Below, piece by piece: positions 1-64,000 of a stretch of 64,000 bases of DNA; within the stretch, counting starts at the first letter, position 1, and each line of letters begins with the position of its first letter. The notes beneath the pieces were generated by a model. The model saw only the letters and a program-made list of their open reading frames with translations. It ran no database searches and was not told where the DNA came from. A program made the position numbers and the translations under genes. Origin of the DNA: Candidatus Poribacteria bacterium (GTDB taxonomy: Bacteria > Poribacteria > WGA-4E > WGA-3G); NCBI GenBank assembly GCA_965242965.1, contig OZ251518.1, positions 96,001 through 160,000 of the forward strand, in the 5' to 3' direction.

Positions 1-1215
1 CGCGGGTAGTTCTGTTAAAACGAAGTTGCGGGTTTGGAGTCCTGCGCCAATCTCCTCATATTCGCTCCCTTCCGGGAGGTTTGCTTTAGGAAACCGCCGA
101 AATTGGTTATCCTTTTCAAAATGCGCGCGGGTAAGAAAATGCTGGTAAACCTGCGCGTTTTCGTTACCGGTGAGGGGTGTTTTCGTGGCCATCCGGAGGC
201 CGCGCGCGCCGTTCCACGAAAGCCAATAGACGTTTTCGTCGGAAAAGGGATGGAAGTAGGTAGTTTCGCCGCGCGGGCGTTGCCCATAAAAAACGATTTC
301 ATCGTTGGCATCAAACCTTCCATCGCCTTCGCCGCGCACGAAGATAGGCACTTGCCGCCCTTTGTTTGACAACGTCAATGTGGCTGGCACAATAGAACCT
401 ATGTCTACGCCGGTGGCTTCCGCCAAGTCGCGTCCCGTAATGTGGTGCATGCCGCCGGCGGTGACGAGAATTTTATAGCGCGGGGTAGATACAGTCCCAG
501 CGGGACTAGCAGGCGCGCTTGGTGCCATTCCTCTTTCCAATGTTAAGCTCGTAGAGCGAGGGCTTGCGGCGCGCCACTGCTTCGCGGTTTGTGGGTTTAT
601 CAACATATTCCCGAACATCGCGTCGTAGACAGGCGATTCGGGCCGCTGAAAAGCCTGCGATGCAGCCGGCGCGCTCCCTGAGCGACGAAACTGCACCTCA
701 ACGACAAGTTTATGATAGAGGCGCGCTTCCCCTGTCGCAGGATTATACTGCACCGGATTGAGTTGAATAGGTAACACGCGGTTCTCTCGTATCCACCCCG
801 CCTTTCCGAGTTCAGCGAGATTCGCCGGGATGAAGCCGTTGCGAGGGACAACCCCTCGTCCTACGTTAGGATTTTGCGCGCTTTGCACACGGCGCGTCTT
901 GAATGCCTTTTGGACGACGCGCACCTCAAATCCAACCTCAGGCGGAACACCGATTAACGTGGATTGCATCGGTAATGGCGGAAACCTCCCTGGCACTGTC
1001 GTCAAACGACATCCGGGAAAGGAAAATGAAGGAAATTGGCTCTCCGCTTGCGTTCCAATGTGAAAATCTCTCTCGGCGATGACAAGCTGAATTGTTACGC
1101 TTTGCGGCGTAGCGCGCACCAATTCGATTTGGCCGCTCGCTTGGTTGCGCGCAGCAAACGCCGTTGTGCAAAAGAGCAATAAAATTGTCGTGAATAGAGT
1201 AACCTTGTATTTCAT
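1..1215 (-). CDS. C25 family (gingipain/PorU-like) secreted peptidase, 5' part; truncated by window edge
   Basis: Manually translated open frame from ATG at 1215 (MKYKVTLFTTILLLFCTTAFAA signal peptide). Contains IQLNPVQYNPATG (C25 propeptide-like), RYKILV..GMHHITG, VPIFV..DGRFD..DEIVFYG and DENVYWLSW. Absent from the ORF track because there is no stop in the window. Confidence 0.8.
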   Translation of the reverse strand, partial: MKYKVTLFTTILLLFCTTAFAARNQASGQIELVRATPQSVTIQLVIAERDFHIGTQAESQFPSFSFPGCRLTTVPGRFPPLPMQSTLIGVPPEVGFEVRVVQKAFKTRRVQSAQNPNVGRGVVPRNGFIPANLAELGKAGWIRENRVLPIQLNPVQYNPATGEARLYHKLVVEVQFRRSGSAPAASQAFQRPESPVYDAMFGNMLINPQTAKQWRAASPRSTSLTLERGMAPSAPASPAGTVSTPRYKILVTAGGMHHITGRDLAEATGVDIGSIVPATLTLSNKGRQVPIFVRGEGDGRFDANDEIVFYGQRPRGETTYFHPFSDENVYWLSWNGARGLRMATKTPLTGNENAQVYQHFLTRAHFEKDNQFRRFPKANLPEGSEYEEIGAGLQTRNFVLTELPA

Positions 1216-1235
1216 AGCCTGAGTCAACTTTTTCC

Positions 1236-1430
1236 GTAGGGGCATCCTATAATCCCGGAAATCTTGCCTAATCTTGAAAATCCTGCTTGGATTGCAGACG
1301 CTCGCGGGGGACAGGCCCCCGCGCTACGGTGAAAAAACTAATCCTGGAAATCCTGCTGCGATTGAAGGCACTCGCGGGGGACAGGCCCCCGCGCTACGGT
1401 GAAAAAACTAATCTTGGAAATCCTGCTTTG
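1236..1430. repeat. Intergenic repeat cluster: 70-bp unit (GTAG-REP + 9-mer AATC(C/T)TG motif) duplicated
   Basis: ctcgcgggggacaggcccccgcgctacggtgaaaaaactaatc at 1301 and 1371. Confidence 0.85.
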
Positions 1431-2028
1431 ATTGCAGGTGGTATACCTCAATTTCGCGGAGTTGCGCCATCGCCGGTTGCATCACCCGATAGTGCGGGTA
1501 ATACTGGCCGACGAGGGTTGTCCGCCTGTCTACGATTCTATCCCCCGGTTGCGTAACGATTTTATTCACGATAATATCGTCAACTGTGCGCGTGACGTTG
1601 ACGCGCAGCATCTGGGTTTGAAAGTTCAGTCTGTCAAAGACATACATCGGTTGCGCGCGTTCGCCATCAAGGTTGCGTCGTTGCACAACGGTATGGAACG
1701 TCTCCCATTCGCCTGTCTCCGCGTTCAGGTAGTCCATCTCAAACCGGAACAAGTTGCCGTTGTGGACGACAATTTTCCGAACGGGCTGCACTTCAGCGAA
1801 TCGGATGATGAAGTTCCGCTCATTTTGGGCGGGGAGCGTCGCCACGGTCTGCAGATTTCCATCGTTCAGCCCGGGGTGATTCGCTTCGGCTCCGTAGTTA
1901 GTGAGCGCGACGTTCGGGCTATACTGCGTTGATAAAACCTCTGCCATTCTGCAGGCGTTCAGTAAGAGACAGCCGCATAACAGACAGAGTAGGGACGCGA
2001 AATGGAGACGGTTTTTCCCTGTTTTCAT
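1408..2028 (-). CDS. Hypothetical lipoprotein, possible discoidin/F5-8-like fold
   Basis: 206 aa ORF; signal peptide ending LLNAC; C-terminal LREIEVY; SD GGAGG upstream. Confidence 0.65.
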   Translation of the reverse strand: MKTGKNRLHFASLLCLLCGCLLLNACRMAEVLSTQYSPNVALTNYGAEANHPGLNDGNLQTVATLPAQNERNFIIRFAEVQPVRKIVVHNGNLFRFEMDYLNAETGEWETFHTVVQRRNLDGERAQPMYVFDRLNFQTQMLRVNVTRTVDDIIVNKIVTQPGDRIVDRRTTLVGQYYPHYRVMQPAMAQLREIEVYHLQSKQDFQD

Positions 2029-2182
2029 CTTTTTCCTCCTACCCCCCTGTAGGGCAAGATCGTCTGAAGCTCTGGCACATTTGCCAAGCGATCTTGACCC
2101 GGTCGGGAGCAGGTGCTCCCGAACTATAGAGGTGAGTCATTAAGCACCTAACGATGCTAGCGTGGGTTTTTGTCCGATAACC

Positions 2183-2464
2183 CTAATCAAACGCCTCGCG
2201 AACGGCGAAAGAATCAACGATGCCCATCACGAGTTCACGGATAGGCGCGTCTTCAATACCAAAGACTTCTTGGGCAACGCCGGGGCCTGCCCCGACAATC
2301 ACCGTATCGCCTTCGCCCGCGCCGACGTAATCCACCGCTATCGTCGGTGTGCGAACCACCTCGGATTTCAGGCTGAGCGGTTGGATGAGCAGCAGCGTGC
2401 GGTTCTGATACGCCGGATGCTTCACAACTGAGACAACTTTGCCTATGACTTTCGCGAGATACAT
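2183..2464 (-). CDS. eutN: EutN/CcmL family microcompartment vertex (pentamer) protein
   Basis: MYLAKVIGKVVS..K..LLLIQP..AVDYVGAGEGDTV..MGIVD. Confidence 0.9.
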   Translation of the reverse strand: MYLAKVIGKVVSVVKHPAYQNRTLLLIQPLSLKSEVVRTPTIAVDYVGAGEGDTVIVGAGPGVAQEVFGIEDAPIRELVMGIVDSFAVREAFD

Positions 2465-2537
2465 AGTGATACCAAATTAATTGAACGTGAAACGTAATCC
2501 TGGAAATCTTGTGAATCTTGTATAATCCTGATTGGGA

Positions 2538-2819
2538 TTACTTCGCATCCTCAAGCAGCGAGACAGAATCGACAAGCCCAACGATTGCGACATCAACGGG
2601 CATCCGTTTGCCGGGGCTGACGCTCATGGCATCTCCACCTGTGACAAAGTAGACGTTCTCGCCTACGCCTGCATCCTGCAGCGTATCTACAGCGACGAGG
2701 GGCGCGGCACAAGGGTTTTCTTGCTCGTCCAAAGGTTGCACGATGAGGAGGCGTGTCCCAACGAGACTCGGGTCTTTCCGCGTTGCGACGACAGTGCCAA
2801 TCACTTTTCCTATATCCAT
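2538..2819 (-). CDS. eutN: EutN/CcmL family microcompartment vertex (pentamer) protein
   Basis: MDIGKVIGTVVATRKDPSLVG.RLLIVQP..AVD..AGVGE.V..PVDVAIVGLVD. Confidence 0.92.
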   Translation of the reverse strand: MDIGKVIGTVVATRKDPSLVGTRLLIVQPLDEQENPCAAPLVAVDTLQDAGVGENVYFVTGGDAMSVSPGKRMPVDVAIVGLVDSVSLLEDAK

Positions 2820-2856
2820 TAGTGTTATCTTCCCCGTAATTTCTTCGTATTTAAGT

Positions 2857-3101
2857 GAAGGGGTTTCATAAATCCCCGTAGGAGAGACCTCCCGGTCTCG
2901 ATTCCTGCCGCCGAGTCTCTCCTACCGGAAGGCATTGTGCCCACCTCTGTAGTTCGAGATCGCCCGATCTCGAACGGGTCAGGATCAGGCGATCCTGACC
3001 TACAGGGGTGAGGCGGTCTGACCGCCAAACGCATGGCAAGGGACAGACCCTCGCCCTATGTAAAGGGCGGCGTTTTTTACCGTAGACCCGGCAAATCCTG
3101 C
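2857..3101. repeat. Composite repeat cluster: degenerate MITE end + several GTAG hairpins
   Basis: gaaggggtttcataaatc, gtaggagagacctcccggtctcga, gtagttcgagatcgcccgatctcgaac, gtcaggatcaggcgatcctgacctac. Confidence 0.8.
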
Positions 3102-4568
3102 TCATAGTTTATACTCGCTCAATTTTGTATGGAGCGTGTTGCGGTTAATGCCGAGCAGTTCAGCGGCTTTGCTCCGATTGCCGTTGGTATGTTCCAGCAC
3201 AATGCGGAAGAGCGGTTTCTCAAAAAGCGCGCGAACATGCGCGTAAAGTTCCCCCGCACCCGCTTCCGAACCCTCCTCCAGATAACCTTCAATATAGCCG
3301 CGGAGGAGCGCGGTTACGTCTGTTATTGAATAGTCTTTGCCGACATCCGGCTGTCCATCGTGCCCGACATGCGCGAAATGTTCCGGGAGCAGCATCTGTC
3401 CCGCGCAAATAACCAGTGCGCGTTTGATGGCGTTTTCAAGCTCCCGCACGTTGCCGGGCCACTCGTAATCCGCGAGTTGCTGAAGCACCTCCGATGAGAT
3501 GCCGATGTCCGGCAGCTTGTATTCTTCAACAAAGCGGCGCGTGAACAGGGATACCAATTCCGGAATATCCTCTTTCCGTTCCCGCAGCGGCGGCAGCGCG
3601 ATAGGGACAACGTTCAAGCGATAGTAAAGGTCTTCACGAAACGTCTTTTCTTCTACAGCCTCTTCCAACCTACGGTTGGTGGCGGCGATGATACGGACGT
3701 TGACAGTGCGCCGTTCGTTAGAACCCACCGGTTCAACCTCGCGTTCTTGGAGGACACGCAGCAGTTTCATCTGCACTTGCGCGGGCAGTTCGCCGATTTC
3801 GTCAAGGAAAATAGTGCCGGTATCCGCCTGCTCAAACTTCCCTTTTCGTGAGGTGTGTGCATCAGTATACGCGCCTTTGACATGTCCGAAGAGCGCGCTC
3901 TCAATGAGACTCGGCGTTATCGCACCGCAGTCGAAAACCACGAACGGGTTATCGGCGCGCGGGCTATTCTGGTGAATTAATTGCGAGACGAGCTCTTTCC
4001 CCGTGCCGCTTTCACCCAGAATCAGCACGGTTTCATCGCTGACAGCGGCTCTGCCTACCATCTGATAGACAGCTTGCATTGCGAAACTCTGTCCGACGAG
4101 CCTTCCTTGTCTGTCAATCTCCATCGCGGACTGCGATGCGCGCTGGGTGTTGACGCTTCGGAGTGCAGACTGTGTCTGGTTCGTCGCCGAGGCGGCGCGC
4201 GCCACTAAGTCCAGAAGTGCGGTTTTGTCCACAGGCTTAGTGAGATAGCCATACGCGCGTCGCTTCGCCGCATCTATCGCCGTCTGTGTTGTGCCGTGCG
4301 CCGTGATGATAATGATAGAAGCGGTGCTGTTGAACTTCTGGATATCCGTGATGAGCTCCAGCCCATTCGCATCACCTAAAAAAATATCAAGAAGGATGAC
4401 ATCAACACTGCTTTTTTTTGCGGTGGCGAGTGTCTCTTTGCCATCGCGCGCCGTGAGCGTCTGGTAACCTGCTTTCTCTAGGACAGCGGCGAGGACGCGG
4501 CGTAGGCTATCGTCATCGTCTGCGATGAGAATCTTTGGACCGCGCGATGCGTTCGATAAGGGTTTCAT
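3102..4568 (-). CDS. NtrC-family sigma-54-dependent response regulator (REC-AAA+-Fis HTH)
   Basis: Receiver ADDDD..LLD, GESGTGKE, FLDEIGE, DLYYRLNV, WPGNVRELEN, C-terminal AAELLGINRNTL; the GAFTGA loop reads GAYTDA. Confidence 0.95.
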   Translation of the reverse strand: MKPLSNASRGPKILIADDDDSLRRVLAAVLEKAGYQTLTARDGKETLATAKKSSVDVILLDIFLGDANGLELITDIQKFNSTASIIIITAHGTTQTAIDAAKRRAYGYLTKPVDKTALLDLVARAASATNQTQSALRSVNTQRASQSAMEIDRQGRLVGQSFAMQAVYQMVGRAAVSDETVLILGESGTGKELVSQLIHQNSPRADNPFVVFDCGAITPSLIESALFGHVKGAYTDAHTSRKGKFEQADTGTIFLDEIGELPAQVQMKLLRVLQEREVEPVGSNERRTVNVRIIAATNRRLEEAVEEKTFREDLYYRLNVVPIALPPLRERKEDIPELVSLFTRRFVEEYKLPDIGISSEVLQQLADYEWPGNVRELENAIKRALVICAGQMLLPEHFAHVGHDGQPDVGKDYSITDVTALLRGYIEGYLEEGSEAGAGELYAHVRALFEKPLFRIVLEHTNGNRSKAAELLGINRNTLHTKLSEYKL

Positions 4569-4582
4569 AAATTCCTCACGTT

Positions 4583-4802
4583 TTAGGAGCAGGATTTCCG
4601 AGCAGGATTTACAGGATTATCAAGATTTACAAGATTTCGCAGGATTTCCAATAATTTGTGATATTTTAGCATAAAATGCGATTTTTTGTCAAATTTAGGA
4701 GCAGGATTTCCGAGCAGGATTTACAAGATTTACAAGATTTCGCAGGATTCGGTGCAGGATTTAGGAGCAGGATTTACAGGATTATCAAGATTTCGCAGGA
4801 TT
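4583..4802. repeat. Degenerate 9-bp tandem arrays (A(G/A)GATTT(A/C)C), duplicated around a promoter
   Basis: aggagcaggatttccgagcaggatttac... at about 4585, 4697 and 4763. Confidence 0.85.
4663..4692 (-). promoter_or_regulatory. Putative sigma-70 promoter for the NtrC-like gene
   Basis: TTGACA-18 nt-TAAAAT with TG extended -10. Confidence 0.5.
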
Positions 4803-4812
4803 GTGTTTAATC

Positions 4813-4840
4813 TTGCAAAAATAAAATTATGTGGTATCAT
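4813..4840 (+). promoter_or_regulatory. Putative sigma-70 promoter for the LRR gene
   Basis: TTGCAA-16 nt-TATCAT with TG extension. Confidence 0.4.
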
Positions 4841-4899
4841 TAAGGGGGAAATTGATTTTAGGTTTTTTTGACGAACGAAGGAGGGTTTTGCTTTAGTTA

Positions 4900-5100
4900 C
4901 CGTAGGGCGAGGGCCTGTCCCTCGCCGGGCGCAGGTCTTAGCAACAAACCTCCGTAGTCTCTGGTTTGCGGGCGTTTCTCGTTTTGTTTGAGAGATCGCG
5001 GGGGGAACCCTCTCGCCTGCGCGTGTGGCATGCGAGGGCCCCCGCGCTACGATAAAAAACGCCCCGTATTACCGTAGGAGGGACCTCCGGGTCCTGATAC
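4900..5100. repeat. REPIN-like inverted REP pair plus further GTAG hairpin
   Basis: gtagggcgagggcctgtccctcgcc ... cgcggggg(long loop)cccccgcgctac; spacer homologous to 7413-7537 and 10855-10978. Confidence 0.8.
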
Positions 5101-5120
5101 AGAAAAAGGAGAAATTCCAA

Positions 5121-7340
5121 ATGAAAAAATTGACGATTTTAACTTTGATCTTGGTGTTAACTGCCTTGGTGCAGTTGACTGCGCCGCCTGTGCAAGCAGA
5201 GGTTTCTATTCCGGATGCCGAGTTAGCAGCGGTTATCCGCGAAACCCTTGAGTTGCCGGCAGGTGCAGCAATCACGGCGGATGCGATGCGCAATTTAAGG
5301 GGACTTCATGCAAGTAGCCGTGGGATAGCAGATCTCACCGGGCTGGAGCATGCAGTCAACTTGGAGACGCTGAATCTCTACGACACCGATGTATCGGATG
5401 TCTCTGCGCTGGCAAACCTCACCAACTTGAAGACGCTGGTGCTTGACAGCACCGATGTATCGAATGTCTCTGCACTCGCAAACCTCACAAACTTGGAGTG
5501 GCTGGAGCTCGACAGCACCGATGTATCGGATGTCTCTGCACTCGCAAACCTTACAAACTTGGAGTGGCTGTGGCTCAACGACACCGATGTATCGGATGTC
5601 TCTGCACTCGCAAACCTTACAAACTTGGAGACGCTGAATCTCTACGACACCGATGTATCGGATGTCTCTGCACTCGCAAACCTTACAAACTTGGAGACGC
5701 TGAATCTCTACGACACCGATGTATCAAATGTCTCTGCACTGGCAACCCTCACAAACTTGGAGTGGCTGGAGCTCGACAGCACCGATGTATCGGATGTCTC
5801 TGCACTCGCAAACCTCACAAACTTGGAGTGGCTGGAGCTCGACAGCACCGATGTATCGGATGTCTCTGCACTCGCAAACCTTACAAACTTGGAGTGGCTG
5901 TGGCTCAACGACACCGATGTATCGGATGTCTCTGCACTCGCAAACCTCACAAACTTGAAGACGCTGAATCTCTACGACACCGATGTATCGGATGTCTCTG
6001 CACTCGCAAACCTTACAAACTTGAAGACGCTGAATCTCTACGACACCGATGTATCGGATGTCTCTGCACTCGCAAACCTTACAAACTTGGAGTGGCTGGA
6101 TCTCGACAGCACCGATGTATCGGATGTCTCTGCACTCGCAAACCTTACAAACTTGGAGTGGCTGGAGCTCGACAGCACCGATGTATCGGATGTCTCTGCA
6201 CTCGCAAACCTTACAAACTTGGAGTGGCTGTGGCTCAACGACACCGATGTATCGGATGTCTCTGCGCTGGCCAACCTCACAAACTTGGAGACGCTGTGGC
6301 TCGACGGCTGCCCGCTAAGTTACGCCTCCATCCACACGCATATTCCCGCCTTGCAGGCGATGGGGACACGGGTGGAATTTGACAATGTCGCGCATCCCGC
6401 CTTGTTGAAAGTTTCTGGGGATAGGCAAGAAGGCGCGGGTGCGACAGCATTGTCAAACCCTTTTGTCGTGGAGGCGATGGATGAGCGCGGTAAGCCGATA
6501 GTCGGCAGGGCAATCGAATTTGATATCCTTGGTGGCGGTGGGAGTCTCAGTGCTGAAACGGTGGAAACAGATGCACAAGGGCAAGCAGGAGTATCTCTCA
6601 CGCTTGGTAACTCTCAAGGCGCGAATAAAGTCAGGGCATCTTCGGAGGGGATTCGGTCTTGGGTGTTGTTTACTGCTGTTGGGACAGAAGAGGCTCCGCA
6701 ACTCGTCGCGGATGTGAATGGGGACGGTGTCGTCAACGTTCAGGATTTGGTGCTGGTTGCCGGTCAGTTCGGGAAAACGGGTGAGCACGTTGCGGATGTG
6801 AATGGCGATGGTGTCGTTAACATTCAGGATCTGGTGTTGGTTGCGGGTGCGTTTGGGGCGGGTGCGGCTGCACCGTCGGTGCGTGCGGTTTCGCGGGCGC
6901 GTCTTACAGTATCGGATGTGGAGGGATGGTTGATTGAAGCGCGGGGGTTGATTCGTTCGGGTTCGGGGGATGCATCGAGACCGGGAGGTCTCTCCTACGG
7001 GCGTGGGATTGCGGTGTTGGAGCGGCTGCTTGCCAGCCTCATGCCAACGGAGACGGTGCTGCTTGCGAATTATCCGAATCCGTTTAATCCGGAGACGTGG
7101 ATTCCGTATCAATTGTCGGAACCTGCCGAGGTGACGGTGACGATTTATGCGGCGAATGGTGCGGTGGTTCGGATGTTAGATATCGGGCATCGGCGTGCGG
7201 GGAGTTATGAGAGTCGAGGTCGTGCGGCGTATTGGGATGGCCGGAATGCGGCGGGTGAGTCTGTTGCAAGTGGTGTCTATTTCTATATGTTGTCGGCGGG
7301 AGAGTTTTCTGCGACGCGGAAGATGGTGATTCGGAAGTAA
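5121..7340 (+). CDS. Secreted internalin-like LRR protein with Big-1/Ig, dockerin and FlgD/T9SS-like C-terminal domain
   Basis: Start MKKLTILTL with AGGAG SD; 22-aa LRRs; DVNGDGVVN.QDLVLVA x2; LLANYPNPFNPETWIPYQL..YWDGRN..GE.VASGVYFY. The upstream extension in the ORF track is repeat-derived. Confidence 0.92.
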   Translation: MKKLTILTLILVLTALVQLTAPPVQAEVSIPDAELAAVIRETLELPAGAAITADAMRNLRGLHASSRGIADLTGLEHAVNLETLNLYDTDVSDVSALANLTNLKTLVLDSTDVSNVSALANLTNLEWLELDSTDVSDVSALANLTNLEWLWLNDTDVSDVSALANLTNLETLNLYDTDVSDVSALANLTNLETLNLYDTDVSNVSALATLTNLEWLELDSTDVSDVSALANLTNLEWLELDSTDVSDVSALANLTNLEWLWLNDTDVSDVSALANLTNLKTLNLYDTDVSDVSALANLTNLKTLNLYDTDVSDVSALANLTNLEWLDLDSTDVSDVSALANLTNLEWLELDSTDVSDVSALANLTNLEWLWLNDTDVSDVSALANLTNLETLWLDGCPLSYASIHTHIPALQAMGTRVEFDNVAHPALLKVSGDRQEGAGATALSNPFVVEAMDERGKPIVGRAIEFDILGGGGSLSAETVETDAQGQAGVSLTLGNSQGANKVRASSEGIRSWVLFTAVGTEEAPQLVADVNGDGVVNVQDLVLVAGQFGKTGEHVADVNGDGVVNIQDLVLVAGAFGAGAAAPSVRAVSRARLTVSDVEGWLIEARGLIRSGSGDASRPGGLSYGRGIAVLERLLASLMPTETVLLANYPNPFNPETWIPYQLSEPAEVTVTIYAANGAVVRMLDIGHRRAGSYESRGRAAYWDGRNAAGESVASGVYFYMLSAGEFSATRKMVIRK
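5358..6300 (+). repeat. 66-bp tandem repeat, 14 full units + partial (LRR coding)
   Basis: Near-identical unit aacttggag...gacaccgatgtatcggatgtctctgcactcgcaaacctcaca. Confidence 0.97.
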
Positions 7341-7354
7341 AAAACCGTATCCGT

Positions 7355-7845
7355 TCATCGTAGGGCGGTGGGAAAACCTGTCCCTCGCCGTGCATCGAGC
7401 CCGTCTTCTATACCGTAGGGCGAGGGCCTGTCCCTCGCCATGCACCGGTCTTAACAGGAAACGTCTGTAGTCTCTGGGTTGCGGGCGTTTTTCGCCGAGG
7501 TTGAGAGATCGCGGGGGACAGGCCCCCGCGCTACGGTAATAAAGATGATTTGCCTCGCCAAGAGATCCTAATCCTGTAAATCGTATAAATCTTGTAAATC
7601 CTGCTTCAGACAATTAAGATCGCGGGGGACAGGCCCCCACGCTACGGTAATAAAGAAGATCTTGACCCGTTCGGGAGCAGGCGCTCCCGAACTACAGTCA
7701 CTGGGGCACGCGGCAGATCGCGGGGGAAACCCGCTCGCATGCGCGTGTGGCATGCGAGGGCCCCCGCGCTACGGTAAGAAAGATGATTTGCTTCGCCAAG
7801 AGGTCCTAATCTTGTAAATCGTGTAAATCTTGGAAATCCTGCTTC
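7355..7845. repeat. Composite intergenic repeat cluster (REPs, REPIN, 9-mer arrays)
   Basis: Multiple GTAG hairpins and aatc(c/t)tgtaaatc arrays. Confidence 0.85.
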
Positions 7846-7880
7846 AGTCCGTCATCTACGTCAATACCTACGTTCTTGGT

Positions 7881-9491
7881 TCAACAAAGAGGAAGCGTGA
7901 TGACAAACGCCGTGCCGACAGCGAGAGTAGCATCTACCTCAATACTCCCTCCATGCTCTTCAACGATGTTTCGGCTAATGTAAAGCCCGAGCCCGGTGCC
8001 TTTCTGTTTCGTCGTATAAAACGGATGGAAGAGCCGCTGCACATCGTCAGGTGCAATCCCAGGTCCTGTGTCCTGCACGCGAATGCACACCATTTCCTCA
8101 ATATCCCGATATTCTGTCTGAATTCTCAAGCACCCGCCGGATGGCATCGCTTCGATGGCGTTGTAAAAGAGATTCAGCAGAACCTGGGTTACTCCATCTG
8201 CGTTTACATTGACAGCGGGATATTTTGGATTTCGCGACGCGTCCAGCGGATGTTTTTGGTGGTTTCCTATCTCTTCACTAGTGCGCTGCTTATATTCTGT
8301 CACCACCTCAATAGCATGCCGTTCTAACTCGGCGCGGCAAATAGCAAGACTGTCCTCAAGCAGTTTATGGATATCGCACGGTTTCGCGAATTCCATCGCC
8401 GGTTTGCTAAACGCAAGCAGCTGCTCAACGAAACGGTTCAGCCTGTCTACTTCTTTGATGATAATCTCCGAATACCCACGAATTTCCTCTTTCTCTCCAT
8501 CTCCTGTCCCCGTCGCCACTGCGGCAGTCTGCTCCAGAAGTTGCGTTCCTAATCGGATACTGCCGAGCGGGTTTCGCACTTCGTGTGCTATTGTCCGCAC
8601 GAGTCGTCCGAGTGCCGCCAAACGTTCAGATTCTACGAGCACGTCAATTGTCTGTTGAATTTTGACGCGCTGTGCGATGATAGAGGCGATAATTGTCAAC
8701 AACCGCCTGTCATCCTCCGCTGAAAATTCGTCCGATGCCTTGTCAATTGTCAGCGTGCCGACGACATGCTCTTCCACGATGACAGGGATGCACCAGAAGG
8801 CGATAGCATCTTTGGATTCAACGTTTTCGGGTTCAAAGAGTTTGACGTAACTTCGCGGCAGCCGCGTCTGTGGCACCCCCATCGCTTTGCCGGAGGCAAG
8901 CACCCGTTGCTGGATATCCTCTATATGTGCATCAGTGCCCCGTTTCATTTCCGCGGGGGTGAGCCCTAAAACGACTTCGGTGGATGCCACTACCTTTCCC
9001 TCTTGATAGAGATGCAAGGCACCGCGATAGATGCCGAGTCGGTTCGAGAGTATCTCAATAATGCGCCGAAAGAGCCCCTCCAATTCAAGGTTCGCGTTCG
9101 CTGTCTGGCTCACCTGAAAAAGGGTGGACAGATCTCGCACTCGTTTTTCCAAATAGGCGTTCGCGCTGTTTATTTCGGCTAACTCTTCTCCCCGAACGCC
9201 TCGTTCTCTCCGCAGCTGCCGAATGACGCGCATTATCCCTAAAACCAGCACCGGATAGAGCAGGAGAACGATGATGCCCGCTGTTTCGGTAGGATAGAGA
9301 GCCACATAGACGATGTTGCCTATCGTTGTCATCCCAAGCAAAATCTTCTGTCCGCGCGGACTATCGTAGATAATCGCCAGCAGCATCACGCCGTAGTAAA
9401 AGTGGCTCACGGCGTGGTAATAGTGCGGCACCTCCAGCATAAACACCAGCAGGTTCGCAACAAGCACGAGAGATGTGAGAAAAAATGTCAT
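7881..9491 (-). CDS. Membrane-bound GAF sensor histidine kinase (NtrB-like HisKA/HATPase)
   Basis: N-terminal TM helices, GAF-like region, H-box AHEVRNPL, N-box QVLLNLFYNAIEAM, DTGPGI, FxPFYTTK, GTGLGL. Confidence 0.93.
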   Translation of the reverse strand: MTFFLTSLVLVANLLVFMLEVPHYYHAVSHFYYGVMLLAIIYDSPRGQKILLGMTTIGNIVYVALYPTETAGIIVLLLYPVLVLGIMRVIRQLRRERGVRGEELAEINSANAYLEKRVRDLSTLFQVSQTANANLELEGLFRRIIEILSNRLGIYRGALHLYQEGKVVASTEVVLGLTPAEMKRGTDAHIEDIQQRVLASGKAMGVPQTRLPRSYVKLFEPENVESKDAIAFWCIPVIVEEHVVGTLTIDKASDEFSAEDDRRLLTIIASIIAQRVKIQQTIDVLVESERLAALGRLVRTIAHEVRNPLGSIRLGTQLLEQTAAVATGTGDGEKEEIRGYSEIIIKEVDRLNRFVEQLLAFSKPAMEFAKPCDIHKLLEDSLAICRAELERHAIEVVTEYKQRTSEEIGNHQKHPLDASRNPKYPAVNVNADGVTQVLLNLFYNAIEAMPSGGCLRIQTEYRDIEEMVCIRVQDTGPGIAPDDVQRLFHPFYTTKQKGTGLGLYISRNIVEEHGGSIEVDATLAVGTAFVITLPLC

Positions 9492-9527
9492 CTTTTTGTT
9501 TCTAGAACCCTTATCAAAGGGACATGC

Positions 9528-10157
9528 CTATTGCGAACAACGAAAAACAAAATTACGGAGCATTTTGAGGCCGACGCGCCCACTTTTCTCCAAGTGAAAT
9601 TGGGTTGCGATGAGATTCTCGTGTGCAAGCGCGCTACAAAATTCGAGCCCATACGCCGTTTTCCCGATCATTGCCTCATCTGTCTCCGGGACAGGATAGT
9701 AGGAATTGACGAAGTAAAAGTGCGCGGGATTCGGAATGCCTTCAAAAATCGGATGCGATTGCACCTGATGCACCTCGTTCCATCCAATCTGTGGGACTTT
9801 GTTAAAGGCCGATGCCGCGCTTGCATCGCTAGTCGGGAACTTTTTGACGCGTCCCGGCAAGAAACCGAGGCACTCGGTATCCTCTTCGTCGCTGTGTTCA
9901 AAGAGAATCTGGATGCCGATGCAGATGCCGAGCATCGGGGTGCCACGCCGGTAGACATCTGTCAAGACTTCGTCTAGCCCGCGCTGTCGAAGCGTCGCCA
10001 TCGTCGCTTTAGCAGCACCGACACCGGGGAAAATCACGCAGTCTGCCGCCAGAATCGTTTCGGGAACGGCGGTGATTTCGTTTGGATAACCGAGATGTGT
10101 TAAGGCGCGGGCAACGCTGGTGAGGTTGCCCGCGTCGTAGTCAATAATTGCTACCAT
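9528..10157 (-). CDS. hisH: Imidazole glycerol phosphate synthase glutamine amidotransferase subunit
   Basis: VAIIDYDAGNL.SV, FPGVG, GICIG.Q, VPQIGWN, QFHLEKSG; start moved to MVAII. Confidence 0.93.
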   Translation of the reverse strand: MVAIIDYDAGNLTSVARALTHLGYPNEITAVPETILAADCVIFPGVGAAKATMATLRQRGLDEVLTDVYRRGTPMLGICIGIQILFEHSDEEDTECLGFLPGRVKKFPTSDASAASAFNKVPQIGWNEVHQVQSHPIFEGIPNPAHFYFVNSYYPVPETDEAMIGKTAYGLEFCSALAHENLIATQFHLEKSGRVGLKMLRNFVFRCSQ

Positions 10158-10201
10158 TTTTCCACTTGAGTTTAGGCTGTTACAAACCACGTCCACCGAA
10201 A

Positions 10202-10672
10202 CTATTGGGGCATCGCTTTGTAAAGATTCGCCATCTCAATGCCTGCGACAGCGGCTTCAAATCCCTTGTTCCCTGCCTTGATGCCAGCGCGCTCAATCGC
10301 TTGCTCTATCGTATCGGTGGTAATCACGCCGTAGACGACAGGCGTGTTCGTCTGCATCGCGACGTTTGCGATGCCTTTAGCACTCTCGCCAGCGACGTAG
10401 TCAAAATGCGGTGTCGCGCCACGGATGACAGCACCGATACAAAGCACAGCATCGTATCTACAGCTTTCGGCGAGGCGTTTGGCAACCCCCGGAATTTCAA
10501 AAGCACCGGGTGTCCAAAACACGTCAATATCGTCAAGGTTCACGCCGTGGCGTTTTAGGGCATCTAGCGCGCCAGCGAGAAGTTTTTCGGTGACAAAGTT
10601 GTTGAACCGACTCACGACAATGCCGAATTTAAGTCCATCGCCGTTGAGGGTTCCTTCGTAAACATGGGGCAT
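10202..10672 (-). CDS. ribH: 6,7-dimethyl-8-ribityllumazine synthase
   Basis: [37 protein letters not shown]. Confidence 0.97.
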
Positions 10673-10729
10673 AGTTATGTGATGCTCCTAAAGGTTATCT
10701 GCTATCAACGGGAAAAAAACCGTCTCCGT

Positions 10730-11118
10730 TCACCGTAGGGCGAGGGCCTGTCCCTCGCCATGCTGCGGTCTGGGTTGCGGGCGTTTTTCGCCGAGGTCGG
10801 TAGATCGCGGGGGACAGGCCCCCGCGCTACGGTGAAAATAACGCCACCCCTTCACGTAGGGCGAGGGCCTGTCCCTCGCCATGCTGCGGTCTTAACAGGA
10901 AACATCCGGGGTCTCTGGGCTGCGGGCGTTTTTCGCCTCGGTTGAGAGATCGCGGGGGACAGGCCCCCGCGCTACGGTAGAAAGATGATTTTCCTCGCCA
11001 AGAGGTCCTAATCCTATAAATCTTGGAAATCTTGGAAATCCTGATTCAGACTATTAAGATTGCAGGGGAAACCCGCTCGGATGCGCGTGTGGCATCCGAG
11101 GGCCCCCGCGCTACGGTT
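10730..11118. repeat. Composite repeat cluster (two REPINs, 9-mer array, long-loop REP)
   Basis: Same modules as 7413-7845. Confidence 0.85.
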
Positions 11119-11120
11119 AA

Positions 11121-11149
11121 ATAATAGCATTTTTCAGCGTATTCGTCAA
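11121..11149 (-). promoter_or_regulatory. Putative sigma-70 promoter upstream of repeat cluster/ribH
   Basis: TTGACG-17 nt-TATTAT with TG extension. Confidence 0.5.
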
Positions 11150-11166
11150 GAAAAATGAATTTGGCA

Positions 11167-12396
11167 CTACTCCTCATGCAAAAGGAGATGCCCCAATTTC
11201 GTCCGCTTCGTCTGCAAATATGCGCGGTTAAAGGGATTCGGGCTCGTCTGCAAGGGAACGCGCTCCACAATTTCCAAGCCGTAGCCTCCCAAACCCTTAA
11301 CCTTCTGCGGGTTGTTCGTAAGCAGGCGCATCTTTTTCACGCCGAGGTCTACGAGGATTTGCGCGCCAATGCCGTAATCACGAAGATCTGGGGGGAAACC
11401 GAGGCGTTCGTTCGCTTCAACAGTATCCAATCCTTCGTTATCCTGCAACTGATAGGCGCGGAGTTTCTCCTTGAGCCCCATGCCTCTCCCTTCTTGTCGC
11501 ATATAGAGGACAATACCCCTGCCTTCCCTCTCAATCATCTCAAGCGCAAGTTGGAGTTGTGCGCCGCAATCGCATCGGAGTGAACCGAACACGTCACCGG
11601 TGAGGCATTGCGAATGCGCCCGCACTAACACCGGTGCTTCATCGGCAACGTCACCTTTCGTCAGCGCAATGTGCGTTTTCGGCATATCCGTGCTCCCCTC
11701 AGGGATGTCGCTGCTCTCGTAAGCATAGAGTTTGAACTGCCCGTGTTCTGTGGGGATGTCTGCCGTCGCGACCCGCTTGACAAGCGTCTCCGTGCGCCGT
11801 CGATACGCAATCAGATCAGCGATGGTGATAATCTTCAGGTGATGCTTTTCTGCGAATTGCATGAGTTCCGGCACGCGCGCCATTGAACCGTCATCGTCCA
11901 GCACTTCGCAAAGCACACCGGCGGGATAGAGTCCGGCGAGTCGGGCAAGATCTACGGTGGCTTCGGTATGTCCGGCGCGGCGAAGAACGCCTCCCGGTTT
12001 CGCCTCTAACGGGAAAATGTGGCCTGGGCGCACAAAATCGGCGGGGACAGCCGTGTCATCGACGAATTTTCGGATGGTATAGGCGCGCTCCTGTGCAGAA
12101 ATGCCGGTTGACACTTCCTTCGCGTCAATCGTCACCGTAAACGCTGTCTGCATCTGGGCGGTATTGTCCACTACCATCGGTTGGAGTTGCAACTCAGCGA
12201 GGCGTTCGGAACAGGTCGGGAGGCAGATGAGTCCTCTGCCGTATGTCGCCATGAAGTTAATAGATTCGGCGGTGACTTTTTCGGCCGCCATCACCAGGTC
12301 GCCTTCGTTCTCCCGGTCTGGTTCATCGACGACGATGATGATTTCGCCATTCTGAATGGCAACAAGGGCATCTGGAATTGTGCTAAAAGTTCCCAT
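11167..12396 (-). CDS. ribBA: Bifunctional DHBP synthase / GTP cyclohydrolase II
   Basis: [51 protein letters not shown]. Confidence 0.97.
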
Positions 12397-12462
12397 GTTT
12401 TTGGTATTTTTTGTCTCTTTCTTACGAACAATGTGCAGTGCGTTGCGCAGTGCGTTGCACCG

Positions 12463-13104
12463 TTATGAACTGAATCCGTGCCGTGCCAAGAAGGCTCTAT
12501 CGATACCGGCGGTGTCGTTTTTTAAGAGCAACGTCTCAACGTAACGTGCAAGGAGATCGACTTCAATGTTGACACGCGCTCCGTTGTGTTTCGTTCCGAG
12601 CGTCGTCACCTGTTTCGTATGCGGAATCAGCGCAACTTCAAACCCATCGGCGACGACGTTGGCGATGGTTAAGCTGACTCCGTCAACGGCGACGGAGCCT
12701 TTGTAGGCAATGTAGCGTCTCGCCTTTTCAGAGAGCGTCACCTGCATGCGTGTAGAGGTGCCTTCATCCTTCCATCCGCTGATTATTCCCACTTCGTCAA
12801 CATGCGCGAGGACGAGATGGCCGCCCAGCCGGTCCTGCAGTCGGAGGGCGCGTTCAAGGTTTACCTGTTCGCCGGACTTTCGTTCACCTAGCGTCGTGCG
12901 GCGCAAGGTTTCGGCAGAGATATCGGCAAGGAACGTGTCAGCGGTGCACGCGCGCACGGTGAGGCAGGCACCATCAACGGCGATACTGTCGCCTATTTTT
13001 GCATCGGTAAGGACAGTGTGTGCCTGAATTTCAAGCGTCGCGCCTTGCGAGTCGCGCCGGAGGCGTATGACGGTTCCGAGTTCTTCAACGATTCCGGTAA
13101 ACAT
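12463..13104 (-). CDS. ribE: Riboflavin synthase alpha chain
   Basis: MFTGIVEE, GDSIAVDGACLT, VNLERA, KGSVAVDGVSLT. Confidence 0.97.
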   Translation of the reverse strand: MFTGIVEELGTVIRLRRDSQGATLEIQAHTVLTDAKIGDSIAVDGACLTVRACTADTFLADISAETLRRTTLGERKSGEQVNLERALRLQDRLGGHLVLAHVDEVGIISGWKDEGTSTRMQVTLSEKARRYIAYKGSVAVDGVSLTIANVVADGFEVALIPHTKQVTTLGTKHNGARVNIEVDLLARYVETLLLKNDTAGIDRAFLARHGFSS

Positions 13105-13119
13105 TTTTTCGTATTTCGC

Positions 13120-13322
13120 GAGGCATGGGCGAGGGACAGGCCCTCGCCCTACGGTAATGCGTGGCGTTTTTTCACCGTAGCGCGGGGGCCTGTCCCCCGC
13201 GATCGTTGGATTACGCGGACGATGGCGAGGGAAACCCAGGCCCCCGCGCTACGGACGGTGTCCATGATTACATTTATGCCTTAGTTTGCACGTTCGCGGG
13301 GGACAGGCCCCCGCGCTACGGA
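13120..13322. repeat. GTAG-REP cluster between ribD and ribE
   Basis: Four family-A hairpins in both orientations. Confidence 0.85.
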
Positions 13323-13327
13323 CGTTG

Positions 13328-14446
13328 TCAATAGGCCTTTGAGAGATATCCTTGTATTAAAATGTCGCCATCGCCATTTTCCACGGGCATTACGGTGACG
13401 TTATGCAACCTCGGCGCGTCTGCCAAAGCGAAAATTCCTTCGCCACCGAGCGGTCCCGGGGCATCCGCGCCGCCGATAAGTTTCGGTGCAACAAAACAGA
13501 GGACCTTATCCACAACCCCAGCGGCGATTGCGGCGGCGTTCACTTCCCCACCGCCTTCTATCAGGACGCTTGTTATTTCACGCGTGCCAAGCGTCAACAT
13601 AAGCGCGTTGATACAGACGCGGTCCTGCTTCGCTGGCACAACGATGACATCAGCTCCCGCGCTTTTCAAAGCAGCGACGTTTTCCGCCGGTGCCTGCGGC
13701 GTAACCGCAACGATGAGGGCTGCGGAACTCTCAACATTGAAGACGTTCGCATCCGTGGGTGTGCGCCCGCGCGAATCTAGCACAATGCGCGTCGCATCTT
13801 TGCCTTTGCGGTGCGCGAGACGCGTCGTCAGCGCAGGATTGTCGCGCAGGACAGTGCCCATGCCGACGAGAATTGCGTCCACTTCATCACGAATCTCATG
13901 CACACTCTGGCGTGATGCTTCGGAGGTAATCCAGCGCGATTCTCCGGTGGCAGTGGCGATTTTTCCATCAAGGCTCATCGCTGTCTTGAGGATGACAAAG
14001 GGCTGTCCAGTCTGGACGTATTTTCGATGCACCTCATTGAGTTGCGCCGCCTCTTCGGCACATATTCCGACGTTCACAGAGATGCCCGCCATTTCTAACT
14101 GCTGAATGCCTTTACCGGCAACTTTGGGGTTTGCATCAACTTCTGCGATGTAAACCTGCGCGATGCCCGCCTGTATCAGCGCATCCGTGCAGGGCGGCGT
14201 GCGTCCCCAATGGCAACACGGTTCAAGGTTCACGTAGAGGGTCCCGTCTTTCGCGGCTTCCCCGGCAGCTTGTAGCGCGTCAATCTCTGCGTGCGGTCCG
14301 CCGGCTTTCTGATGATACCCTTCGCCGACAATTTGTCCCGCTTTCACGATAACTGCGCCGACGAGGGGATTTGGGCTCGTGCTGCCTTTGCCCATTTTGG
14401 CTAATGTCAGCGCGCGCCGCATAAACGCTATATGTGCTTCATCCAT
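13328..14446 (-). CDS. ribD: Riboflavin deaminase/reductase
   Basis: PNPLVGAV, HAE, LEPCCH.GRTPPC, SLDGKIA, DNPALT.R, EGGG. Confidence 0.97.
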   Translation of the reverse strand: MDEAHIAFMRRALTLAKMGKGSTSPNPLVGAVIVKAGQIVGEGYHQKAGGPHAEIDALQAAGEAAKDGTLYVNLEPCCHWGRTPPCTDALIQAGIAQVYIAEVDANPKVAGKGIQQLEMAGISVNVGICAEEAAQLNEVHRKYVQTGQPFVILKTAMSLDGKIATATGESRWITSEASRQSVHEIRDEVDAILVGMGTVLRDNPALTTRLAHRKGKDATRIVLDSRGRTPTDANVFNVESSAALIVAVTPQAPAENVAALKSAGADVIVVPAKQDRVCINALMLTLGTREITSVLIEGGGEVNAAAIAAGVVDKVLCFVAPKLIGGADAPGPLGGEGIFALADAPRLHNVTVMPVENGDGDILIQGYLSKAY

Positions 14447-14537
14447 CGCGATGTGTTACCTTCAATTGCTGTGCTGATAGTAGTATACCACATTTTCGTT
14501 AAAAATTCAAAATGTTTTTTGTAACGAATGCGGCATA

Positions 14538-15158
14538 CTAGTTTTTCAGGTTATCTTCGCCGACGCAGGCTTTAAGTCCCGCTACAAATATCTGAAAACT
14601 CCGCGAACGATTGCGGCTAGGCTCCATGTGCGGCGCGATCTTTTGTGCCACTACCCTTTTGGGTAAAAAGTTCGGGTAGTCTTGTTTTAGCAAACGCCCA
14701 AGGGATTCCGACGTGCCTCCGGTGATTGCATCAGGATCCCGATATTTTGCCCTGCGATGAAAGGTTTTTGAGACACCGGGATAAGCTTTCCTCAGTGCTT
14801 CAACGTCTCCAAAAAACCATGCCTCTAACTCTTCGACCACCAACCGATTGACGACGCGAAAATCGCCTTGGGAATTCGGATGGGATTTCGTCGAAAATCC
14901 TGCCTCGCGCGCAGCGCGTTCTAACTGCGCCTTCAGTTTTTGGCAATCCTGCCGGTCTTCATCAATAAGCACAAAGATTCGCCAGTCGACAGGCAGCCGG
15001 CGGTAACCCCTCAGTCTCAAGGGCAACTTTTTTAACAGGTCTCGTTTGCCTTCAAAGACATGGAAGTGAAAACTGACATTGTCGGCAAGAATCTTCGGCA
15101 AGATAGCCGTTAACGCCGCTTCAGCAGAGGGTTCCTCCAATAGGAATTCAATGTGCAT
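14538..15158 (-). CDS. DUF4276-family (TOPRIM-like) protein, partner of AAA ATPase
   Basis: [31 protein letters not shown]; overlaps ATPase stop. Confidence 0.8.
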
Positions 15159-16371
15159 GCGCGCCTCCCTTTGGCCCGCCGGCATTCGTCAGCGGATCGC
15201 CGATTTCAAAGTAATTTTCCATCCAGAGCGACCCCAACTTCGCACCGGTTCCCAGAAACTCCTTGATACCTAGCATATCCGCCGTGCGTTTGCAGTTGGT
15301 AAACCCCTGTTCATCACGATAAAGCACCCAGACCTCCTCGGCGCGGAGGCCGTTGATAAAATGAGGCGAATGCGTGGTAATCATGAGTTGAGAAGACGCT
15401 GATGCCTCGCGGCACTCATCAGTTAGCCCTGCCAACAAGCGCGGATGTAGGTAATTTTCGGGTTCCTCAATGCCGATTAATTCCGGTGGTTCTGCATCGT
15501 GTAACAACGTCAAATAGGACAGCATCTTCAAGGTGCCATCGGAGGCGAACTTGGCTAAGATAGGTTGCTCAAACGGCGCGTCCTTAATCTGTAACAGGAG
15601 GCGGCCATCCTGCATTAGTTCTGCATCCACCCGTTCTAAGCGCGGCACCCGATACGCCAAGATTGAAAGAATATGTTCCAGCTGCACCGGGTGTTGTTCT
15701 TTCAGATATTGGATAACGTTCGGTAGATTATCGCCTGTTTCCGAGAGCCGTTCTTGTGGGCCCGCTTCGGGCACCCCGCGCGTGGCATCGGCGGACAAGT
15801 AGGAGAGATGCCAGCCGGTAATGAAGCGGCGCAGGGCACTCACGCGAGGATGCCTCGCCAATTGCCCAAGCGTGCTGACGGCCAGCATTGATGCGTCGTC
15901 AAGTTGTTCACCAATTCGCGTATCCTTCATATCGGGTGCTTCACCAGCGATGACCCGGCCTTCGCCTTGACGAAAATCAAGAAAGTGAAAAGGTTTTCCT
16001 CCACTCCCGCGCCGCCATCGCAGGGATTCTGTCTCAACGTACGCGCCTTTCGGCCCTTCATCAATTGCCAAATGGTAGGTGAGGAGAGGTGTCTTCGGTT
16101 TCTCCCGATATTTTAACTCAAATTCAATTGGGCCATCACACCCGCGGGTGCGCAATTCCTTAAAACGCCCCCTTTTGTCCCATGCACGACGCAGCCCCAC
16201 CGTGAAGCATTCCGAGAGGAACGCGAAAACATCAAACAGCGTTGACTTCCCGCTGCCGTTCGGGCCTAGGAAGGCTGACAGCGGCGTGATGTTTCGTAAT
16301 GTCACGTCTCGCAACGCGCGATAGTTCTTCACACGCAAGGATTCAATGCGGGGAACAGTCTGTTTTACCAT
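15148..16371 (-). CDS. ABC/AAA_21-type ATPase (AbiEii/OLD-like)
   Basis: Walker A GPNGSGKS, signature ASDGT, Walker B IEEPE..LHP, TTHS; start MVKQ chosen from GGAG SD and an upstream promoter. Confidence 0.9.
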
Positions 16372-16404
16372 CTCAATTGTCTCCATATAAACACATTCAC
16401 TGGG

Positions 16405-16434
16405 ATGATACCCTATTTCCAAGCAGATTGTCAA
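16405..16434 (-). promoter_or_regulatory. Putative sigma-70 promoter for the AAA/DUF4276 pair
   Basis: TTGACA-18 nt-TATCAT. Confidence 0.45.
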
Positions 16435-16451
16435 GTTTTTACTGGTTCTGC

Positions 16452-16946
16452 TCACACTTCTTCGTCAACTGCACGTAAGCATTCCAGAATTTCAGCCTGC
16501 TTCGCCAAATCAAACTGGTGCGAGCCGATATACATATATCGGATAATCCCGCGCTTGTCAATGATAAACGTCGCAGGACGCGCGATGTTGTATGCCTCAA
16601 GGCTGAGCCAGTGGTAAACGCCGTAACTCTTAATGACACGCCGCTCCTTGTCCACTAGCAACGGATAGGTGATGCCGTTGCGTTCCGCATAGCCGCGCAA
16701 TTCACGGGGCCACTGCCCCGCGATGGCGAGCGGAATAGCATCGTGCGCTGCGTAAGCATCAACCTGTTCTTGCACTGCCGCCAACTGACGACGGCTATTC
16801 GGTCACCATGTGCCCCGAAAAAACGTCAGCACGACGCGATGTTCTCCACGATACGACACTAGCGATACTTCCTGTCGTTCATGCGAAGGGAGCGTCCATA
16901 AAGGCGCGGTATCGCCGATGTTGAGAATCTTGTTTTCGCGTGGCAT
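16452..16946 (-). CDS. AhpC/TSA peroxiredoxin-like redoxin with in-frame UGA (probable selenocysteine)
   Basis: [39 protein letters not shown](16803-16805)-[30 protein letters not shown]. Confidence 0.8.
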
Positions 16947-16996
16947 ATTTTCGTTGTTCCTAGCGGTTGTTTACCGGTTTCGTATTAGGTGTTTTT

Positions 16997-18124
16997 TTAC
17001 CCTATCAATTCCACAAATACTTCGTTCGCCAAGAAAAGTCCCCGTTCTGTCAGGCGTAAATGCGTTCCAGAGCGTTCCATCAACCCTAAATCTATCCATT
17101 TCTGGCAGACATCGCCAAATTCAGTTTCAACCTCCTCGCCAAAGCGGCACTGATATGCCGCAAGCGAAAGCCCCTCCCGTTTCCGCAGCGCGAGCATGAG
17201 AGTATCTGCCTTTTCAGCACTCCCGGTGGGGCGTTCAGCATCCGCGATAGGTTTTATGCCTTGCTGGATGCCTGCGATGTAATCGGCGATGCCGCGAATG
17301 TTGGTGTAACGAACGCCATTAACATAGCCGCACGCGCCTGCACCTAACCCGATGCACGCACGGTTATTCCAATAAACGAGGTTATGTTTCGCCGCTTGAT
17401 TTGGCCGCGCGAAGTTGCAGATTTCATAATGTGCATAGCCGCGCGCCGTTAATGTCTCAATCGCATACTCAAACATGTTCGCCTCGGTATCCTCCGGAGG
17501 AAGGTGCAACTCGCCTGCTTTCCACCACTCATAAAACGGCGTTGTCTCCTCCATGACGAGGTTATAGACAGAAATATGCGCCGGTTCAAGCGAAATCACC
17601 TCGGTTAAGGTGTGTTGCCATTCCGCCATCGTCTGCTTCGGAATCGCGAAAATCACATCGACGTTGATGTTATCAAAACCGCAATCGCGGGTGAGTCGAT
17701 AACTGTGCAGGAAATCGGCGACGGTGTGGATGCGGCCGAGCTGCTTTAACGTCTCATCCTGCATCGCTTGCAAACCGAAACTGAGCCGATTGACACCAAC
17801 ATCCCGCATCACCTGCAGCTTCTCCGTGTCAACGGTGTCGGGATTACATTCCACCGTGATTTCCGCATCCGCACAGATTTGGAAATGCGCGCGTAAATCG
17901 GCGAACAACTGCGCGAACGCCTCGGCAGAAAGCATGGAAGGCGTGCCGCCACCGATAAAAATTGTCTTTAACGGCGCAGCCTTCGGCGCGTAAAGTGCCA
18001 TCTCTTCGCGAAGGACTAGGAGGTATGCCTTCGCCTGTTCTTTGTCAAAGGCGGACGTGTTGAAAGCGCAGTAGTAGCACTTCGTCGCGCAAAACGGAAT
18101 GTGGAGGTAGACAGAAGAAGCCAT
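16997..18124 (-). CDS. hemW: Radical SAM heme chaperone HemW (HemN-like)
   Basis: YLHIPFCATKCYYCAF, IFIGGGTPS, LGRIH, YEICNF, HNLVYW, GLGAGA; start MASSVY. Confidence 0.93.
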   Translation of the reverse strand: MASSVYLHIPFCATKCYYCAFNTSAFDKEQAKAYLLVLREEMALYAPKAAPLKTIFIGGGTPSMLSAEAFAQLFADLRAHFQICADAEITVECNPDTVDTEKLQVMRDVGVNRLSFGLQAMQDETLKQLGRIHTVADFLHSYRLTRDCGFDNINVDVIFAIPKQTMAEWQHTLTEVISLEPAHISVYNLVMEETTPFYEWWKAGELHLPPEDTEANMFEYAIETLTARGYAHYEICNFARPNQAAKHNLVYWNNRACIGLGAGACGYVNGVRYTNIRGIADYIAGIQQGIKPIADAERPTGSAEKADTLMLALRKREGLSLAAYQCRFGEEVETEFGDVCQKWIDLGLMERSGTHLRLTERGLFLANEVFVELIG

Positions 18125-18126
18125 GG

Positions 18127-18420
18127 TTAGCGACGATGGCTCGGGAAGACGGTTATGTTCTTCTCCCAAAACCGTTTGTATTGGGACTCCGTCGTCTCCG
18201 ATGGTGGCACCCCAGCGAGGTCTGCCGCAAGGTTGAAGGGATTGGTGTGATAACAAGCAATCTTATCATAGACAGAACCTGCGTTGACAAATTGCTGGTA
18301 GTCATCTGCCTCCTCGGTTGATTCGCCGAAGATCTCGCTGAGCGTCCAGCGAACTAAGTCCCAATACGCATCGATATCGCGCTGCGATAAAGGGAATTCT
18401 TGCTCTTTTATCGTAGCCAT
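18127..18420 (-). CDS. Small acidic hypothetical protein (candidate antitoxin)
   Basis: 97 aa; overlaps the DUF3990 gene end; SD AAGGAG. Confidence 0.7.
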   Translation of the reverse strand: MATIKEQEFPLSQRDIDAYWDLVRWTLSEIFGESTEEADDYQQFVNAGSVYDKIACYHTNPFNLAADLAGVPPSETTESQYKRFWEKNITVFPSHRR

Positions 18421-18962
18421 TGTGGTATTCTCCTTTCATACTCTGGCGTTCCCCGGCTGTGTAACACGGGCGCGGGGAGGATTTTCAACGCCGCTTCGGT
18501 ATGAAAACCGACCTGGTCCATGTCTTTAGCAACGAACAACTGCGGCCAAAATGAGACAGGCCCGAAGACAACGTCGTAATTTCTATCGCCTTGCAGCCGG
18601 TGTGAGCCCAACTCGTTTCGGCAATGTGAGACGAAATTCCAATAATCGGAGTTTGAACTGTCTGTCACGAAACACAAACTCAATAAAGGTGCCAATTGAT
18701 TCCTGTCCACCTCAAACCTCAGCACTACTGCGCATGTTGGAGGCCTTGATTTGCTGCGTTGGTTACGAAACAGCCGATTTGCCCAACCTTCTGCCTGACC
18801 TAGGACTGTTGTCAAGTAAAACCCTCTGCCGAAATCCGTTTTTGCGCGACCTTTTGACAACTCAATACTGTGAGGCAACTCACTTGAAGGCCTGCTGATA
18901 GCTGATGCCCCAATATCAGTTGTGCCATGATAAAGGACGAGTGGGCCATTTGTCCAAGCCAA
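18408..18962 (-). CDS. DUF3990 family protein (ADP-ribosyltransferase-like)
   Basis: LYHGT, DFGRGFYLT, YDVVFGPV, DQVGFHT. Confidence 0.82.
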   Translation of the reverse strand: MAWTNGPLVLYHGTTDIGASAISRPSSELPHSIELSKGRAKTDFGRGFYLTTVLGQAEGWANRLFRNQRSKSRPPTCAVVLRFEVDRNQLAPLLSLCFVTDSSNSDYWNFVSHCRNELGSHRLQGDRNYDVVFGPVSFWPQLFVAKDMDQVGFHTEAALKILPAPVLHSRGTPEYERRIPQWLR

Positions 18963-18974
18963 TGCGTTTCTCCT

Positions 18975-20072
18975 TTAAAACTCCAAACCCACCCGAATGG
19001 CATTCCCACCATCCGCATAAGCAAACGCCTCGTTCAACTGCGCAAACGGGAAGGTATGCGAGATGATTTTATGGAACGGATATTTATGCTGCGTGCGGCT
19101 CAAAAAATCAAGGGCGCGCGGGATAACCCACGGTTCATACACGATAACCCCGCGAATCGCCTTGCTACACCGCACAATGTTACCCGGGTCGATCTCTGTC
19201 GGAAAACCGAGGTTGATATTGCCGATCCAGAGATACCGTCCACCCCACCGAAGCATCTCTATCCCTTCAGAAAGCACGCGCGGCGAACCGACGAACTCCG
19301 CAACCAGGTCCGCGCCGATACCACCGGTATGCTCCATCACGTAAGCGACCCGTTCTTTAGTCGGCATCTCGTCAACGTTAATGCCGTGGTCTGCCCCGAA
19401 TTCCTGCGCAAGCGCAAGACGCGCCGGGAGCCGGTCCAACACAATCACCTGGCCCGCGCCCATCTCCTTCGCGACAGCGGTAGCGTAAAGGCCAAGCCCG
19501 CCGGCACCTTGAATTACCACCGTATCGCCGAGGGTAATGCCGATTTGGTTGAGGCCATATACTACTTCGGACAGCGCGCAGTTGATAGGCGAGACGAGCG
19601 CGTCGGGGAGCGCGTCCGGCACCTTGAAAATCCAATGTCCGCGCTTCATGTAGTAGTATTCGCCATAGGCACCGTGAAAATGCGGCGGCTGCTCACTAGA
19701 GACACCGAGCCAATCGCGGTATCTATCCGGGCATCCCGGCTTCCCATTAAGGCACGTCCAACATTGCTGGCACGGTTTGAAATAGGAGTAGGCAATCCGG
19801 TCGCCTTCCCTTAAAGGTTGTCCCAGGCTATCGGCTGTGACATTTTTGCCCATCGCCTCAATCGTGCCAACCATCTCGTGGCCGAGCACCTGTGGAATGC
19901 CGCTGGCGATTTTCGGTCCGTGCCCACGCCAGAAGTGCAAATCAGAACCACAGATGTTCGCCATGCGGATACGCACGAGGATATCGTCATCGCTGACAGC
20001 GGGAACCGGGTATTCGCGAAATTCCATCGGTGCCTGCGGTTGTGTGAAAATAGCGACTCTTCCTGTTTTCAT
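18975..20072 (-). CDS. Zinc-binding (MDR) alcohol dehydrogenase
   Basis: ICGSD, GHE, CxxCxxC..C, GAGGLG. Confidence 0.93.
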   Translation of the reverse strand: MKTGRVAIFTQPQAPMEFREYPVPAVSDDDILVRIRMANICGSDLHFWRGHGPKIASGIPQVLGHEMVGTIEAMGKNVTADSLGQPLREGDRIAYSYFKPCQQCWTCLNGKPGCPDRYRDWLGVSSEQPPHFHGAYGEYYYMKRGHWIFKVPDALPDALVSPINCALSEVVYGLNQIGITLGDTVVIQGAGGLGLYATAVAKEMGAGQVIVLDRLPARLALAQEFGADHGINVDEMPTKERVAYVMEHTGGIGADLVAEFVGSPRVLSEGIEMLRWGGRYLWIGNINLGFPTEIDPGNIVRCSKAIRGVIVYEPWVIPRALDFLSRTQHKYPFHKIISHTFPFAQLNEAFAYADGGNAIRVGLEF

Positions 20073-20087
20073 TTCTGCTTCTCGCGG

Positions 20088-20606
20088 TTACGCACTAGGA
20101 ACTTGGCCCTGCTTGAGGATTCTCAATTCCTCTTGCATTGCGTCAATTTGCCGTTGTTGCGCGGCAATTTGCTGTTGTTGCGTGGCAATCTTCTCTTCCT
20201 GCGCGTCAATCTTCTCCTCTTGCGCTCGTGTATTTTTCCGCTCCCAAAGTATCGGAAGCCCGATAACAGCAGCAATAAACGCGAGAAGTCCCAGTAACAG
20301 CAAAAAGTTCCTGTCCTGCTGCTTGTCCAGACTATCCATTCTGATCGAAAGGCCCCGGTTTTCATGGGAGACATGCTCCCGTATCTGCTTATCGGACGCC
20401 GCGATTTTAGCCTCCACGAAATCCCGCATCCGCTGCTCGGACTTCCCAATATCCTCCGAGATTTTCATTCCGACGAATTCTCGCATGCGCGCATCGTATT
20501 TTTCAAACATTCCCTCAATTTTCCCCAGGTCTTCAACACTCAGTTCAGCGAATGCCGATACGTTCATGAGCAGGAACCCGATGAGAAAAAACGGTGATAA
20601 TTTCAC
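20088..20606 (-). CDS. Hypothetical secreted/membrane coiled-coil protein
   Basis: Signal peptide, coiled coil, TM helix, heptad repeats AQEEKID/AQEEKIA/QQQQIA; GGAGG SD before GTG. Confidence 0.7.
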   Translation of the reverse strand: MKLSPFFLIGFLLMNVSAFAELSVEDLGKIEGMFEKYDARMREFVGMKISEDIGKSEQRMRDFVEAKIAASDKQIREHVSHENRGLSIRMDSLDKQQDRNFLLLLGLLAFIAAVIGLPILWERKNTRAQEEKIDAQEEKIATQQQQIAAQQRQIDAMQEELRILKQGQVPSA

Positions 20607-20638
20607 CTGTCGTGCCTCCTAGCGTAAAAATTGTTAAT

Positions 20639-20667
20639 AGTATACCCGAATCGGACAAGAATGTCAA
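20639..20667 (-). promoter_or_regulatory. Putative sigma-70 promoter
   Basis: TTGACA-17 nt-TATACT. Confidence 0.6.
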
Positions 20668-20673
20668 CCTTTT

Positions 20674-21081
20674 TTAGAACTCATCAAAATTAACCACCTT
20701 CCACTCGCCGTTGATAAGTTCCGTGTTGAGGATAACGTTCCGCGTCGTCGTTTCCATGCCGCTGCGTTTGATGGATAGTTCATAATTGAACAGCACCTGA
20801 TGCTCATCCTGACTTTGACGTGCAAGCTGCTTATATTCAATATTCGGCAGTTCCACTACCTGTTGCCCGGGCATTCGGACTGCCTTCACGCGCGCGATTT
20901 CAGCATGCAACTTCTCTGCCGCCAATAAATCGGTGAGGAGGAGTGCCGCCCCCTGGTCTGCCCGTTGGTAATAGTTATAGATGAAATCCTCGCTGACAGC
21001 CTGCGGCGTGTTCCGATTTGAACACGCAAGGAAACATAAGCACAAGATGAACGTTTGTGAAATGATAATTGCGATTTTCAT
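20674..21081 (-). CDS. Hypothetical lipoprotein
   Basis: Start MKIAIII, lipobox FLAC, C-terminal NGEWKV; the longer ORF-track version overlaps the R-M gene and a REP. Confidence 0.7.
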   Translation of the reverse strand: MKIAIIISQTFILCLCFLACSNRNTPQAVSEDFIYNYYQRADQGAALLLTDLLAAEKLHAEIARVKAVRMPGQQVVELPNIEYKQLARQSQDEHQVLFNYELSIKRSGMETTTRNVILNTELINGEWKVVNFDEF

Positions 21082-21125
21082 TGAATTCCTCGCTATATCA
21101 CGAACGCGGGGGACAGGCCCCTGCC

Positions 21126-24100
21126 CTACAGCCCGGGGAGATTCCCCACAATCCGCACCGTATCCAAACTCACGGTAATCACACGTCCGATTAAATCCAC
21201 AATATAACCTGGCGCGTCGGCGCGATTCGGTTCGTTCACAATGCCACTCGCATCGTCTGCCGAAACCTGATACCGCTGCAGCACCCAGTCCAACGCCGAA
21301 TATGTCCCCAACTGATACGCAAACGCCTCCTCCGGCACCCCCTCCAACGTGAGGAAATCGTTGTAGTGGATGCACGTCTTGTCTTCGGAGAGCCGCATCT
21401 TTTCTACGCGCCAATTGAGTTGCATCCCCGGCGTTTCAACCCGCCGCAACGGATACACCGGCTGGTTTTCATAATTGACATGCAGCTCAGCTAATGCTTT
21501 CCCTGCATTAGCAAATCCCCAGAAGTCCGGGGCGAAGGGGAGATGCGGCAGATCGCGCTTGAGGTTGACACCATACCGCTCGCGGTAATCGGGATGATGC
21601 AACAGCCCATACGCATAGTGGAAAATGTCCCACTTCTCAATAGACGCGTCGCTGTAATGCGCGCGGAATTGGGACAATGCCCAATCGGTGATGTTCTCGC
21701 GCCGATTCGTGCCATCCTCATCGTAGATGTAGAACGGAAAGCATTGAGCTGTGCCTAGCATGCCATAAAACGGAATCACGTTTGTCATCAGGCAGTGGAA
21801 CGGCTTTTTGCTTCCAATGCCATTCACACAAATGACTCGGTTTTCCGTTTCCGTTTCAAGGGTAGGAAGGATAACTGACAATCTAGATGTCGTGTCAATG
21901 AGGAGCCTATCAAAGAACAGTCTCATTTTTGTATAGGGGCGGTAAAGTCCGTCCCGAATTTTGCTATCGGCGTATTCGGCGATTCGACCGCGCTTCAAAT
22001 TCGCCCGCAAACTGTCGCTCCACTTGATTTTTGTGTCATCATACGTCACAAAATCGTTGATAGCGGCACTTAAGTCTGTTCGGTGTTGCCATCGTGCCGC
22101 CTCCGCGTTGTAAAATTCTATCATCCGCAGCATGTTTTCGCCGAGTGTATCTGAATTGAAATTGCAAACCCAACGGTCGCGCCCACTCAAAATACCGTTG
22201 CTATACATACGAAATATCACACCTTCGGGTTGACTCTTACTCGCCTTCGCCGCTTGGCTCCCGAGCGGCATGAAGGTTGTGAATTCGGGACGGAGCCCTT
22301 CGGTGAGCCACGTATTATTTGCATCGACAGCGGCGCGTTTCATCGGCACGGTGGTGTAATCACCGAATTGGGTTAAGACGTTCTGCTTTTCGGCGGACTT
22401 CAGATAGTCGTCAACGTGGTAGAGATACACTTCAGCGGGTGCCGAGTCTTCTGCGAGTTTCGCCTTCTTGACGAGGAGGGTAATTCCGACGCTCACCCGC
22501 ACCTTATCGTCAAAGACGTTGCCGCCCTCTTTGCGGCGTTGCTCACCGGATGTGCGCGCGTCGCCTTTGAGATTCACGTGGTAAATCTTCGTGAAGTCCT
22601 GCGCTAGATGCTTCCGAATGCCATCGCCTGAGATAGCGTCCAAAAAATTGTTATTTGTCACGAAGGCGACGATACCTTCCTCGCCGATTCTGTCGGATGC
22701 CCAGCGGAGTGCTTTAATGCAAGCATCATAGAGCGAAGCTTTGAGTTGCGCCGCAGAGTCTTGCACGTAAGTCTCTCGCACCCGTTCATCCATCGCCTCG
22801 TGTTTCCGATTTCGGTTATTGTCGCTATCCTTCGCTTGCCCCACATTGTAAGGCGGATTGCCGATGACGATGAACATCGGCGATGCCTTCTGTTTCTCGG
22901 CGCGTTCGGTATTCTCGCGCGTCAGTAAGGGCAGCTGCCGCGATTCCGCCAGGTCAAACGTATCCACGAGGCAGATTTTATCGAACGGCACATATCGTCC
23001 GGTCGCCTCATAGAATTCGTGTTCAATATTCATGCTCGCGATGTAGTAAGGCAGGAGTAGCACCTCGTTGCAATGGAGTTCGTGGCGGTATTTATGCTCC
23101 AACGCCGTTTTGTCAATCTCGCGCATGAGTCGGACGATAAAATTGCCGGTGCCGACAAATGCATCGATGATATGCACTCCTTCATCTGACAGGGTACGCC
23201 CAAACTCGTTCTGCAGGATTTGCGCGACGCTTTTCACCATGAAGTCAACAATCGGCTGCGGGGTGTAGACGATGCCGTGTCTATCAGCGTCCTTTACCGA
23301 GAACCCTTGGAAGAACTGCTCATAGACGGTGTTGAGAAAGTGCTGTTTCTGTGAGAAATCTTGGCAGAGGCGCGCCGCATCCTCAATGGCGAGGTAAAAG
23401 TCGTTTAGTTCTGCCAGAAACTCATCGCGGCTAAATGCCTCGTCTGTCAGCACGTCAATGACGTTCTCAATTTCACGTGCGATGATATTGCGGCGCGTGA
23501 AATCGGGGTTATTGAAAACGGTGCGGAACGTGCGTTCGGTTAAAATGTGCTGGCTGAGCATCTCCTCGACTGCATCGGTGGAGAGATTCGGGTTGATGGA
23601 GGTGCGGCAGAGTTCGTAAAAGTCGGTGAAAACGGTGCTGAAACGCGGATTCGTCCGGCGCGCGTTCTGGATGATTGCCGTCATTTCACGTCCGAGTGCC
23701 GGGACCGTCTCTCGGAATTCGGCGACAGCGGCGTGCCACCTGTCAACAGCCGCAAGCGGAGCGGAAAAGAGGCGTTCCAGTGTGGTGCAGAGGTCTTTGC
23801 GTTCGGTGAGTTCCACGTCAAGCACCTTCTGTCCATTTTGATAGAGAACCCCGCGTTGCGGCGTGTAGAAAAAGATGTTAGTATCCGGATAGCCTGCGGC
23901 AAATTTGCGTTGGATTTCGCTCTCCAAATCATCGTGAATATCTTTCGCTTCAATGAAGGCGAACGGGAGTCTGTATTCGTCCAATATCGCGCCATCAATG
24001 ACGATGCGGTTTCCGGCATCCGTGCGCATTGCGTATTGCGGCACGAAGGTGGCATCGACTTTTTTCGCGCAGGCATCCAGTAGCGTTTGCAGCGGCAAAC

Positions 24101-24203
24101 TCACCGCGCCTTCGTGAGTGATGTTGTGCGTGTCAAACTGCGCCAGCGTGGCGTAGTATTCTTTGACGGGTTTGTGGTTTGGTTTGAGATTCAGTTTTCG
24201 CAT
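21126..24203 (-). CDS. Single-chain restriction-modification enzyme (nuclease + N6 MTase + type ISP-like C-terminal TRD), no helicase
   Basis: IDG..EAK, GIVYTPQPIVDF, DAFVGTGNF, GNPPY, YRPY, IFHY.YG.LH.PDYRERY..NL. Confidence 0.9.
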   Translation of the reverse strand: MRKLNLKPNHKPVKEYYATLAQFDTHNITHEGAVSLPLQTLLDACAKKVDATFVPQYAMRTDAGNRIVIDGAILDEYRLPFAFIEAKDIHDDLESEIQRKFAAGYPDTNIFFYTPQRGVLYQNGQKVLDVELTERKDLCTTLERLFSAPLAAVDRWHAAVAEFRETVPALGREMTAIIQNARRTNPRFSTVFTDFYELCRTSINPNLSTDAVEEMLSQHILTERTFRTVFNNPDFTRRNIIAREIENVIDVLTDEAFSRDEFLAELNDFYLAIEDAARLCQDFSQKQHFLNTVYEQFFQGFSVKDADRHGIVYTPQPIVDFMVKSVAQILQNEFGRTLSDEGVHIIDAFVGTGNFIVRLMREIDKTALEHKYRHELHCNEVLLLPYYIASMNIEHEFYEATGRYVPFDKICLVDTFDLAESRQLPLLTRENTERAEKQKASPMFIVIGNPPYNVGQAKDSDNNRNRKHEAMDERVRETYVQDSAAQLKASLYDACIKALRWASDRIGEEGIVAFVTNNNFLDAISGDGIRKHLAQDFTKIYHVNLKGDARTSGEQRRKEGGNVFDDKVRVSVGITLLVKKAKLAEDSAPAEVYLYHVDDYLKSAEKQNVLTQFGDYTTVPMKRAAVDANNTWLTEGLRPEFTTFMPLGSQAAKASKSQPEGVIFRMYSNGILSGRDRWVCNFNSDTLGENMLRMIEFYNAEAARWQHRTDLSAAINDFVTYDDTKIKWSDSLRANLKRGRIAEYADSKIRDGLYRPYTKMRLFFDRLLIDTTSRLSVILPTLETETENRVICVNGIGSKKPFHCLMTNVIPFYGMLGTAQCFPFYIYDEDGTNRRENITDWALSQFRAHYSDASIEKWDIFHYAYGLLHHPDYRERYGVNLKRDLPHLPFAPDFWGFANAGKALAELHVNYENQPVYPLRRVETPGMQLNWRVEKMRLSEDKTCIHYNDFLTLEGVPEEAFAYQLGTYSALDWVLQRYQVSADDASGIVNEPNRADAPGYIVDLIGRVITVSLDTVRIVGNLPGL

Positions 24204-24338
24204 GTGCTGTTAATCCTTTGCAAGAGACAAAGAAGGCAAGAACGCTCGGGCTCTCGCCTTCTTCGGTTCGCGAAGAGCCCCCATTCTCCTGCATGGGGAT
24301 TTTCTCCGGGCGCCGCTTTAAGAATAAAGCGACAAGTT

Positions 24339-25331
24339 CTAGCGGCCGAGTGCCTCTAGGAACGTTTCCAGGCTTTCTGCCGACGCGGCAACAGGCGCAA
24401 GCTGCTTGAGTCGCTCTACGTCGTCAATCGTTTCAAGCAGGGGCATGAGATTGCGCACCGCAGCCGGATGAAAGCGCGCTTCCAGCACACCGAGGAGCAT
24501 TTCAAGGGCACCCTGGTTGCGGCCTTGTTCTAGTCCCTGGTTGCGGGCTTGTTCTAGCCACTGATTGCGGGCTTGCTCTAGCCCTTGCTCAAAGCCCTGC
24601 GCACGCGCCTCTTCAACCGCCGGTTTTAACGCCGCCTCGGCATAGTTTTCGGCATAGCGTTTGGCATAGCGTTGAAAAACAAGTGATTCGTACACCATTT
24701 CCTCCTTCACTGACTCCATTATCAGTGACTCGTCGTAACTCAATTTCCCAAATATACTCAGCAGGGCCAACAAGTCGTGCCGATGCGCCATGCTCACAGA
24801 CAGCGAGGCTGTCGCTTCAATGCACTCTTTCAACCATCGTTCCGCACTCATCCCATCGGGGGGACGCATCAACGGTGTGAACGGCATCAACCCGGGAGAC
24901 TGCAACTCCAAAATGGGGGCACCCTCCACCTCAATCAGCCGCAGCACTCGATAGGTGAGCAAATAGCACGGCTCCCCATGCCAGTCATAGCCGTACCCAC
25001 CCGGGTCATTCCGACCGGCGTTGGCATGCAAGTAGATAACCGTGCTATACACCGGCTTTTGATGCTCCGCAATGAGGAAACCGTGGTATCCCGCCACGCG
25101 GAACGGCATTGGCACCGGACTGTTATGCGTCTGCACCTCTACATGCGAGATGCTCTCCTCTCCATCAATGCTTGTCTCCCACGTGCTATCCGCCTGCCGC
25201 GTTTTCAACGTGGGCTGTTCCGTATCTAACCGTCTCAGCACTTTCAGGTTCGGTGCGTCCTGCAGATAGGGGAGGAGAGTGTCAGCGTTTTGCAGCAGAT
25301 GATATTTTGCTGCATCGTCATATTGTGTCAT
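24339..25331 (-). CDS. Rpn/YhgA-like PD-(D/E)XK nuclease with repetitive C-terminus
   Basis: YDDAAK, RQAD, HVEVQT, MPFRV..Y, VIYL, C-terminal (G/W)LEQARNQ repeats. Confidence 0.85.
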   Translation of the reverse strand: MTQYDDAAKYHLLQNADTLLPYLQDAPNLKVLRRLDTEQPTLKTRQADSTWETSIDGEESISHVEVQTHNSPVPMPFRVAGYHGFLIAEHQKPVYSTVIYLHANAGRNDPGGYGYDWHGEPCYLLTYRVLRLIEVEGAPILELQSPGLMPFTPLMRPPDGMSAERWLKECIEATASLSVSMAHRHDLLALLSIFGKLSYDESLIMESVKEEMVYESLVFQRYAKRYAENYAEAALKPAVEEARAQGFEQGLEQARNQWLEQARNQGLEQGRNQGALEMLLGVLEARFHPAAVRNLMPLLETIDDVERLKQLAPVAASAESLETFLEALGR

Positions 25332-25337
25332 GATAGT

Positions 25338-25366
25338 ATTATATCATTTTTTTCATGTAATGTCAA
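25338..25366 (-). promoter_or_regulatory. Consensus sigma-70 promoter, probably giving a leaderless rpn mRNA
   Basis: TTGACA-17 nt-TATAAT; ATG only 6 nt downstream of the -10. Confidence 0.7.
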
Positions 25367-25438
25367 CCGATTTTTCCAGAGCCCCCAGGTCTTTTCGTTT
25401 TCTGTTTGCGATTGGACCGGACGCAAGAGAAAGTGTAG

Positions 25439-26731
25439 TTAATCCTCCTTTACGGCGCGGATGAGTGCCACGTTAAAAATCCGTCGTTCATAGCCGTGCG
25501 AGGGACTATTAACCACTTTACCCAACGCCCATAACGTTGAAGAACTCCCACCATCAAAATTAATGGCGTGTTTGATGCCCAAGTCGCTGAAGAAATCTGC
25601 CATCTGATAGAGCGTCATCCCCATGCTATAGCCGGGCTGTCTGCCATCAACGGCGATGAGGAAGAGTTTTTCGTCATTGAAACCTAATGCGCTGCGCGGA
25701 TTGCGGCGGGCGGCGTTACGGTGCGAACGGCTTCTGCCGAAGCGCGCGAACTGGTTCAACTCCGGCTCAATCTCTCCATCGCGCAAAATACGTAGATTGC
25801 CGCCAACCCCCGAATGCACCGTTTGCCATTTCTCCGGAGTCAAAGCGATAGTGATTTCTCCCGCAACGGCTTCTTTCAACTTTTCGCTCCAGGCTCTCGC
25901 CTGGGACGAGGTAACCGCAATCACAGCACCGCGAGGTGGAATCGGGCTGTTGCCGCGTTTTGACACGTCAGTGACGACAAAACGGCTGCGATATTTCCCG
26001 GTGAGGGGGAGTGCCAACGCTTCCAACGTGAACTCGTAGCATCGGCGTGTGAGAGTGCGTCTACCGAACCGCGGCGTGTAAATAACAACGGGACACAACG
26101 AATCGCAGATCTGGTTGACACCGCTTATCTCAAAGGTTTCGCCATCAACCTCAAGCGTGCCGTTGAGTTTCACCATGTCCATGAGGAATTCGCCTTCCGG
26201 AGTTACGCCGAAACTGGTTTCACCCCAAGGCGATGGCGGCGAATAGCCCCACCTGTCCAACGGTGTCGGAATGCTGACGAGTTCGCCGTTTTCGATATGC
26301 AGATTGAATATCATCCCGCCGCGGCCGCGGGAGTCCTCCCGAATTCCAAAACTGCCGTTAACGCCGGCAAACGGAAGAACCTCTTTTCTCATCAGCCGCT
26401 TCGTGGCACCGCTGATAGTTTCCCTTCCGAGAATCTGGGTATTCGCGAGCTCCACATCAAAACGGAGCCCGAACGCGTGCCTGTCCATTTCCGCCACGTA
26501 GACAGCGGCATCGCCTACCCACCAATAGCGATAGAGACGAAACCCATCCGGCCAGTGTTCCGCTTCCAATGCCTCGCGCTTTCGGACGGTATCGGGGAGG
26601 GCATCGGTGCGCGGTGCAGCGGCGCGGAAAGGCACGCGCAAGGCAGTGACAGCCAATATAAAGAGAAGGATGAGCCCACAGAGGGCAATCACTTTTTGGG
26701 GAATCGCGTTTCGTTTAGTGGCATTTGACAT
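25439..26731 (-). CDS. Phosphodiester glycosidase (NAGPA-like) family protein
   Basis: GVNGSF, YTPRFG, NPRSALG, VDGRQ..SMGMTL, AINFDGGSS. Confidence 0.88.
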   Translation of the reverse strand: MSNATKRNAIPQKVIALCGLILLFILAVTALRVPFRAAAPRTDALPDTVRKREALEAEHWPDGFRLYRYWWVGDAAVYVAEMDRHAFGLRFDVELANTQILGRETISGATKRLMRKEVLPFAGVNGSFGIREDSRGRGGMIFNLHIENGELVSIPTPLDRWGYSPPSPWGETSFGVTPEGEFLMDMVKLNGTLEVDGETFEISGVNQICDSLCPVVIYTPRFGRRTLTRRCYEFTLEALALPLTGKYRSRFVVTDVSKRGNSPIPPRGAVIAVTSSQARAWSEKLKEAVAGEITIALTPEKWQTVHSGVGGNLRILRDGEIEPELNQFARFGRSRSHRNAARRNPRSALGFNDEKLFLIAVDGRQPGYSMGMTLYQMADFFSDLGIKHAINFDGGSSSTLWALGKVVNSPSHGYERRIFNVALIRAVKED

Positions 26732-26784
26732 GAGTGGTTTCCATTTTTTTTAGCAAAGGACAGACGAGGGAAAGTTCCCTCGTC

Positions 26785-28200
26785 CTACAATGTATTGACA
26801 GGTTTTGCTTTTAACCCGATACCGGTGAGGACAGAGAGCGTGGTTTCGCCTTCGCCGATAATGCCAGCCTCGCGAAATTTCTCATAGCCTTTGACAACTA
26901 CCGCCGAGGTGGGTTCAACGTAAATACCGCGCGTCGCAAGCGTTTCTAGGCCTGCCTGAATTTCTGCATCGTCAACGATGGTGAACGCGCCGTTCGTGTA
27001 ATGAATCGCGTCTAAAATCATCTGCCCGCGGACAGGCAGTTCAGCGGTAATCCCTTCGGCAAGCGTGGGGTTTGTCTGTCTCATTCTTGAAATAATCCCT
27101 TTATTCCGTAGGGCGAGCGTCTGTCCCTCATCGCGCCGCGCACTATTTCGTAGGGCGTGGGCCTGTCCCTCGCTGGGGCCTGGGGCACACGAACGCTCGC
27201 GGGGGACAGGCCCCCGCGCTACGGGGAAAGATACCGCCCGCGTAACCCGTAGGGCGTGGGCCTGTCCCTCGCCATGCTCCATATCCCGATAAGCATTGTA
27301 AATCGGACAACACGCCGCCGCCTGAACGCCCAACAACCGCGGGACGCATTCAATAACGTCCGCCTCGCGCAACTCGCGAAAACCGATGAACAGTCCCAAA
27401 TAGATGCTCCCGAAACCGACAGGACAGATAACGTGCGCTGGGACATCTCCATCCAACTGCTCAACGATTTCAAACGCCAGCGTTTTCGTGCCTTCCAAAA
27501 AGAAGGGGTGCCAATTATGCGAGGCATAGCAGACGTTTTTCGCCGCGTCCTTCACCGCCTCGGTAGTCGCCATGCGGTTGCCTTCAACGAGTTTCAACTC
27601 GGCACCGTAGGCGGCAATCTGCGCTAATTTTCCTTTTGATGTCGATGCAGGACAATAGATGGTGCATCGGATGCCGGCTCGTGCGCTGTAAGCGGCAATC
27701 GCCGCGCCTGCATTCCCCGACGAATCCTCAACCACTTCCTCAACGCCGAGTGCTTTGAGATGCGTCAGCAACACCGATGCCCCCCGGTCTTTGTAAGAAC
27801 CGGTCGGACAGAGGTAGTCAAGTTTGACGTAATGTCCCGAATCTGCCGCCACATCAATCGGTATCAAGGGTGTCATTCCTTCACCGAGGGTGACGATATC
27901 CGCATCATCGGGTATTGGTAGTGCCTCGCGATACCGCCAGAGGGATATGTCTTCAACCGCGCGCGCCAACTTTCCCGTAGGGCGAGGGCCTGTCCCTCGC
28001 CATCCTCCGGGCTCCCCAGAACTCTCCTCGGCGCACCGCGACTTCACTGTAGGGCGAGGGCCTGTCCCTCGCCATGCCCCGGATGCCCCAGAACTATTCT
28101 CTCGCCAAGTATCAAGCATTAGCGGTGAACCGCAATCGCACTGGTAGCGAAGCGGCGATATTGGGTATGTTGTGTTGCAGTGGCTGCAGAGGTATTGCAA
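26785..28200 (-). CDS. thrC: Threonine synthase-like PLP enzyme carrying two in-frame REP-derived insertions
   Basis: N-terminal Cys motif, SLWRY, LGEG.TP, PTGSYKDRG, DSSGNAG, EGTKT, PVGFG, EPTSA, TG.GLK. Confidence 0.85.
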   Translation of the reverse strand: MQYLCSHCNTTYPISPLRYQCDCGSPLMLDTWRENSSGASGAWRGTGPRPTVKSRCAEESSGEPGGWRGTGPRPTGKLARAVEDISLWRYREALPIPDDADIVTLGEGMTPLIPIDVAADSGHYVKLDYLCPTGSYKDRGASVLLTHLKALGVEEVVEDSSGNAGAAIAAYSARAGIRCTIYCPASTSKGKLAQIAAYGAELKLVEGNRMATTEAVKDAAKNVCYASHNWHPFFLEGTKTLAFEIVEQLDGDVPAHVICPVGFGSIYLGLFIGFRELREADVIECVPRLLGVQAAACCPIYNAYRDMEHGEGQAHALRVTRAVSFPVARGPVPRERSCAPGPSEGQAHALRNSARRDEGQTLALRNKGIISRMRQTNPTLAEGITAELPVRGQMILDAIHYTNGAFTIVDDAEIQAGLETLATRGIYVEPTSAVVVKGYEKFREAGIIGEGETTLSVLTGIGLKAKPVNTL

Positions 28201-28219
28201 GAGTTTCTCCTAGTTTGCA

Positions 28220-28425
28220 GCATGGCGAGGGACAGGCCCTCGCCATGCGTTTTGCTGGCAGACCCCATCACTCCTGTAGGTCAGGATCGCCTGATCCTGA
28301 CCCGTTCGGGTGCAGGCGCACCCGAACTACAGAGGTGGGCCCGATGCGCCTCCCTCGTTTTTCTATCGGTATTCGCCTTCCCACCAAGGGGGATAACTAC
28401 CGAAACGGAGTTATGAAACACCCTC
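28220..28425. mobile_element. Partial MITE (one TIR) with REP cargo, sibling of 50418-50580
   Basis: ggataactaccgaaacggagttatgaaacaccctc matches the reverse complement of the left end of the 50418 element; same internal hairpins. Confidence 0.7.
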
Positions 28426-29428
28426 ATTCATCCCACGGCAACGGAATTCCAAGCCGCTCACTCGCGGCGCGTGCCGATGCCTGTTCCATCTCCCCATACT
28501 GAATGCCCTCTCGGCGATGCTTCTCTGTCCGCTCCGCCTCAATCGCGCCGGGGAGGAGGGCTCTATCCGTGCCGGGCAAAGGTTCGTAAGTATCGCGCAC
28601 GTCGCGCACCATCCTGTCAACTTCAGCGTGAAACACCTCGGCGGGGACAACAGAACCAATATCTATTGCCAGCACCATGCCGCCCATGCGGCCGCCGCTC
28701 CACTTCGCCGTGTCTTCCGGTGGCGGTTCAGTGAACCCGGTCAGCGCGCCGCCGAGCAGACTCGCCACGGCGGTATAACCGATGCTCTTGAAGAAAGCGG
28801 CGGGAATGACAGAGAACAACGCATCGAAATCCGGACCGCGCTGATAATCCGCCATGATGCAAGTCGCCGCATCTAGCACGACAGGCGGCTCCTCACCCGA
28901 TGGAATCGCAAAACAGATAGGCGGATTGCCATAATAACCGAGCTGCGGTTTTGACTCTTGTTGCCCGGCGTTGCCTTGGCCCTGATACCCCTGCACCGAG
29001 AAGCCGATGCATCCTGACTCGTTGCACATCCGCGCGTAATGCCCCGCAGAACCGTAATGCCCGATATAGCGCGCAAGCCCCATGCCGATGCCGACTTTCT
29101 TCGCTTTAGCAATCGCATATTCAGTCGCGCGCACCATCGGAAGATAACCCAGCGTGCCGTTCCCATCCAGCACCACAGCCGTCGGCGTTTCGTGCAGAAT
29201 GCGGAGCTGCGGACGCGGGTTATGGCTGCCGTTTTCAAAGCCTCCGCAGTAACCGTTCACCGTCCGAGTGCCGTGGCTGCGGACACCGCGCAAATCAGAA
29301 TTCACCAGCAGTCGGCTGATGAGGGCGGCGTGCTCGTGTGTTAAACCCACTTTTTCAAAACACGCCGTTGAGAAATGGAGAAGGCGTTCTTCTTCGACAA
29401 GAACGAATGTTTCCGGTGGTTTGTTCAT
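28424..29428 (-). CDS. Ldh_2 (malate/L-lactate/sulfolactate dehydrogenase-like) oxidoreductase
   Basis: SDLRGVRSHG, AK..GIG, HYG.AGHY, GNPP, LPG. Confidence 0.88.
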   Translation of the reverse strand: MNKPPETFVLVEEERLLHFSTACFEKVGLTHEHAALISRLLVNSDLRGVRSHGTRTVNGYCGGFENGSHNPRPQLRILHETPTAVVLDGNGTLGYLPMVRATEYAIAKAKKVGIGMGLARYIGHYGSAGHYARMCNESGCIGFSVQGYQGQGNAGQQESKPQLGYYGNPPICFAIPSGEEPPVVLDAATCIMADYQRGPDFDALFSVIPAAFFKSIGYTAVASLLGGALTGFTEPPPEDTAKWSGGRMGGMVLAIDIGSVVPAEVFHAEVDRMVRDVRDTYEPLPGTDRALLPGAIEAERTEKHRREGIQYGEMEQASARAASERLGIPLPWDE

Positions 29429-29488
29429 TTGTGTTGCTCCTTTCGTGCAGATCTGTGCATCGAGACCAGGAGTCTCTCCTACCTTATC

Positions 29489-30652
29489 TTACGGATCCAA
29501 CTGTTTATAGAATACCTTCATCCCATCCTTGATAATCATAATGACGACGCTCTTGGTAGGATGCCGGGCTTCATTGTAACCCGCGATGTTCGTGACACCG
29601 ACGTAGTCCTTCGTCGCCGCGATTTCATCACGGATTGCCGCTGCGTCAAAACTTTCGGCGCGCTCCACGGCTGCGGCGAGCAATTTGACGCAATCGTAAC
29701 TGACAGCAATGCCGCCGACCGGGGTAATCCCGTGCAGTGCCTCGTATTTTTTCACGAACGTCTGTGTTGCCTGCTGATCGGCGTTCGGCGAGAAGTGTGC
29801 ACTGAAGAAACTCCCCTCAATCTGCGCTTCCTCATTCTCCAGCAAGAGCTCGTTATCCCAAGCATCCGCACCGAGGAAAATGGTGGGTTTCCCCTCGGCG
29901 TTTTGCAGTTCCATGGCGCGCGCCTGCTTCGTCACAAGCACCACCCCTTCAGCGAAACCGGCGATGAGAAGTGCGTCGGGCACGGCATCGGCTATCCGAG
30001 TCAGTTGTTCGGTGAAGTCGGTTGCATCGTCTCCATAAAACTCCTTTGCAACGATTTCGCCGCCCGCTTTGACGACAGCATCGGCGAAGATTTCAGCGAG
30101 TCCTTCCGAATAGACATCTCCCTGTTGCGCTATTACAGCCGCCTTGGTGGCACCAAGTTCTTTTGTGGCGAACTGCGCCATAACTTCGCCTTGAAACAGA
30201 TCTGTTGCTGATGCCATGAAGACGAAATCGCCGGCGTTTGTGACACTCGGATTCGTCGCTGTCGTCGTAATCATGGGGACACGATACCGCTGCGCCACAG
30301 GACCGACTTCAACGGCATGCGTAGAGCGGTTTGGACCGAGGATAGCGATGACTCCATCATCGCGAATCATTCTCTCGGCAGTCGCCGCAGCCACCGCCGC
30401 ATCTTCTATCCCGACTTGGATAACCAACTCAACAGGCACACCGAGCAGCCCACCCATCTCGTTAATCTCACCCACAGCTATCGCCGCACCGTTCGGGAAC
30501 GTCACACGGCTCCCTGAACCGATGAAGCCAATCTTAACTGACTGTGGCTGTAGTTGCGCCGGCACCACTACCTCTTGGATGCTGTCACATCCAACAAGTG
30601 TCACCGCGAACGCAATTAAACTGAATATTGCAAAAAATTTTGTTTTTCCCAT
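29489..30652 (-). CDS. LivJ-like ABC transporter substrate-binding lipoprotein
   Basis: Start MGKTKFF, lipobox LVGC, EINEMGGLLG, ATNPSVT, DFTEQL; ORF-track extension is repeat-derived. Confidence 0.9.
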   Translation of the reverse strand: MGKTKFFAIFSLIAFAVTLVGCDSIQEVVVPAQLQPQSVKIGFIGSGSRVTFPNGAAIAVGEINEMGGLLGVPVELVIQVGIEDAAVAAATAERMIRDDGVIAILGPNRSTHAVEVGPVAQRYRVPMITTTATNPSVTNAGDFVFMASATDLFQGEVMAQFATKELGATKAAVIAQQGDVYSEGLAEIFADAVVKAGGEIVAKEFYGDDATDFTEQLTRIADAVPDALLIAGFAEGVVLVTKQARAMELQNAEGKPTIFLGADAWDNELLLENEEAQIEGSFFSAHFSPNADQQATQTFVKKYEALHGITPVGGIAVSYDCVKLLAAAVERAESFDAAAIRDEIAATKDYVGVTNIAGYNEARHPTKSVVIMIIKDGMKVFYKQLDP

Positions 30653-30675
30653 ATCGTCACCTTTTGACTCTCCCC

Positions 30676-30825
30676 GGTAGGAGAGACCGCCTGGTCTCGA
30701 TGCATTTCCGTAGGAGAACCCTCCTCGTCTCGACACTTCCCGGTAGGAGAGACCTCCCGGTCTCGATGCGGTAGGAGAGACCGCCTGGTCTCGACTCCCC
30801 AGTAGAAAAGCCCTCCCGGTCTCAA
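30676..30825. repeat. Tandem array of about 5 family-B REPs (GTAGGAGAGACC-n4-GGTCTCGA)
   Basis: Direct tandem copies about 30 bp apart. Confidence 0.88.
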
Positions 30826-30942
30826 TGTCCAACCCCTACCCTTTTGAAAAAATCGCTTGTCTTATTAATCAATTTCTGATACAATCAGATCAGTGTTGTT
30901 ATTATACTTTAAATTTGCGGAAATAAGCAAGACATTTTGATT

Positions 30943-31674
30943 ATGACGCTCATCACAGTTATCGGGCGCGGGCATTCAGGGACGCGCGCCATCTCTCACA
31001 CGTTATACGCCAGCGGAGTTTTCATGGGCAGTCAACTGAATCCCTCCGGCGATAAAATCCCGCCGCACGCCATGTATGATGCATGCCGCGTGATGGCGCA
31101 ACACGTTCAATGGAACGGCGGACTCTCATGGGAATTTGAACCGCTGTTGACGATGCCGATTGACGCGCAGTTCAAGCGGCTCATCAACGAATACCTCGCC
31201 GATGTCCTACAGAACAACGCAGCACATAAAGGCTGGAAGATTCCAGAGACGACGCTGGTTTACCCGTGGATAGCACGGATGTTTCCGGAGATAAAATTCA
31301 TCCACTGGCTCCGCGACCCGAGGGACTGCATCCTCGGCAGCCATAAAACAGATGATTTGCGCAACTTCGGCGTTAATTACCCGCAAACCGACGATATCTA
31401 CGAGCGGCGTGCAATCTCTTGGCTTTACCAATATAAGTTGATGCAGGCAACGCCGAAACCAGAAAACGTCACCCAGGTCCGCTTTGAGGATTTCGTGTTG
31501 AAGCATGAGGAGACGCTCAAGCGGCTTGAGGCGTTTTTAGGCATTCCGTTGGGTAGGATTATCGTCCGTCCAGATGCAGTCGCGCGCTGGAAAAGGGAAC
31601 CAATTGAGTGCCGATACAATTTTGAATTTCTTCACGAAGCAATTGTCGAGAACGGCTATTCGTTGACAAAGTAA
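30943..31674 (+). CDS. Sulfotransferase family protein
   Basis: IGRGHSGT (PAPS loop), GWKIP, FIHWLRDPRD, VRFEDF. Confidence 0.85.
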   Translation: MTLITVIGRGHSGTRAISHTLYASGVFMGSQLNPSGDKIPPHAMYDACRVMAQHVQWNGGLSWEFEPLLTMPIDAQFKRLINEYLADVLQNNAAHKGWKIPETTLVYPWIARMFPEIKFIHWLRDPRDCILGSHKTDDLRNFGVNYPQTDDIYERRAISWLYQYKLMQATPKPENVTQVRFEDFVLKHEETLKRLEAFLGIPLGRIIVRPDAVARWKREPIECRYNFEFLHEAIVENGYSLTK

Positions 31675-31689
31675 GGGTGGCGCGTCATA

Positions 31690-31802
31690 CCGTAGGGCGA
31701 GGGCCTGTCCCTCGCCAAGCCTCGGTCAGGGAAACGGCTTTGGGCGGCGGGCGATTTTCGCGCAGAGCGACGCTCGCGGGGGACAGGCCCCCGCGCTACG
31801 GG
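31690..31802. repeat. REPIN-like inverted pair of family-A REPs
   Basis: ccgtagggcgagggcctgtccctcgcc ... cgcgggggacaggcccccgcgctacgg. Confidence 0.85.
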
Positions 31803-31867
31803 CCGAGGACCCATTGGATTGCAAGGGCAAATGTCTCCATCTGCCCATTCCGTAACGAGGAACCATT

Positions 31868-32890
31868 ATGTCAAAAAACAATTACCGCGTTGGACTTGTC
31901 GGCACAGGCGGCATCGCCCGCGCGCACGGCAAGGCATGCCAACTCGCAGAAAGTGCCGAATTGGCGGCAATCTGCGATGTGTATGAAACTGCATTAACCA
32001 ATTTCGGCGAGCAGTTTGATGTCAACCCAGAAAACCGCTACCTCTCATTAGACGAGATGTTGGCAACCGAAAATTTGGACATCGCAGTCATCTGCACGTG
32101 GGGTGCCTATCACGCCGAGACGGGTATCCAAATCGCCGAATCCCGCCAAGTCAAAGCGATTTTGTGTGAGAAGCCTTTCACGTCAACGGCGGCGGAGGCA
32201 GAGGCGTTCGTCGGTGCAGCGCAGGAAAACGGCGTGCTTGTCACCGAAGCTTTCAAATTCCGGCACCATCCGATGCATCTCAAGGCGAAGGAGTTGATTG
32301 ATGCGGGTGCTATCGGCGAATTCATGACGCTGCGTAGCACATTCTGCACGGGAGGTGGCGGCGGTGGCCCGGAGACGCGCCGCCCAGAAGCGAATTGGCG
32401 GTTCAACAAAGCGAAAGGCGGCGGCAGTATCTATGACCTGGGATGTTACTGCATCCATCACGCCCGCTTCATGTTTGATGCCGAACCAATTCGCGTCTCC
32501 GGCGCATCGCAGGCAGGATTGGAAGTGGACGATGCGGCGTATCTGCTGCTCGTCTTTCCCGGCAATCGCACCGCGCAAATCTCCGTTGGATTCAACTGCG
32601 CCGGTGGACAATACGCCGAAATGTCCGGCACCGGCGGGATGTGCCGCCTCGACCGGGTGTGGAACAACGAGGAATCGCCTGTCAACATTGAGCTCACCAC
32701 ACGGAGCGGCCGCGAAGTCATTGATATTGAGCCGTGCTTTCAGTTTGCGTTGCAGTTGGAGCATCTCTGCGAGTGTTTAGCTACAGGGAAACCGCACCGT
32801 ATCTCGCCAGAGAGTTGCGTCAATCAGATGCGCGTCATCGATGCCGCCTTTGAAGCGATGGCGACAGGCAGAACGGTTGAATTGGGGTAG
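31868..32890 (+). CDS. Gfo/Idh/MocA oxidoreductase
   Basis: VGTGGIA, CEKP, GGGSIYDLGCY. Confidence 0.92.
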   Translation: MSKNNYRVGLVGTGGIARAHGKACQLAESAELAAICDVYETALTNFGEQFDVNPENRYLSLDEMLATENLDIAVICTWGAYHAETGIQIAESRQVKAILCEKPFTSTAAEAEAFVGAAQENGVLVTEAFKFRHHPMHLKAKELIDAGAIGEFMTLRSTFCTGGGGGGPETRRPEANWRFNKAKGGGSIYDLGCYCIHHARFMFDAEPIRVSGASQAGLEVDDAAYLLLVFPGNRTAQISVGFNCAGGQYAEMSGTGGMCRLDRVWNNEESPVNIELTTRSGREVIDIEPCFQFALQLEHLCECLATGKPHRISPESCVNQMRVIDAAFEAMATGRTVELG

Positions 32891-32897
32891 GCGCGCC

Positions 32898-33361
32898 TCT
32901 ATAGGGCAGGATCAGGCGATCCTGCCCGTTCGGGATCAGGCGATCCCGAACTACAGTCATTGGGGCATGCAAGCGATCGCGGGGGACAGGCCCCCGCGCT
33001 ACGGTATGCAAGGCCGTCTCCCTTTCACCGTAGGGCGAGGGCCTGTCCCTCGCCGTGCCTCGATCTGCACGAGAAACGGCGTTGGTTGGCGTTCGTTTTT
33101 CGCGCGGATCGAACGCTCGCGGGGGACAGGCCCCCGCGCTACGGGCCTGGAAGGAGTTCTCCTCGCCGTGCATCCGTTCGGGATTAGGCGATCCCGAACT
33201 ACGGTCTCTAGGCCCTATAATCCTGCTAATCGTGATAATCTTGTAAATCCTGCTCATCTCTGGGGCACGCGAGAGATCGCGGGGGACAGGCCCCCGCGCT
33301 ACGGGAACATTGAGACCCCGAGGTTTCTCCTACCGAACACATCGAAATATGAAACACCCTC
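32898..33361. repeat. Composite repeat cluster ending in a MITE-type TIR
   Basis: Family A, B, C/D hairpins, 9-mer array, terminal atgaaacaccctc. Confidence 0.82.
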
Positions 33362-33374
33362 GGTTATGTGCCTC

Positions 33375-34334
33375 TCAAATCCTAACCTGTTCAACCTCAC
33401 CTGTCTCCAATGAACGATTCGCGGCGAGAGTGACAGCCAGCGTCTTCACTGCATCGGCGTAAGAAGAACGAACGCGTCCTTGCTCATTCGCTTCAACGGC
33501 ATCAATGAACCGCGCAATTTGCCGGAAATAACCCGCTTCCGTGCCAGTATAGTCAATAGGCTCATCGCCGATTTGGCCGCGTAACCCGAGGTCGTGCGTT
33601 AGTTTGAGGTAGAGCGCATCGCCCACCAATTCGGTGGCGAAGTTATCGGGCGCGCGGGCGACACAGGTGCTGGTGATATTTCCCACCGCGCCGTTCGCGA
33701 ACTGCATGTTGCAGACAGTGCATTCCTCAAAATCGGCGATGCCTTCAGAAACATTTTTAATTCCGTAGGCATGCACGCTTGCGACATCGCCGAGGAAATA
33801 TCGGACAAGATCGAACACATGCGTCGTTTGTTCTACCATCTGTCCGCGCGATACCTCATATTTTCCCCACCAGGGATGGTTGCTCCCCATCCGCGCGAAA
33901 AACCGTCCAAACCCCATGGCGAGTCTTGTGTCACCCACGAGTTCCTTCGCTTTTTCGGTAATGTCGCTATACCGCGCCATGTAGCCGACTTGATTGATGA
34001 CAGAGGCAGTCTCAATTGCGTCGCGGGTGCGTTGCGCCGTCTCTAAATCCTGTGCCACTGGTTTCGCGACAAAAAGTGCCGCGCCCGATTTTGCCGCGTC
34101 GGCGGCTTGTGTCGTGTGCGCCCCGGGTGGGATGCAGGTAAAGACAACATCGGGATGTTCGTTCCGTAGCATTTCACCGTGGTTGGTGTATGCGGTTGCC
34201 TTTTCTTCGTGCGCGACAGTTGCAGCTCGTTCCGCGTTAATATCGCAGACTGCTGCGATGGGACGTTGGAGTTGTTTGAGGCTTCGGCGATAATTGCCGG
34301 CAATGCCTCCTACGCCGATGAAAGCGATTTTCAT
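33375..34334 (-). CDS. Gfo/Idh/MocA oxidoreductase
   Basis: IGVGGIA, AKPVA (EKP variant), VGYMARY, EQTTH.FD. Confidence 0.88.
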   Translation of the reverse strand: MKIAFIGVGGIAGNYRRSLKQLQRPIAAVCDINAERAATVAHEEKATAYTNHGEMLRNEHPDVVFTCIPPGAHTTQAADAAKSGAALFVAKPVAQDLETAQRTRDAIETASVINQVGYMARYSDITEKAKELVGDTRLAMGFGRFFARMGSNHPWWGKYEVSRGQMVEQTTHVFDLVRYFLGDVASVHAYGIKNVSEGIADFEECTVCNMQFANGAVGNITSTCVARAPDNFATELVGDALYLKLTHDLGLRGQIGDEPIDYTGTEAGYFRQIARFIDAVEANEQGRVRSSYADAVKTLAVTLAANRSLETGEVEQVRI

Positions 34335-34346
34335 GTGGATTTCCTC

Positions 34347-35006
34347 TCAATCTTGTATCAACTCACGGATTTTCTTTACAAAGTATTGGAAACTGGGAGA
34401 GGCGTTGTTATCTATGTCCATGTGCGGCGCGATGTTTTCCGCCCATGCGGATTTTTCTATGCCTATTGCCGGATATCCCTGACTTTTCAGAGCCTTTAAG
34501 CCGCCTTTGAATACCGCGTCGGCGAGAATCTCCCAGGTTCCACAAATTGAATCATTTTGGTAATCAGCTAGGACAGTGTTTCTGGCCTGGGGATAAGCTG
34601 TCTTGACTGCGGAGATGTCGCCAAGGAGCCATGCTTCACATTCTTCTACGGCAATACAAAACCGAGTTTCTGGTTTGGGATTGCACGCGTCCATTACGGC
34701 GATAAGTTGTTGGCGAAATTCTTTCAAACATTTGTCATCCAAGTCGCACACCACAATCACCGCTGCGGAATAAAGGGTCGAATACGCGGCATGGGTTCTC
34801 CCGCGCCCTCTGAGCAGTTGGGGAAGTCGATTAAGCAGAACGCGCTTGCTTGGATCCGTCCGGTCTTGGAGACTTTCAGGAATCTCGCGGCCGATTCCTT
34901 TGTAACCAAAAACTTCAAATGTATGTCTATCGCCGATGATTTTTGGCATCAAAATATCAAGTGCTTTCTTGCCCGACAAATCTTCGACATAGATTTCAAA
35001 GTGCAT
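34347..35006 (-). CDS. DUF4276-family protein, partner of AAA ATPase
   Basis: MHFEIYVED.SG, VCDLDD, EECEAWLLGD, N.SPSF. Confidence 0.82.
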   Translation of the reverse strand: MHFEIYVEDLSGKKALDILMPKIIGDRHTFEVFGYKGIGREIPESLQDRTDPSKRVLLNRLPQLLRGRGRTHAAYSTLYSAAVIVVCDLDDKCLKEFRQQLIAVMDACNPKPETRFCIAVEECEAWLLGDISAVKTAYPQARNTVLADYQNDSICGTWEILADAVFKGGLKALKSQGYPAIGIEKSAWAENIAPHMDIDNNASPSFQYFVKKIRELIQD

Positions 35007-36285
35007 TCTGTTCCCTCGGGTCAAGATAGCCGCTGTACCAGAGTGAGCCCAGGGGCAACTCTTCCTCAACAAGATAGTTCACACCCTGGTCATCGCTTGC
35101 CCGCCGGATTGTGGAAAAACCATCCTCACCCTTATCCAGAATCCAAACCTCTTTCGGACCCAAGGCATCGACAAAGTAGGGCTGGTGCGTCGTCATAAAC
35201 ACCTGCGAACTGCCTTTGCTGCCGTTAGTGCGACTGCGAAATTCCCAGACGAGCGGCTCTAGGAGTTTATGATACAGCCCATCCTCTGGTTCTTCAAGGC
35301 AAAGGAACGGAGGCAGACCCGGGTCTTCCAATAGTAAGAAATATGCCAACAACTTGAGTGTCCCATCGGAAACTTGCTGCGCGTAAAAAGGATCCTGAAA
35401 ACCTTTGTCGTTGAACTTGAGGAGCAACCGGCCATCGCTGGTTTTTTCTGTCTCAATCCGCTCAATGCCGGGAATCTTATCGGCAATCTTTTTGAGAATC
35501 ACCCCGAAACGTTCGGGGTGTTCACGCTCCATGAATTGCACAACGTTGCCCAGATTGTCTCCGTGGCTGTTGAGATGCTTTTGGGAGGATGCCATCGGTA
35601 AACAGCGCGCCGCATCTGGCGTGAAGTAACTGAAATACCATCCCTCAATAAACCGGCAGAGGGAGGAAATTCGCGGATGCCGTTTGAAGGCACCGAGTGT
35701 GGCAATCCCGAGTTTGCGCGGGTTTGCCAATTCGATTGACTCGGGCGAACAGCCTTCTGATGATTTTGCGCATTCCAAGAGATTAACGAAATCCGAAGTC
35801 TCTTCGTCAAATTGGATACCGCACTTTTCACCGTTCCACGCTACACCGATGCCGTTGTGGAGCATGAGGAAAGAAAATGGCTGTCCGCCTTTCTGTCCCT
35901 TTCGCTTCTGCATGAGACGTTCTTGCAGGACATAGGGCCGTCCCATCTTGTCCGCTTCAATAACAAGCTGATACGTGATGGGACGGGCATTGCCGTTTTC
36001 CTTATAGCACACCTCGAACGCAATCGGTTCCGTTGTGCCTTGCGAACGGATTTGCTCAAAGCCGCCGCGTCCACGCGCGACGCAGGCGGCTTCAACCCCC
36101 AATTTCAGCGCATCGGCGAGGAACGCGAGTGCATCAAATAAGGCACTTTTCCCTACTCCGTTTTTGCCGATTACCGCTGTTATCGGCGTGAGTGCTTCTT
36201 TCTTCGCGCCGTTCCACAGGCGCCCTAGGGTTATATCCTTCAGCACCTTGAAGTTGCGCACTCTGAGCCCTTCTAGCCTAGCCAT
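34996..36285 (-). CDS. ABC/AAA_21-type ATPase
   Basis: GKNGVGKS, VSDGT, LEEPE, TTHQP; start MARLE overlaps RND stop. Confidence 0.9.
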   Translation of the reverse strand: MARLEGLRVRNFKVLKDITLGRLWNGAKKEALTPITAVIGKNGVGKSALFDALAFLADALKLGVEAACVARGRGGFEQIRSQGTTEPIAFEVCYKENGNARPITYQLVIEADKMGRPYVLQERLMQKRKGQKGGQPFSFLMLHNGIGVAWNGEKCGIQFDEETSDFVNLLECAKSSEGCSPESIELANPRKLGIATLGAFKRHPRISSLCRFIEGWYFSYFTPDAARCLPMASSQKHLNSHGDNLGNVVQFMEREHPERFGVILKKIADKIPGIERIETEKTSDGRLLLKFNDKGFQDPFYAQQVSDGTLKLLAYFLLLEDPGLPPFLCLEEPEDGLYHKLLEPLVWEFRSRTNGSKGSSQVFMTTHQPYFVDALGPKEVWILDKGEDGFSTIRRASDDQGVNYLVEEELPLGSLWYSGYLDPREQNAL

Positions 36286-39200
36286 TTTCAATTCCTCCCG
36301 CCGGCACCTCAACCGCCGCCGAAACACGCTTCTCTTCCCCGAAGAAGAACTTACGCAAATCAGCGTTAATCGCATACAACGCCGGCATCACGAACAATGT
36401 CATCGTCGTCGCGAAGGCGAGGCCGAAGATGATGGTGTTCGCCATCGGCATCCAAATTGGCGACTTGCCACCGAGGCCGAGTGCCATCGGCACGAGCCCG
36501 AAAATCGTTGTCATTGAAGTCAAAACAATCGGACGCAGACGGACGCTGCCGCCTTTCAAAATCGCATACCATTTGTTATAGCCGCGCTCACGATACCTGT
36601 TGATGAAATCGATGAGAACGATGGAATCGTTCACGACGATGCCCGCAAGCGCAACAATGCCGAACATCGCTACCATGCTGAGCGTCGCATCCGCAAGGAA
36701 CAACCCTACCATCGCGCCTATCATCCCAAACGGAACGGCAAACAGAATGATAACAGGCTGTGTAAACGATTTGAATTGCGCGCCAAGCACCATATAAATG
36801 ACGAGCAGCCCGACTCCAAACAATTTCCACAACTCCGAGAAGGAGTCCCGAACTTCGTCAAATATGCCGCGGAAATCGAGCCGATAGCCCGGATACAGGG
36901 ATTCCACATCCGCGAACGCGCTGATAAGTGTCTGATTGACTTTGACAGCGTTCGTTTTAGTGGTATCTACGGAGGCATACACGGTAATAGCACGTTCACC
37001 GTCAAATCGGCGGATGTCGGAATAGCCTTTCTCCTCTATAATTTCGGCGACATCTTTAAGCGGGATAATCGCCCCAGTCGGTGTCGCAATCAACAAGTTA
37101 TTGAGCGCGTCGAAAGTTCTGAGGCTCTCCTCATCGTATTTGACGATGACATCTATCGCTTCGTCCGCTTCCCGGTATGTTGTCGCTTTCGCTCCTTCAA
37201 CAGCCGTGCGCACAGTCTGCGCGATATGGAGCGTCGTTAACCCGTACTGATGCGCCTTCTCCGATTTCAGGTAAATCCGCAGTTCCGATTTGCCGACGCG
37301 GAAATCGTCTCGGACATCGTAAACGCCGTCCATGTCATCTAATTCGGCTTTCAACACATCGGTGAGCTCCATCAGTTTATCAAACCGCGCTCCTTTGACT
37401 TTCACCTCAACGTCCTGGCCCTGAGGCGGTCCGCCCTCTAATTTGACGTAATTCAGTTTTTCGATGCCGCTAATTCGCGTCGTGTCGCGGCGTAGCGAGG
37501 CGATAACCTCATCTACGTTTCGGGTGCGCTCTTCTTTCGGCGTGAGTTCAACGATAATCTCTCCCAAATTAGAACCGTAACTAACGCTCTCCATGCCGCC
37601 CGATGTCGGCGTATGCAAACCGACATTGCTGACGATGGCCGCGAGCTCCGTTGAAGGCAGTCCTTTGACAACCTCCTCTAACTGCGCGATGACACCGGTT
37701 GTCTCCTGCATTCCGTAAGCCGGCGGCATCTCCGCTTTGAGATAGAATTGCGGGAAATCTTCGCCGGGGAAAAGTTCCTTGTCAAGAACGAGAAACGCGC
37801 TGACGCACGTGATTAAACCGAAGAGCAGGACACACCCGACGAACGCATACCGCCACCGAATCGTCGTCTTCAGGATTTTGACATAGCGGCCCCGCACGGC
37901 ATCAAACCATCGGGTGGAACGTGCCTTCCGGCTTTCCGCCCTTCCCCACTCAGCGACATGCGCCGGCAGGATGACAAACACCTCAAAAAGTGAGGCGATA
38001 AGCACCAAAATCGCCATAATCGGCACGATGCGCATGAATTGCCCCGGAACGCCTGACATAAACATCAGCGGACCGAATGCACCGATAGTTGTTAGACTCG
38101 CGGCGACTACCGGCCACCCGACTTCTTCCGCCCCGCGGATCGCGGCGGCTTTTGGGGAGGCACCCGCCTGAATATGCCGATAGATATTTTCTATCACGAC
38201 GATGGCATCGTCCACAACAATACCGACGACTAAGATAAGTCCAAACAGCGCGACACCACTCAGCGAATAGCCTGTTATCAGCATAAACCAGAACGTCGCC
38301 ATGAACGCCACCGGAATGCCCAAAGCGGCGAACAGCGCGTTCCGCCACCCGATAAAAACGAGCAGCATCAAGACGACAAGCCCCAGTCCAAAGATGGCGT
38401 TCGTCTCCAGAATACCTAACCGCTCCTTCAGGATGACAGAGTAGTCGTTAACCGCTGTCAACTCCGCGCCTTCTGGGAGTCCCGCCTTCCGTTTCTCTAT
38501 CAATTCACGCAGTTGTGCTACCAACGCGATGGTGTTCCCTTCACTCTTTTTTTGAACGCTCAAACTGATTGAGGGTTGTCCATTGATACGTGAGAGTGTT
38601 CGTGCCTCCTCGTAAGTATCCGAAACGGTGGCGATGTCGCGCAGGCGTAACGGCGTGCCGGTAGGCTGCACCCTGATGATGGTTTCGCCGATGGTGTCCG
38701 GGTTGGGAAATTCGCCCATCGTGCGCACCATATATTCTGTCGCTTTCGCCGCCGTCCCGATTTCAATAGTCCCCGCAGGCAGATTTAAATTGCTGGCATT
38801 GAGTGCAAGACTGACAGCCCCAATCGGCAACCGATACGCCTTGAGTTTATCGGCATGCACCTCTATCCAGATTTCCCTTTCGCGGAGTCCGGCTATCTGC
38901 ACAGATGCGATGTTTTTGATGTCTAGGATTTCGTCTTTCAGATTTTCGGCGATAGTCCGCATCCGCGTTTCGGAAATAGTGCCGCCGACGACTACCGTCA
39001 ACATCGGGAAACCAGCAGAGATATCCAACTCCGTAACCTTCGGTTCGTCGAGTATCTCGTCTGGCAGTTCGTTGACTTGTTCAACCGCCGCCCGGAGGTT
39101 TTGAAGCTGCTTATCAAAATCCCGTTCGCTCATTTCTTCAAAATCGACGGAGATGAGAGAGCGTCCTTCCGATGAGGTGGAAAGCATGAGGTTGATTTTG

Positions 39201-39427
39201 CTGACGTTTTCTTCGATTGCCTCTTCGATGGGGGCTGTTACGAGTTTCTCCACCTCTTCCGGCGAAGCACCTGGGTAAAGCGTAGCCACGGTTGCGGTTT
39301 GCAATGCGATTTCTGGGGTGAGTTCGCGCGGCAGATTTATCCATGCATACACCCCGAAAATGATGATGAGCATCATCAGCATGTTCGCCAGCACCGGGTT
39401 GTTGACTGATATTTTCGGAATTGACAT
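36278..39427 (-). CDS. RND efflux permease (AcrB/AcrD/AcrF family)
   Basis: YPGASPEEVE, GIVVDDAIVV.ENI, GIVVNDSIVL, RLRPI.LT..TT. Confidence 0.95.
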   Translation of the reverse strand: MSIPKISVNNPVLANMLMMLIIIFGVYAWINLPRELTPEIALQTATVATLYPGASPEEVEKLVTAPIEEAIEENVSKINLMLSTSSEGRSLISVDFEEMSERDFDKQLQNLRAAVEQVNELPDEILDEPKVTELDISAGFPMLTVVVGGTISETRMRTIAENLKDEILDIKNIASVQIAGLREREIWIEVHADKLKAYRLPIGAVSLALNASNLNLPAGTIEIGTAAKATEYMVRTMGEFPNPDTIGETIIRVQPTGTPLRLRDIATVSDTYEEARTLSRINGQPSISLSVQKKSEGNTIALVAQLRELIEKRKAGLPEGAELTAVNDYSVILKERLGILETNAIFGLGLVVLMLLVFIGWRNALFAALGIPVAFMATFWFMLITGYSLSGVALFGLILVVGIVVDDAIVVIENIYRHIQAGASPKAAAIRGAEEVGWPVVAASLTTIGAFGPLMFMSGVPGQFMRIVPIMAILVLIASLFEVFVILPAHVAEWGRAESRKARSTRWFDAVRGRYVKILKTTIRWRYAFVGCVLLFGLITCVSAFLVLDKELFPGEDFPQFYLKAEMPPAYGMQETTGVIAQLEEVVKGLPSTELAAIVSNVGLHTPTSGGMESVSYGSNLGEIIVELTPKEERTRNVDEVIASLRRDTTRISGIEKLNYVKLEGGPPQGQDVEVKVKGARFDKLMELTDVLKAELDDMDGVYDVRDDFRVGKSELRIYLKSEKAHQYGLTTLHIAQTVRTAVEGAKATTYREADEAIDVIVKYDEESLRTFDALNNLLIATPTGAIIPLKDVAEIIEEKGYSDIRRFDGERAITVYASVDTTKTNAVKVNQTLISAFADVESLYPGYRLDFRGIFDEVRDSFSELWKLFGVGLLVIYMVLGAQFKSFTQPVIILFAVPFGMIGAMVGLFLADATLSMVAMFGIVALAGIVVNDSIVLIDFINRYRERGYNKWYAILKGGSVRLRPIVLTSMTTIFGLVPMALGLGGKSPIWMPMANTIIFGLAFATTMTLFVMPALYAINADLRKFFFGEEKRVSAAVEVPAGGIENG

Positions 39428-39472
39428 TTGGCTATATTTTCCTCGTTTGTGTTTTGTCTATTTGAAAAGGGT

Positions 39473-39829
39473 GGCGGCCGCGGTTAATCCACCGCGGTCG
39501 CCTGTTAGGGCGAGGGACAGGCCCTCGCCACGCGTTTGGTTGGCAAACCGCATCACCCCTGTAGGTCAGGATCGCCTGATCCTGACCCGTTCGGGATCAG
39601 GCGCTCCCGAACTACAGAGGGGGAAACACACATCATGACGATAGAGATCGCGGGGGACAGGCCCCCGCGCTACGAAAAAAACGCCATCCCTTCATCGTAG
39701 GGCGAGGGCCTGTCCCTCGCCATCGTCGGCGCAATTCAACGCTCGCGGGGGACAGGCCCCCGCGCGACGGGCACATCGAGACCGGGAGGTCTCTCCTACC
39801 GGGAAGCCATCGAAATATGAAACCCCCTC
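39473..39829. repeat. Composite repeat cluster with GC hairpin and terminal TIR
   Basis: ggcggccgcggt-taatcc-accgcggtcgcc, REPs, atgaaaccccctc. Confidence 0.8.
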
Positions 39830-39831
39830 AG

Positions 39832-40572
39832 TTACTGTTGCACCGTTTTTAAGTGTCCCCATGTTGTCGCCAATTTTCCGCTAGGTGCGACTGCCAGCGG
39901 CTCAATGCCTTCGCCTTCGACAGAAAGCGTATCTACGAGTAACGTGACGGTCTGGCCGCCCCAGTTGTTCATAAATCCGATGCCGATACGTTCTGCATCG
40001 AACTTATGGTTCCACGTTTTCTCCCCAGCGAGCATCCATTCATCCTTCTCGTTTTCGCGATAGTAGCCCGAGAACACGTCATCCTCTTTGACGATTTTCA
40101 GGTGAAGTGGGGCATCGAACCCGGTTTGCGGGTGCCCCTTATCTTGCCAATTGGCTTTCACCATGCTGCCGATGAGCGTTTTCTGCGGTTGATTCGCTTC
40201 GCCACCAAAGAGAAAACAGGCGTAGTTCAGATTGTCGTCGCTGAAGATGAAAATTCCCATCCACGCGTCGGCGGGTTTATCCGGGTCTGACGTGAAAATC
40301 CCGCTCACGGTGAGATTCTCCGCGGCACTTTTCGGGATGTCCCGTTCCAGCATCGGTTTATCGGGAGTGGTATGCCCCCAGTTGCCCGGATTCGTCATCT
40401 GTAAGAAACCGTCCTTGACTTCATGCTCCGTCTGCTTATTGTTGTGGTCCCGGAATTTCCAGTCCGCAACAAGCTCATTTCCATCAAACGGATCCGTCCA
40501 CACCGCGGCGGACACTGCACCGGCGAATCCTACTATCAGGATACCGATGATGCATATCATAGATTTTTTCAT
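39832..40572 (-). CDS. Secreted ConA/LamG-like (DUF1349-like) protein with KLATTWG C-terminal motif
   Basis: Signal peptide; beta-rich body; ends AVAPSGKLATTWGHLK. Confidence 0.75.
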   Translation of the reverse strand: MKKSMICIIGILIVGFAGAVSAAVWTDPFDGNELVADWKFRDHNNKQTEHEVKDGFLQMTNPGNWGHTTPDKPMLERDIPKSAAENLTVSGIFTSDPDKPADAWMGIFIFSDDNLNYACFLFGGEANQPQKTLIGSMVKANWQDKGHPQTGFDAPLHLKIVKEDDVFSGYYRENEKDEWMLAGEKTWNHKFDAERIGIGFMNNWGGQTVTLLVDTLSVEGEGIEPLAVAPSGKLATTWGHLKTVQQ

Positions 40573-40652
40573 AGTGAAACCTCCTTGGAATTATTATAGC
40601 ATATTGTTAGATGTTATGCAAAGGAAAAATGTTCGGTGAGAATAATTTGGGT

Positions 40653-41035
40653 GAGGGTGTTTCATAAATCGCCCCCCCCGCCATGCCCGGGGCCATTGAA
40701 CGTTCGCGAGGGACAGGCCCTCGCGCTACGGAATCGGGAAGGCGATTGGGCCCTCGAACGTTCGCGGGGGACAGGCCCCCGCGCTACGATAAAAAACGCT
40801 ATCCCTCACCGTAGGGCGGGGGCCTGTCCCCCGCCATGCTGCGGTCTACTGAAACCTCGCGAGGGACAGGCCCTCGCGCTACGGAATCGGGAAGGCGATT
40901 GGGCCCTCGAACGTTCGCGGGGGACAGGCCCCCGCGCTACGATAAAAAACGCTATCCCTCACCGTAGGGCGGGGGCCTGTCCCCCGCCATGCTGTGGTCT
41001 ACCGAAAACTCGCGAGGGACAGGCCCTCGCGCGAC
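40653..41035. repeat. MITE-type TIR followed by 153-bp tandem duplication of REP modules
   Basis: Units start at 40704, 40857 and 41010 (partial). Confidence 0.88.
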
Positions 41036-41041
41036 AGAATT

Positions 41042-41070
41042 TTGACATAAAATCAAAATTATGATAAACT
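41042..41070 (+). promoter_or_regulatory. Putative sigma-70 promoter for glcD
   Basis: TTGACA-17 nt-TAAACT with TG extension. Confidence 0.55.
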
Positions 41071-41119
41071 AAATACAACGATAGTGACAAACATGCCTAC
41101 TGATAAGGAAAAATCGACT

Positions 41120-42538
41120 ATGCAAGAAAAAGAAAAACTCATTGCGGAACTCTCCGATTTACTCGGTTCCCGAAACGTTTTAACGGACGCGACCGCGCTC
41201 TCAGTATACGAATGCGATGCCGCTCCGTCTTTTAAGGCGATGCCAGATATCGTCGTGTTCGCCGACACGGCGCAGCAGGTATCGGCCATCGTGAAATTGG
41301 CGAACCAGCATGACACGCCGTTCATCGCGCGCGGCGGCGGCACGGGACTGAGCGGCGGTATGCTCTCGGTGCAAGGCGGCATCATCATCGCGCTCAATAG
41401 GATGGACCGCATTTTAGAAATTGACTATGAAAACGAACGCGCGGTTGTTGAGCCCGGTGTGGTTAACCTGTTGCTCACGCATGCGGTGCAAGACGAAGGT
41501 TACCACTACGCGCCAGATCCGTCCAGTCAAAAGGCGTGCACCATAGGCGGCAACATCGCGGAAAACTCTGGCGGCCCGCATACGCTCAAATACGGCGTTA
41601 CGTCAGACCATGTGCTAGGACTGGAAGTGGTGCTTCCCGATGGTGAAATAATTGAACTCGGTGGCATCGTCGAAGAAACACCGGGTTACGATTTACGTGG
41701 CGTGATGATCGGTTCCGAAGGCACCTTCGGTATAGTGACGAAGGCGGTAGTGCGTCTCACCCGTAATCCGCAGGCGTACCAAACCGCGCTCGCCGTTTTT
41801 GAGACGATGGACGATGCCTCCAACGCCGTGTCAACTATTATCGGCGCGGGTATCATCCCCGCCGCTTTGGAGATGATGGATAGCCTCGTGATCCGTGCGT
41901 TAGAAGAGGCGTTTCAGTTCGGCTTCCCGCTGGATGCGGAGGCGATTCTTATCGTGGAACTTGACGGTATCAAGGCAGGGATGCAGAACCAAACCGACCG
42001 GATTCTGAAAATCTTCAAGCAACACAACGCGCGCGATGTCAACTACGCCAAAGACGACGCGGAACGTGAGCAGCTCTGGAAGGCGCGGAAAAGCGCGTTC
42101 GGTTCATTCGGCAGGCTCGCGCCGAACTATATCACGCAGGACGGTGTCGTGCCGCGCACACGGCTGCCGAAGGTGCTCCGCAGAATCTCCGAAATCTCTG
42201 AGAAGTATCAGATACCTATCGCGAATGTCTTCCACGCCGGCGATGGGAATATCCATCCTATCGTGCTTTTCAACGAACGTGACGCAGACCAGTGTGAGCG
42301 GGTGGAGCATGTCAATATGGAGATACTCTCCGTTTGCGCCGAGGTAGGGGGGACAATCACCGGGGAGCACGGTATCGGCGTTGAAAAGATGGACTATATG
42401 CCCCTCATCTTCAGCCACGCCGATTTAGAGGTAATGGCGGCGGTGAAGGAGATCTTCAACCCGACAGGGCTCTGTAACCCCGGCAAGATTTTCCCGACAG
42501 CGGCATCCTACGCGAAACTGGGTCTGCAGGAGGTTTGA
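41120..42538 (+). CDS. glcD: Glycolate oxidase FAD subunit GlcD
   Basis: RGGGTGLSGG, YAPDPSSQ..CTIGGN.AENSGG, GSEGT.G, FHAGDGN.HP, GEHGIG.EK, NPGK. Confidence 0.92.
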   Translation: MQEKEKLIAELSDLLGSRNVLTDATALSVYECDAAPSFKAMPDIVVFADTAQQVSAIVKLANQHDTPFIARGGGTGLSGGMLSVQGGIIIALNRMDRILEIDYENERAVVEPGVVNLLLTHAVQDEGYHYAPDPSSQKACTIGGNIAENSGGPHTLKYGVTSDHVLGLEVVLPDGEIIELGGIVEETPGYDLRGVMIGSEGTFGIVTKAVVRLTRNPQAYQTALAVFETMDDASNAVSTIIGAGIIPAALEMMDSLVIRALEEAFQFGFPLDAEAILIVELDGIKAGMQNQTDRILKIFKQHNARDVNYAKDDAEREQLWKARKSAFGSFGRLAPNYITQDGVVPRTRLPKVLRRISEISEKYQIPIANVFHAGDGNIHPIVLFNERDADQCERVEHVNMEILSVCAEVGGTITGEHGIGVEKMDYMPLIFSHADLEVMAAVKEIFNPTGLCNPGKIFPTAASYAKLGLQEV

Positions 42539-42539
42539 A

Positions 42540-42866
42540 ATGAAAACCTATACCAAAGCCGAAGTCGCGGAGGTAATCCGCGATGTGCTGCATAGCAAGG
42601 TTGACGTTGAGTCTATAGAATACGTGGAAAAGAATGAATTTTCGCTCACTATCGTCATCGGTGAGGCGAGCGGAACCCCTGTCATTCCAGTCCGCGCTTA
42701 CGAACGTTTCCTCGACAGTTTTGCTGCCGTGTTAGGGCAGAAATTTGACACCGAGGGCACCATCTGGAGCACCGGCGACAAGATGGAATATCTCAAAAGC
42801 AGGAGTGGGTCTTGTTGGACGAGACAGATTACCATCGTCCTTGATAACATTAAAATAGCGGGGTGA
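42540..42866 (+). CDS. Hypothetical protein
   Basis: 108 aa, 1 nt after the glcD stop, GGAGG SD. Confidence 0.65.
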   Translation: MKTYTKAEVAEVIRDVLHSKVDVESIEYVEKNEFSLTIVIGEASGTPVIPVRAYERFLDSFAAVLGQKFDTEGTIWSTGDKMEYLKSRSGSCWTRQITIVLDNIKIAG

Positions 42867-42870
42867 ATCA

Positions 42871-43170
42871 ATGACAGAAACAGTGATAGGGGCCATAATC
42901 GGGGCCACCATCGGGGCTAGCGTGACGCTCCTTCTTGCCATAATCGGCGGGATAATCTGGATCGTCCGCAAATTCGGCGAAATCGAAAAAGACCTGGGGC
43001 TCTTTAAAGAAAAGGTGGACAAGCGTTTTTCTCTTCTTGAACAGCGCGTGAAGTATTTAGAGGAACGCCCCATCTACAAAACCCCTGTGGAACCAGGGGA
43101 CGGTGACGAACACGTAACCGAGGTTATCGAGCCTGAGATAAGGGTTCGCGACGGAGAAACCAAGGAATAA
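42871..43170 (+). CDS. Hypothetical single-TM coiled-coil protein
   Basis: 99 aa, N-terminal TM helix then coiled coil. Confidence 0.65.
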   Translation: MTETVIGAIIGATIGASVTLLLAIIGGIIWIVRKFGEIEKDLGLFKEKVDKRFSLLEQRVKYLEERPIYKTPVEPGDGDEHVTEVIEPEIRVRDGETKE

Positions 43171-43237
43171 ATGTCCTACGGCTAAGTTTCAAACAACGAT
43201 AGCCGCAGCGACTCTGCCTATAGGAAAAACCTGAAAT

Positions 43238-44530
43238 ATGTCAAACTCAGCCGCATTGCACGATGAACTGAAACGTATTGTTGGAAGAGCCGGGATGCTT
43301 CCAGATGCGCAAATCGCAGACTATACTATTGATGGCTTAACGCCCAAAGCCGTCGTTTTGCCCGCATCAGTTGGAGAGATACAAGACATCCTCCGTTTCG
43401 CTGCCGCCCGACATCTATCTGTAATCCCCGCGGGGAGCGGCTCAAAACTTGGGTGTGGAAACCCACCGGAAAAGGTAGACATCGTGTTGGCGATGCCGCG
43501 CATCAACGAAGTCGTGGAATACGAACCGGCAGATCTCACCGTTACCGTGGAGGCTGGCATTCAGTTAACCACACTACAGGAAAAATTAGCCGAAAACGGA
43601 CAGTTCTTGCCACTAAATCCACCTTATGCGTCGCGATGCACCCTCGGCGGAATTGTGGCGGCAAATGCGGGAGGCTCGCTTCGTCTCCGTTATGGGACTG
43701 CGAGAAACCTTGTCTTGGGGTTGCGCGTGGTGCATGCAAGCGGCACTGTTGTCAAAAGCGGCGGCAAAGTCGTCAAAAATGTCGCAGGCTATGATATAAA
43801 CAAACTCTATATTGGCTCATTCGGCACACTCGGTATTCTCACCGAAATGACGCTTAAATTGTCGCCGGTACCGGTGCGGCAAGCACTTCTCACGGCGCAG
43901 TTTCAGGATATTCAGGCGGCAGCCAAAACGGGATTAAGCGTTGTCGGTTCACAAACGCTGCCGGATTGCGTCAACCTCCTCGTCAATTCAGAATACCCAG
44001 GTCCGACGTTGGTGGCAGGCTTCGGCGGCGATGCCGAGACCGTGACATGGCAACTGGAACAGGCGCGCAGAATTATGGAACTAAATGGCGCAGTAGGTGT
44101 GAAAGAAATAGAGGGTGAACCGTTCCAGCAACTCAGTAATGCTATTCAGGCATTCGCTGAAGCCGAGAACGATTCCCGAACCGTCATCGTTAAGGTGAAC
44201 CTCAAACGGACAGACATCGCCGAATTTGCCGAATTTGCCGCGAACGTGCTGACAAAGCCCGCGGAGATAATGGCGTTGCTAGGCAGCGGTGTCCTCTACC
44301 TCAAAATGGAACAGGTCGAGGGACTCGCTGATACACTAGCACATATGCGGAAACGCGCTGTAGAGGCACGAGGCAGTCTCATCATTGAATCCGCACCGCC
44401 TGAATTGAAACAGCAACTTGACGTTTGGGGGCCGGTTCCTCCGCGCGCGCGTAACTTGATGCAACAAGTCAAAGCACGATTTGACGAGAGGAATTTGTTG
44501 AACCCAGGGCGTTTCGTTTCGGGTATTTAA
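43238..44530 (+). CDS. glcE: Glycolate oxidase FAD-binding subunit GlcE
   Basis: EYEPADLTVTVEAG, TLGG.VA.N, GGKVVKNVAGYD, GSFGTLG, LNPGRF. Confidence 0.9.
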   Translation: MSNSAALHDELKRIVGRAGMLPDAQIADYTIDGLTPKAVVLPASVGEIQDILRFAAARHLSVIPAGSGSKLGCGNPPEKVDIVLAMPRINEVVEYEPADLTVTVEAGIQLTTLQEKLAENGQFLPLNPPYASRCTLGGIVAANAGGSLRLRYGTARNLVLGLRVVHASGTVVKSGGKVVKNVAGYDINKLYIGSFGTLGILTEMTLKLSPVPVRQALLTAQFQDIQAAAKTGLSVVGSQTLPDCVNLLVNSEYPGPTLVAGFGGDAETVTWQLEQARRIMELNGAVGVKEIEGEPFQQLSNAIQAFAEAENDSRTVIVKVNLKRTDIAEFAEFAANVLTKPAEIMALLGSGVLYLKMEQVEGLADTLAHMRKRAVEARGSLIIESAPPELKQQLDVWGPVPPRARNLMQQVKARFDERNLLNPGRFVSGI

Positions 44531-44544
44531 GGATTGCGCGGACG

Positions 44545-45116
44545 ATGGCGAGGGGAACCCTCTCGCATGCGCGTGTGGCATCCGAGGGCCCTCGCCCTAC
44601 GTAAAGGGGCGGCGTTTTTTACCGTAGCGCGGGGGCCTGTCCCCCGCGATGGTTCAAGAACCGTTTTTTTTTATCGTAGCGCGGGGGCCTGTCCCCCGCG
44701 ATCTCCAGTGTCAAGAGTCGCGTTTTAGGTCCTTTAGGACCTACATGTCTATAGAAAAACGTGTCGGCACGTTTTCAAGGTCCTTTAGGTCCTTAATAAA
44801 AAAAACGCGCGGACATGGCAAAACCTATTAAGGACCTAAAGGACCTTAGGGTTTTTCGCAGGCGCGCGTGCTATAGACATTAAGGTCCTACGGACCTAAG
44901 AGACGTTATTTCCACCGTAGCGCGGGGGTCTGTCCCCCGCGAGGGTTGGATTGCGCGGGCGATGGCGAGGGACAGGCCCTCGCCCTACGATGAAGGGGGA
45001 CCTTCTGCCGCCGCTGCCCCGGGAGGCGCGCCGCCCTATTGCATCGAGACCGGGAGGTTTCTCCTACGGGTGTGCATCAATACGGGTCAAGATCAGGCGA
45101 TCTTGACCTACAGAGG
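44545..45116. repeat. Composite repeat cluster including a 178-bp foldback element (44720-44897)
   Basis: REPs plus aggtcctttaggacct...aggtcctacggacct element, repeated at 48986-49162. Confidence 0.85.
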
Positions 45117-45165
45117 TCTGAATTGAGCACGTTCTCTTACCAAACGAAAAGAGAGGAGCACTACT

Positions 45166-46794
45166 ATGAAAGAAAAAAGAGGGAGGATTCTGTGGATTGA
45201 TAACGGGATTGCCGAACTGAAACCCTATGTCCGTTTTTTGGAATACGAAGGGTATGATGTCTTCTTGACAGACACCGCCGCTGAGGACATCGATTTGCTC
45301 CAAGGCGCGTATGACGCAGTCTTGCTAAACCCTAATCTCCGGATGCAAAACGGGAACCAACTGCTTTCACATATCCGCAGAGAAGACGCGCACATTCCTA
45401 TCGTCCTCGTCACAGACGAAGAGGAAGACGGTGCGCCCTGGCCTGCAATTTTACACGAGGCAGACGAAGTGCTGTTTAGGCCGGGGAGCCCGAAGCAATT
45501 CGCGGCTGCCCTCACGTTCCTGCTTGAAAAGGAGACGATGCGCGAGGCACACATGCCGCAAGCATACGCCGACGATTTCCAGAAACAGTACGCGGGTGCG
45601 CGGGCGGCTACACAAAATGCCTCCACTTCAGAACAACTGCCGCGCAGTCAATGGCAAGCGTGGATAGACACCTACGTCCACCTCGTGGAGTGGGAACTCA
45701 AACTAGACGCGCTTCAAAACGCAGATGAACTGAAAACTATCCATGCATTGGAGAAACGCGAGGCAAACGCCGCGTTCGCCGACTACATTCAGCACACTTA
45801 CACCGACTGGCTTGCAGGCGAAGATTCGCCTACTTTATCCGTGGATGTTTTTCAGAAATCTGTCATCCCGGAAATCCAAGCTGGGAAGCAGGTAATGTTT
45901 GTCATTATCGACTGCATGCGCTTGGACCAGTGGCTGAAAATCGAGCCGATGCTCTATCCGCTGTTCCACATCACGAAGGATTACTACTACTCCATCGTGC
46001 CGACAGCCACCCGTTACGCACGGAACGCCATTTTCAGCGGGCTGTTTCCGTTGGAATTGGTGGCGCGGTATCCCGAATTTTGTAGGGATTCATCGCGCGG
46101 AACGGCTTCGGTGCCGGAATCGCAGATTAACACGAACCGCTACGAGAAGGAGCTCATGCGCCAGCAGTTGGAACGGCACGGGATACTGCTCAAGCCTTCT
46201 CCGCACTACTTCAAAATTTTTGATACCCGCGGGGAGAAACACTACTTTGAGTGGCTCACCGAGATGCAACAGGTTAGCCTTGCGGCGTTAGTCATCGATT
46301 TTTTGGATATGTTGACGCATACCCGAAGCGAAGTTGAAGTGTTGCAGCAACTTATCCCCGATGAAACGGCGTTCCGAACGCTCATGCAAGCGTGGTTTCA
46401 GCATTCATCGCTATACAGAATGCTACGCATCGCTGCAGAACGCGGCATCACCGTCGTTTTAACATCCGACCACGGTTCAGTCCGCTGTCAAAACGCAGCC
46501 AAAATATCAAGCCGCCACAAACTCACCTCCGGGCTGCGGTTTAAAGAGGGCAAAAACATTGATTGCCCACCGGAAGCCGGCATGCTCATTAAAACGCCGA
46601 CGGCGTATGGGCTCCCCGGTGAAGCGGAAGGCAAGCACTACATCGCTGCGAAAGAAGAATACTATTTCGTTTACGAACCGCAGTTTAAGGACTATCAGGA
46701 ACGCTTCCTTGACAGCTTCCAACACGGCGGTATCTCACTTGAAGAGATGATTTTGCCGTGTGTCGTGCTTGAGCCGAGGAGACATCACCGGTAA
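45166..46794 (+). CDS. PorX-like response regulator / PglZ alkaline-phosphatase-superfamily protein (degenerate receiver)
   Basis: ILWID..LKP, IDCMRLDQW, PTATRYARNAIFSG, DMLTH, TSDHG, FQHGGISLEEM. Confidence 0.85.
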   Translation: MKEKRGRILWIDNGIAELKPYVRFLEYEGYDVFLTDTAAEDIDLLQGAYDAVLLNPNLRMQNGNQLLSHIRREDAHIPIVLVTDEEEDGAPWPAILHEADEVLFRPGSPKQFAAALTFLLEKETMREAHMPQAYADDFQKQYAGARAATQNASTSEQLPRSQWQAWIDTYVHLVEWELKLDALQNADELKTIHALEKREANAAFADYIQHTYTDWLAGEDSPTLSVDVFQKSVIPEIQAGKQVMFVIIDCMRLDQWLKIEPMLYPLFHITKDYYYSIVPTATRYARNAIFSGLFPLELVARYPEFCRDSSRGTASVPESQINTNRYEKELMRQQLERHGILLKPSPHYFKIFDTRGEKHYFEWLTEMQQVSLAALVIDFLDMLTHTRSEVEVLQQLIPDETAFRTLMQAWFQHSSLYRMLRIAAERGITVVLTSDHGSVRCQNAAKISSRHKLTSGLRFKEGKNIDCPPEAGMLIKTPTAYGLPGEAEGKHYIAAKEEYYFVYEPQFKDYQERFLDSFQHGGISLEEMILPCVVLEPRRHHR

Positions 46795-46931
46795 ACAGGT
46801 GCCACCGAGGAGCCATCGAGACCAGGAGGTCTCGCCTACCGGTAGACAGGAGCCATCGAGACCGGGAGGTCTTTCCTACCGGTAGACAGGTGCCACCGAG
46901 GAGCCATCGAGACCAGGAGGTCTCGCCTACC
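46795..46931. repeat. Tandem family-B REP array (3 copies)
   Basis: ggagccatcgagacc(a/g)ggaggtct(cg/tt)cctacc repeated. Confidence 0.88.
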
Positions 46932-46950
46932 CGAAAACGAGGAGAATTTC

Positions 46951-48810
46951 ATGAAAACGCTGACACGTTGGAGTTTGATGCTTACCGCAGTTATTTCGTT
47001 CAACGCGTGGGGACAATTCGGAGACTTTAGCCTCTCCGGCACCGCACCAACCCCCACAATTCGCGCGGACGGATACCTTTCGGTAGATAAAGTGCACCCC
47101 GGCAGTCAATTCCAAATCGCCATCGTTGTGGAGATTGACAAAGGCTGGCACATCAACGCGAATCCTGCGGGTGAGAATCTTATCGCGACAGAAGTGCTGC
47201 TGCCAGAGGATGCGCCGAACGTCACCTTCGGCGAAGTCGTTTATCCGGCAGGTGAGGTGATGAACCTCGCCTCGCTTGGGCTTGTCCCGCTCTATCACGA
47301 TACCATCACTATCGGAATTCAGGCGGATTTGCTTCAAACCGCACCGATTCAAACACAAACGCTGGCGTTCAAACTGCGCTATCAGGCGTGTAATGACGAT
47401 GTTTGCCTGTTACCTGACGAACTCTCTGTCGCAGTTCCGCTCACGGTTGTCGGTATGGAGTCAACCGTTCAGCCAATAAACGATGCGGTTTTCGCCAGCA
47501 TCGCGTTCGGCGCGTCGTCTGGCTCTGGTGAAGATGAAGGGGCACTCTCTCGCGCTATCGCCGGTGGGCAACTCTGGCTCGCGTTCCTGATTGTGTTCGC
47601 CGGCGGCATCCTCACCAGTTTGACACCTTGTGTCTATCCGCTCATTCCTATCACTGTCTCAATTTTAGGGGTGGACGAGTCAGCCGGGTTTCTCAAATCG
47701 CTTCTCCTTGCAGTCGTTTACGTTCTCGGCATTGTCATTACATATTCCATTTTAGGTGTGGCGGTGGCATCGACAGGTGCGGTTTTCGGGCAAATTATGG
47801 CGAACCCCTGGGTCATCGGCAGTATTAGTCTCATCCTCGTCATGCTAGGGATGTCCATGCTTGGCGTTTTTGAATTTCGCTTGCCATACGCAATCCAGAA
47901 TCGCCTCAACACTGTCGGAGGTGCAGGATATGCAGGCGCGTTCGCGATGGGAACCGTCGCCGGTGTCATCGCTGCACCTTGCACCGGTCCCGCGCTCGCC
48001 GTCGTTTTAACTTATATTGCGACGACAGGAAGCCTCTTCCTCGGCTTTTGGCTTATGTTCACCTACGCGCTCGGCATGGGGATGCTTTTCATCGGTTACG
48101 CCGTCGGCATGGGGCTGGTATTTATGGGAGTCCGTTCATTCTCCGGCATTATTGCCGCGCTGCCACGCTCCGGCGGATGGATGTATGTTCTGGAGAATCT
48201 CCTCGGCATTTCGGTTATCACGCTGGCACTCTATTTCCTCAAAGATGTTGTAGCACCGTTCCAAGCGTTCCTTCAGAATTCACCGCAATTCTTTGCCATC
48301 GCTGGCGGGCTCATCATCGTTGGGCTTTGGCTGAGCAAGTTGAACGAACGTTTCAACAGCATCCCGCGCCCCATGCAAATCCGAAAAGCGTGTGGGGTGT
48401 TGCTCACTGTGCTAGGCGCGTATATGGTTGTCGGCGGACTTCAGCAACCCGCGGGACCGCAACTTGACTGGGTGGATACTGAGACTGCCGGGCTTGAGAT
48501 TGCCAAGCGCGAGGACAAATTGGTGATGCTTGACTTTTACGCATCTTGGTGCGCCGCCTGCAACGAGTTGGACCACAAAACCTACGCTGACCCGGGTGTC
48601 GCCGCTAAACTTGATAACTACGTCAATGTTAAACTTGATTTCACTCGCAGTTCTGAAACCACAAAGGCACTCACGGAGAAGTATCAGATTCCTGGGTTGC
48701 CCGTTGTTATTTTCATGGATGCGGAAGGCACTATCCTCAAGCGGCTCACTGGGTTCGTCGGGCCGGAGGAGATGCTTGCTATCCTTGAGGAAGTTGAACA
48801 GCGGCGATGA
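46951..48810 (+). CDS. dsbD: Thiol:disulfide interchange protein DsbD
   Basis: YQACND..C, SLTPCVYP, AAPCTGP, C-terminal thioredoxin WCAAC. Confidence 0.93.
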   Translation: MKTLTRWSLMLTAVISFNAWGQFGDFSLSGTAPTPTIRADGYLSVDKVHPGSQFQIAIVVEIDKGWHINANPAGENLIATEVLLPEDAPNVTFGEVVYPAGEVMNLASLGLVPLYHDTITIGIQADLLQTAPIQTQTLAFKLRYQACNDDVCLLPDELSVAVPLTVVGMESTVQPINDAVFASIAFGASSGSGEDEGALSRAIAGGQLWLAFLIVFAGGILTSLTPCVYPLIPITVSILGVDESAGFLKSLLLAVVYVLGIVITYSILGVAVASTGAVFGQIMANPWVIGSISLILVMLGMSMLGVFEFRLPYAIQNRLNTVGGAGYAGAFAMGTVAGVIAAPCTGPALAVVLTYIATTGSLFLGFWLMFTYALGMGMLFIGYAVGMGLVFMGVRSFSGIIAALPRSGGWMYVLENLLGISVITLALYFLKDVVAPFQAFLQNSPQFFAIAGGLIIVGLWLSKLNERFNSIPRPMQIRKACGVLLTVLGAYMVVGGLQQPAGPQLDWVDTETAGLEIAKREDKLVMLDFYASWCAACNELDHKTYADPGVAAKLDNYVNVKLDFTRSSETTKALTEKYQIPGLPVVIFMDAEGTILKRLTGFVGPEEMLAILEEVEQRR

Positions 48811-48853
48811 TGCGTTGGCCTAGCGAGGGACAGGCCCTCGCCCTACGGTAACT

Positions 48854-49309
48854 GAGGGTGTTTCATAAATCAATGTCTTCCCGGTAGGAGAGACCTCCTG
48901 GTCTCGATGGCTCTTGGGTGGGAGAGACCTCCCGCTCCCTGTAGCGCGGGGGCCTGTCCCCCGCGATCTCCATCGGCAAGCGGCGGCGTTTTAGGTCCTT
49001 TAGGACCTACATGTCTATAGAAAAACGTGCCGGCACGTTTTCAAGGTCCTTTAGGTCCTTAATAAAAAACCACGCGAACCTGGCAAAACCTATTAAGGAC
49101 CTAAAGGACCTTAGGGTTCTTTGCGGGCGCGCATGCTATAGACATTAAGGTCCTACGGACCTGAAGAGGACAATGGCAAGGGACAGGTTTTCCCACCGCC
49201 CCACGTGAAGGGGAGGCGTTTTTTTCATCGCAGCGCGCGGCCCTCGGATGCCACACGCGCATCCGAGCGGGTTTCCCCCGCGACGTTGGACGATTTATGA
49301 AACCCCCGC
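48854..49309. mobile_element. MITE, 456 bp, TIR GAGGGTGTTTCATAAATC, 9-bp TSD ACGGTAACT
   Basis: acggtaact(48845-53)|gagggtgtttcataaatc ... gatttatgaaacccccgc|acggtaact(49310-18). Confidence 0.85.
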
Positions 49310-49353
49310 ACGGTAACTGATGGAAATTGAACAGAGGAGGTAAAGAGACTCAC

Positions 49354-50409
49354 ATGATTAAATCACTTTCACCGAGCCGATTGCACCGCTGGCTTTTCTA
49401 CGCAGAGGGGCTCGCAATCATCGTCTTTGTCGTGTTAGCCGCGATGTTCATCCGCAGAGGTGGTGCCGAACCGGAATCGCCGCCGGTTTCTCAAGTTGAA
49501 ACCTTCATTGAGAAAGCGGACGCGCGCTTTGAGCAGCAGGACATGGTGGGTGCAGTCCTCCTCTATTGGCAGGCACTTCATGCACTCGAAGGCGATGCGC
49601 GCCCCGAGGACGCGTCTATCCGCGTGCATGCGAATCTCCGCATCGCCGAGATTTACTCGCAAAGCAGTTGGCTGAAGGACGCAAAGGCACGCTTGGAATA
49701 CGCCGAACGCCTTGACTCCGAACATGAAGGCGTGCGTCTCTTACGCGGGAAACTCTACCGCGACGAAGGCCTGCCCGCCGAAGCCGCCGAGCAATTTTTG
49801 GCTGTCCTGAAAAAGAATCCCGACAACGCCGAGGCACACTACCTGCTCGGTGTTCTCTATCAGGCAAGCAAGCAGTTTAAAGAGGCTACCACGCACTACG
49901 CAAAGGCGATTGAAAGCGACTCGGGGTTGCAGGAAATCCCCTCCGAAAAAGCACCTATCGGCATTCTGGCGCGGCTGCAGCTGTCCCGAACCTATAGCCG
50001 AATGCTTCAAAACTATCAATTCCTTGACAGGGAGTTCACAAATGAAGATATGGTGGAGATTGCGCGGCTTGAATCGCAGGCTATTCTCCTCTTGGAAGAG
50101 GCTTATGCCAAGCATCCGGAACTCAATGAAATCAGCGATGACTTGATTCGGTTGCTCTTCGCCCGCGCCGCCGGCCTTGAACGCGAGGCGGAAACCCGTC
50201 CTTACGCCGACGCGCTTGAAGTCTACGAACGCATTGTGCAACTTGACCCGGGGGAAGTCCGCGCATGGGAACGGATGGGCGAAATTTACGCCGGCTTCCT
50301 TGACGATAAGGCAGCCGCGCTTGAAATGTATCGCAAAGTTTATGAACTTGAACCGCACCCCACGGTCTTGGCGAATATCAAATCGCTTGAGGAAGACCTG
50401 GGGGAATGA
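49354..50409 (+). CDS. Membrane-anchored TPR protein
   Basis: N-terminal TM; TPRs such as NPDNAEAHYLLGVLY; GGAGG SD. Confidence 0.85.
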   Translation: MIKSLSPSRLHRWLFYAEGLAIIVFVVLAAMFIRRGGAEPESPPVSQVETFIEKADARFEQQDMVGAVLLYWQALHALEGDARPEDASIRVHANLRIAEIYSQSSWLKDAKARLEYAERLDSEHEGVRLLRGKLYRDEGLPAEAAEQFLAVLKKNPDNAEAHYLLGVLYQASKQFKEATTHYAKAIESDSGLQEIPSEKAPIGILARLQLSRTYSRMLQNYQFLDREFTNEDMVEIARLESQAILLLEEAYAKHPELNEISDDLIRLLFARAAGLEREAETRPYADALEVYERIVQLDPGEVRAWERMGEIYAGFLDDKAAALEMYRKVYELEPHPTVLANIKSLEEDLGE

Positions 50410-50417
50410 ATTAGAAT

Positions 50418-50580
50418 GAGGGTGTTTCAGAACTCCGTTTCGGTAGTTATCCCGCCTTGGAGGGCTGGCGAATACCGGAAGGCATCGGGCCCCCGTCTGT
50501 AGTTCGGGAGCGCCCGCTCCCGAACGGGTCAGGATCAGGCGATCCTGACCTACAGGGGTAGCGATTTATGAAACACCCTC
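50418..50580. mobile_element. MITE, 163 bp, TIR GAGGGTGTTTCA, 9-bp TSD AATTAGAAT
   Basis: aattagaat(50409-17)|gagggtgtttcag ... tatgaaacaccctc|aattagaat(50581-89). Confidence 0.9.
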
Positions 50581-50599
50581 AATTAGAATAGGAGCCCTT

Positions 50600-52099
50600 A
50601 TGACACTACAATCCTATCCCGGCGCACTCTATTTTGGCGATAACCTCAACGTCATGCGAGAGATGCAAACGGGGAGTTATCATATCTGTTACCTCGATCC
50701 GCCTTACAACAGCGGGCGCAACTACAACATCTTCCTCGCCGGCTCCAAAGCGCAACGCAAAGTGTTTGACGACATCTGGCGGTGGGACGATGCGGCGCGC
50801 TACAATCAGGATGCTGTCCTTCACTACGATGGACTGCACCCCGAACTCGTTGAAACGATGGACAATTTGTCAGACTGTTTAAGCGGTTTTGACAACATTT
50901 TGAAGGGTAAAAGAGTCAGTGAGGCAGACTCAATGCGTGCCTACCTCGCCTTCATGGCACCGCGCTTGGCAGAGATTTGGCGGTTGCTAACGCCGGAGGG
51001 GAGCGTGTATTTGCACTGCGATCCGCACGCCAGCCACTACCTGAAATGCCTGATGGATGCGATTTTCGGCACTGCGAATTTCAGGAACGAGATTGTCTGG
51101 TGCTACACTGGCCCAGGTTCGCCGAAGATGCGTCAGTTCAACCGCAAGCACGATACCATCCTCTGGTATTCAAAGGGCAAAACTTGGACGTTCAATAGGG
51201 ACGAGGTCCGCCTGCCCCACAAAGGTGGCAAACCTCACACGGGTGGTTTCAAAGGCGGCGGCCGGCCGATTAACGACGAGTATTATGCACAGAAGGGAAA
51301 AATTCCTGAAACGTGGTGGTCAGATATCGCTGTTGCTGTCCGCTCGTCCAAGGAACGCCTCGGCTATCCGACGCAGAAACCGCTGAAGCTGCTGGAGCGC
51401 ATCATCAAAGCCTCTTCCAATCCGGGCGACATCGTCTTCGATCCGTTTTGTGGTTGTGGCACGGCGTTAGATGCGGCGCACGGCCTCAAACGGCGTTGGG
51501 TAGGCATCGATCTGACGGTGCTCGCTTTAGAACCGATGGAGCGTCGGCTTCGCGAACGCCATGGGCTTGTCCCGAAAGTGGACTATCACATCGAGGGATA
51601 TCCGACGACGCGTCAAGACGCGCTTCTCCTCGCCGAGCGAAACCCGAACGACTTTGCGAATTGGGCAGTTACCCGATTAGGACTCGCGCCAACGCCGAAT
51701 AGTAAAGATGGCGGGTTTGATGGCACGGGGAAGATTACGCTTTGGGAAAACAGGCACCTCGCCGAGGCGGCACAGACGAAACTTCCGATTATCGCCGAGG
51801 TGAAATCGGGGAGGAGTCTGAACCCGAATCAGGTGCGTGCCTTCCGCACGGCGATGCGAGACAACGATGCGGCACTCGGGATTTTCATCACCTTGCACGA
51901 AGTCACGCGTGGCATGCGCAACCTCGCGGAAGAGGAAGGCTTTCTTGAGCATAACGGGAAACGTTATCCGCGCTTGCAGTTTTGGCAAGTCACGGACAGT
52001 TATTTTGAGGATGGGCGGGTGCCAGTCAATTTACCGTGGCAAATCGATGAGCGTCCGAAGGCGGCGCGTCATTACGGCGGGGAGCAGACGTATTTTTGA
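50600..52099 (+). CDS. N4/N6 DNA methyltransferase (beta class) fused to Mrr-like endonuclease domain
   Basis: GDNL, YLDPPY, NEIVW.Y, YPTQKP, DPFCGCGT, then DGGFDG..EVKSG. Confidence 0.9.
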   Translation: MTLQSYPGALYFGDNLNVMREMQTGSYHICYLDPPYNSGRNYNIFLAGSKAQRKVFDDIWRWDDAARYNQDAVLHYDGLHPELVETMDNLSDCLSGFDNILKGKRVSEADSMRAYLAFMAPRLAEIWRLLTPEGSVYLHCDPHASHYLKCLMDAIFGTANFRNEIVWCYTGPGSPKMRQFNRKHDTILWYSKGKTWTFNRDEVRLPHKGGKPHTGGFKGGGRPINDEYYAQKGKIPETWWSDIAVAVRSSKERLGYPTQKPLKLLERIIKASSNPGDIVFDPFCGCGTALDAAHGLKRRWVGIDLTVLALEPMERRLRERHGLVPKVDYHIEGYPTTRQDALLLAERNPNDFANWAVTRLGLAPTPNSKDGGFDGTGKITLWENRHLAEAAQTKLPIIAEVKSGRSLNPNQVRAFRTAMRDNDAALGIFITLHEVTRGMRNLAEEEGFLEHNGKRYPRLQFWQVTDSYFEDGRVPVNLPWQIDERPKAARHYGGEQTYF

Positions 52100-52535
52100 G
52101 CAGGATTTCCAAGATTAACAGGTAGGAGGGACATCCTTGTCCCGATAGCCACATCAACAAAATGCATCGAGACCGGGAGGTCTCTCCTACGGGGACATGG
52201 CTTGCTCGGTATTTGCCCCTAATCGGGATAACTGAGGGTGTTTCATAAATCGCTCAACAAGGGGCCGTTTTTTTCACCGTAGCGCCGGGGCCTGTCCCCC
52301 GCGATTGTTGGGGTGTGCGAACGCTGGCAAGGGACAGGCCCTCGCCCTACGGTGACTGAGCCGTCCTCCTCTGTAGGTCAAGCTCGTCTGAAGCTCTGGC
52401 AGATTTGCCAAGCGGTCTTGACCTGTTCGGGAGCAGGTGCTCCCGAACTACGGTCTCTCGCATGCGCGATGCATCGAGACCAGGAGGTCTCTCCTACGGT
52501 GACATCGCTGGCTCGGTATTCGCCCCTAATCGGGA
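52097..52535. repeat. Composite repeat cluster with about 65-bp direct repeat (52163 / 52471) and MITE-type TIR at 52234
   Basis: gcatcgagacc.ggaggtctctcctacgg..gctcggtatt.gcccctaatcggga twice. Confidence 0.8.
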
Positions 52536-52549
52536 AAATTCGGTATCAA

Positions 52550-52867
52550 TTATGCTTCGCACTTCGGTTGGTGTTTGCATCCTTCGCGTTGCCGCCGCAC
52601 CCATGCGACGCTGTCCTCCATATCCTCCCGATCTGCCCACATGCCAAAGAAAGGCAGAGACAGCAGGTCTTCCTTCTCCTCGTCGGACGTTTCGGTTTGC
52701 CCGATAGAGACAGGTGTCAATTCTTGGGGTTCATCGCGAATGATGTCGTCGTTTTCATCGCGAATCGGTGTCATATTGGCAAACACTTCGGTGCCTTCGG
52801 GGAGGGATAAAGGTTCGGCGAAGACAAGCGTGCCGTTGTGAACCTTACCGCGTTTGAACATAATCAT
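52550..52867 (-). CDS. Small DUF104/AF2212-like putative antitoxin
   Basis: KRGKVHNGTLVFAEPLSLPEGTEV; C-terminal PFFGMWADREDM..WVR. Confidence 0.65.
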   Translation of the reverse strand: MIMFKRGKVHNGTLVFAEPLSLPEGTEVFANMTPIRDENDDIIRDEPQELTPVSIGQTETSDEEKEDLLSLPFFGMWADREDMEDSVAWVRRQREGCKHQPKCEA

Positions 52868-52884
52868 TTTTTCACCTCTTTTTT

Positions 52885-54045
52885 TTAGTCGGATCCTACT
52901 GCAGTATCACGAGGAGAGAGTCGTGCAACAATGTCCTCAAATCCTTGAAAAAGCAGTTGCACAGAGTAATTGGGAACTTCAGAATGCGTAGATTTTACCC
53001 GCTTCGCAGGAATCCGCGCAATAATATCCTCGTGCGGAGACTTCGCCTGTCTGGCAGAGAGTCGCGCCACAATCTCCTTAAATCCTTGAAAAAGCAGTTG
53101 CACAGAGTAATTGGGAACTTCAGAATGCGTAGATTTCGCCTGTTTGATAGAAATCCGCGCCACAATCTCCGCAACCCCATTGACTGCATCAAGGGGAACG
53201 CCTCCCAACTCAAGGAGCGCGGCGTTGCCTTGTGGCGGTGTATCAAAGCGGGCTGGATCGATGACAAAAAGCGGCACGTTCATACCGAGAGCCGTTTTAG
53301 CCGTGTCAAATGTCCCACTCATTTTACCGCGGGCATCCCGTTCCGGTCCAGATGCGATGACGACAACCGCTTTAGAGAGCGCGCAGACCAGTTTATTCCG
53401 AGTCATCGCGTTGCGCGCTAACCAGCGCGCGTCTGGGTCAAACTGTGATACCGCAAGCACATCTTGTTCCCAGTTAAATTCGCGGAATGCCTTTTTCTGT
53501 CGCAATTCCTTGATGCCGTAGGGAAGCACCAGCGTTGTTGTTCCCTCCGCCGCGAGCGCGCCCAAGTGTGCTGCTGAGTCAACGCCTTTTGCGTATCCGG
53601 AGACAACGTTCATTCCCTCGCCTGCGAGTCCAGCGGCGAGTTGCTCCGCGATGCGAACGCCTTTTTCTGACACATTCCGCGATCCCACGATTGCAACCCC
53701 ATCCGTTGTGAGGAGTTTTCGCTGGCCTTTGACGAACAGAATCGGCGAGGTTTCAAGAAGATGCGAAGAGAAATCGGGGTGCCCTGGAGAGATAATCTCG
53801 GTGCCGCGCCGTTTCAACTCCTCGTAATCCCTTTCTATCTTCTTCTGATCTTCCGCACGAATTTTGCCATTGAGGATTTCCGCTAATTCCGGGCATTGCG
53901 ATGAGAGCGCGTTTTGGCTGCGCGGTAGTTTTTCGGGATGGAGGCCTTGCTCATCAAGCATCCTAGCGATTTCGGCAAGGAGTTTGGTGCCGATGCCGCG
54001 CGTCTTAAAGAGCCGAAACCAGAAATAGTCTCTTTTGATGCTCAT
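52885..54045 (-). CDS. dprA: DprA/Smf family protein with duplicated C-terminal tail
   Basis: PILFVKG, VAIVGSR, VVSGYAKGVD..AH, RN.LV.ALS, SGTF.TA. Confidence 0.88.
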   Translation of the reverse strand: MSIKRDYFWFRLFKTRGIGTKLLAEIARMLDEQGLHPEKLPRSQNALSSQCPELAEILNGKIRAEDQKKIERDYEELKRRGTEIISPGHPDFSSHLLETSPILFVKGQRKLLTTDGVAIVGSRNVSEKGVRIAEQLAAGLAGEGMNVVSGYAKGVDSAAHLGALAAEGTTTLVLPYGIKELRQKKAFREFNWEQDVLAVSQFDPDARWLARNAMTRNKLVCALSKAVVVIASGPERDARGKMSGTFDTAKTALGMNVPLFVIDPARFDTPPQGNAALLELGGVPLDAVNGVAEIVARISIKQAKSTHSEVPNYSVQLLFQGFKEIVARLSARQAKSPHEDIIARIPAKRVKSTHSEVPNYSVQLLFQGFEDIVARLSPRDTAVGSD

Positions 54046-54758
54046 CTTTTTTTTCTCGTTCGCGTAAGAGTTAAGACAAGCACCCGGTAAACGCCGCCTT
54101 GCTTATGAAGAACATCGGTTAGTTCTGTCAAAGTTGCTCCAGAATCATAGAGGTCATCAATTAACAAGACAACTTTCGGCTGCAACTCATGGGATTCAAC
54201 AGCAAATGTTCCCTTGAGTTCCGCCGGTTTCTCTGAGTCTGGAACATTCTTTAGATCCCGGGTTGGTCTTACCTTAATCAGGTAATTTGTAGGGACAGGC
54301 AGATACAGAATCCTCCCTATTTCCTCCGCGATTTCGGAGACAGGTCGGAATTCCTTAGTCGGATTTGAACGTGGAACAGGAATAACTGCATCAAGGTAAT
54401 CGAGAACACGATAGCCCTTAACCTTAAACTCGTCTATGACAAATTTAGCCGCAATCTCCGCGAGCGGTCGAATCTTGCTTCGATCTGAACGATACTTCAC
54501 CTGATAAACCATTTCGCCAATTTCGGTTCGTTCGGTGTCATATCCTTCATCCGGCAAGAGTTGACTTGATACCGTATGAAAATCCAAAGCGTATCCAGCA
54601 CGCCATTTTCCAAGAATTTCCTGCGGATCGATGTTGATTACGCTTCGCGCGTCGGTAGGTTTTATGTGGACAATCACTTCGGTGCCTTCGGGCAGAGACA
54701 AAGGTTCGGTGAAGACAAGCGTGCCGTTGTGAACATTACCGCGTTTGATTAAAGTCAT
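54042..54758 (-). CDS. ComF-like phosphoribosyltransferase with N-terminal DUF104-like segment
   Basis: GYALD.H, TEIGE..YQVKY, VIPVP.S, VLLIDDLYDSGATL; ATGA overlap with dprA. Confidence 0.85.
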   Translation of the reverse strand: MTLIKRGNVHNGTLVFTEPLSLPEGTEVIVHIKPTDARSVINIDPQEILGKWRAGYALDFHTVSSQLLPDEGYDTERTEIGEMVYQVKYRSDRSKIRPLAEIAAKFVIDEFKVKGYRVLDYLDAVIPVPRSNPTKEFRPVSEIAEEIGRILYLPVPTNYLIKVRPTRDLKNVPDSEKPAELKGTFAVESHELQPKVVLLIDDLYDSGATLTELTDVLHKQGGVYRVLVLTLTRTRKKR

Positions 54759-54912
54759 TTTTTTTCGCCTCTTTTCATTCACGTTACCGCTATGAAATGA
54801 CAAATCCCCGAAGGTAGTGCGGCATTATTAAAACTAGCTCCCCTACCTCTGCAGAGTCCTGACTAGTGATAGACTCTCAACTGTTCCCATAACTCCGCTG
54901 CTAATCCACCGG

Positions 54913-55446
54913 CTAGGACGTTGCTTGCAAGGAGGGACTCATTCTAAAATTGAAGATTGCGGCAAATCTACGGAAATTGGGGAGGCCCTCAGCCGCCTCA
55001 AAATACGCAAAACTCAAGTTTTGGAAATCCTCAGTAAAACAGATAAAAAGAAGCCGATTATGTTGCCAACTAGGCAATCGGACATCGCGGTTGTGGCTGT
55101 CCACAAGACCTTGCAGCACACGACGCATTACGGTAGTAGTGGATTCAAGGTCAACATCATTATGAAATTGGAGAAAGAAAACGCCCCATGGTTCACGGCT
55201 CCCGAAAAATGTCAGGGAATCTAAAGGTCGCAGTTGCCAACACCCAATGATTCGTTCTTGGGTATCAGGGTTAAGGTTAAGGTACTCGGCTGACCAATGA
55301 TAGGTAACGTCATTAAATTCCACCAAGTCGTCAGGAATAGGCCAACAAAGAGCCTCCCGTAAAAAGACTATTAAGGAATCAAAGTTCCGAATGTTTCGGA
55401 GAGCACTTGAAATTTCCATTACGTTTGGTTCCGATGCGGTAAGCAC
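54913..55446 (-). pseudogene. Probable truncated N-terminus of a type IIG R-M/methyltransferase gene (or short hypothetical CDS)
   Basis: IRNFDSLI.FLRE.L.WPI..WGVFFLQF..RRVL.GLV..W..LLFI resembles the start of large MTases that follow PLD-helicases; no MTase motifs follow. Confidence 0.45.
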
Positions 55447-55467
55447 GTTTTACGACATGCCTAAGGA

Positions 55468-58400
55468 TTAGGAAACCTCCAACCATGCGATGAGTTTCAA
55501 TTTTGTTCCAAGTGGAGCTTGGATACTTAGTAAATAGGTTCTTTCAATGTAGCGCTCAATTTGCCGCCGTGCTTTTTTAACAACTTGCTGTCCGCTTACG
55601 GCATAGCGGGACGCGTTATCGCCGCATCGAACTTCGGGCCAAATGCCTTCAAGATCTGTAACGACTTCATCCGTATCAGAGTTGTAGAAATACCAGCGGA
55701 TTTCCCCACTTTCTGGCATTTCATAGCAACAGAAAACTCCCCTCGCCCTAGCACGATTCAGGGATATCTGTTCACCGTTCCGGTCGACAAGTAGCGGAGG
55801 TTCCTCAGAGGCACGTTTGCCTGAGAAAATACGTAGAGGTAAATCCTCCAATCGTCTCCACAGGCTCGGCTTCGCTTCAGCAATGCGTTGCCGTTCAAGA
55901 TTCATGAGTTCTTCAACGCTTTCCGTTCCCTCATATCGCTCATTGAAGAGCTGGAGAGTTTGATCTGCATCATCAGGGGAAACAAACTGTCCTTCAATAC
56001 CGAGGGTTCGATTGATGCGAAGAATTTTTCCATCAACGCGTCTTCGGATCTTAATGAGATCTTCAAGTTCCTGAGGTGGAAGGAAGTTCCAAACATGAAC
56101 TTCTGGATCCGTGCGATTGAGTTGAACTTCAATATCGGGGTTAAGCCGTCTATCAAGCCTACCAATCCGTTGCATAAGTCGGACAGGGTTCCAATGCAAA
56201 TCGTAATTAATAACCCGTGAGGCATCCTGCAGGTTCAGCCCTTCGGCAAGGACATCGGTTGTAATCAGGATGCGAATCGGCCTAGCAGGTGGTGCGCTCT
56301 CTCCGTTGTAGTAAGGGGAAAAGCGTTTGACGACATCTTCACGGTTGACTTTCCGCTGACTATCAATTTGCTCAACGTGATGGAACCCGAAGTTTCGTAA
56401 CTGGCTATAGAGGTAGCGGGCGGTATCCGAAAATTCGGTGAAAACGATGAACTTCTCATCCGGATCTTCTTTCAACAGACCTAGGAGTTGGCGCAACTTA
56501 TCGTCCTTCGCTGCATCCGGTTCCTGCGCGAACTGGTCCGCGTAGAATCGACAATAAATTCCGCTGAGGAGTCGAGTCAAAAACTCCATATCCTTTACAA
56601 CATCATCCAAGAAATTATCCAGATTATGTTCGCTAGAATCGAAGTCTTTTAGAGTTCCGACAGAAACGATGTCGTTTTCCTCTTCGTCCGGATTTCGTTC
56701 AATTTGCCTTTGCAAATTTTCCGGACCTACCACAGGTTGGCTACCTTCATCACCGTCTTCACGTAGACGTTCTGATACGTGGTCTTGCACAACCTGCCAC
56801 CAGCGGCGGTTGGTAACGGCCCATTCGTCAAAACGTTCAGGCGCGTATCTTCTGAGCGATGCTGCCATCTTGACAAGCAACTTTTCGACACTTACCTCAA
56901 AGGATTTCCACGAACTTTCTAACCGTTTGAGCAAGAGCGTCCGGATGAGCCCGATGACCTGGGTTTGGCGGTGTTCCATCTGTCTTTCGGGGTTTCTATG
57001 ATACTTAGCCGTATTATAAACGGCCAAGGTAAGAAAAGGATCTTGCCTGTTGAAAGCGATTTGGAGTTCCTGATAAAGGTTAGCATACACCTCACGAAGC
57101 GAATATTCTACAATAGGGTAGATAGTGCGAGCCGGAAAGAGAATTTCTCGCCCTGCCCGTTCTTCTGCATCCTTAATATATTTGCGACTGCGCTGAACGA
57201 GGACATGCTTAAGAACCGGGTCTTGGCGAATCAGGTCATCCTCGCCGAATGAATGGAAATGTTCTTCAACATCAGCCTCGCTGCCAATCTGCCTTTCAAG
57301 CTCACGAAAATGGCGACGGAAATCGTGAATTCCGATTTGAGCGAAGTGCTTCCCCTTCTGCTGTGCAAAATAGTTAATCAAATGGGAGATATCCTCAATG
57401 GAATTATTGATCGGTGTTGCCGTGAGCAGATAGAGTTTCTTCGATTTAGCGAGAGCCATCAAAGCCCTACCGCGGTTTGACCCAGGGTTGCGAAAGTGGT
57501 GAGCTTCATCAATGATGATAACATCCTTGTGTTCCCGCAAGTACTCAAACTCTTGCTCATTAATTCCACCCTCTCGGCCAAGATCTGTATGGCGTTTGAT
57601 GTCGTAGAGTTCACGGTAGCGACGGCCGTATTTGGCCCTAAGATACTGAGGAACAAGGGGTTCCCATACGCTCTCAGCGACGGATTTAGGAGCAATGAGT
57701 AGGACACGCTTGTCGTCCCTCAGCGAACGTTCAAGCAACATCAAGCCGATATAGGTTTTTCCACTACCGACTCCATCACAAATCAAAGACCCATTCCATT
57801 TTTCGGCTATCTGTAGTGCTCGGTGGTAGCCATCCTTTTGGTACTGCGAAAGCATACGGTAGATAACAGATTCGTTTTCTTCCCATTCGTCCGCTGGTTT
57901 TTCACGTCCAGCGAAATAGGAATGAAGTGCTTTTGCGTAAACGGTAAATGGACGGTATCTTCTGAGGTGTGGTTCAATGACTCTGAGAATTTCAGGTTGA
58001 ACATCCGATGCTTCATCCCACCAATTTTCGTACGAGTCCTGAAGGTGCGCAATTTGCGTTGAATCCTGAAGGAATAAATTGGACTCAACATTCTTGGCGA
58101 GTCCCGCTGGAGTGAAGTTTGAACTGCCGTGAATAGCAAAGGGTCCTAAACTCTGATTGTGCGAACGCATCAGAGTAAAATTGGCATGAAACCCATTATA
58201 GACCCGGATCTGTATGCTGCCGCTGCTAATAGCTTTCCTCACAGAAGCGAGATGCTCAAGAGTCAGAAAATCGTTCTTCTCCTTTTCGGACTCTAGGTTA
58301 TCGCGGGTAACCTGCTGCAAAGCCTCTATCAGCTGCTCTTTTGTACGCCCCGTAGTTTCATTGCCTATGAGGATACGAACAGCACCGAGGTGTTGCCACG

Positions 58401-58539
58401 TTTTCGCAAGCAATAGAAACGCCCCAATCTCAAAAGTTCCTGTAGCAACATCCAATTCGTTGCTTTTTGGGAGAAGAGTTTTAAGGGCAGCGAGAACAGT
58501 ATTCCCATCTACGTTGTTAATCTGGAAAGGTATTTGCAT
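55468..58539 (-). CDS. PLD-domain SNF2/DEAH helicase (R-M/DISARM-type)
   Basis: DVATG.F, GSSNFT, DGVGSGKT, IDEAH, LTATP.NN, VFTEF.DTA, TDVLAEGLNLQ, NYDLHWNP.RL.QRIGRLDR; start MQIPF. Confidence 0.9.
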   Translation of the reverse strand: MQIPFQINNVDGNTVLAALKTLLPKSNELDVATGTFEIGAFLLLAKTWQHLGAVRILIGNETTGRTKEQLIEALQQVTRDNLESEKEKNDFLTLEHLASVRKAISSGSIQIRVYNGFHANFTLMRSHNQSLGPFAIHGSSNFTPAGLAKNVESNLFLQDSTQIAHLQDSYENWWDEASDVQPEILRVIEPHLRRYRPFTVYAKALHSYFAGREKPADEWEENESVIYRMLSQYQKDGYHRALQIAEKWNGSLICDGVGSGKTYIGLMLLERSLRDDKRVLLIAPKSVAESVWEPLVPQYLRAKYGRRYRELYDIKRHTDLGREGGINEQEFEYLREHKDVIIIDEAHHFRNPGSNRGRALMALAKSKKLYLLTATPINNSIEDISHLINYFAQQKGKHFAQIGIHDFRRHFRELERQIGSEADVEEHFHSFGEDDLIRQDPVLKHVLVQRSRKYIKDAEERAGREILFPARTIYPIVEYSLREVYANLYQELQIAFNRQDPFLTLAVYNTAKYHRNPERQMEHRQTQVIGLIRTLLLKRLESSWKSFEVSVEKLLVKMAASLRRYAPERFDEWAVTNRRWWQVVQDHVSERLREDGDEGSQPVVGPENLQRQIERNPDEEENDIVSVGTLKDFDSSEHNLDNFLDDVVKDMEFLTRLLSGIYCRFYADQFAQEPDAAKDDKLRQLLGLLKEDPDEKFIVFTEFSDTARYLYSQLRNFGFHHVEQIDSQRKVNREDVVKRFSPYYNGESAPPARPIRILITTDVLAEGLNLQDASRVINYDLHWNPVRLMQRIGRLDRRLNPDIEVQLNRTDPEVHVWNFLPPQELEDLIKIRRRVDGKILRINRTLGIEGQFVSPDDADQTLQLFNERYEGTESVEELMNLERQRIAEAKPSLWRRLEDLPLRIFSGKRASEEPPLLVDRNGEQISLNRARARGVFCCYEMPESGEIRWYFYNSDTDEVVTDLEGIWPEVRCGDNASRYAVSGQQVVKKARRQIERYIERTYLLSIQAPLGTKLKLIAWLEVS

Positions 58540-58639
58540 ATTAACCCCATAGTTTGGACAATTTGCATCAAAGGATTCGCGTTGAGCTATCCAAGTGACA
58601 GCGGCGTATATTGCGAATTTCGTCTCTTTCAAGGATATG

Positions 58640-58662
58640 AAAAAACTCATCACGTAATGAGT
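58640..58662 (-). terminator. Putative intrinsic terminator upstream of helicase
   Basis: GACTCATTACGTGATGAG followed by TTTTTT. Confidence 0.45.
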
Positions 58663-58876
58663 CCCTAAAGGCTGACATGAGACGAATGAACTCCTACGGA
58701 GTTGCAGCACTGAATCGCAAGTTTCCAGCCCACAAGTTAACTGCCTCCGCTTCTGAGTTCCGGGTTGTGACGCGATGGAAAACGGCGCGTCATCTCTTAA
58801 CGAACGCGATAGCCCGAGTGCCGCCCTTCCGTGGCGACCGTTCACGAACCAGCGCGCAATTGATAACGTATTAGAT

Positions 58877-58985
58877 AGGATACCATAAAAACGCAAAATT
58901 GGCAACCCAACGACAAACGTTTGCCGAAATTTCGTTAATACGCCATCAACATCTTTATTCTACCAAAAATTGCAATGTGTGTCAA
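58877..58985 (-). promoter_or_regulatory. Two tandem sigma-70-like promoters
   Basis: TTGACA-17-TAGAAT (58985-58957) and TTGCCA-17-TATCCT (58905-58877), both with TG extension. Confidence 0.45.
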
Positions 58986-59125
58986 CCTTTTTCTCGCAGA
59001 AATCAGAGCGATTCAATTCTCCCCTTCTGTCGTTTGGCCCCGGTCGAGCCCGAACAGGTAAAGATCAGGCGATCTTTACCTACAGAGAGCGGGATTGACT
59101 CAAATTGCCCAAACTTTAGTAGAAA

Positions 59126-59197
59126 AGCCGATGAGAGGATTTGAACCTCCGACCTACTGATTACGAATCAGTTGCTCTTCCACTGAGCTACACCGGC
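59126..59197 (-). tRNA. tRNA-Thr(CGT)
   Basis: GCCGGTGTAGCTCAGTGGAAGAGCAACTGATTCGTAATCAGTAGGTCGGAGGTTCAAATCCTCTCATCGGCT; CCA not encoded. Confidence 0.96.
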
Positions 59198-59203
59198 GAA
59201 AAA

Positions 59204-59276
59204 TGCCGAGAGGCAGAATCGAACTGCCGACACGTGGATTTTCAGTCCACTGCTCTACCGACTGAGCTATCTCGGC
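59204..59276 (-). tRNA. tRNA-Phe(GAA)
   Basis: GCCGAGATAGCTCAGTCGGTAGAGCAGTGGACTGAAAATCCACGTGTCGGCAGTTCGATTCTGCCTCTCGGCA. Confidence 0.97.
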
Positions 59277-59288
59277 GTGGTATTATAT

Positions 59289-59317
59289 ATGATACCACAT
59301 TTTAAACGATTTGTCAA
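59289..59317 (-). promoter_or_regulatory. Sigma-70 promoter of tRNA operon
   Basis: TTGACA-17 nt-TATCAT with TG extension and AT-rich UP region. Confidence 0.75.
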
Positions 59318-59359
59318 GTTTTTATTCAAAAAAAATGACTTTTTGCGCGATTTCTCGGT

Positions 59360-60409
59360 TTATTCAGGCCAAATGCCAATTTCCTGATAAAAACGCATCG
59401 CACCCGGATGGAACGGCGTGCCTACGTCTTTGACGACATTTTTCGCATTAATTGCCTTGCCCGCGCCGTGCCGTTTGACCACTTCCGCGCCGTTTGTATA
59501 CAGCGTTTTTGTAAATCGATAAACCATCGCCTCATCTGTATTCTCGGCGGTGATGAGGTGCATTGAACCGACGTTCATCGTCGGGAAAGGTGCATCCTGT
59601 CCCGAATAGGTATCCGCCGGGACGGTTATAGCGTGGAAGAAGGGATAGTCGTTGAAGAGGGCCGCCTTCGCTGCTTCGTCAAACGGTATGAAAAAGAGCT
59701 CTTGCGCCGCGGCGGCGCGAATTACTGCCGGGGTGGGAATCGCGCCGCCCATGAACGCTGCGGCGGCGGAGCCATCGGCGAGCAGATCTACGGCACCCAT
59801 ATAGGTGCTGTTAATCGGCGTGAAGTCTTCGTAAGTGATACCGTGCGCCGCCAAAATGGGCTCCAAAAAATACTCAAAGCCGGCACCTGCCGGTCCGACG
59901 ACGACACGCTTTCCTTTCAGATTCGCAAATGTCTGGATGCCAGAAGACTGCGGCGCGATAAACAGCCCGACATTCGGCGCGAGTGTCATGACAGCGCGGA
60001 TGTTGTATTGCTTTTCCCACGCGCCTTCGCCGCGCACAGCGAAATAGGAAATCGCAGCATTCGCAAGCGCGAATTCCAAATCGCCACTCGCAAGGCGGCG
60101 GATGTTTTCTTGGGTGCCTTTGGTGGCTTCAGCGGTGACTTCCCAGTTTTTTTCGGTGATATTGCCGCCGACAGCCTCTGCAATTGCAGTGCCGACTGGG
60201 AAGAACGCGCCGCCGACCGGGGCGGTTCCGATGCTGATAAAGCGGCGTTTCGGTGCAGCTTTCTCTGTTTCTTGTGCAGTCTTACCTTGTTTTGAGGCGT
60301 TGTCGCACCCCAATCCGATACTCAAGGCACAGATGAGGCATGTGACAAATAACGGGTTCAGGCGGACTCGTTCTAAAAGCGGGCGCGCTATAATAGATAA
60401 GATTTTCAT
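59360..60409 (-). CDS. TAXI family TRAP transporter solute-binding protein
   Basis: IGTAPVGG.FF, EATKGTQEN, LKGKRV.VG..G.G, PFHPGA.RFY.E. Confidence 0.92.
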   Translation of the reverse strand: MKILSIIARPLLERVRLNPLFVTCLICALSIGLGCDNASKQGKTAQETEKAAPKRRFISIGTAPVGGAFFPVGTAIAEAVGGNITEKNWEVTAEATKGTQENIRRLASGDLEFALANAAISYFAVRGEGAWEKQYNIRAVMTLAPNVGLFIAPQSSGIQTFANLKGKRVVVGPAGAGFEYFLEPILAAHGITYEDFTPINSTYMGAVDLLADGSAAAAFMGGAIPTPAVIRAAAAQELFFIPFDEAAKAALFNDYPFFHAITVPADTYSGQDAPFPTMNVGSMHLITAENTDEAMVYRFTKTLYTNGAEVVKRHGAGKAINAKNVVKDVGTPFHPGAMRFYQEIGIWPE

Positions 60410-60463
60410 GAAGGTGTTCTCCTTACACTGAACGATTTTTGTAGGCGTGCTTTGAAAGCGCGT

Positions 60464-61771
60464 CTACTGGGATTGAGGTGAATCGGCGAAGAGCGGCACT
60501 TCAGCTGGCAAATCACACATCCGTGCCATATCGGGGAAAATGTGCGTGACATCTTTCCTAAAAACATCGCCGCTCAGAATATCAATGATGCCGCCTTGAT
60601 GCTCCGGGTGTTCGGATAAGAACCGCGCGAAACTGAATTCCTTCGTGTAAAACGCGTAGACCAGCTTCCGAAACGCCTCCATACCCTTGACGAACGTCGG
60701 CCCGAAGCTCCCCAGTTGCGCCGCGGAAAAATCGTTCTTTTGGAACGCTTCCACGATGACATCGGCGGCCATTTCTCCTGATTTGAGCGCAAGAAAGAGG
60801 CCCGTTGAGTAAACCGGGTCCAGGAAACCGAACGCGTCACCTACTAATACCCAGCCGTTGCCAGCGATGCGGTTTGCGCGATACGAAAAGTCCTTCGTCG
60901 TCTTAATTGGGAACAGTTGTTTCGCGCCGGCGAGTCGCTTCTTCAAGGCGCGGCATTTTGATAATTCTTCGTCAAAGATTCGCTGCGCGTCCAATTTACC
61001 GTTGGCATCCCGGCGATTTTGGAGGAGATAGTCTAGTTCGCCGACAACGCCAATGCTGGTGCGATTGTAGGGTAACGGGATAGACCAGAACCACGAATCC
61101 TTGGTTTCGGTGTGCATGATGAGCGTCGCGCCTTCGTCAATGCCTTCGTCTCGGTGCGCGCCTTCAAAATGCGTGAAAAGCGATGCCATTTTCAGGTTCG
61201 GTTCTGTCGCGTTCATGTCCAGTTGCCTGCCGATGAGGGAACTCTGTCCGGTGGAATCGACAATGACGGTGGAATGAATAGTCTCCGTTTCCGTAGCGCG
61301 AGGGCCTGTCCCTCGCGTTCCAGAGTTTTGAACCACAACCCCCACGGCCGCGCCATCCTCAAAAAGCACCTTGCGCACACGGGTGCCGCGGCGGACTTCT
61401 ACGCCTTTTTCGGCTGCATTTTCCAGAAGCCCCTGGTCAAATTCACTCCGCAGCACCTGCCATGTGACAGCACTTTCGTGCGGGTTCGTCTGAAAGAAAT
61501 AGAACGGTTTGGCGGCTTTCCCGGAACGTGAATAGAACTGCACGCTGAATTTCTGTGGGAAGTGACTTTTCTGGAGTTTTTCAAGCATGCCGAGCCGCTT
61601 GAACGTCCAATAAGTCGCAGGAATCAGGGATTCGCCGATTTTAAAACTGGGTTCGGTTTCGCGTTCAAGGAGCAGCACTCGGTATCCGTGTTGTGCTGTG
61701 AGTGCGGCGACGGTGCTTCCGGCGGGCCCGCCGCCGATAACAGTGATGTCGTAATGTTTCGGTTTTTGCAT
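60464..61771 (-). CDS. Flavin-dependent halogenase-like oxidoreductase with in-frame REP insertion
   Basis: GGGPAG, IGESL, F.QK, WQV.RSEFD, WFWSIP, GDAFGFLDP.YSTG. Confidence 0.85.
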   Translation of the reverse strand: MQKPKHYDITVIGGGPAGSTVAALTAQHGYRVLLLERETEPSFKIGESLIPATYWTFKRLGMLEKLQKSHFPQKFSVQFYSRSGKAAKPFYFFQTNPHESAVTWQVLRSEFDQGLLENAAEKGVEVRRGTRVRKVLFEDGAAVGVVVQNSGTRGTGPRATETETIHSTVIVDSTGQSSLIGRQLDMNATEPNLKMASLFTHFEGAHRDEGIDEGATLIMHTETKDSWFWSIPLPYNRTSIGVVGELDYLLQNRRDANGKLDAQRIFDEELSKCRALKKRLAGAKQLFPIKTTKDFSYRANRIAGNGWVLVGDAFGFLDPVYSTGLFLALKSGEMAADVIVEAFQKNDFSAAQLGSFGPTFVKGMEAFRKLVYAFYTKEFSFARFLSEHPEHQGGIIDILSGDVFRKDVTHIFPDMARMCDLPAEVPLFADSPQSQ

Positions 61772-61805
61772 TTGAACACCATCAATTTGTGTAAGCCCGA
61801 AATGC

Positions 61806-62300
61806 CTATTTGATATTGAGAGCCTTTGCGAGATTCCCTTCATAACTGCATCGCGTTGTCTGAATCGGCAATTTCGCGCCGCGGAAATTCACCGAAGAAC
61901 GTTTCAGTTTCTCGTTCTGTCTGCTTTGAACCCTCTTGCTGCCATGGATAAGGACAGGGATACAATCCGTTTTGACATTCCTCGGCACCAACCGATTGAC
62001 AATGTGTGCTCCTTCTTGCAATTGCCTGACGACTTCCGATGCGTCAACGTCGCCTTGCTTGAGTTCCATTGGCACAGCCACGAGAGTGTCTTGGCGAGTG
62101 TAAAAGAGGATAAAATCGCATTGCGCTTTCACCGCTCTATCCGTTGGGAAGGCAAGATCGACATCTAATACCACTCGCTCGCGCGGGAGGTTCGCGAGCG
62201 AAACACGGCACCCGTTTCGCGTGTAAGAGGTAGCTACCCTTTCGCCTATCCACCGGCGAATCTGGTTAAGCGCGTCACGCGGATTCACGTTTGCTACCAC
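61806..62300 (-). CDS. Hypothetical protein with PD-(D/E)XK-like motif, partner of AAA ATPase
   Basis: CDFILF..ELK....QL; overlaps ATPase 3' end. Confidence 0.65.
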   Translation of the reverse strand: MVANVNPRDALNQIRRWIGERVATSYTRNGCRVSLANLPRERVVLDVDLAFPTDRAVKAQCDFILFYTRQDTLVAVPMELKQGDVDASEVVRQLQEGAHIVNRLVPRNVKTDCIPVLIHGSKRVQSRQNEKLKRSSVNFRGAKLPIQTTRCSYEGNLAKALNIK

Positions 62301-63507
62301 CTTCCCCGTTTTCCACCCGGGCTTGGAGATTCACCATACGATTATACTGTGTTTCCGCAACGTCCCCGTAGTCTACTGGGTAGACACCTCCCCATACCTC
62401 AAACGGAATTTCCGTAACAGGTGTATCTTTTTGGAATTGCCATGCGCCCACTTCCGAGGGCATCAGCCAACTCGCAGGGGTATCATCTGTCTTGGCAAGT
62501 AGCCCTTCAAGCATCAGACAACTTAATTCCTCAAGCAGCCAATCGCTGTGTGTCGTCGCGATGACTTTCACGCCAGCACGGACGAGGCGCGCGAGCGTAA
62601 CTGCCAGGTCTGCCTGGGATTGCGGATGCAGGTGCGCCTCCGGTTCCTCAATAACGAGCAGATCCCCCGGGGCAAGCCCTCGTCGGAGAAAAAGGACTAA
62701 CGGCGCGAGCTCGGATACCATTGCCGAGGCATGGCTCAATCGCATCTCTTCTTCCACGCCTTGCGGACGATAACGGAAATCGGGATACCCAGTCGGCGAA
62801 AGCCGCGCGAGAATCTTTCCACCGAGGATATCAGTCTCTAACGCATCGGCGATTGCGTTCATGTCGCCGTTGCTCATCTTTTTGTCCGGCCGGTAAAGGA
62901 TAAGACGCTGTAGGAATTCTGCCATGCCTGCCGAAAATGTTGACACTTCCGAGAAACGTCCGCCGCGAGTAGCACGCCCAATCAGCGAACTGGCGATGAG
63001 CCCATGCTGCTGAATCAGGCCACTGCGAATTGCTGGTAGATAACACCGTTGCCCGCTAAAATAGGGGGAGAGGGGCTCTGCGCTTCTTCCCTCTTTTTTA
63101 TTCTCGGAAAGTTCCCGCGTGAGTGACCACTCTGATGCCGAGGCAGTCAACTTGAGACTCCAGTCGTCCTTATCATCTTCTGAACGTGCCTGCAGCGAAA
63201 CCACCATTTCCGAAGAAAGTTTTTCCGCATTCAATCGCCGCAATGCCGAAACGGAAGGCAGATCGAAGCAATTTTTCAGTTCTGCTTGTAATGCATCCCG
63301 GAGCGTGTCTTCAGGCGAGCGCGCCTCCAATTCCGCAAATACGCCTTGCAAGGCATATACCAACGTTGAGAACCAGGTCTTCCCGGTGTTGCTCGCACCG
63401 ACGCACACCGTCAGCGGCCGTAAATCAATGACGGCTTCTGTAATCGGACCGAGGTTGCGGACAGCGATTTCAACTTTTGGATGCTGTTGTGTGTCCATAG
63501 CACTCAT
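62275..63507 (-). CDS. AAA_15/AAA_21-type ATPase
   Basis: NLGPI, GASNTGKT, YLPA.RSG, IEEPEAHLHP, TTHS. Confidence 0.88.
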   Translation of the reverse strand: MSAMDTQQHPKVEIAVRNLGPITEAVIDLRPLTVCVGASNTGKTWFSTLVYALQGVFAELEARSPEDTLRDALQAELKNCFDLPSVSALRRLNAEKLSSEMVVSLQARSEDDKDDWSLKLTASASEWSLTRELSENKKEGRSAEPLSPYFSGQRCYLPAIRSGLIQQHGLIASSLIGRATRGGRFSEVSTFSAGMAEFLQRLILYRPDKKMSNGDMNAIADALETDILGGKILARLSPTGYPDFRYRPQGVEEEMRLSHASAMVSELAPLVLFLRRGLAPGDLLVIEEPEAHLHPQSQADLAVTLARLVRAGVKVIATTHSDWLLEELSCLMLEGLLAKTDDTPASWLMPSEVGAWQFQKDTPVTEIPFEVWGGVYPVDYGDVAETQYNRMVNLQARVENGEGGSKRESA

Positions 63508-63524
63508 TTTTATCCTCCCAGTTC

Positions 63525-64000
63525 TCAGCGCCAGTCAGAAAAGCGGTTCGCCTTGCCGGCAGTGCGCGGGAACGTGCCAACCGGCACTGATTTCACGATA
63601 GCACGGAATCCCAGAACGCCTTGAATTTTCGCAGTTACAGCTGCGGCAGTTTGTTCGGGATTCGGATTCGTGGATTCAACCTGAATTTCAAGTTCATCCT
63701 GTATTCCCTCGCGATAAGCCCGCGCCGAGAATTCAGCGACATCCGGGAATTGGAAGACGATGTTCTCAAGCGTAGCGGGATAGATGTTCATACCGCGGAT
63801 GATGAGCAGGCTATCTATCCGGCCCATAACGCCGCCTTCCAAAACGCGATAATCCATGCCACACTCGCAGGGTGCAGACTTGAGTTTGACGTAATCGCCG
63901 GTGCGGTATCGGATGACAGGCATCCCAACGCGCCCGAGGTTGGTAATCACTAACTCGCCGGCATCCGCAGGTTTAGCTGTTTCTGTATCAATGACTTCGC
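63525..64000 (-). CDS. Phenylacetate-CoA ligase family protein, 3' part (truncated by window edge)
   Basis: EVID..GELVITNL..MPVIRYRTGD..C.CG..GRID..IIRG.N.YP; frame open to the window end. Confidence 0.88.
   Translation of the reverse strand, partial: EVIDTETAKPADAGELVITNLGRVGMPVIRYRTGDYVKLKSAPCECGMDYRVLEGGVMGRIDSLLIIRGMNIYPATLENIVFQFPDVAEFSARAYREGIQDELEIQVESTNPNPEQTAAAVTAKIQGVLGFRAIVKSVPVGTFPRTAGKANRFSDWR

Follow-up and report, generated by a model that had tools for sequence, protein, structure and literature searches.

The locus examined here raises the question of whether a conserved enzyme gene can take up copies of a hairpin repeat, have them read in frame as extra protein, and remain under selection as an enzyme gene. 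It lies in a 64,000-nucleotide stretch of DNA (the window) from a sponge-symbiont genome that is Poribacteria-like (G000). A first-pass annotation of the window had reported GTAG hairpins inside a threonine synthase gene, two of them 72 bp apart and read as WRGTGPRPT and four others at about 27106–27276 read as GEGQAHALR, VARGPVPR and EGQTLALR, in an open frame with intact catalytic motifs. All of this was borne out. A profile scan found six REP copies of one family (family A) in the ORF, so that the extra segments are REP-derived: the pair, with WRGTGPRPT at aa 43 and 67, lies at the expected distance, and the four others span 27108–27273. The ORF contains no internal stop, PALP was the sole domain in a Pfam scan, and the motifs PTGSYKDRG (aa 132), SSGN (aa 160), PVGFG (aa 260) and EPTSA (aa 429) were all located; these motifs and K137 are invariant in the alignment. 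Each of the six copies starts with GTAG when read along the REP strand and fits the hairpin of the family, and the 25-bp hairpin is the unit within periods of 42–99 bp. The copy in insert 2 that lies on the opposite strand is inverted relative to both neighbours, forming inverted dimers. Of the two insert sites, neither showed a target-site duplication on inspection by eye. The features of the locus are collected in Table 1.

Table 1. The ThrC-like gene, its motifs, its REP-derived inserts and the neighbouring intergenic REPs (positions in the window)
Feature	Position	Strand	Basis
ThrC-like fold-type II PLP enzyme, 471 aa, TTG start	26785..28200	-	ORF call, Pfam, profile scan, structure matches
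AGGAG ribosome-binding-like site, 6 nt 5' of TTG	28207..28211	-	sequence
N-terminal CxxC...CxC motif (C5, C8, C21, C23)	28132..28188	-	alignment
PTGSYKDRG motif with K137, assigned as PLP lysine from homology with solved threonine synthases	27781..27807	-	alignment
Insert 1 region, aa ~32–79: two 72-bp (24-codon) units, net +40/41 aa	27964..28107	-	repeats, orthologue lengths, model
Family-A GTAG REP, 0/25 mismatches to nearest consensus, antisense reading WRGTGPRPT (insert 1)	28049..28073	+	profile scan
Family-A GTAG REP, 0/25 mismatches to nearest consensus, antisense reading WRGTGPRPT (insert 1)	27977..28001	+	profile scan
Insert 2, aa ~308–366: four REP copies, net +59 aa	27103..27279	-	orthologue lengths, model
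Family-A REP, 1/25 mismatch to nearest consensus, read as GEGQAHALR (aa 310; insert 2)	27249..27273	+	profile scan
Family-A REP, 0/25 mismatches, opposite orientation, read as VARGPVPR (aa 327; insert 2)	27198..27222	-	profile scan
Family-A REP, 2/25 mismatches, read as EGQAHALR (insert 2)	27150..27174	+	profile scan
Family-A REP, 4/25 mismatches, read as EGQTLALR (aa 358; insert 2)	27108..27132	+	profile scan
Intergenic family-A REP just 5' of the ThrC-like gene	28224-28248		profile scan
Intergenic family-B inverted pair 5' of the ThrC-like gene	28276-28300, 28306-28330		profile scan

The four cysteines of the N-terminal motif were invariant in 58/58 aligned sequences and may bind zinc. Since this motif lies before insert 1, insert 1 is internal to the protein. 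The database start of most close alleles (P0001–P0029) is an internal ATG at residue 28, by which the invariant cysteine motif is lost, and a protein-collection look-up gave an exact match for neither the 471-aa nor the 444-aa form. In practice, the REP inserts thus inflate protein lengths and mislead gene callers.

The repeats themselves are part of a very large family expansion. A generic scan of the G000 chromosome gave 6,208 near-perfect GTAG hairpins, and the profile scan gave 9,294 REPs in five families, 4,811 of them family A (both strands); the family-A profile had 0 hits on a shuffled chromosome strand, and shuffled controls gave 0–2 per family. In 600 kb, GTAG hairpins numbered 261, against 1–39 for control tags. 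A GTAG-tagged REP has GTAG at one end of a 20–40 bp palindrome, and the repeats of G000 share with this class the GTAG tag with a hairpin, a high and mostly intergenic copy number, and inverted dimers. When the family-A pattern was counted in 61 genomes, G000 had 4,245 copies, its congeners G001 and G002 had 1,006 and 572, G004 had 2, and the other 57 had 0, showing that this expansion is limited to one genus; GTAG families of other kinds occur in other Poribacteria. By Pfam Y1_Tnp and tblastn, one RAYT-like gene was found in G000 (C1:3147502-3147960, L119), flanked by 19 family-B REPs, and the same searches found no second RAYT in this assembly (94.7% complete). Among 30 RAYT-like loci from 21 genomes, none had family-A flanks, the hairpins there being of other families or missing. 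G000 resembles a REP-RAYT (REPtron/REPIN) system in its GTAG hairpins, inverted dimers and single RAYT-like gene within REP arrays, but differs in that this gene is flanked by family B and not by family A. An IS200/IS605-like tnpA with two TGA stops was also seen (G000:C1:3124159-3125744, L118); the adjoining 409-aa ORF looks TnpB-like by eye.

Regarding the enzyme, the first-pass annotation had called it a housekeeping-type ThrC, and this was not borne out. Its score against TIGR00260, the thrC equivalog, was 152.6 bits, below the cut-off of 167.1, as was that of the insert-free orthologue L003 (156.1 bits), whereas three other G000 genes passed (173.6, 273.3 and 209.9 bits); one of these paralogues, C1:5373906-5375228, retains ASTG and NSINSLR segments. 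The top profile scores of the protein were to PRK08329, PRK06450 and PRK08197, and it fell below every NCBIfam cut-off shown. In structure searches (Foldseek, VIA) the best matches of its model were threonine synthases, with Z values of 33–40 for solved structures (e.g. 2d1f: Z 33.7, rmsd 2.3, 305 aligned). With ThrC (TIGR00260) and PRK06450/PRK08329 it shares the fold, the PLP lysine motif, the glycine loop and the EPTSA motif. It differs in having EDSSGN and HNWHPFFLEGTKT, where solved threonine synthases have CASTGN and NSVNPVRIEGQKT or NSVNPYRIEGQKT; their NSxNPxR segment, which we take to have a role in substrate phosphate binding, is absent, and HNWHPFF stands in its place. On profile scores and motifs, we regard the gene as a conserved ThrC-like paralogue, which may or may not share the substrate of ThrC, and not as a demonstrated housekeeping thrC.

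The inserts were delimited by comparison with 80 related loci (78 titled Poribacteria), 79 of which had a parsable ORF and one of which had none. Site 1, the linker that follows the N-terminal cysteine motif, measures 62 aa here and 21–22 aa in 68/79 orthologues; seven others have 23–34 aa and four were not parsed. Site 2, the loop after CCPI, is 78 aa long here and 19 aa in 77/79 orthologues, the exceptions being a congener (L001, 47 aa) and one that was not parsed. The roughly 100 additional residues previously proposed are therefore real in comparison with most orthologues, and the empty sites are those of other genera. Within the genus, each of the three genomes has both sites filled, in frame but to different lengths: 31 and 47 aa in G001 (+9/10 and +28 aa), and 72 and 33 aa in G002 (+50/51 and +14 aa). 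The closest database proteins (the best 31 of 280 matches, one being the window's own protein) fell into eight length classes at site 1 and into 11 at site 2. Counted by eye, the close alleles have 1–3 units of about 24 aa at site 1 and 1–5 of about 14 aa at site 2, indicating in-frame expansion and contraction; the loops grow and shrink in frame between strains. This series was drawn from called ORFs of 259–825 aa, in which broken alleles would be missed. In one protein, P0030, the inserts held no recognisable family-A peptides.

The ThrC-like gene is not a special case. Our own gene caller gave 4,120 genes covering 80% of the chromosome, yet 8,647 of the 9,294 REPs lay outside called genes and 494 lay wholly within them. 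After restriction to genes with coding-like sequence on both sides of the repeat, 280 internal REPs remained in 147 genes, a list drawn from open frames; a strong copy is present in 100 of these genes and at least two separate sites in 21, and the ThrC-like gene with its six copies is among the most heavily decorated. Twenty hand-picked REP-bearing genes were scanned, and 17 passed a named equivalog or subfamily cut-off (including ClpB, LigA, IleRS, LeuRS, DapF, CarB, both UvrA, MurD, Tgt, Alr, QueG, FolC, HisC, ThiO and RsmB); HemE and a PcrA-like helicase were below the cut-off, and one gene had no hit at 1e-60. In all eight conserved genes checked against orthologues, the outgroup sites had less or no extra sequence, and the congener inserts differed in length or sequence. 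Five genomes were searched for these eight, HisC being found in two and LeuRS in four. G004 shares inserts in DapF and LigA, in decayed form, and a longer, unrelated loop is present at another place in the MurD of the outgroups.

Several observations were made on these orthologues besides. In the murD of G004 (L156), which belongs to another genus, a different GTAG REP family is present in two in-frame copies read as GTRSVPAT, which shows that REPs have entered genes in frame outside the genus of G000 too. The hisC of G002 (L168) has, in addition to the shared site, a second and independent family-A insert of about 24 aa at a site without a G000 counterpart. A partial murD match (residues 1–218) at G001:C36:3144-3797 (L159), just upstream of the full gene, is either a duplication or an assembly issue.

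The reading frame of these insertions was strongly biased. Between neighbouring copies in the same orientation, the spacing was a multiple of three in 78/80 intragenic pairs as opposed to 482/1,301 pairs elsewhere, indicating that the arrays grew by steps each of which was in frame. In 46 of 2,877 REP clusters a single homologue matched both flanks, and in 44 of these the frame was open across the cluster, where neutrality would leave at most one third open (binomial p ~5e-19); this test needs coding-like flanks, so that decayed pseudogenes are missed. One of the two shifted clusters proved to be an ordinary two-gene junction, with a fused paralogue next door. The other was a truncated restriction-modification paralogue (G000:C1:4435286-4437511) that goes out of frame at the REP cluster 4437218-4437296, and it was the one clear broken case found. 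Genome-wide, REP insertions in genes thus persist almost only when the frame is open, as the claim of surviving frame-preserving insertions had it; this was shown statistically.

Selection on the ThrC-like gene itself was evaluated by Nei-Gojobori counting over 337 core codons. Core dN/dS was 0.10 against G002 and 0.15 against G001, and 0.08–0.14 in insert-free pairs (n = 5), with dS of 0.35–0.6 across the genus. A dN/dS near 1, named beforehand as evidence against retention, was thus not seen, and the core is by this measure under purifying selection like its insert-free orthologues. The inserts behaved differently. Among four alleles of equal length, compared pairwise, the inserts differed at 55/288 and 65/354 positions (18–19%) and the core at 64/1,986 (3.2%), indicating that the loops are much less constrained than the core; at the protein level they drift about six times as fast. 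The earlier statement that the insertions had been retained by selection is therefore supported in the sense that frameshifts are purged, and not in the sense of a benefit. When the inserts were mapped on an AlphaFold2 model (58-sequence alignment, pTM 0.74), both fell in low-confidence loops, pLDDT being below 50 at aa 32–79, 311–366, 373–382 and 463–471. Their GRAVY values were −1.19 and −0.85 versus 0.19. The inserts are thus predicted to be disordered surface loops, which their composition supports; the low pLDDT is partly expected from thin alignment columns.

Taken together, these results make it quite probable that the inserts are tolerated, translated and near-neutral REP insertions, which have passed a filter for frame and loop position and now form loops of variable length. 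One REP copy would have landed at each site in the ancestor of the genus, carried perhaps by a RAYT transposase, by recombination or by another route. Such insertions persist almost only when the frame is open, and in the ThrC-like enzyme they lie in two loops outside the core. As the allele series shows, the REP with some flanking bases has been tandemly duplicated and deleted, as a 24-codon unit at site 1 and one of about 14 codons at site 2, possibly by slippage or unequal recombination, each surviving length step being a multiple of three. The inserts would be translated, because the frame constraint would make no sense otherwise, and the protein would carry some 100 additional residues, hydrophilic and disordered, and keep its PLP-dependent activity with perhaps slightly changed kinetics, while the loop sequence itself would drift. 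Some observations fit the near-neutral reading less well. One site-1 copy is perfect in both G000 and G002 despite a dS of 0.6, which neutral drift alone, starting from a single old insertion, would not lead one to expect; some constraint or homogenisation is required, and the thousands of other REP copies could have homogenised it. The dN/dS of the G001 branch is higher than the others (0.215, versus 0.096 for G000 and 0.105 for G002). Finally, the only RAYT found in G000 is flanked by family B and not by family A.

The first alternative is that the inserts are functional, the number of units tuning the enzyme as in a contingency-locus-like loop, or the hairpins acting in mRNA or DNA, through pausing, stability or protein binding, and being kept for this. 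Both sites are filled in the three genomes of the genus and, where covered, in the best 31 of the 280 matches, in spite of the divergence in dS, and some copies remain perfect. Site 2 lies immediately before the conserved TLAEG segment, and insert 1 as RNA folds somewhat better than its shuffles (z −1.9; 6/200). On the other hand, insert 2 showed no such advantage over its shuffles (z −0.6), the REP copies have decayed in G001 and G002, and the faster drift of the inserts also argues against a function. The units vary freely in number, orientation and reading frame, five of the six family-A frames being used across genes and only the TAG-holding frame being unused, and the genes that bear REPs are functionally unrelated to one another. 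Function in this sense is accordingly unlikely. A wider form of it, in which the REP arrays of this genus make in-frame accordion loops in about 150 proteins, among them essential enzymes, with a unit number that differs between strains and is used as an enzyme dial or at least exposed to selection as one, has a small chance of being right; if true, it would amount to a contingency-locus system assembled out of selfish DNA, in which the birth of protein repeats from a mobile element could be watched in progress.

It could also be argued that the gene, as a dispensable paralogue, is under relaxed selection and collects repeats on its way to loss, since it is one of four ThrC-like genes, the only one of them below the TIGR00260 cut-off, and heavily decorated, and its dN/dS is raised on the G001 branch. 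This is improbable: the low dN/dS on the G000 branch largely refutes it, the catalytic motifs are invariant, a strong match to the protein (E < 1e-80) is present in 59/61 genomes, and LigA, LeuRS, IleRS, MurD and DapF, which are normally essential, carry similar inserts.

Still less probable, to the point of being hardly credible, is removal of the repeats before or after translation, by RNA excision or protein splicing, to give a mature enzyme of normal length. In its favour, the elements as such are hairpins, and a long stem can arise from the inverted dimer of insert 2, but RNA excision would free the frame, which the spacings and clusters described above show to be kept, and the Pfam scan gave PALP and no splicing domain. 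Known inteins are much longer than these inserts.

That the repeats were mis-joined into the gene during assembly, for which their great abundance and the absence of a short-read contig covering the whole stretch might speak, is practically ruled out, since contigs from different studies bridge the enzyme-insert junctions and inserts occur at the same places in two congeners and in 30 other database proteins. Contigs from four runs of four studies (X1, X2, X5 and X10, the source sample being perhaps X1 or X2) were compared with the locus. The 16 runs listed for the locus included none of RNA, which does not bear on its expression. Three of the four junctions were bridged with at least 31 letters on each side, namely ~27103 (X1, X5, X10), 27964 (X2, X10) and 28107 (X2, X5, X10), and the fourth, 27279, was bridged at the limit (X5). 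Contigs of three runs had one-base deletions at 27174, and one X10 contig had five unplaced gap letters. The deletions may come from other REP loci, thousands of which map there; a frameshifted allele of the ThrC-like gene is also conceivable.

In-frame insertion of REPs is known from other bacteria; the present case stands out by its unusual frequency and resolution. Intragenic GTAG REPs were described by Di Nocera, De Gregorio and Rocco in 2013 (PMC3733652), notably in Opitutus terrae and Thauera. As far as the relevant passages of that paper go, its REPs and those of G000 have in common that hairpins lie wholly inside ORFs, as singles, dimers and groups, and that some ORFs are hit twice; its clusters encode 43–82 aa of G/P/R/A-rich peptides similar to those here, and both uvrA genes are interrupted by REPs in O. 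terrae as in G000. The REP families and the phylum are different, and the intragenic table of its supplement S3, so far as it was available, had no Poribacteria row and no threonine synthase. O. terrae, the top GTAG case in the material from PMC3733652, has by our own count 70 rows in 62 ORFs, termini included, compared with 280 internal copies in 147 called genes in G000, the two counts differing in method. Neither dN/dS values nor a series of alleles nor a tally of broken against intact genes is given in the same passages. In G000, the two UvrA genes (L126, L127; G000:C1:2718889-2724834, 3066075-3069158) carry four-copy family-C arrays in frame.

The precedent cited in the first-pass annotation, the RPEs of Rickettsia, applies in one respect. 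According to the parts of PMC2229807 drawn on here, which summarises Ogata 2000 and Abergel 2006, these are 105–146 bp elements with terminal inverted repeats, and like the REPs of G000 they are palindromic and have become part of conserved enzymes by in-frame fusion. However, the unit here is a 25-bp GTAG hairpin that was tandemly amplified after insertion, which falls outside the RPE definition, and the intragenic GTAG REPs are the nearer precedent. The short repeats of R. conorii are CGTC-tagged, according to PMC3733652, and further in-frame repeat fusions are catalogued in PMC3184786, likewise drawn on in part. In the consulted text of PMC2229807, an RPE-bearing guanylate kinase was translated and active with a changed substrate affinity, the insertion was read as neutral or slightly harmful, and a benefit of such inserts had not been shown as of 2007. 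No literature on REPs in Poribacteria was found, as judged by titles and the beginnings of abstracts in a coverage outside which most subscription journals lie.

What goes beyond these precedents is the scale and the allele series of accordion-like loops in a conserved enzyme. A natural series of 0–3 and 0–5 repeat units in one enzyme can be used to test the tolerance of repeat-derived peptide, and also to test whether such inserts ever become useful. The map of about 150 tolerated sites amounts to a natural insertion scan of conserved proteins.

Three other genes of the window touch on the same subject. The gene at 5121-7340 (+) has one internal in-frame family-C REP at codon 617, and that at 60464-61771 (-) has one internal in-frame family-A REP at codon 151. 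The gene at 21126-24203 (-) is a Type ISP restriction-modification gene; similar proteins make up a family of some 27 paralogues in G000, and in at least seven of these a REP array occupies about the same position (aa 580–640).

Follow-up and report, generated by a model that had tools for sequence, protein, structure and literature searches.

A 163-bp MITE with a perfect 9-bp target-site duplication and an interior of REP-type hairpins in Candidatus Poribacteria

Within a 64-kb stretch of a Candidatus Poribacteria contig, the whole of which is here called the window, a 163-bp element at positions 50418-50580 is a MITE with an autonomous relative, an IS known from related genomes. It is regarded as a real MITE with such a relative because its ends match those of the IS and its flanking duplication resembles the IS target. 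By convention, MITEs and REPs are kept apart as repeat classes with different enzymes and dynamics: a MITE appears and disappears along with its IS, and REPINs are regarded as long-lived and passed on vertically. Judged from its sequence, the element would be a modest variation on known elements, namely a MITE whose interior is REPs, and we find it probable, if by no means assured, that this REP-filled composite was transported as a unit by a DDE event. An element joining MITE and REP in this manner would demonstrate that an unrelated transposase is able to move REPs, with complications for both repeat classification and REPIN population models.

The element opens with GAGGGTGTTTCA (50418-50429) and closes with its reverse complement (50569-50580), giving perfect terminal inverted repeats of 12 bp, or of 13 bp if the adjoining T/A is included, and the repeat finder extended these ends to a 19-nt inverted repeat at 89% (50417-50435 / 50563-50581). 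Flush against both ends was a 9-bp perfect direct repeat, AATTAGAAT, at 50409-50417 on the left and 50581-50589 on the right; REP/RAYT insertion is not known to produce such a duplication. The left terminal inverted repeat (50418-50434, plus strand), with 12 nt perfect versus the right end and 15/17 positions in agreement with the inverted repeat (IR) of the Poribacteria IS described below, is followed by an imperfect hairpin with a GTAG tag, which is subterminal and here called the 'A-type' end (50441-50477, plus strand), by an 11-nt leader, GCATCGGGCCC (50482-50492, plus strand), which lies 5' of the REP doublet in TIR-linked copies, and then by an inverted doublet of REPs. REP 1 (50499-50525, plus strand) has a GTAG tag and an 11-bp perfect stem (GTTCGGGAGCG / CGCTCCCGAAC), and REP 2 (50527-50553), whose GTAG tag lies on the minus strand, has a 10-bp perfect stem (GGTCAGGATC / GATCCTGACC). 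The right terminal inverted repeat (50564-50580, minus strand) agreed with the IS inverted repeat at 17/17 positions. The repeat finder also returned the two doublet stems, which are different sequences, as perfect hairpins (50502-12 / 50515-25 and 50527-36 / 50541-50), and the pair is bracketed by CTGTAG ... CTACAG, so that GTAG precedes each hairpin on opposite strands with the tags directed outward. Only 17-20 nt per end derive from the IS, with the hairpin, leader and inverted doublet making up the remainder. No ORF of at least 60 aa was found inside the element, which is trivial at 163 bp, and a search of the whole 64-kb window against Rfam gave two tRNAs only, with no match at the element.

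The insertion had split a tight gene junction, leaving both reading frames untouched. Upstream lies a TPR-repeat gene (49327-50409), the last base of whose TGA is the first base of the left duplication, and the right duplication is directly followed by the ribosome-binding site AGGAG and by the ATG (50600) of a gene encoding N6/N4 DNA-methylase and Mrr-type nuclease domains; taking away the element and one copy of the duplication leaves a stop-to-start spacing of 18 nt. For the flanking genes this means 172 extra strongly folding bases in a former 18-nt operon junction, the single-stranded DNA fold of the element being -47.9 kcal/mol (z = -7.5), a value equalled in 0 of 200 shuffles. Because a promoter and terminator scan of 48700-50800 found none within the element, we limit any regulatory claim to the fold, from which any effect on the flanking genes would presumably come.

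Hairpins are the dominant repeat of the window, with 69 perfect ones having a stem of at least 8 bp as compared to 5-10 in five simulations, and a GTAG tag was found on 50 of the 69. The hairpins belong to a few families and form arrays in most intergenic regions, and REP-type hairpins also occur in frame within a coding ORF. Very dense REP and MITE content is hereby documented in Poribacteria. Copies of the doublet differ by compensatory stem changes. It was also observed that REP arrays duplicate in tandem, as with a 153-bp unit at 40705-41031, and that a direct repeat of ~75 bp brackets the REP array at 52234. GTAG REPs are linked to HUH/Y1 RAYT enzymes, a REP family normally being tied to a single-copy HUH transposase; no Y1_Tnp or RAYT gene was found among the 70 window ORFs scanned with Pfam. 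The preliminary description had assigned the GTAG hairpins inside the element to the REPs, and this assignment held, for they belong to a REP-type family of very high abundance and fit the definition given in PMC3733652, by which a REP is a 20-40 nt palindrome carrying GTAG at one of its ends.

The autonomous partner was found when the 18-mer end GAGGGTGTTTCATAAATC was searched against genome contigs, where the counts represent samples and not totals. This end was present at 37 loci at least, and 36 of those listed were in MAGs from many species of Candidatus Poribacteria. One locus in Porphyromonadaceae (L032) was considered a chance match to the 18-mer in a large collection and was left out of the flank profile given below. 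Among the matches listed, inverted pairs of the end lay 1105-1112 bp apart in 9 of the 37 loci, which defines an IS of ~1.11 kb whose two ends have 17 nt in common (17-bp IR), enclosing an ORF that in locus L028 spans 2028-3089 and encodes 353 aa, with a range of 332-353 aa in the family. The L028 ORF just passed the cut-off of Pfam PF13612 DDE_Tnp_1_3 (27.5 bits, cut-off 27), and it scored 46 bits (E = 4.8e-12) against NCBIfam IS982 NF033520, for which the cut-off is 130. From these matches the partner appears to be an IS982/IS5-like DDE element, only distantly so, and since it scores below the curated IS982 cut-off it would fall outside that family by that measure. Typical of the IS982 family is a length of about 1 kb with one ORF, short IRs and a short duplication; the Poribacteria IS has 1105-1112 bp, one ORF, a 17-bp IR and 8-bp duplications.

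As judged by tblastn, the IS ORF was whole in seven of the nine copies and broken in two. One genome held two IS copies with 99.7% identity, and another held two that scored equally against the query; such near-identical copies within genomes suggest recent IS activity. The transposase family had 966 relatives at E<=1e-3, typically of ~332 aa and many on contigs of ~1.1 kb, the only public name among them being 'hypothetical protein', and a tblastn search of 72,556 plasmids gave one weak relative (31%), annotated 'transposase', on a Spirosoma plasmid. Derivatives of graded length were also found (683, 404 and 210 bp). Sixteen of the 37 listed loci end within ~240 bp inside the IS, and the IS and REP repeats visibly break short-read assemblies. 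In the 64-kb window itself, no transposase or fragment of one was detected by tblastn with the IS ORF (best E = 1.5). The terminal inverted repeats together with the target-site duplication had earlier been taken as the signature of a DDE-type MITE, which was borne out by the finding in related Poribacteria of an autonomous ~1.1-kb IS that encodes a DDE transposase and has matching ends. An undescribed IS family is thereby documented in an uncultured sponge-symbiont phylum.

Target-site duplications were measured directly at the 12-mer end, with L027, which is the L012 element and its flanks in another MAG, counted once. For the full-length IS copies (n=9), five duplications were 8/8, one was 7/8 and three were 5/8, the perfect ones being AAATAACT (at two different sites), AATTAAAT, AATTAATT and AATATAAT. 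The short derivatives gave 8/8 for L012 (210 bp), 7/8 for L035 (404 bp), 6/8 for L004 (683 bp) and 0/8 for L015 (263 bp), the last with a 9-bp repeat displaced 6 nt from the end. Taken together, 6 of the 13 pairs in other genomes were 8/8, 2 were 7/8 and 5 were poor (0/8 to 6/8). Both of the window pairs were 9/9, with AATTAGAAT at 50418-50580 and ACGGTAACT around 48854-49309, these duplications thus having 9 bp versus 8 bp for the perfect ones in other genomes. A lack of duplications at other pairs of the ends would speak against the DDE reading, and it was not what we found, since other pairs do carry them. The target profile obtained from 36 outer flanks was A[AG]TTAA[TC]T, AT-rich and with T at position -1 in 36/36; with T invariably at -1, the repeat may equally be read as a 13-bp end whose duplication is shorter by 2 bp. 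Both AATTAGAAT and the TAACT of ACGGTAACT agree with the 3' half of this profile.

The window contained seven exact copies of the 12-mer end, and 11 with at most two mismatches versus 4.76 expected (0/100 shuffles reached 11). Two of the ends bound a second complete REP-filled element of 456 bp (48854-49309; 48845-49318 with duplications; plus strand), which has its own 9-bp duplication at 48845-53 and 49310-18 but an interior different from that of the 163-bp element, with a nested palindromic repeat at 48992-49150, and a diverged right end (GCGGGGGTTTCA). The site at which this second element inserted was a REP tail (ACGGTAACT). The copy closest to the 163-bp element, with which it shares 83% identity across 158 nt, was one-ended (28273-28425, minus strand) and comprised a TIR at 28414, the A-type hairpin, the leader and the REP doublet, without a second TIR; its first bases provide the stop codon of an Ldh_2 gene (28424-29428). 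A further one-ended relative (2857-3078, plus strand) had a diverged end, GAAGGGGTTTCA, another REP pair, the leader with the doublet, and a third REP. Six of the ten TIR-like ends in the window were solo ends capping REP arrays, as seen at 33350-33361 (minus strand; array 32896-33361), at 39818-39829 (minus strand, one mismatch; array 39478-39829), directly after the stop of the gene at 39832-40572, at 40653-40664 (plus strand; array 40653-41031) and at 52234-52245 (plus strand; array 52234-52470). None of the six solo ends had a partner end or a second copy of its flank within 1.2 kb, allowing one mismatch, and their outer flanks agreed with the IS target profile (TAAC[TC]).

All window copies had 18-20 nt of IS sequence and then the first REP, and the ends at 33350, 39818 and 48854 had one identical end-to-REP junction. 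The A-type hairpin occurred in the window only beside an end (2/2, i.e. in the element at 50418 and the copy at 28414), and the leader GCATCGGGCCC was found in the TIR-linked copies at 50418, 28414 and L015, with a variant at 2857. The order of end, hairpin, leader and doublet recurred at 28414 and in L015, and at 2857 with a different first REP. Locus L015 is a complete, end-bounded element of 263 bp in another Poribacteria MAG, having the same order with the addition of a third REP; its right part was 87% identical to positions 49170-49310 of the window, and it was the only locus among the matches listed that shared the REP families of the window. None of the loci listed overlapped the window, and an ortholog of the insertion site was not found among them; L015 alone shares repeats with the window. 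The REP doublet was 85.6% and 83.1% identical to the end-adjacent copies and 85.5% identical to a copy ~200 nt from an end; with end-adjacent copies thus being no closer, this identity is no proof of common descent of the composite. The same doublet was also present far from any end, and L012 (210 bp) is a REP-free MITE with the same ends.

The sequences show how the element is built, that an IS has matching ends, that duplications flank the pairs and that the composite recurs, and from this we propose the following course of events. The ends of the element are those of a ~1.11-kb Poribacteria IS encoding one DDE transposase, and this transposase would, acting in trans, bind both ends and excise or copy the element. 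Staggered cuts in the target, the repair of which gives a target-site duplication, are a feature of DDE transposition, and insertion by such cuts into an AT-rich target of 8-9 bp, followed by repair of the stagger, would have produced the duplicated AATTAGAAT. The element would have landed in the 18-nt gap between the TPR stop and the methylase/Mrr start, leaving frames and ribosome-binding site intact. Its interior holds nothing from the IS, consisting instead of three GTAG-tagged REP-type hairpins of the families found in most intergenic regions, and the composite (end, hairpin, leader, REP doublet, end) was most likely pre-assembled before landing; if so, the REPs would have been copied as passengers of the DDE event. 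A small family of REP-filled MITEs would then exist in the genome of the window and in the MAG of L015, many members of which may since have lost one end via rearrangement among the abundant REPs. Mobilisation in trans and the order of these events are what we infer from the sequences, as would be any present-day activity of the MITE.

Three other origins were weighed. An accidental one, in which a motif common in intergenic DNA happened to be present as two unrelated, inverted copies beside an accidental direct repeat, is very unlikely and can almost be dismissed, even with the 12-mer end being common in the window (seven exact copies) and with AATTAGAAT occurring twice or more anywhere in 7/100 shuffles. 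In the 64-kb window AATTAGAAT was found just as the two flank copies (0.51 expected), and these abut both ends exactly; with the ends fixed, 9/9 identity of the abutting flanks has a probability by chance of ~4^-9. A scan for structures in which perfect inverted repeats, at least 11 bp long and spaced by 40-1500 bp, abut direct repeats of at least 7 bp found the 163-bp element as the sole match in the window, and gave one match in 30 Markov-simulated windows. The second window pair was likewise 9/9, and the ends match those of a real IS. It is also improbable, in our judgement, that the IS end is itself the passenger, with end-plus-REP modules being spread or shuffled, in the manner of the enterobacterial BIME mosaics, through recombination of REP arrays or the action of the REP machinery, so that here, as a rare case, two of them face each other. 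Such shuffling would agree with 6/10 ends capping REP arrays as solo ends that lack duplications, with the tandem array duplication (153-bp unit, 40705-41031) and with the ~75-bp direct repeat around the 52234 array, but it leaves unexplained both the perfect 9/9 duplications at the two complete pairs and the outer flanks of solo ends matching the IS target profile (TAAC[TC]).

The remaining alternative, which we regard as rather unlikely, is that of a nested insertion, where a REP-free or different MITE made the 9-bp duplication and REPs invaded it later by their usual mechanism. Because REPs occur in almost all intergenic regions, and even in an ORF, an invasion of this kind would be unremarkable; the duplication would be retained whichever event came first, the REP-free L012 MITE of 210 bp has the same ends, and the doublet is no more alike among end-adjacent copies than to others. 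What speaks for a composite assembled beforehand, and against such later invasion, is that end, hairpin, leader and doublet recur in order and orientation at four places, including one in a different MAG, that the A-type hairpin and the leader were found only beside an end, and that three further ends had one identical end-to-REP junction, as independent invasions or deletions would not halt 18-20 nt from the end every time. That REPs rode inside a DDE MITE is plausible because of the REP interior of the element, the second REP-filled element and the L015 homologue. The preliminary description had envisaged REPs hitch-hiking inside a non-autonomous DDE element as a two-tier mobility system, and the parts of this idea that stood were the DDE MITE and the genuine REPs; what speaks against its simple two-tier form is that 6/10 ends are solo and that the doublet also occurs far from ends.

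We also consider, as a tentative possibility, that DDE IS ends and GTAG REPs have fused into composite modules multiplying as units in this Poribacteria lineage. If that were true, the ~10 ends per 64 kb would imply hundreds of modules per genome, and a REP family otherwise tied to a tyrosine (HUH) enzyme would have acquired DDE transposition as an additional way of spreading. In the opposite direction, REP arrays could keep IS ends as their caps well beyond the loss of the IS itself.

In the literature searched we found no report of a MITE with a REP interior, nor of these repeats in Poribacteria, and REPs inside a MITE were not found in the available sections of PMC3733652 and PMC3184786. 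Several known systems are nonetheless related to the element. IS-derived MITEs of bacteria, among which PMC3733652 names RUP, NEMIS/Correia, ERIC and Nezha, and MITEAba12 (PMC6382973) share with it a small size, the absence of an ORF, TIRs matching an IS, a TSD, an intergenic site beside gene ends and a strong fold; unlike these, the 163-bp element keeps only 17-20 nt of the IS ends, and its interior is made up of independently living GTAG REP hairpins. With the IS982 family and IS5-like ISs, the Poribacteria IS has in common a length of ~1.1 kb, a single ORF, short IRs, a match to PF13612 and weak matches to the NCBIfam IS982 and IS5 models, whereas it lies far under the NCBI cut-off for IS982 (46 vs 130 bits). 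The REP/REPIN and RAYT systems and BIME mosaics, as described in PMC3733652, PMC3184786, PMC3337134, PMC3116915 and PMC2817692, share with the repeats found here hairpins of 20-30 nt, the GTAG tag, a density of hundreds per genome, inverted doublets and clusters of alternating orientation with conserved linkers; in contrast to them, the doublet here sits between DDE-type inverted repeats that a 9-bp duplication flanks, and its two arms differ. Finally, a physical association of IS and REP is also known from ISs that target REPs, such as IS1397, IS621 and IS1594 (Tobes and Pareja 2006, cited by PMC3184786) and ISPpu9 (PMC12288879), and one of the two complete window elements likewise sits in a REP tail; those ISs, however, insert into REPs, while in the present case the element encloses its REPs and has an AT-rich 8-9-mer, rather than the hairpin, as target.

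Among the 37 matches listed from the scan for ends of the insertion sequence (IS, about 1.11 kb in Poribacteria genomes), there were 16 loci in short-read metagenome-assembled genomes (MAGs) at which the contig stops no more than about 240 bp into the IS (L002, L003, L007, L008, L014, L022, L029, L031, L037 and others), and the IS therefore often breaks contigs in Poribacteria assemblies. One 210-bp REP-free MITE derived from the IS was found in two different MAGs (L012 and L027), where it has the same flanks and the same GATTAAAT duplication; either the shared insertion predates the split of both MAGs or one population was sampled twice.

Within the window, the array of REPs (GTAG-tagged palindromic hairpins) at 40705-41031, headed by a solo IS end without its partner at 40653, was found to be a tandem duplication with a period of 153 bp, having two full units of three REPs each together with the first REP of a third, which shows that tandem duplication is an additional way in which REP arrays in the window grow. 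Another array, headed by a solo end at 52234, lies between the two copies of a direct repeat roughly 75 bp long (52160-52233 and 52470-52545) that contains a REP and a CGGTATT..GCCCCTAATCGGGA motif similar to the subterminal hairpin of the 163-bp REP-filled MITE. A separate repeat family, with a TAGGTCCTTTAGGACCTA hairpin followed by CATGTCTATAG and a AAAACGTG hairpin, has two copies in the window (48992-49150 and 44726-44775), the former nested within the 456-bp REP-filled element, and may represent another small mobile element.

Defence-type genes were abundant in the domain scan of window ORFs (14538-16455, 21126-24203, 34347-36375, 45166-46794, 50600-52099, 55468-58905 and 62275-63507). 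These were two pairs of an AAA_21/AAA_15 ATPase with DUF4276, another ATPase of this type for which DUF4276 gave no match, a Type ISP restriction-modification enzyme, a PglZ-domain response regulator, a methylase-Mrr fusion and a SNF2 helicase that also carries a PLD nuclease domain.

In two places (28424-28426 and 39832-39834), an end of the element family coincides with a stop codon or directly follows one. The TGA stop of an Ldh_2 gene (28424-29428) spans the junction between flank and element end, and the TAA stop of the gene at 39832-40572 falls within the TAACT target; insertions of this family may have reshaped C-termini. REP sequences moreover lie in frame within a 471-aa ORF having a PALP (pyridoxal-phosphate enzyme) domain by Pfam (26785-28200, minus strand). 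Two such REPs occur in its N-terminal region (about 27975-28075), where the peptide WRGTGPRPT appears twice, and a longer REP block, roughly 60 residues in length, falls within the PALP domain (about 27130-27300), the Pfam match being broken into two stretches. These in-frame REPs look like protein-coding palindromes of the kind known as RPE in Rickettsia, or else like the product of a mis-joined ORF.
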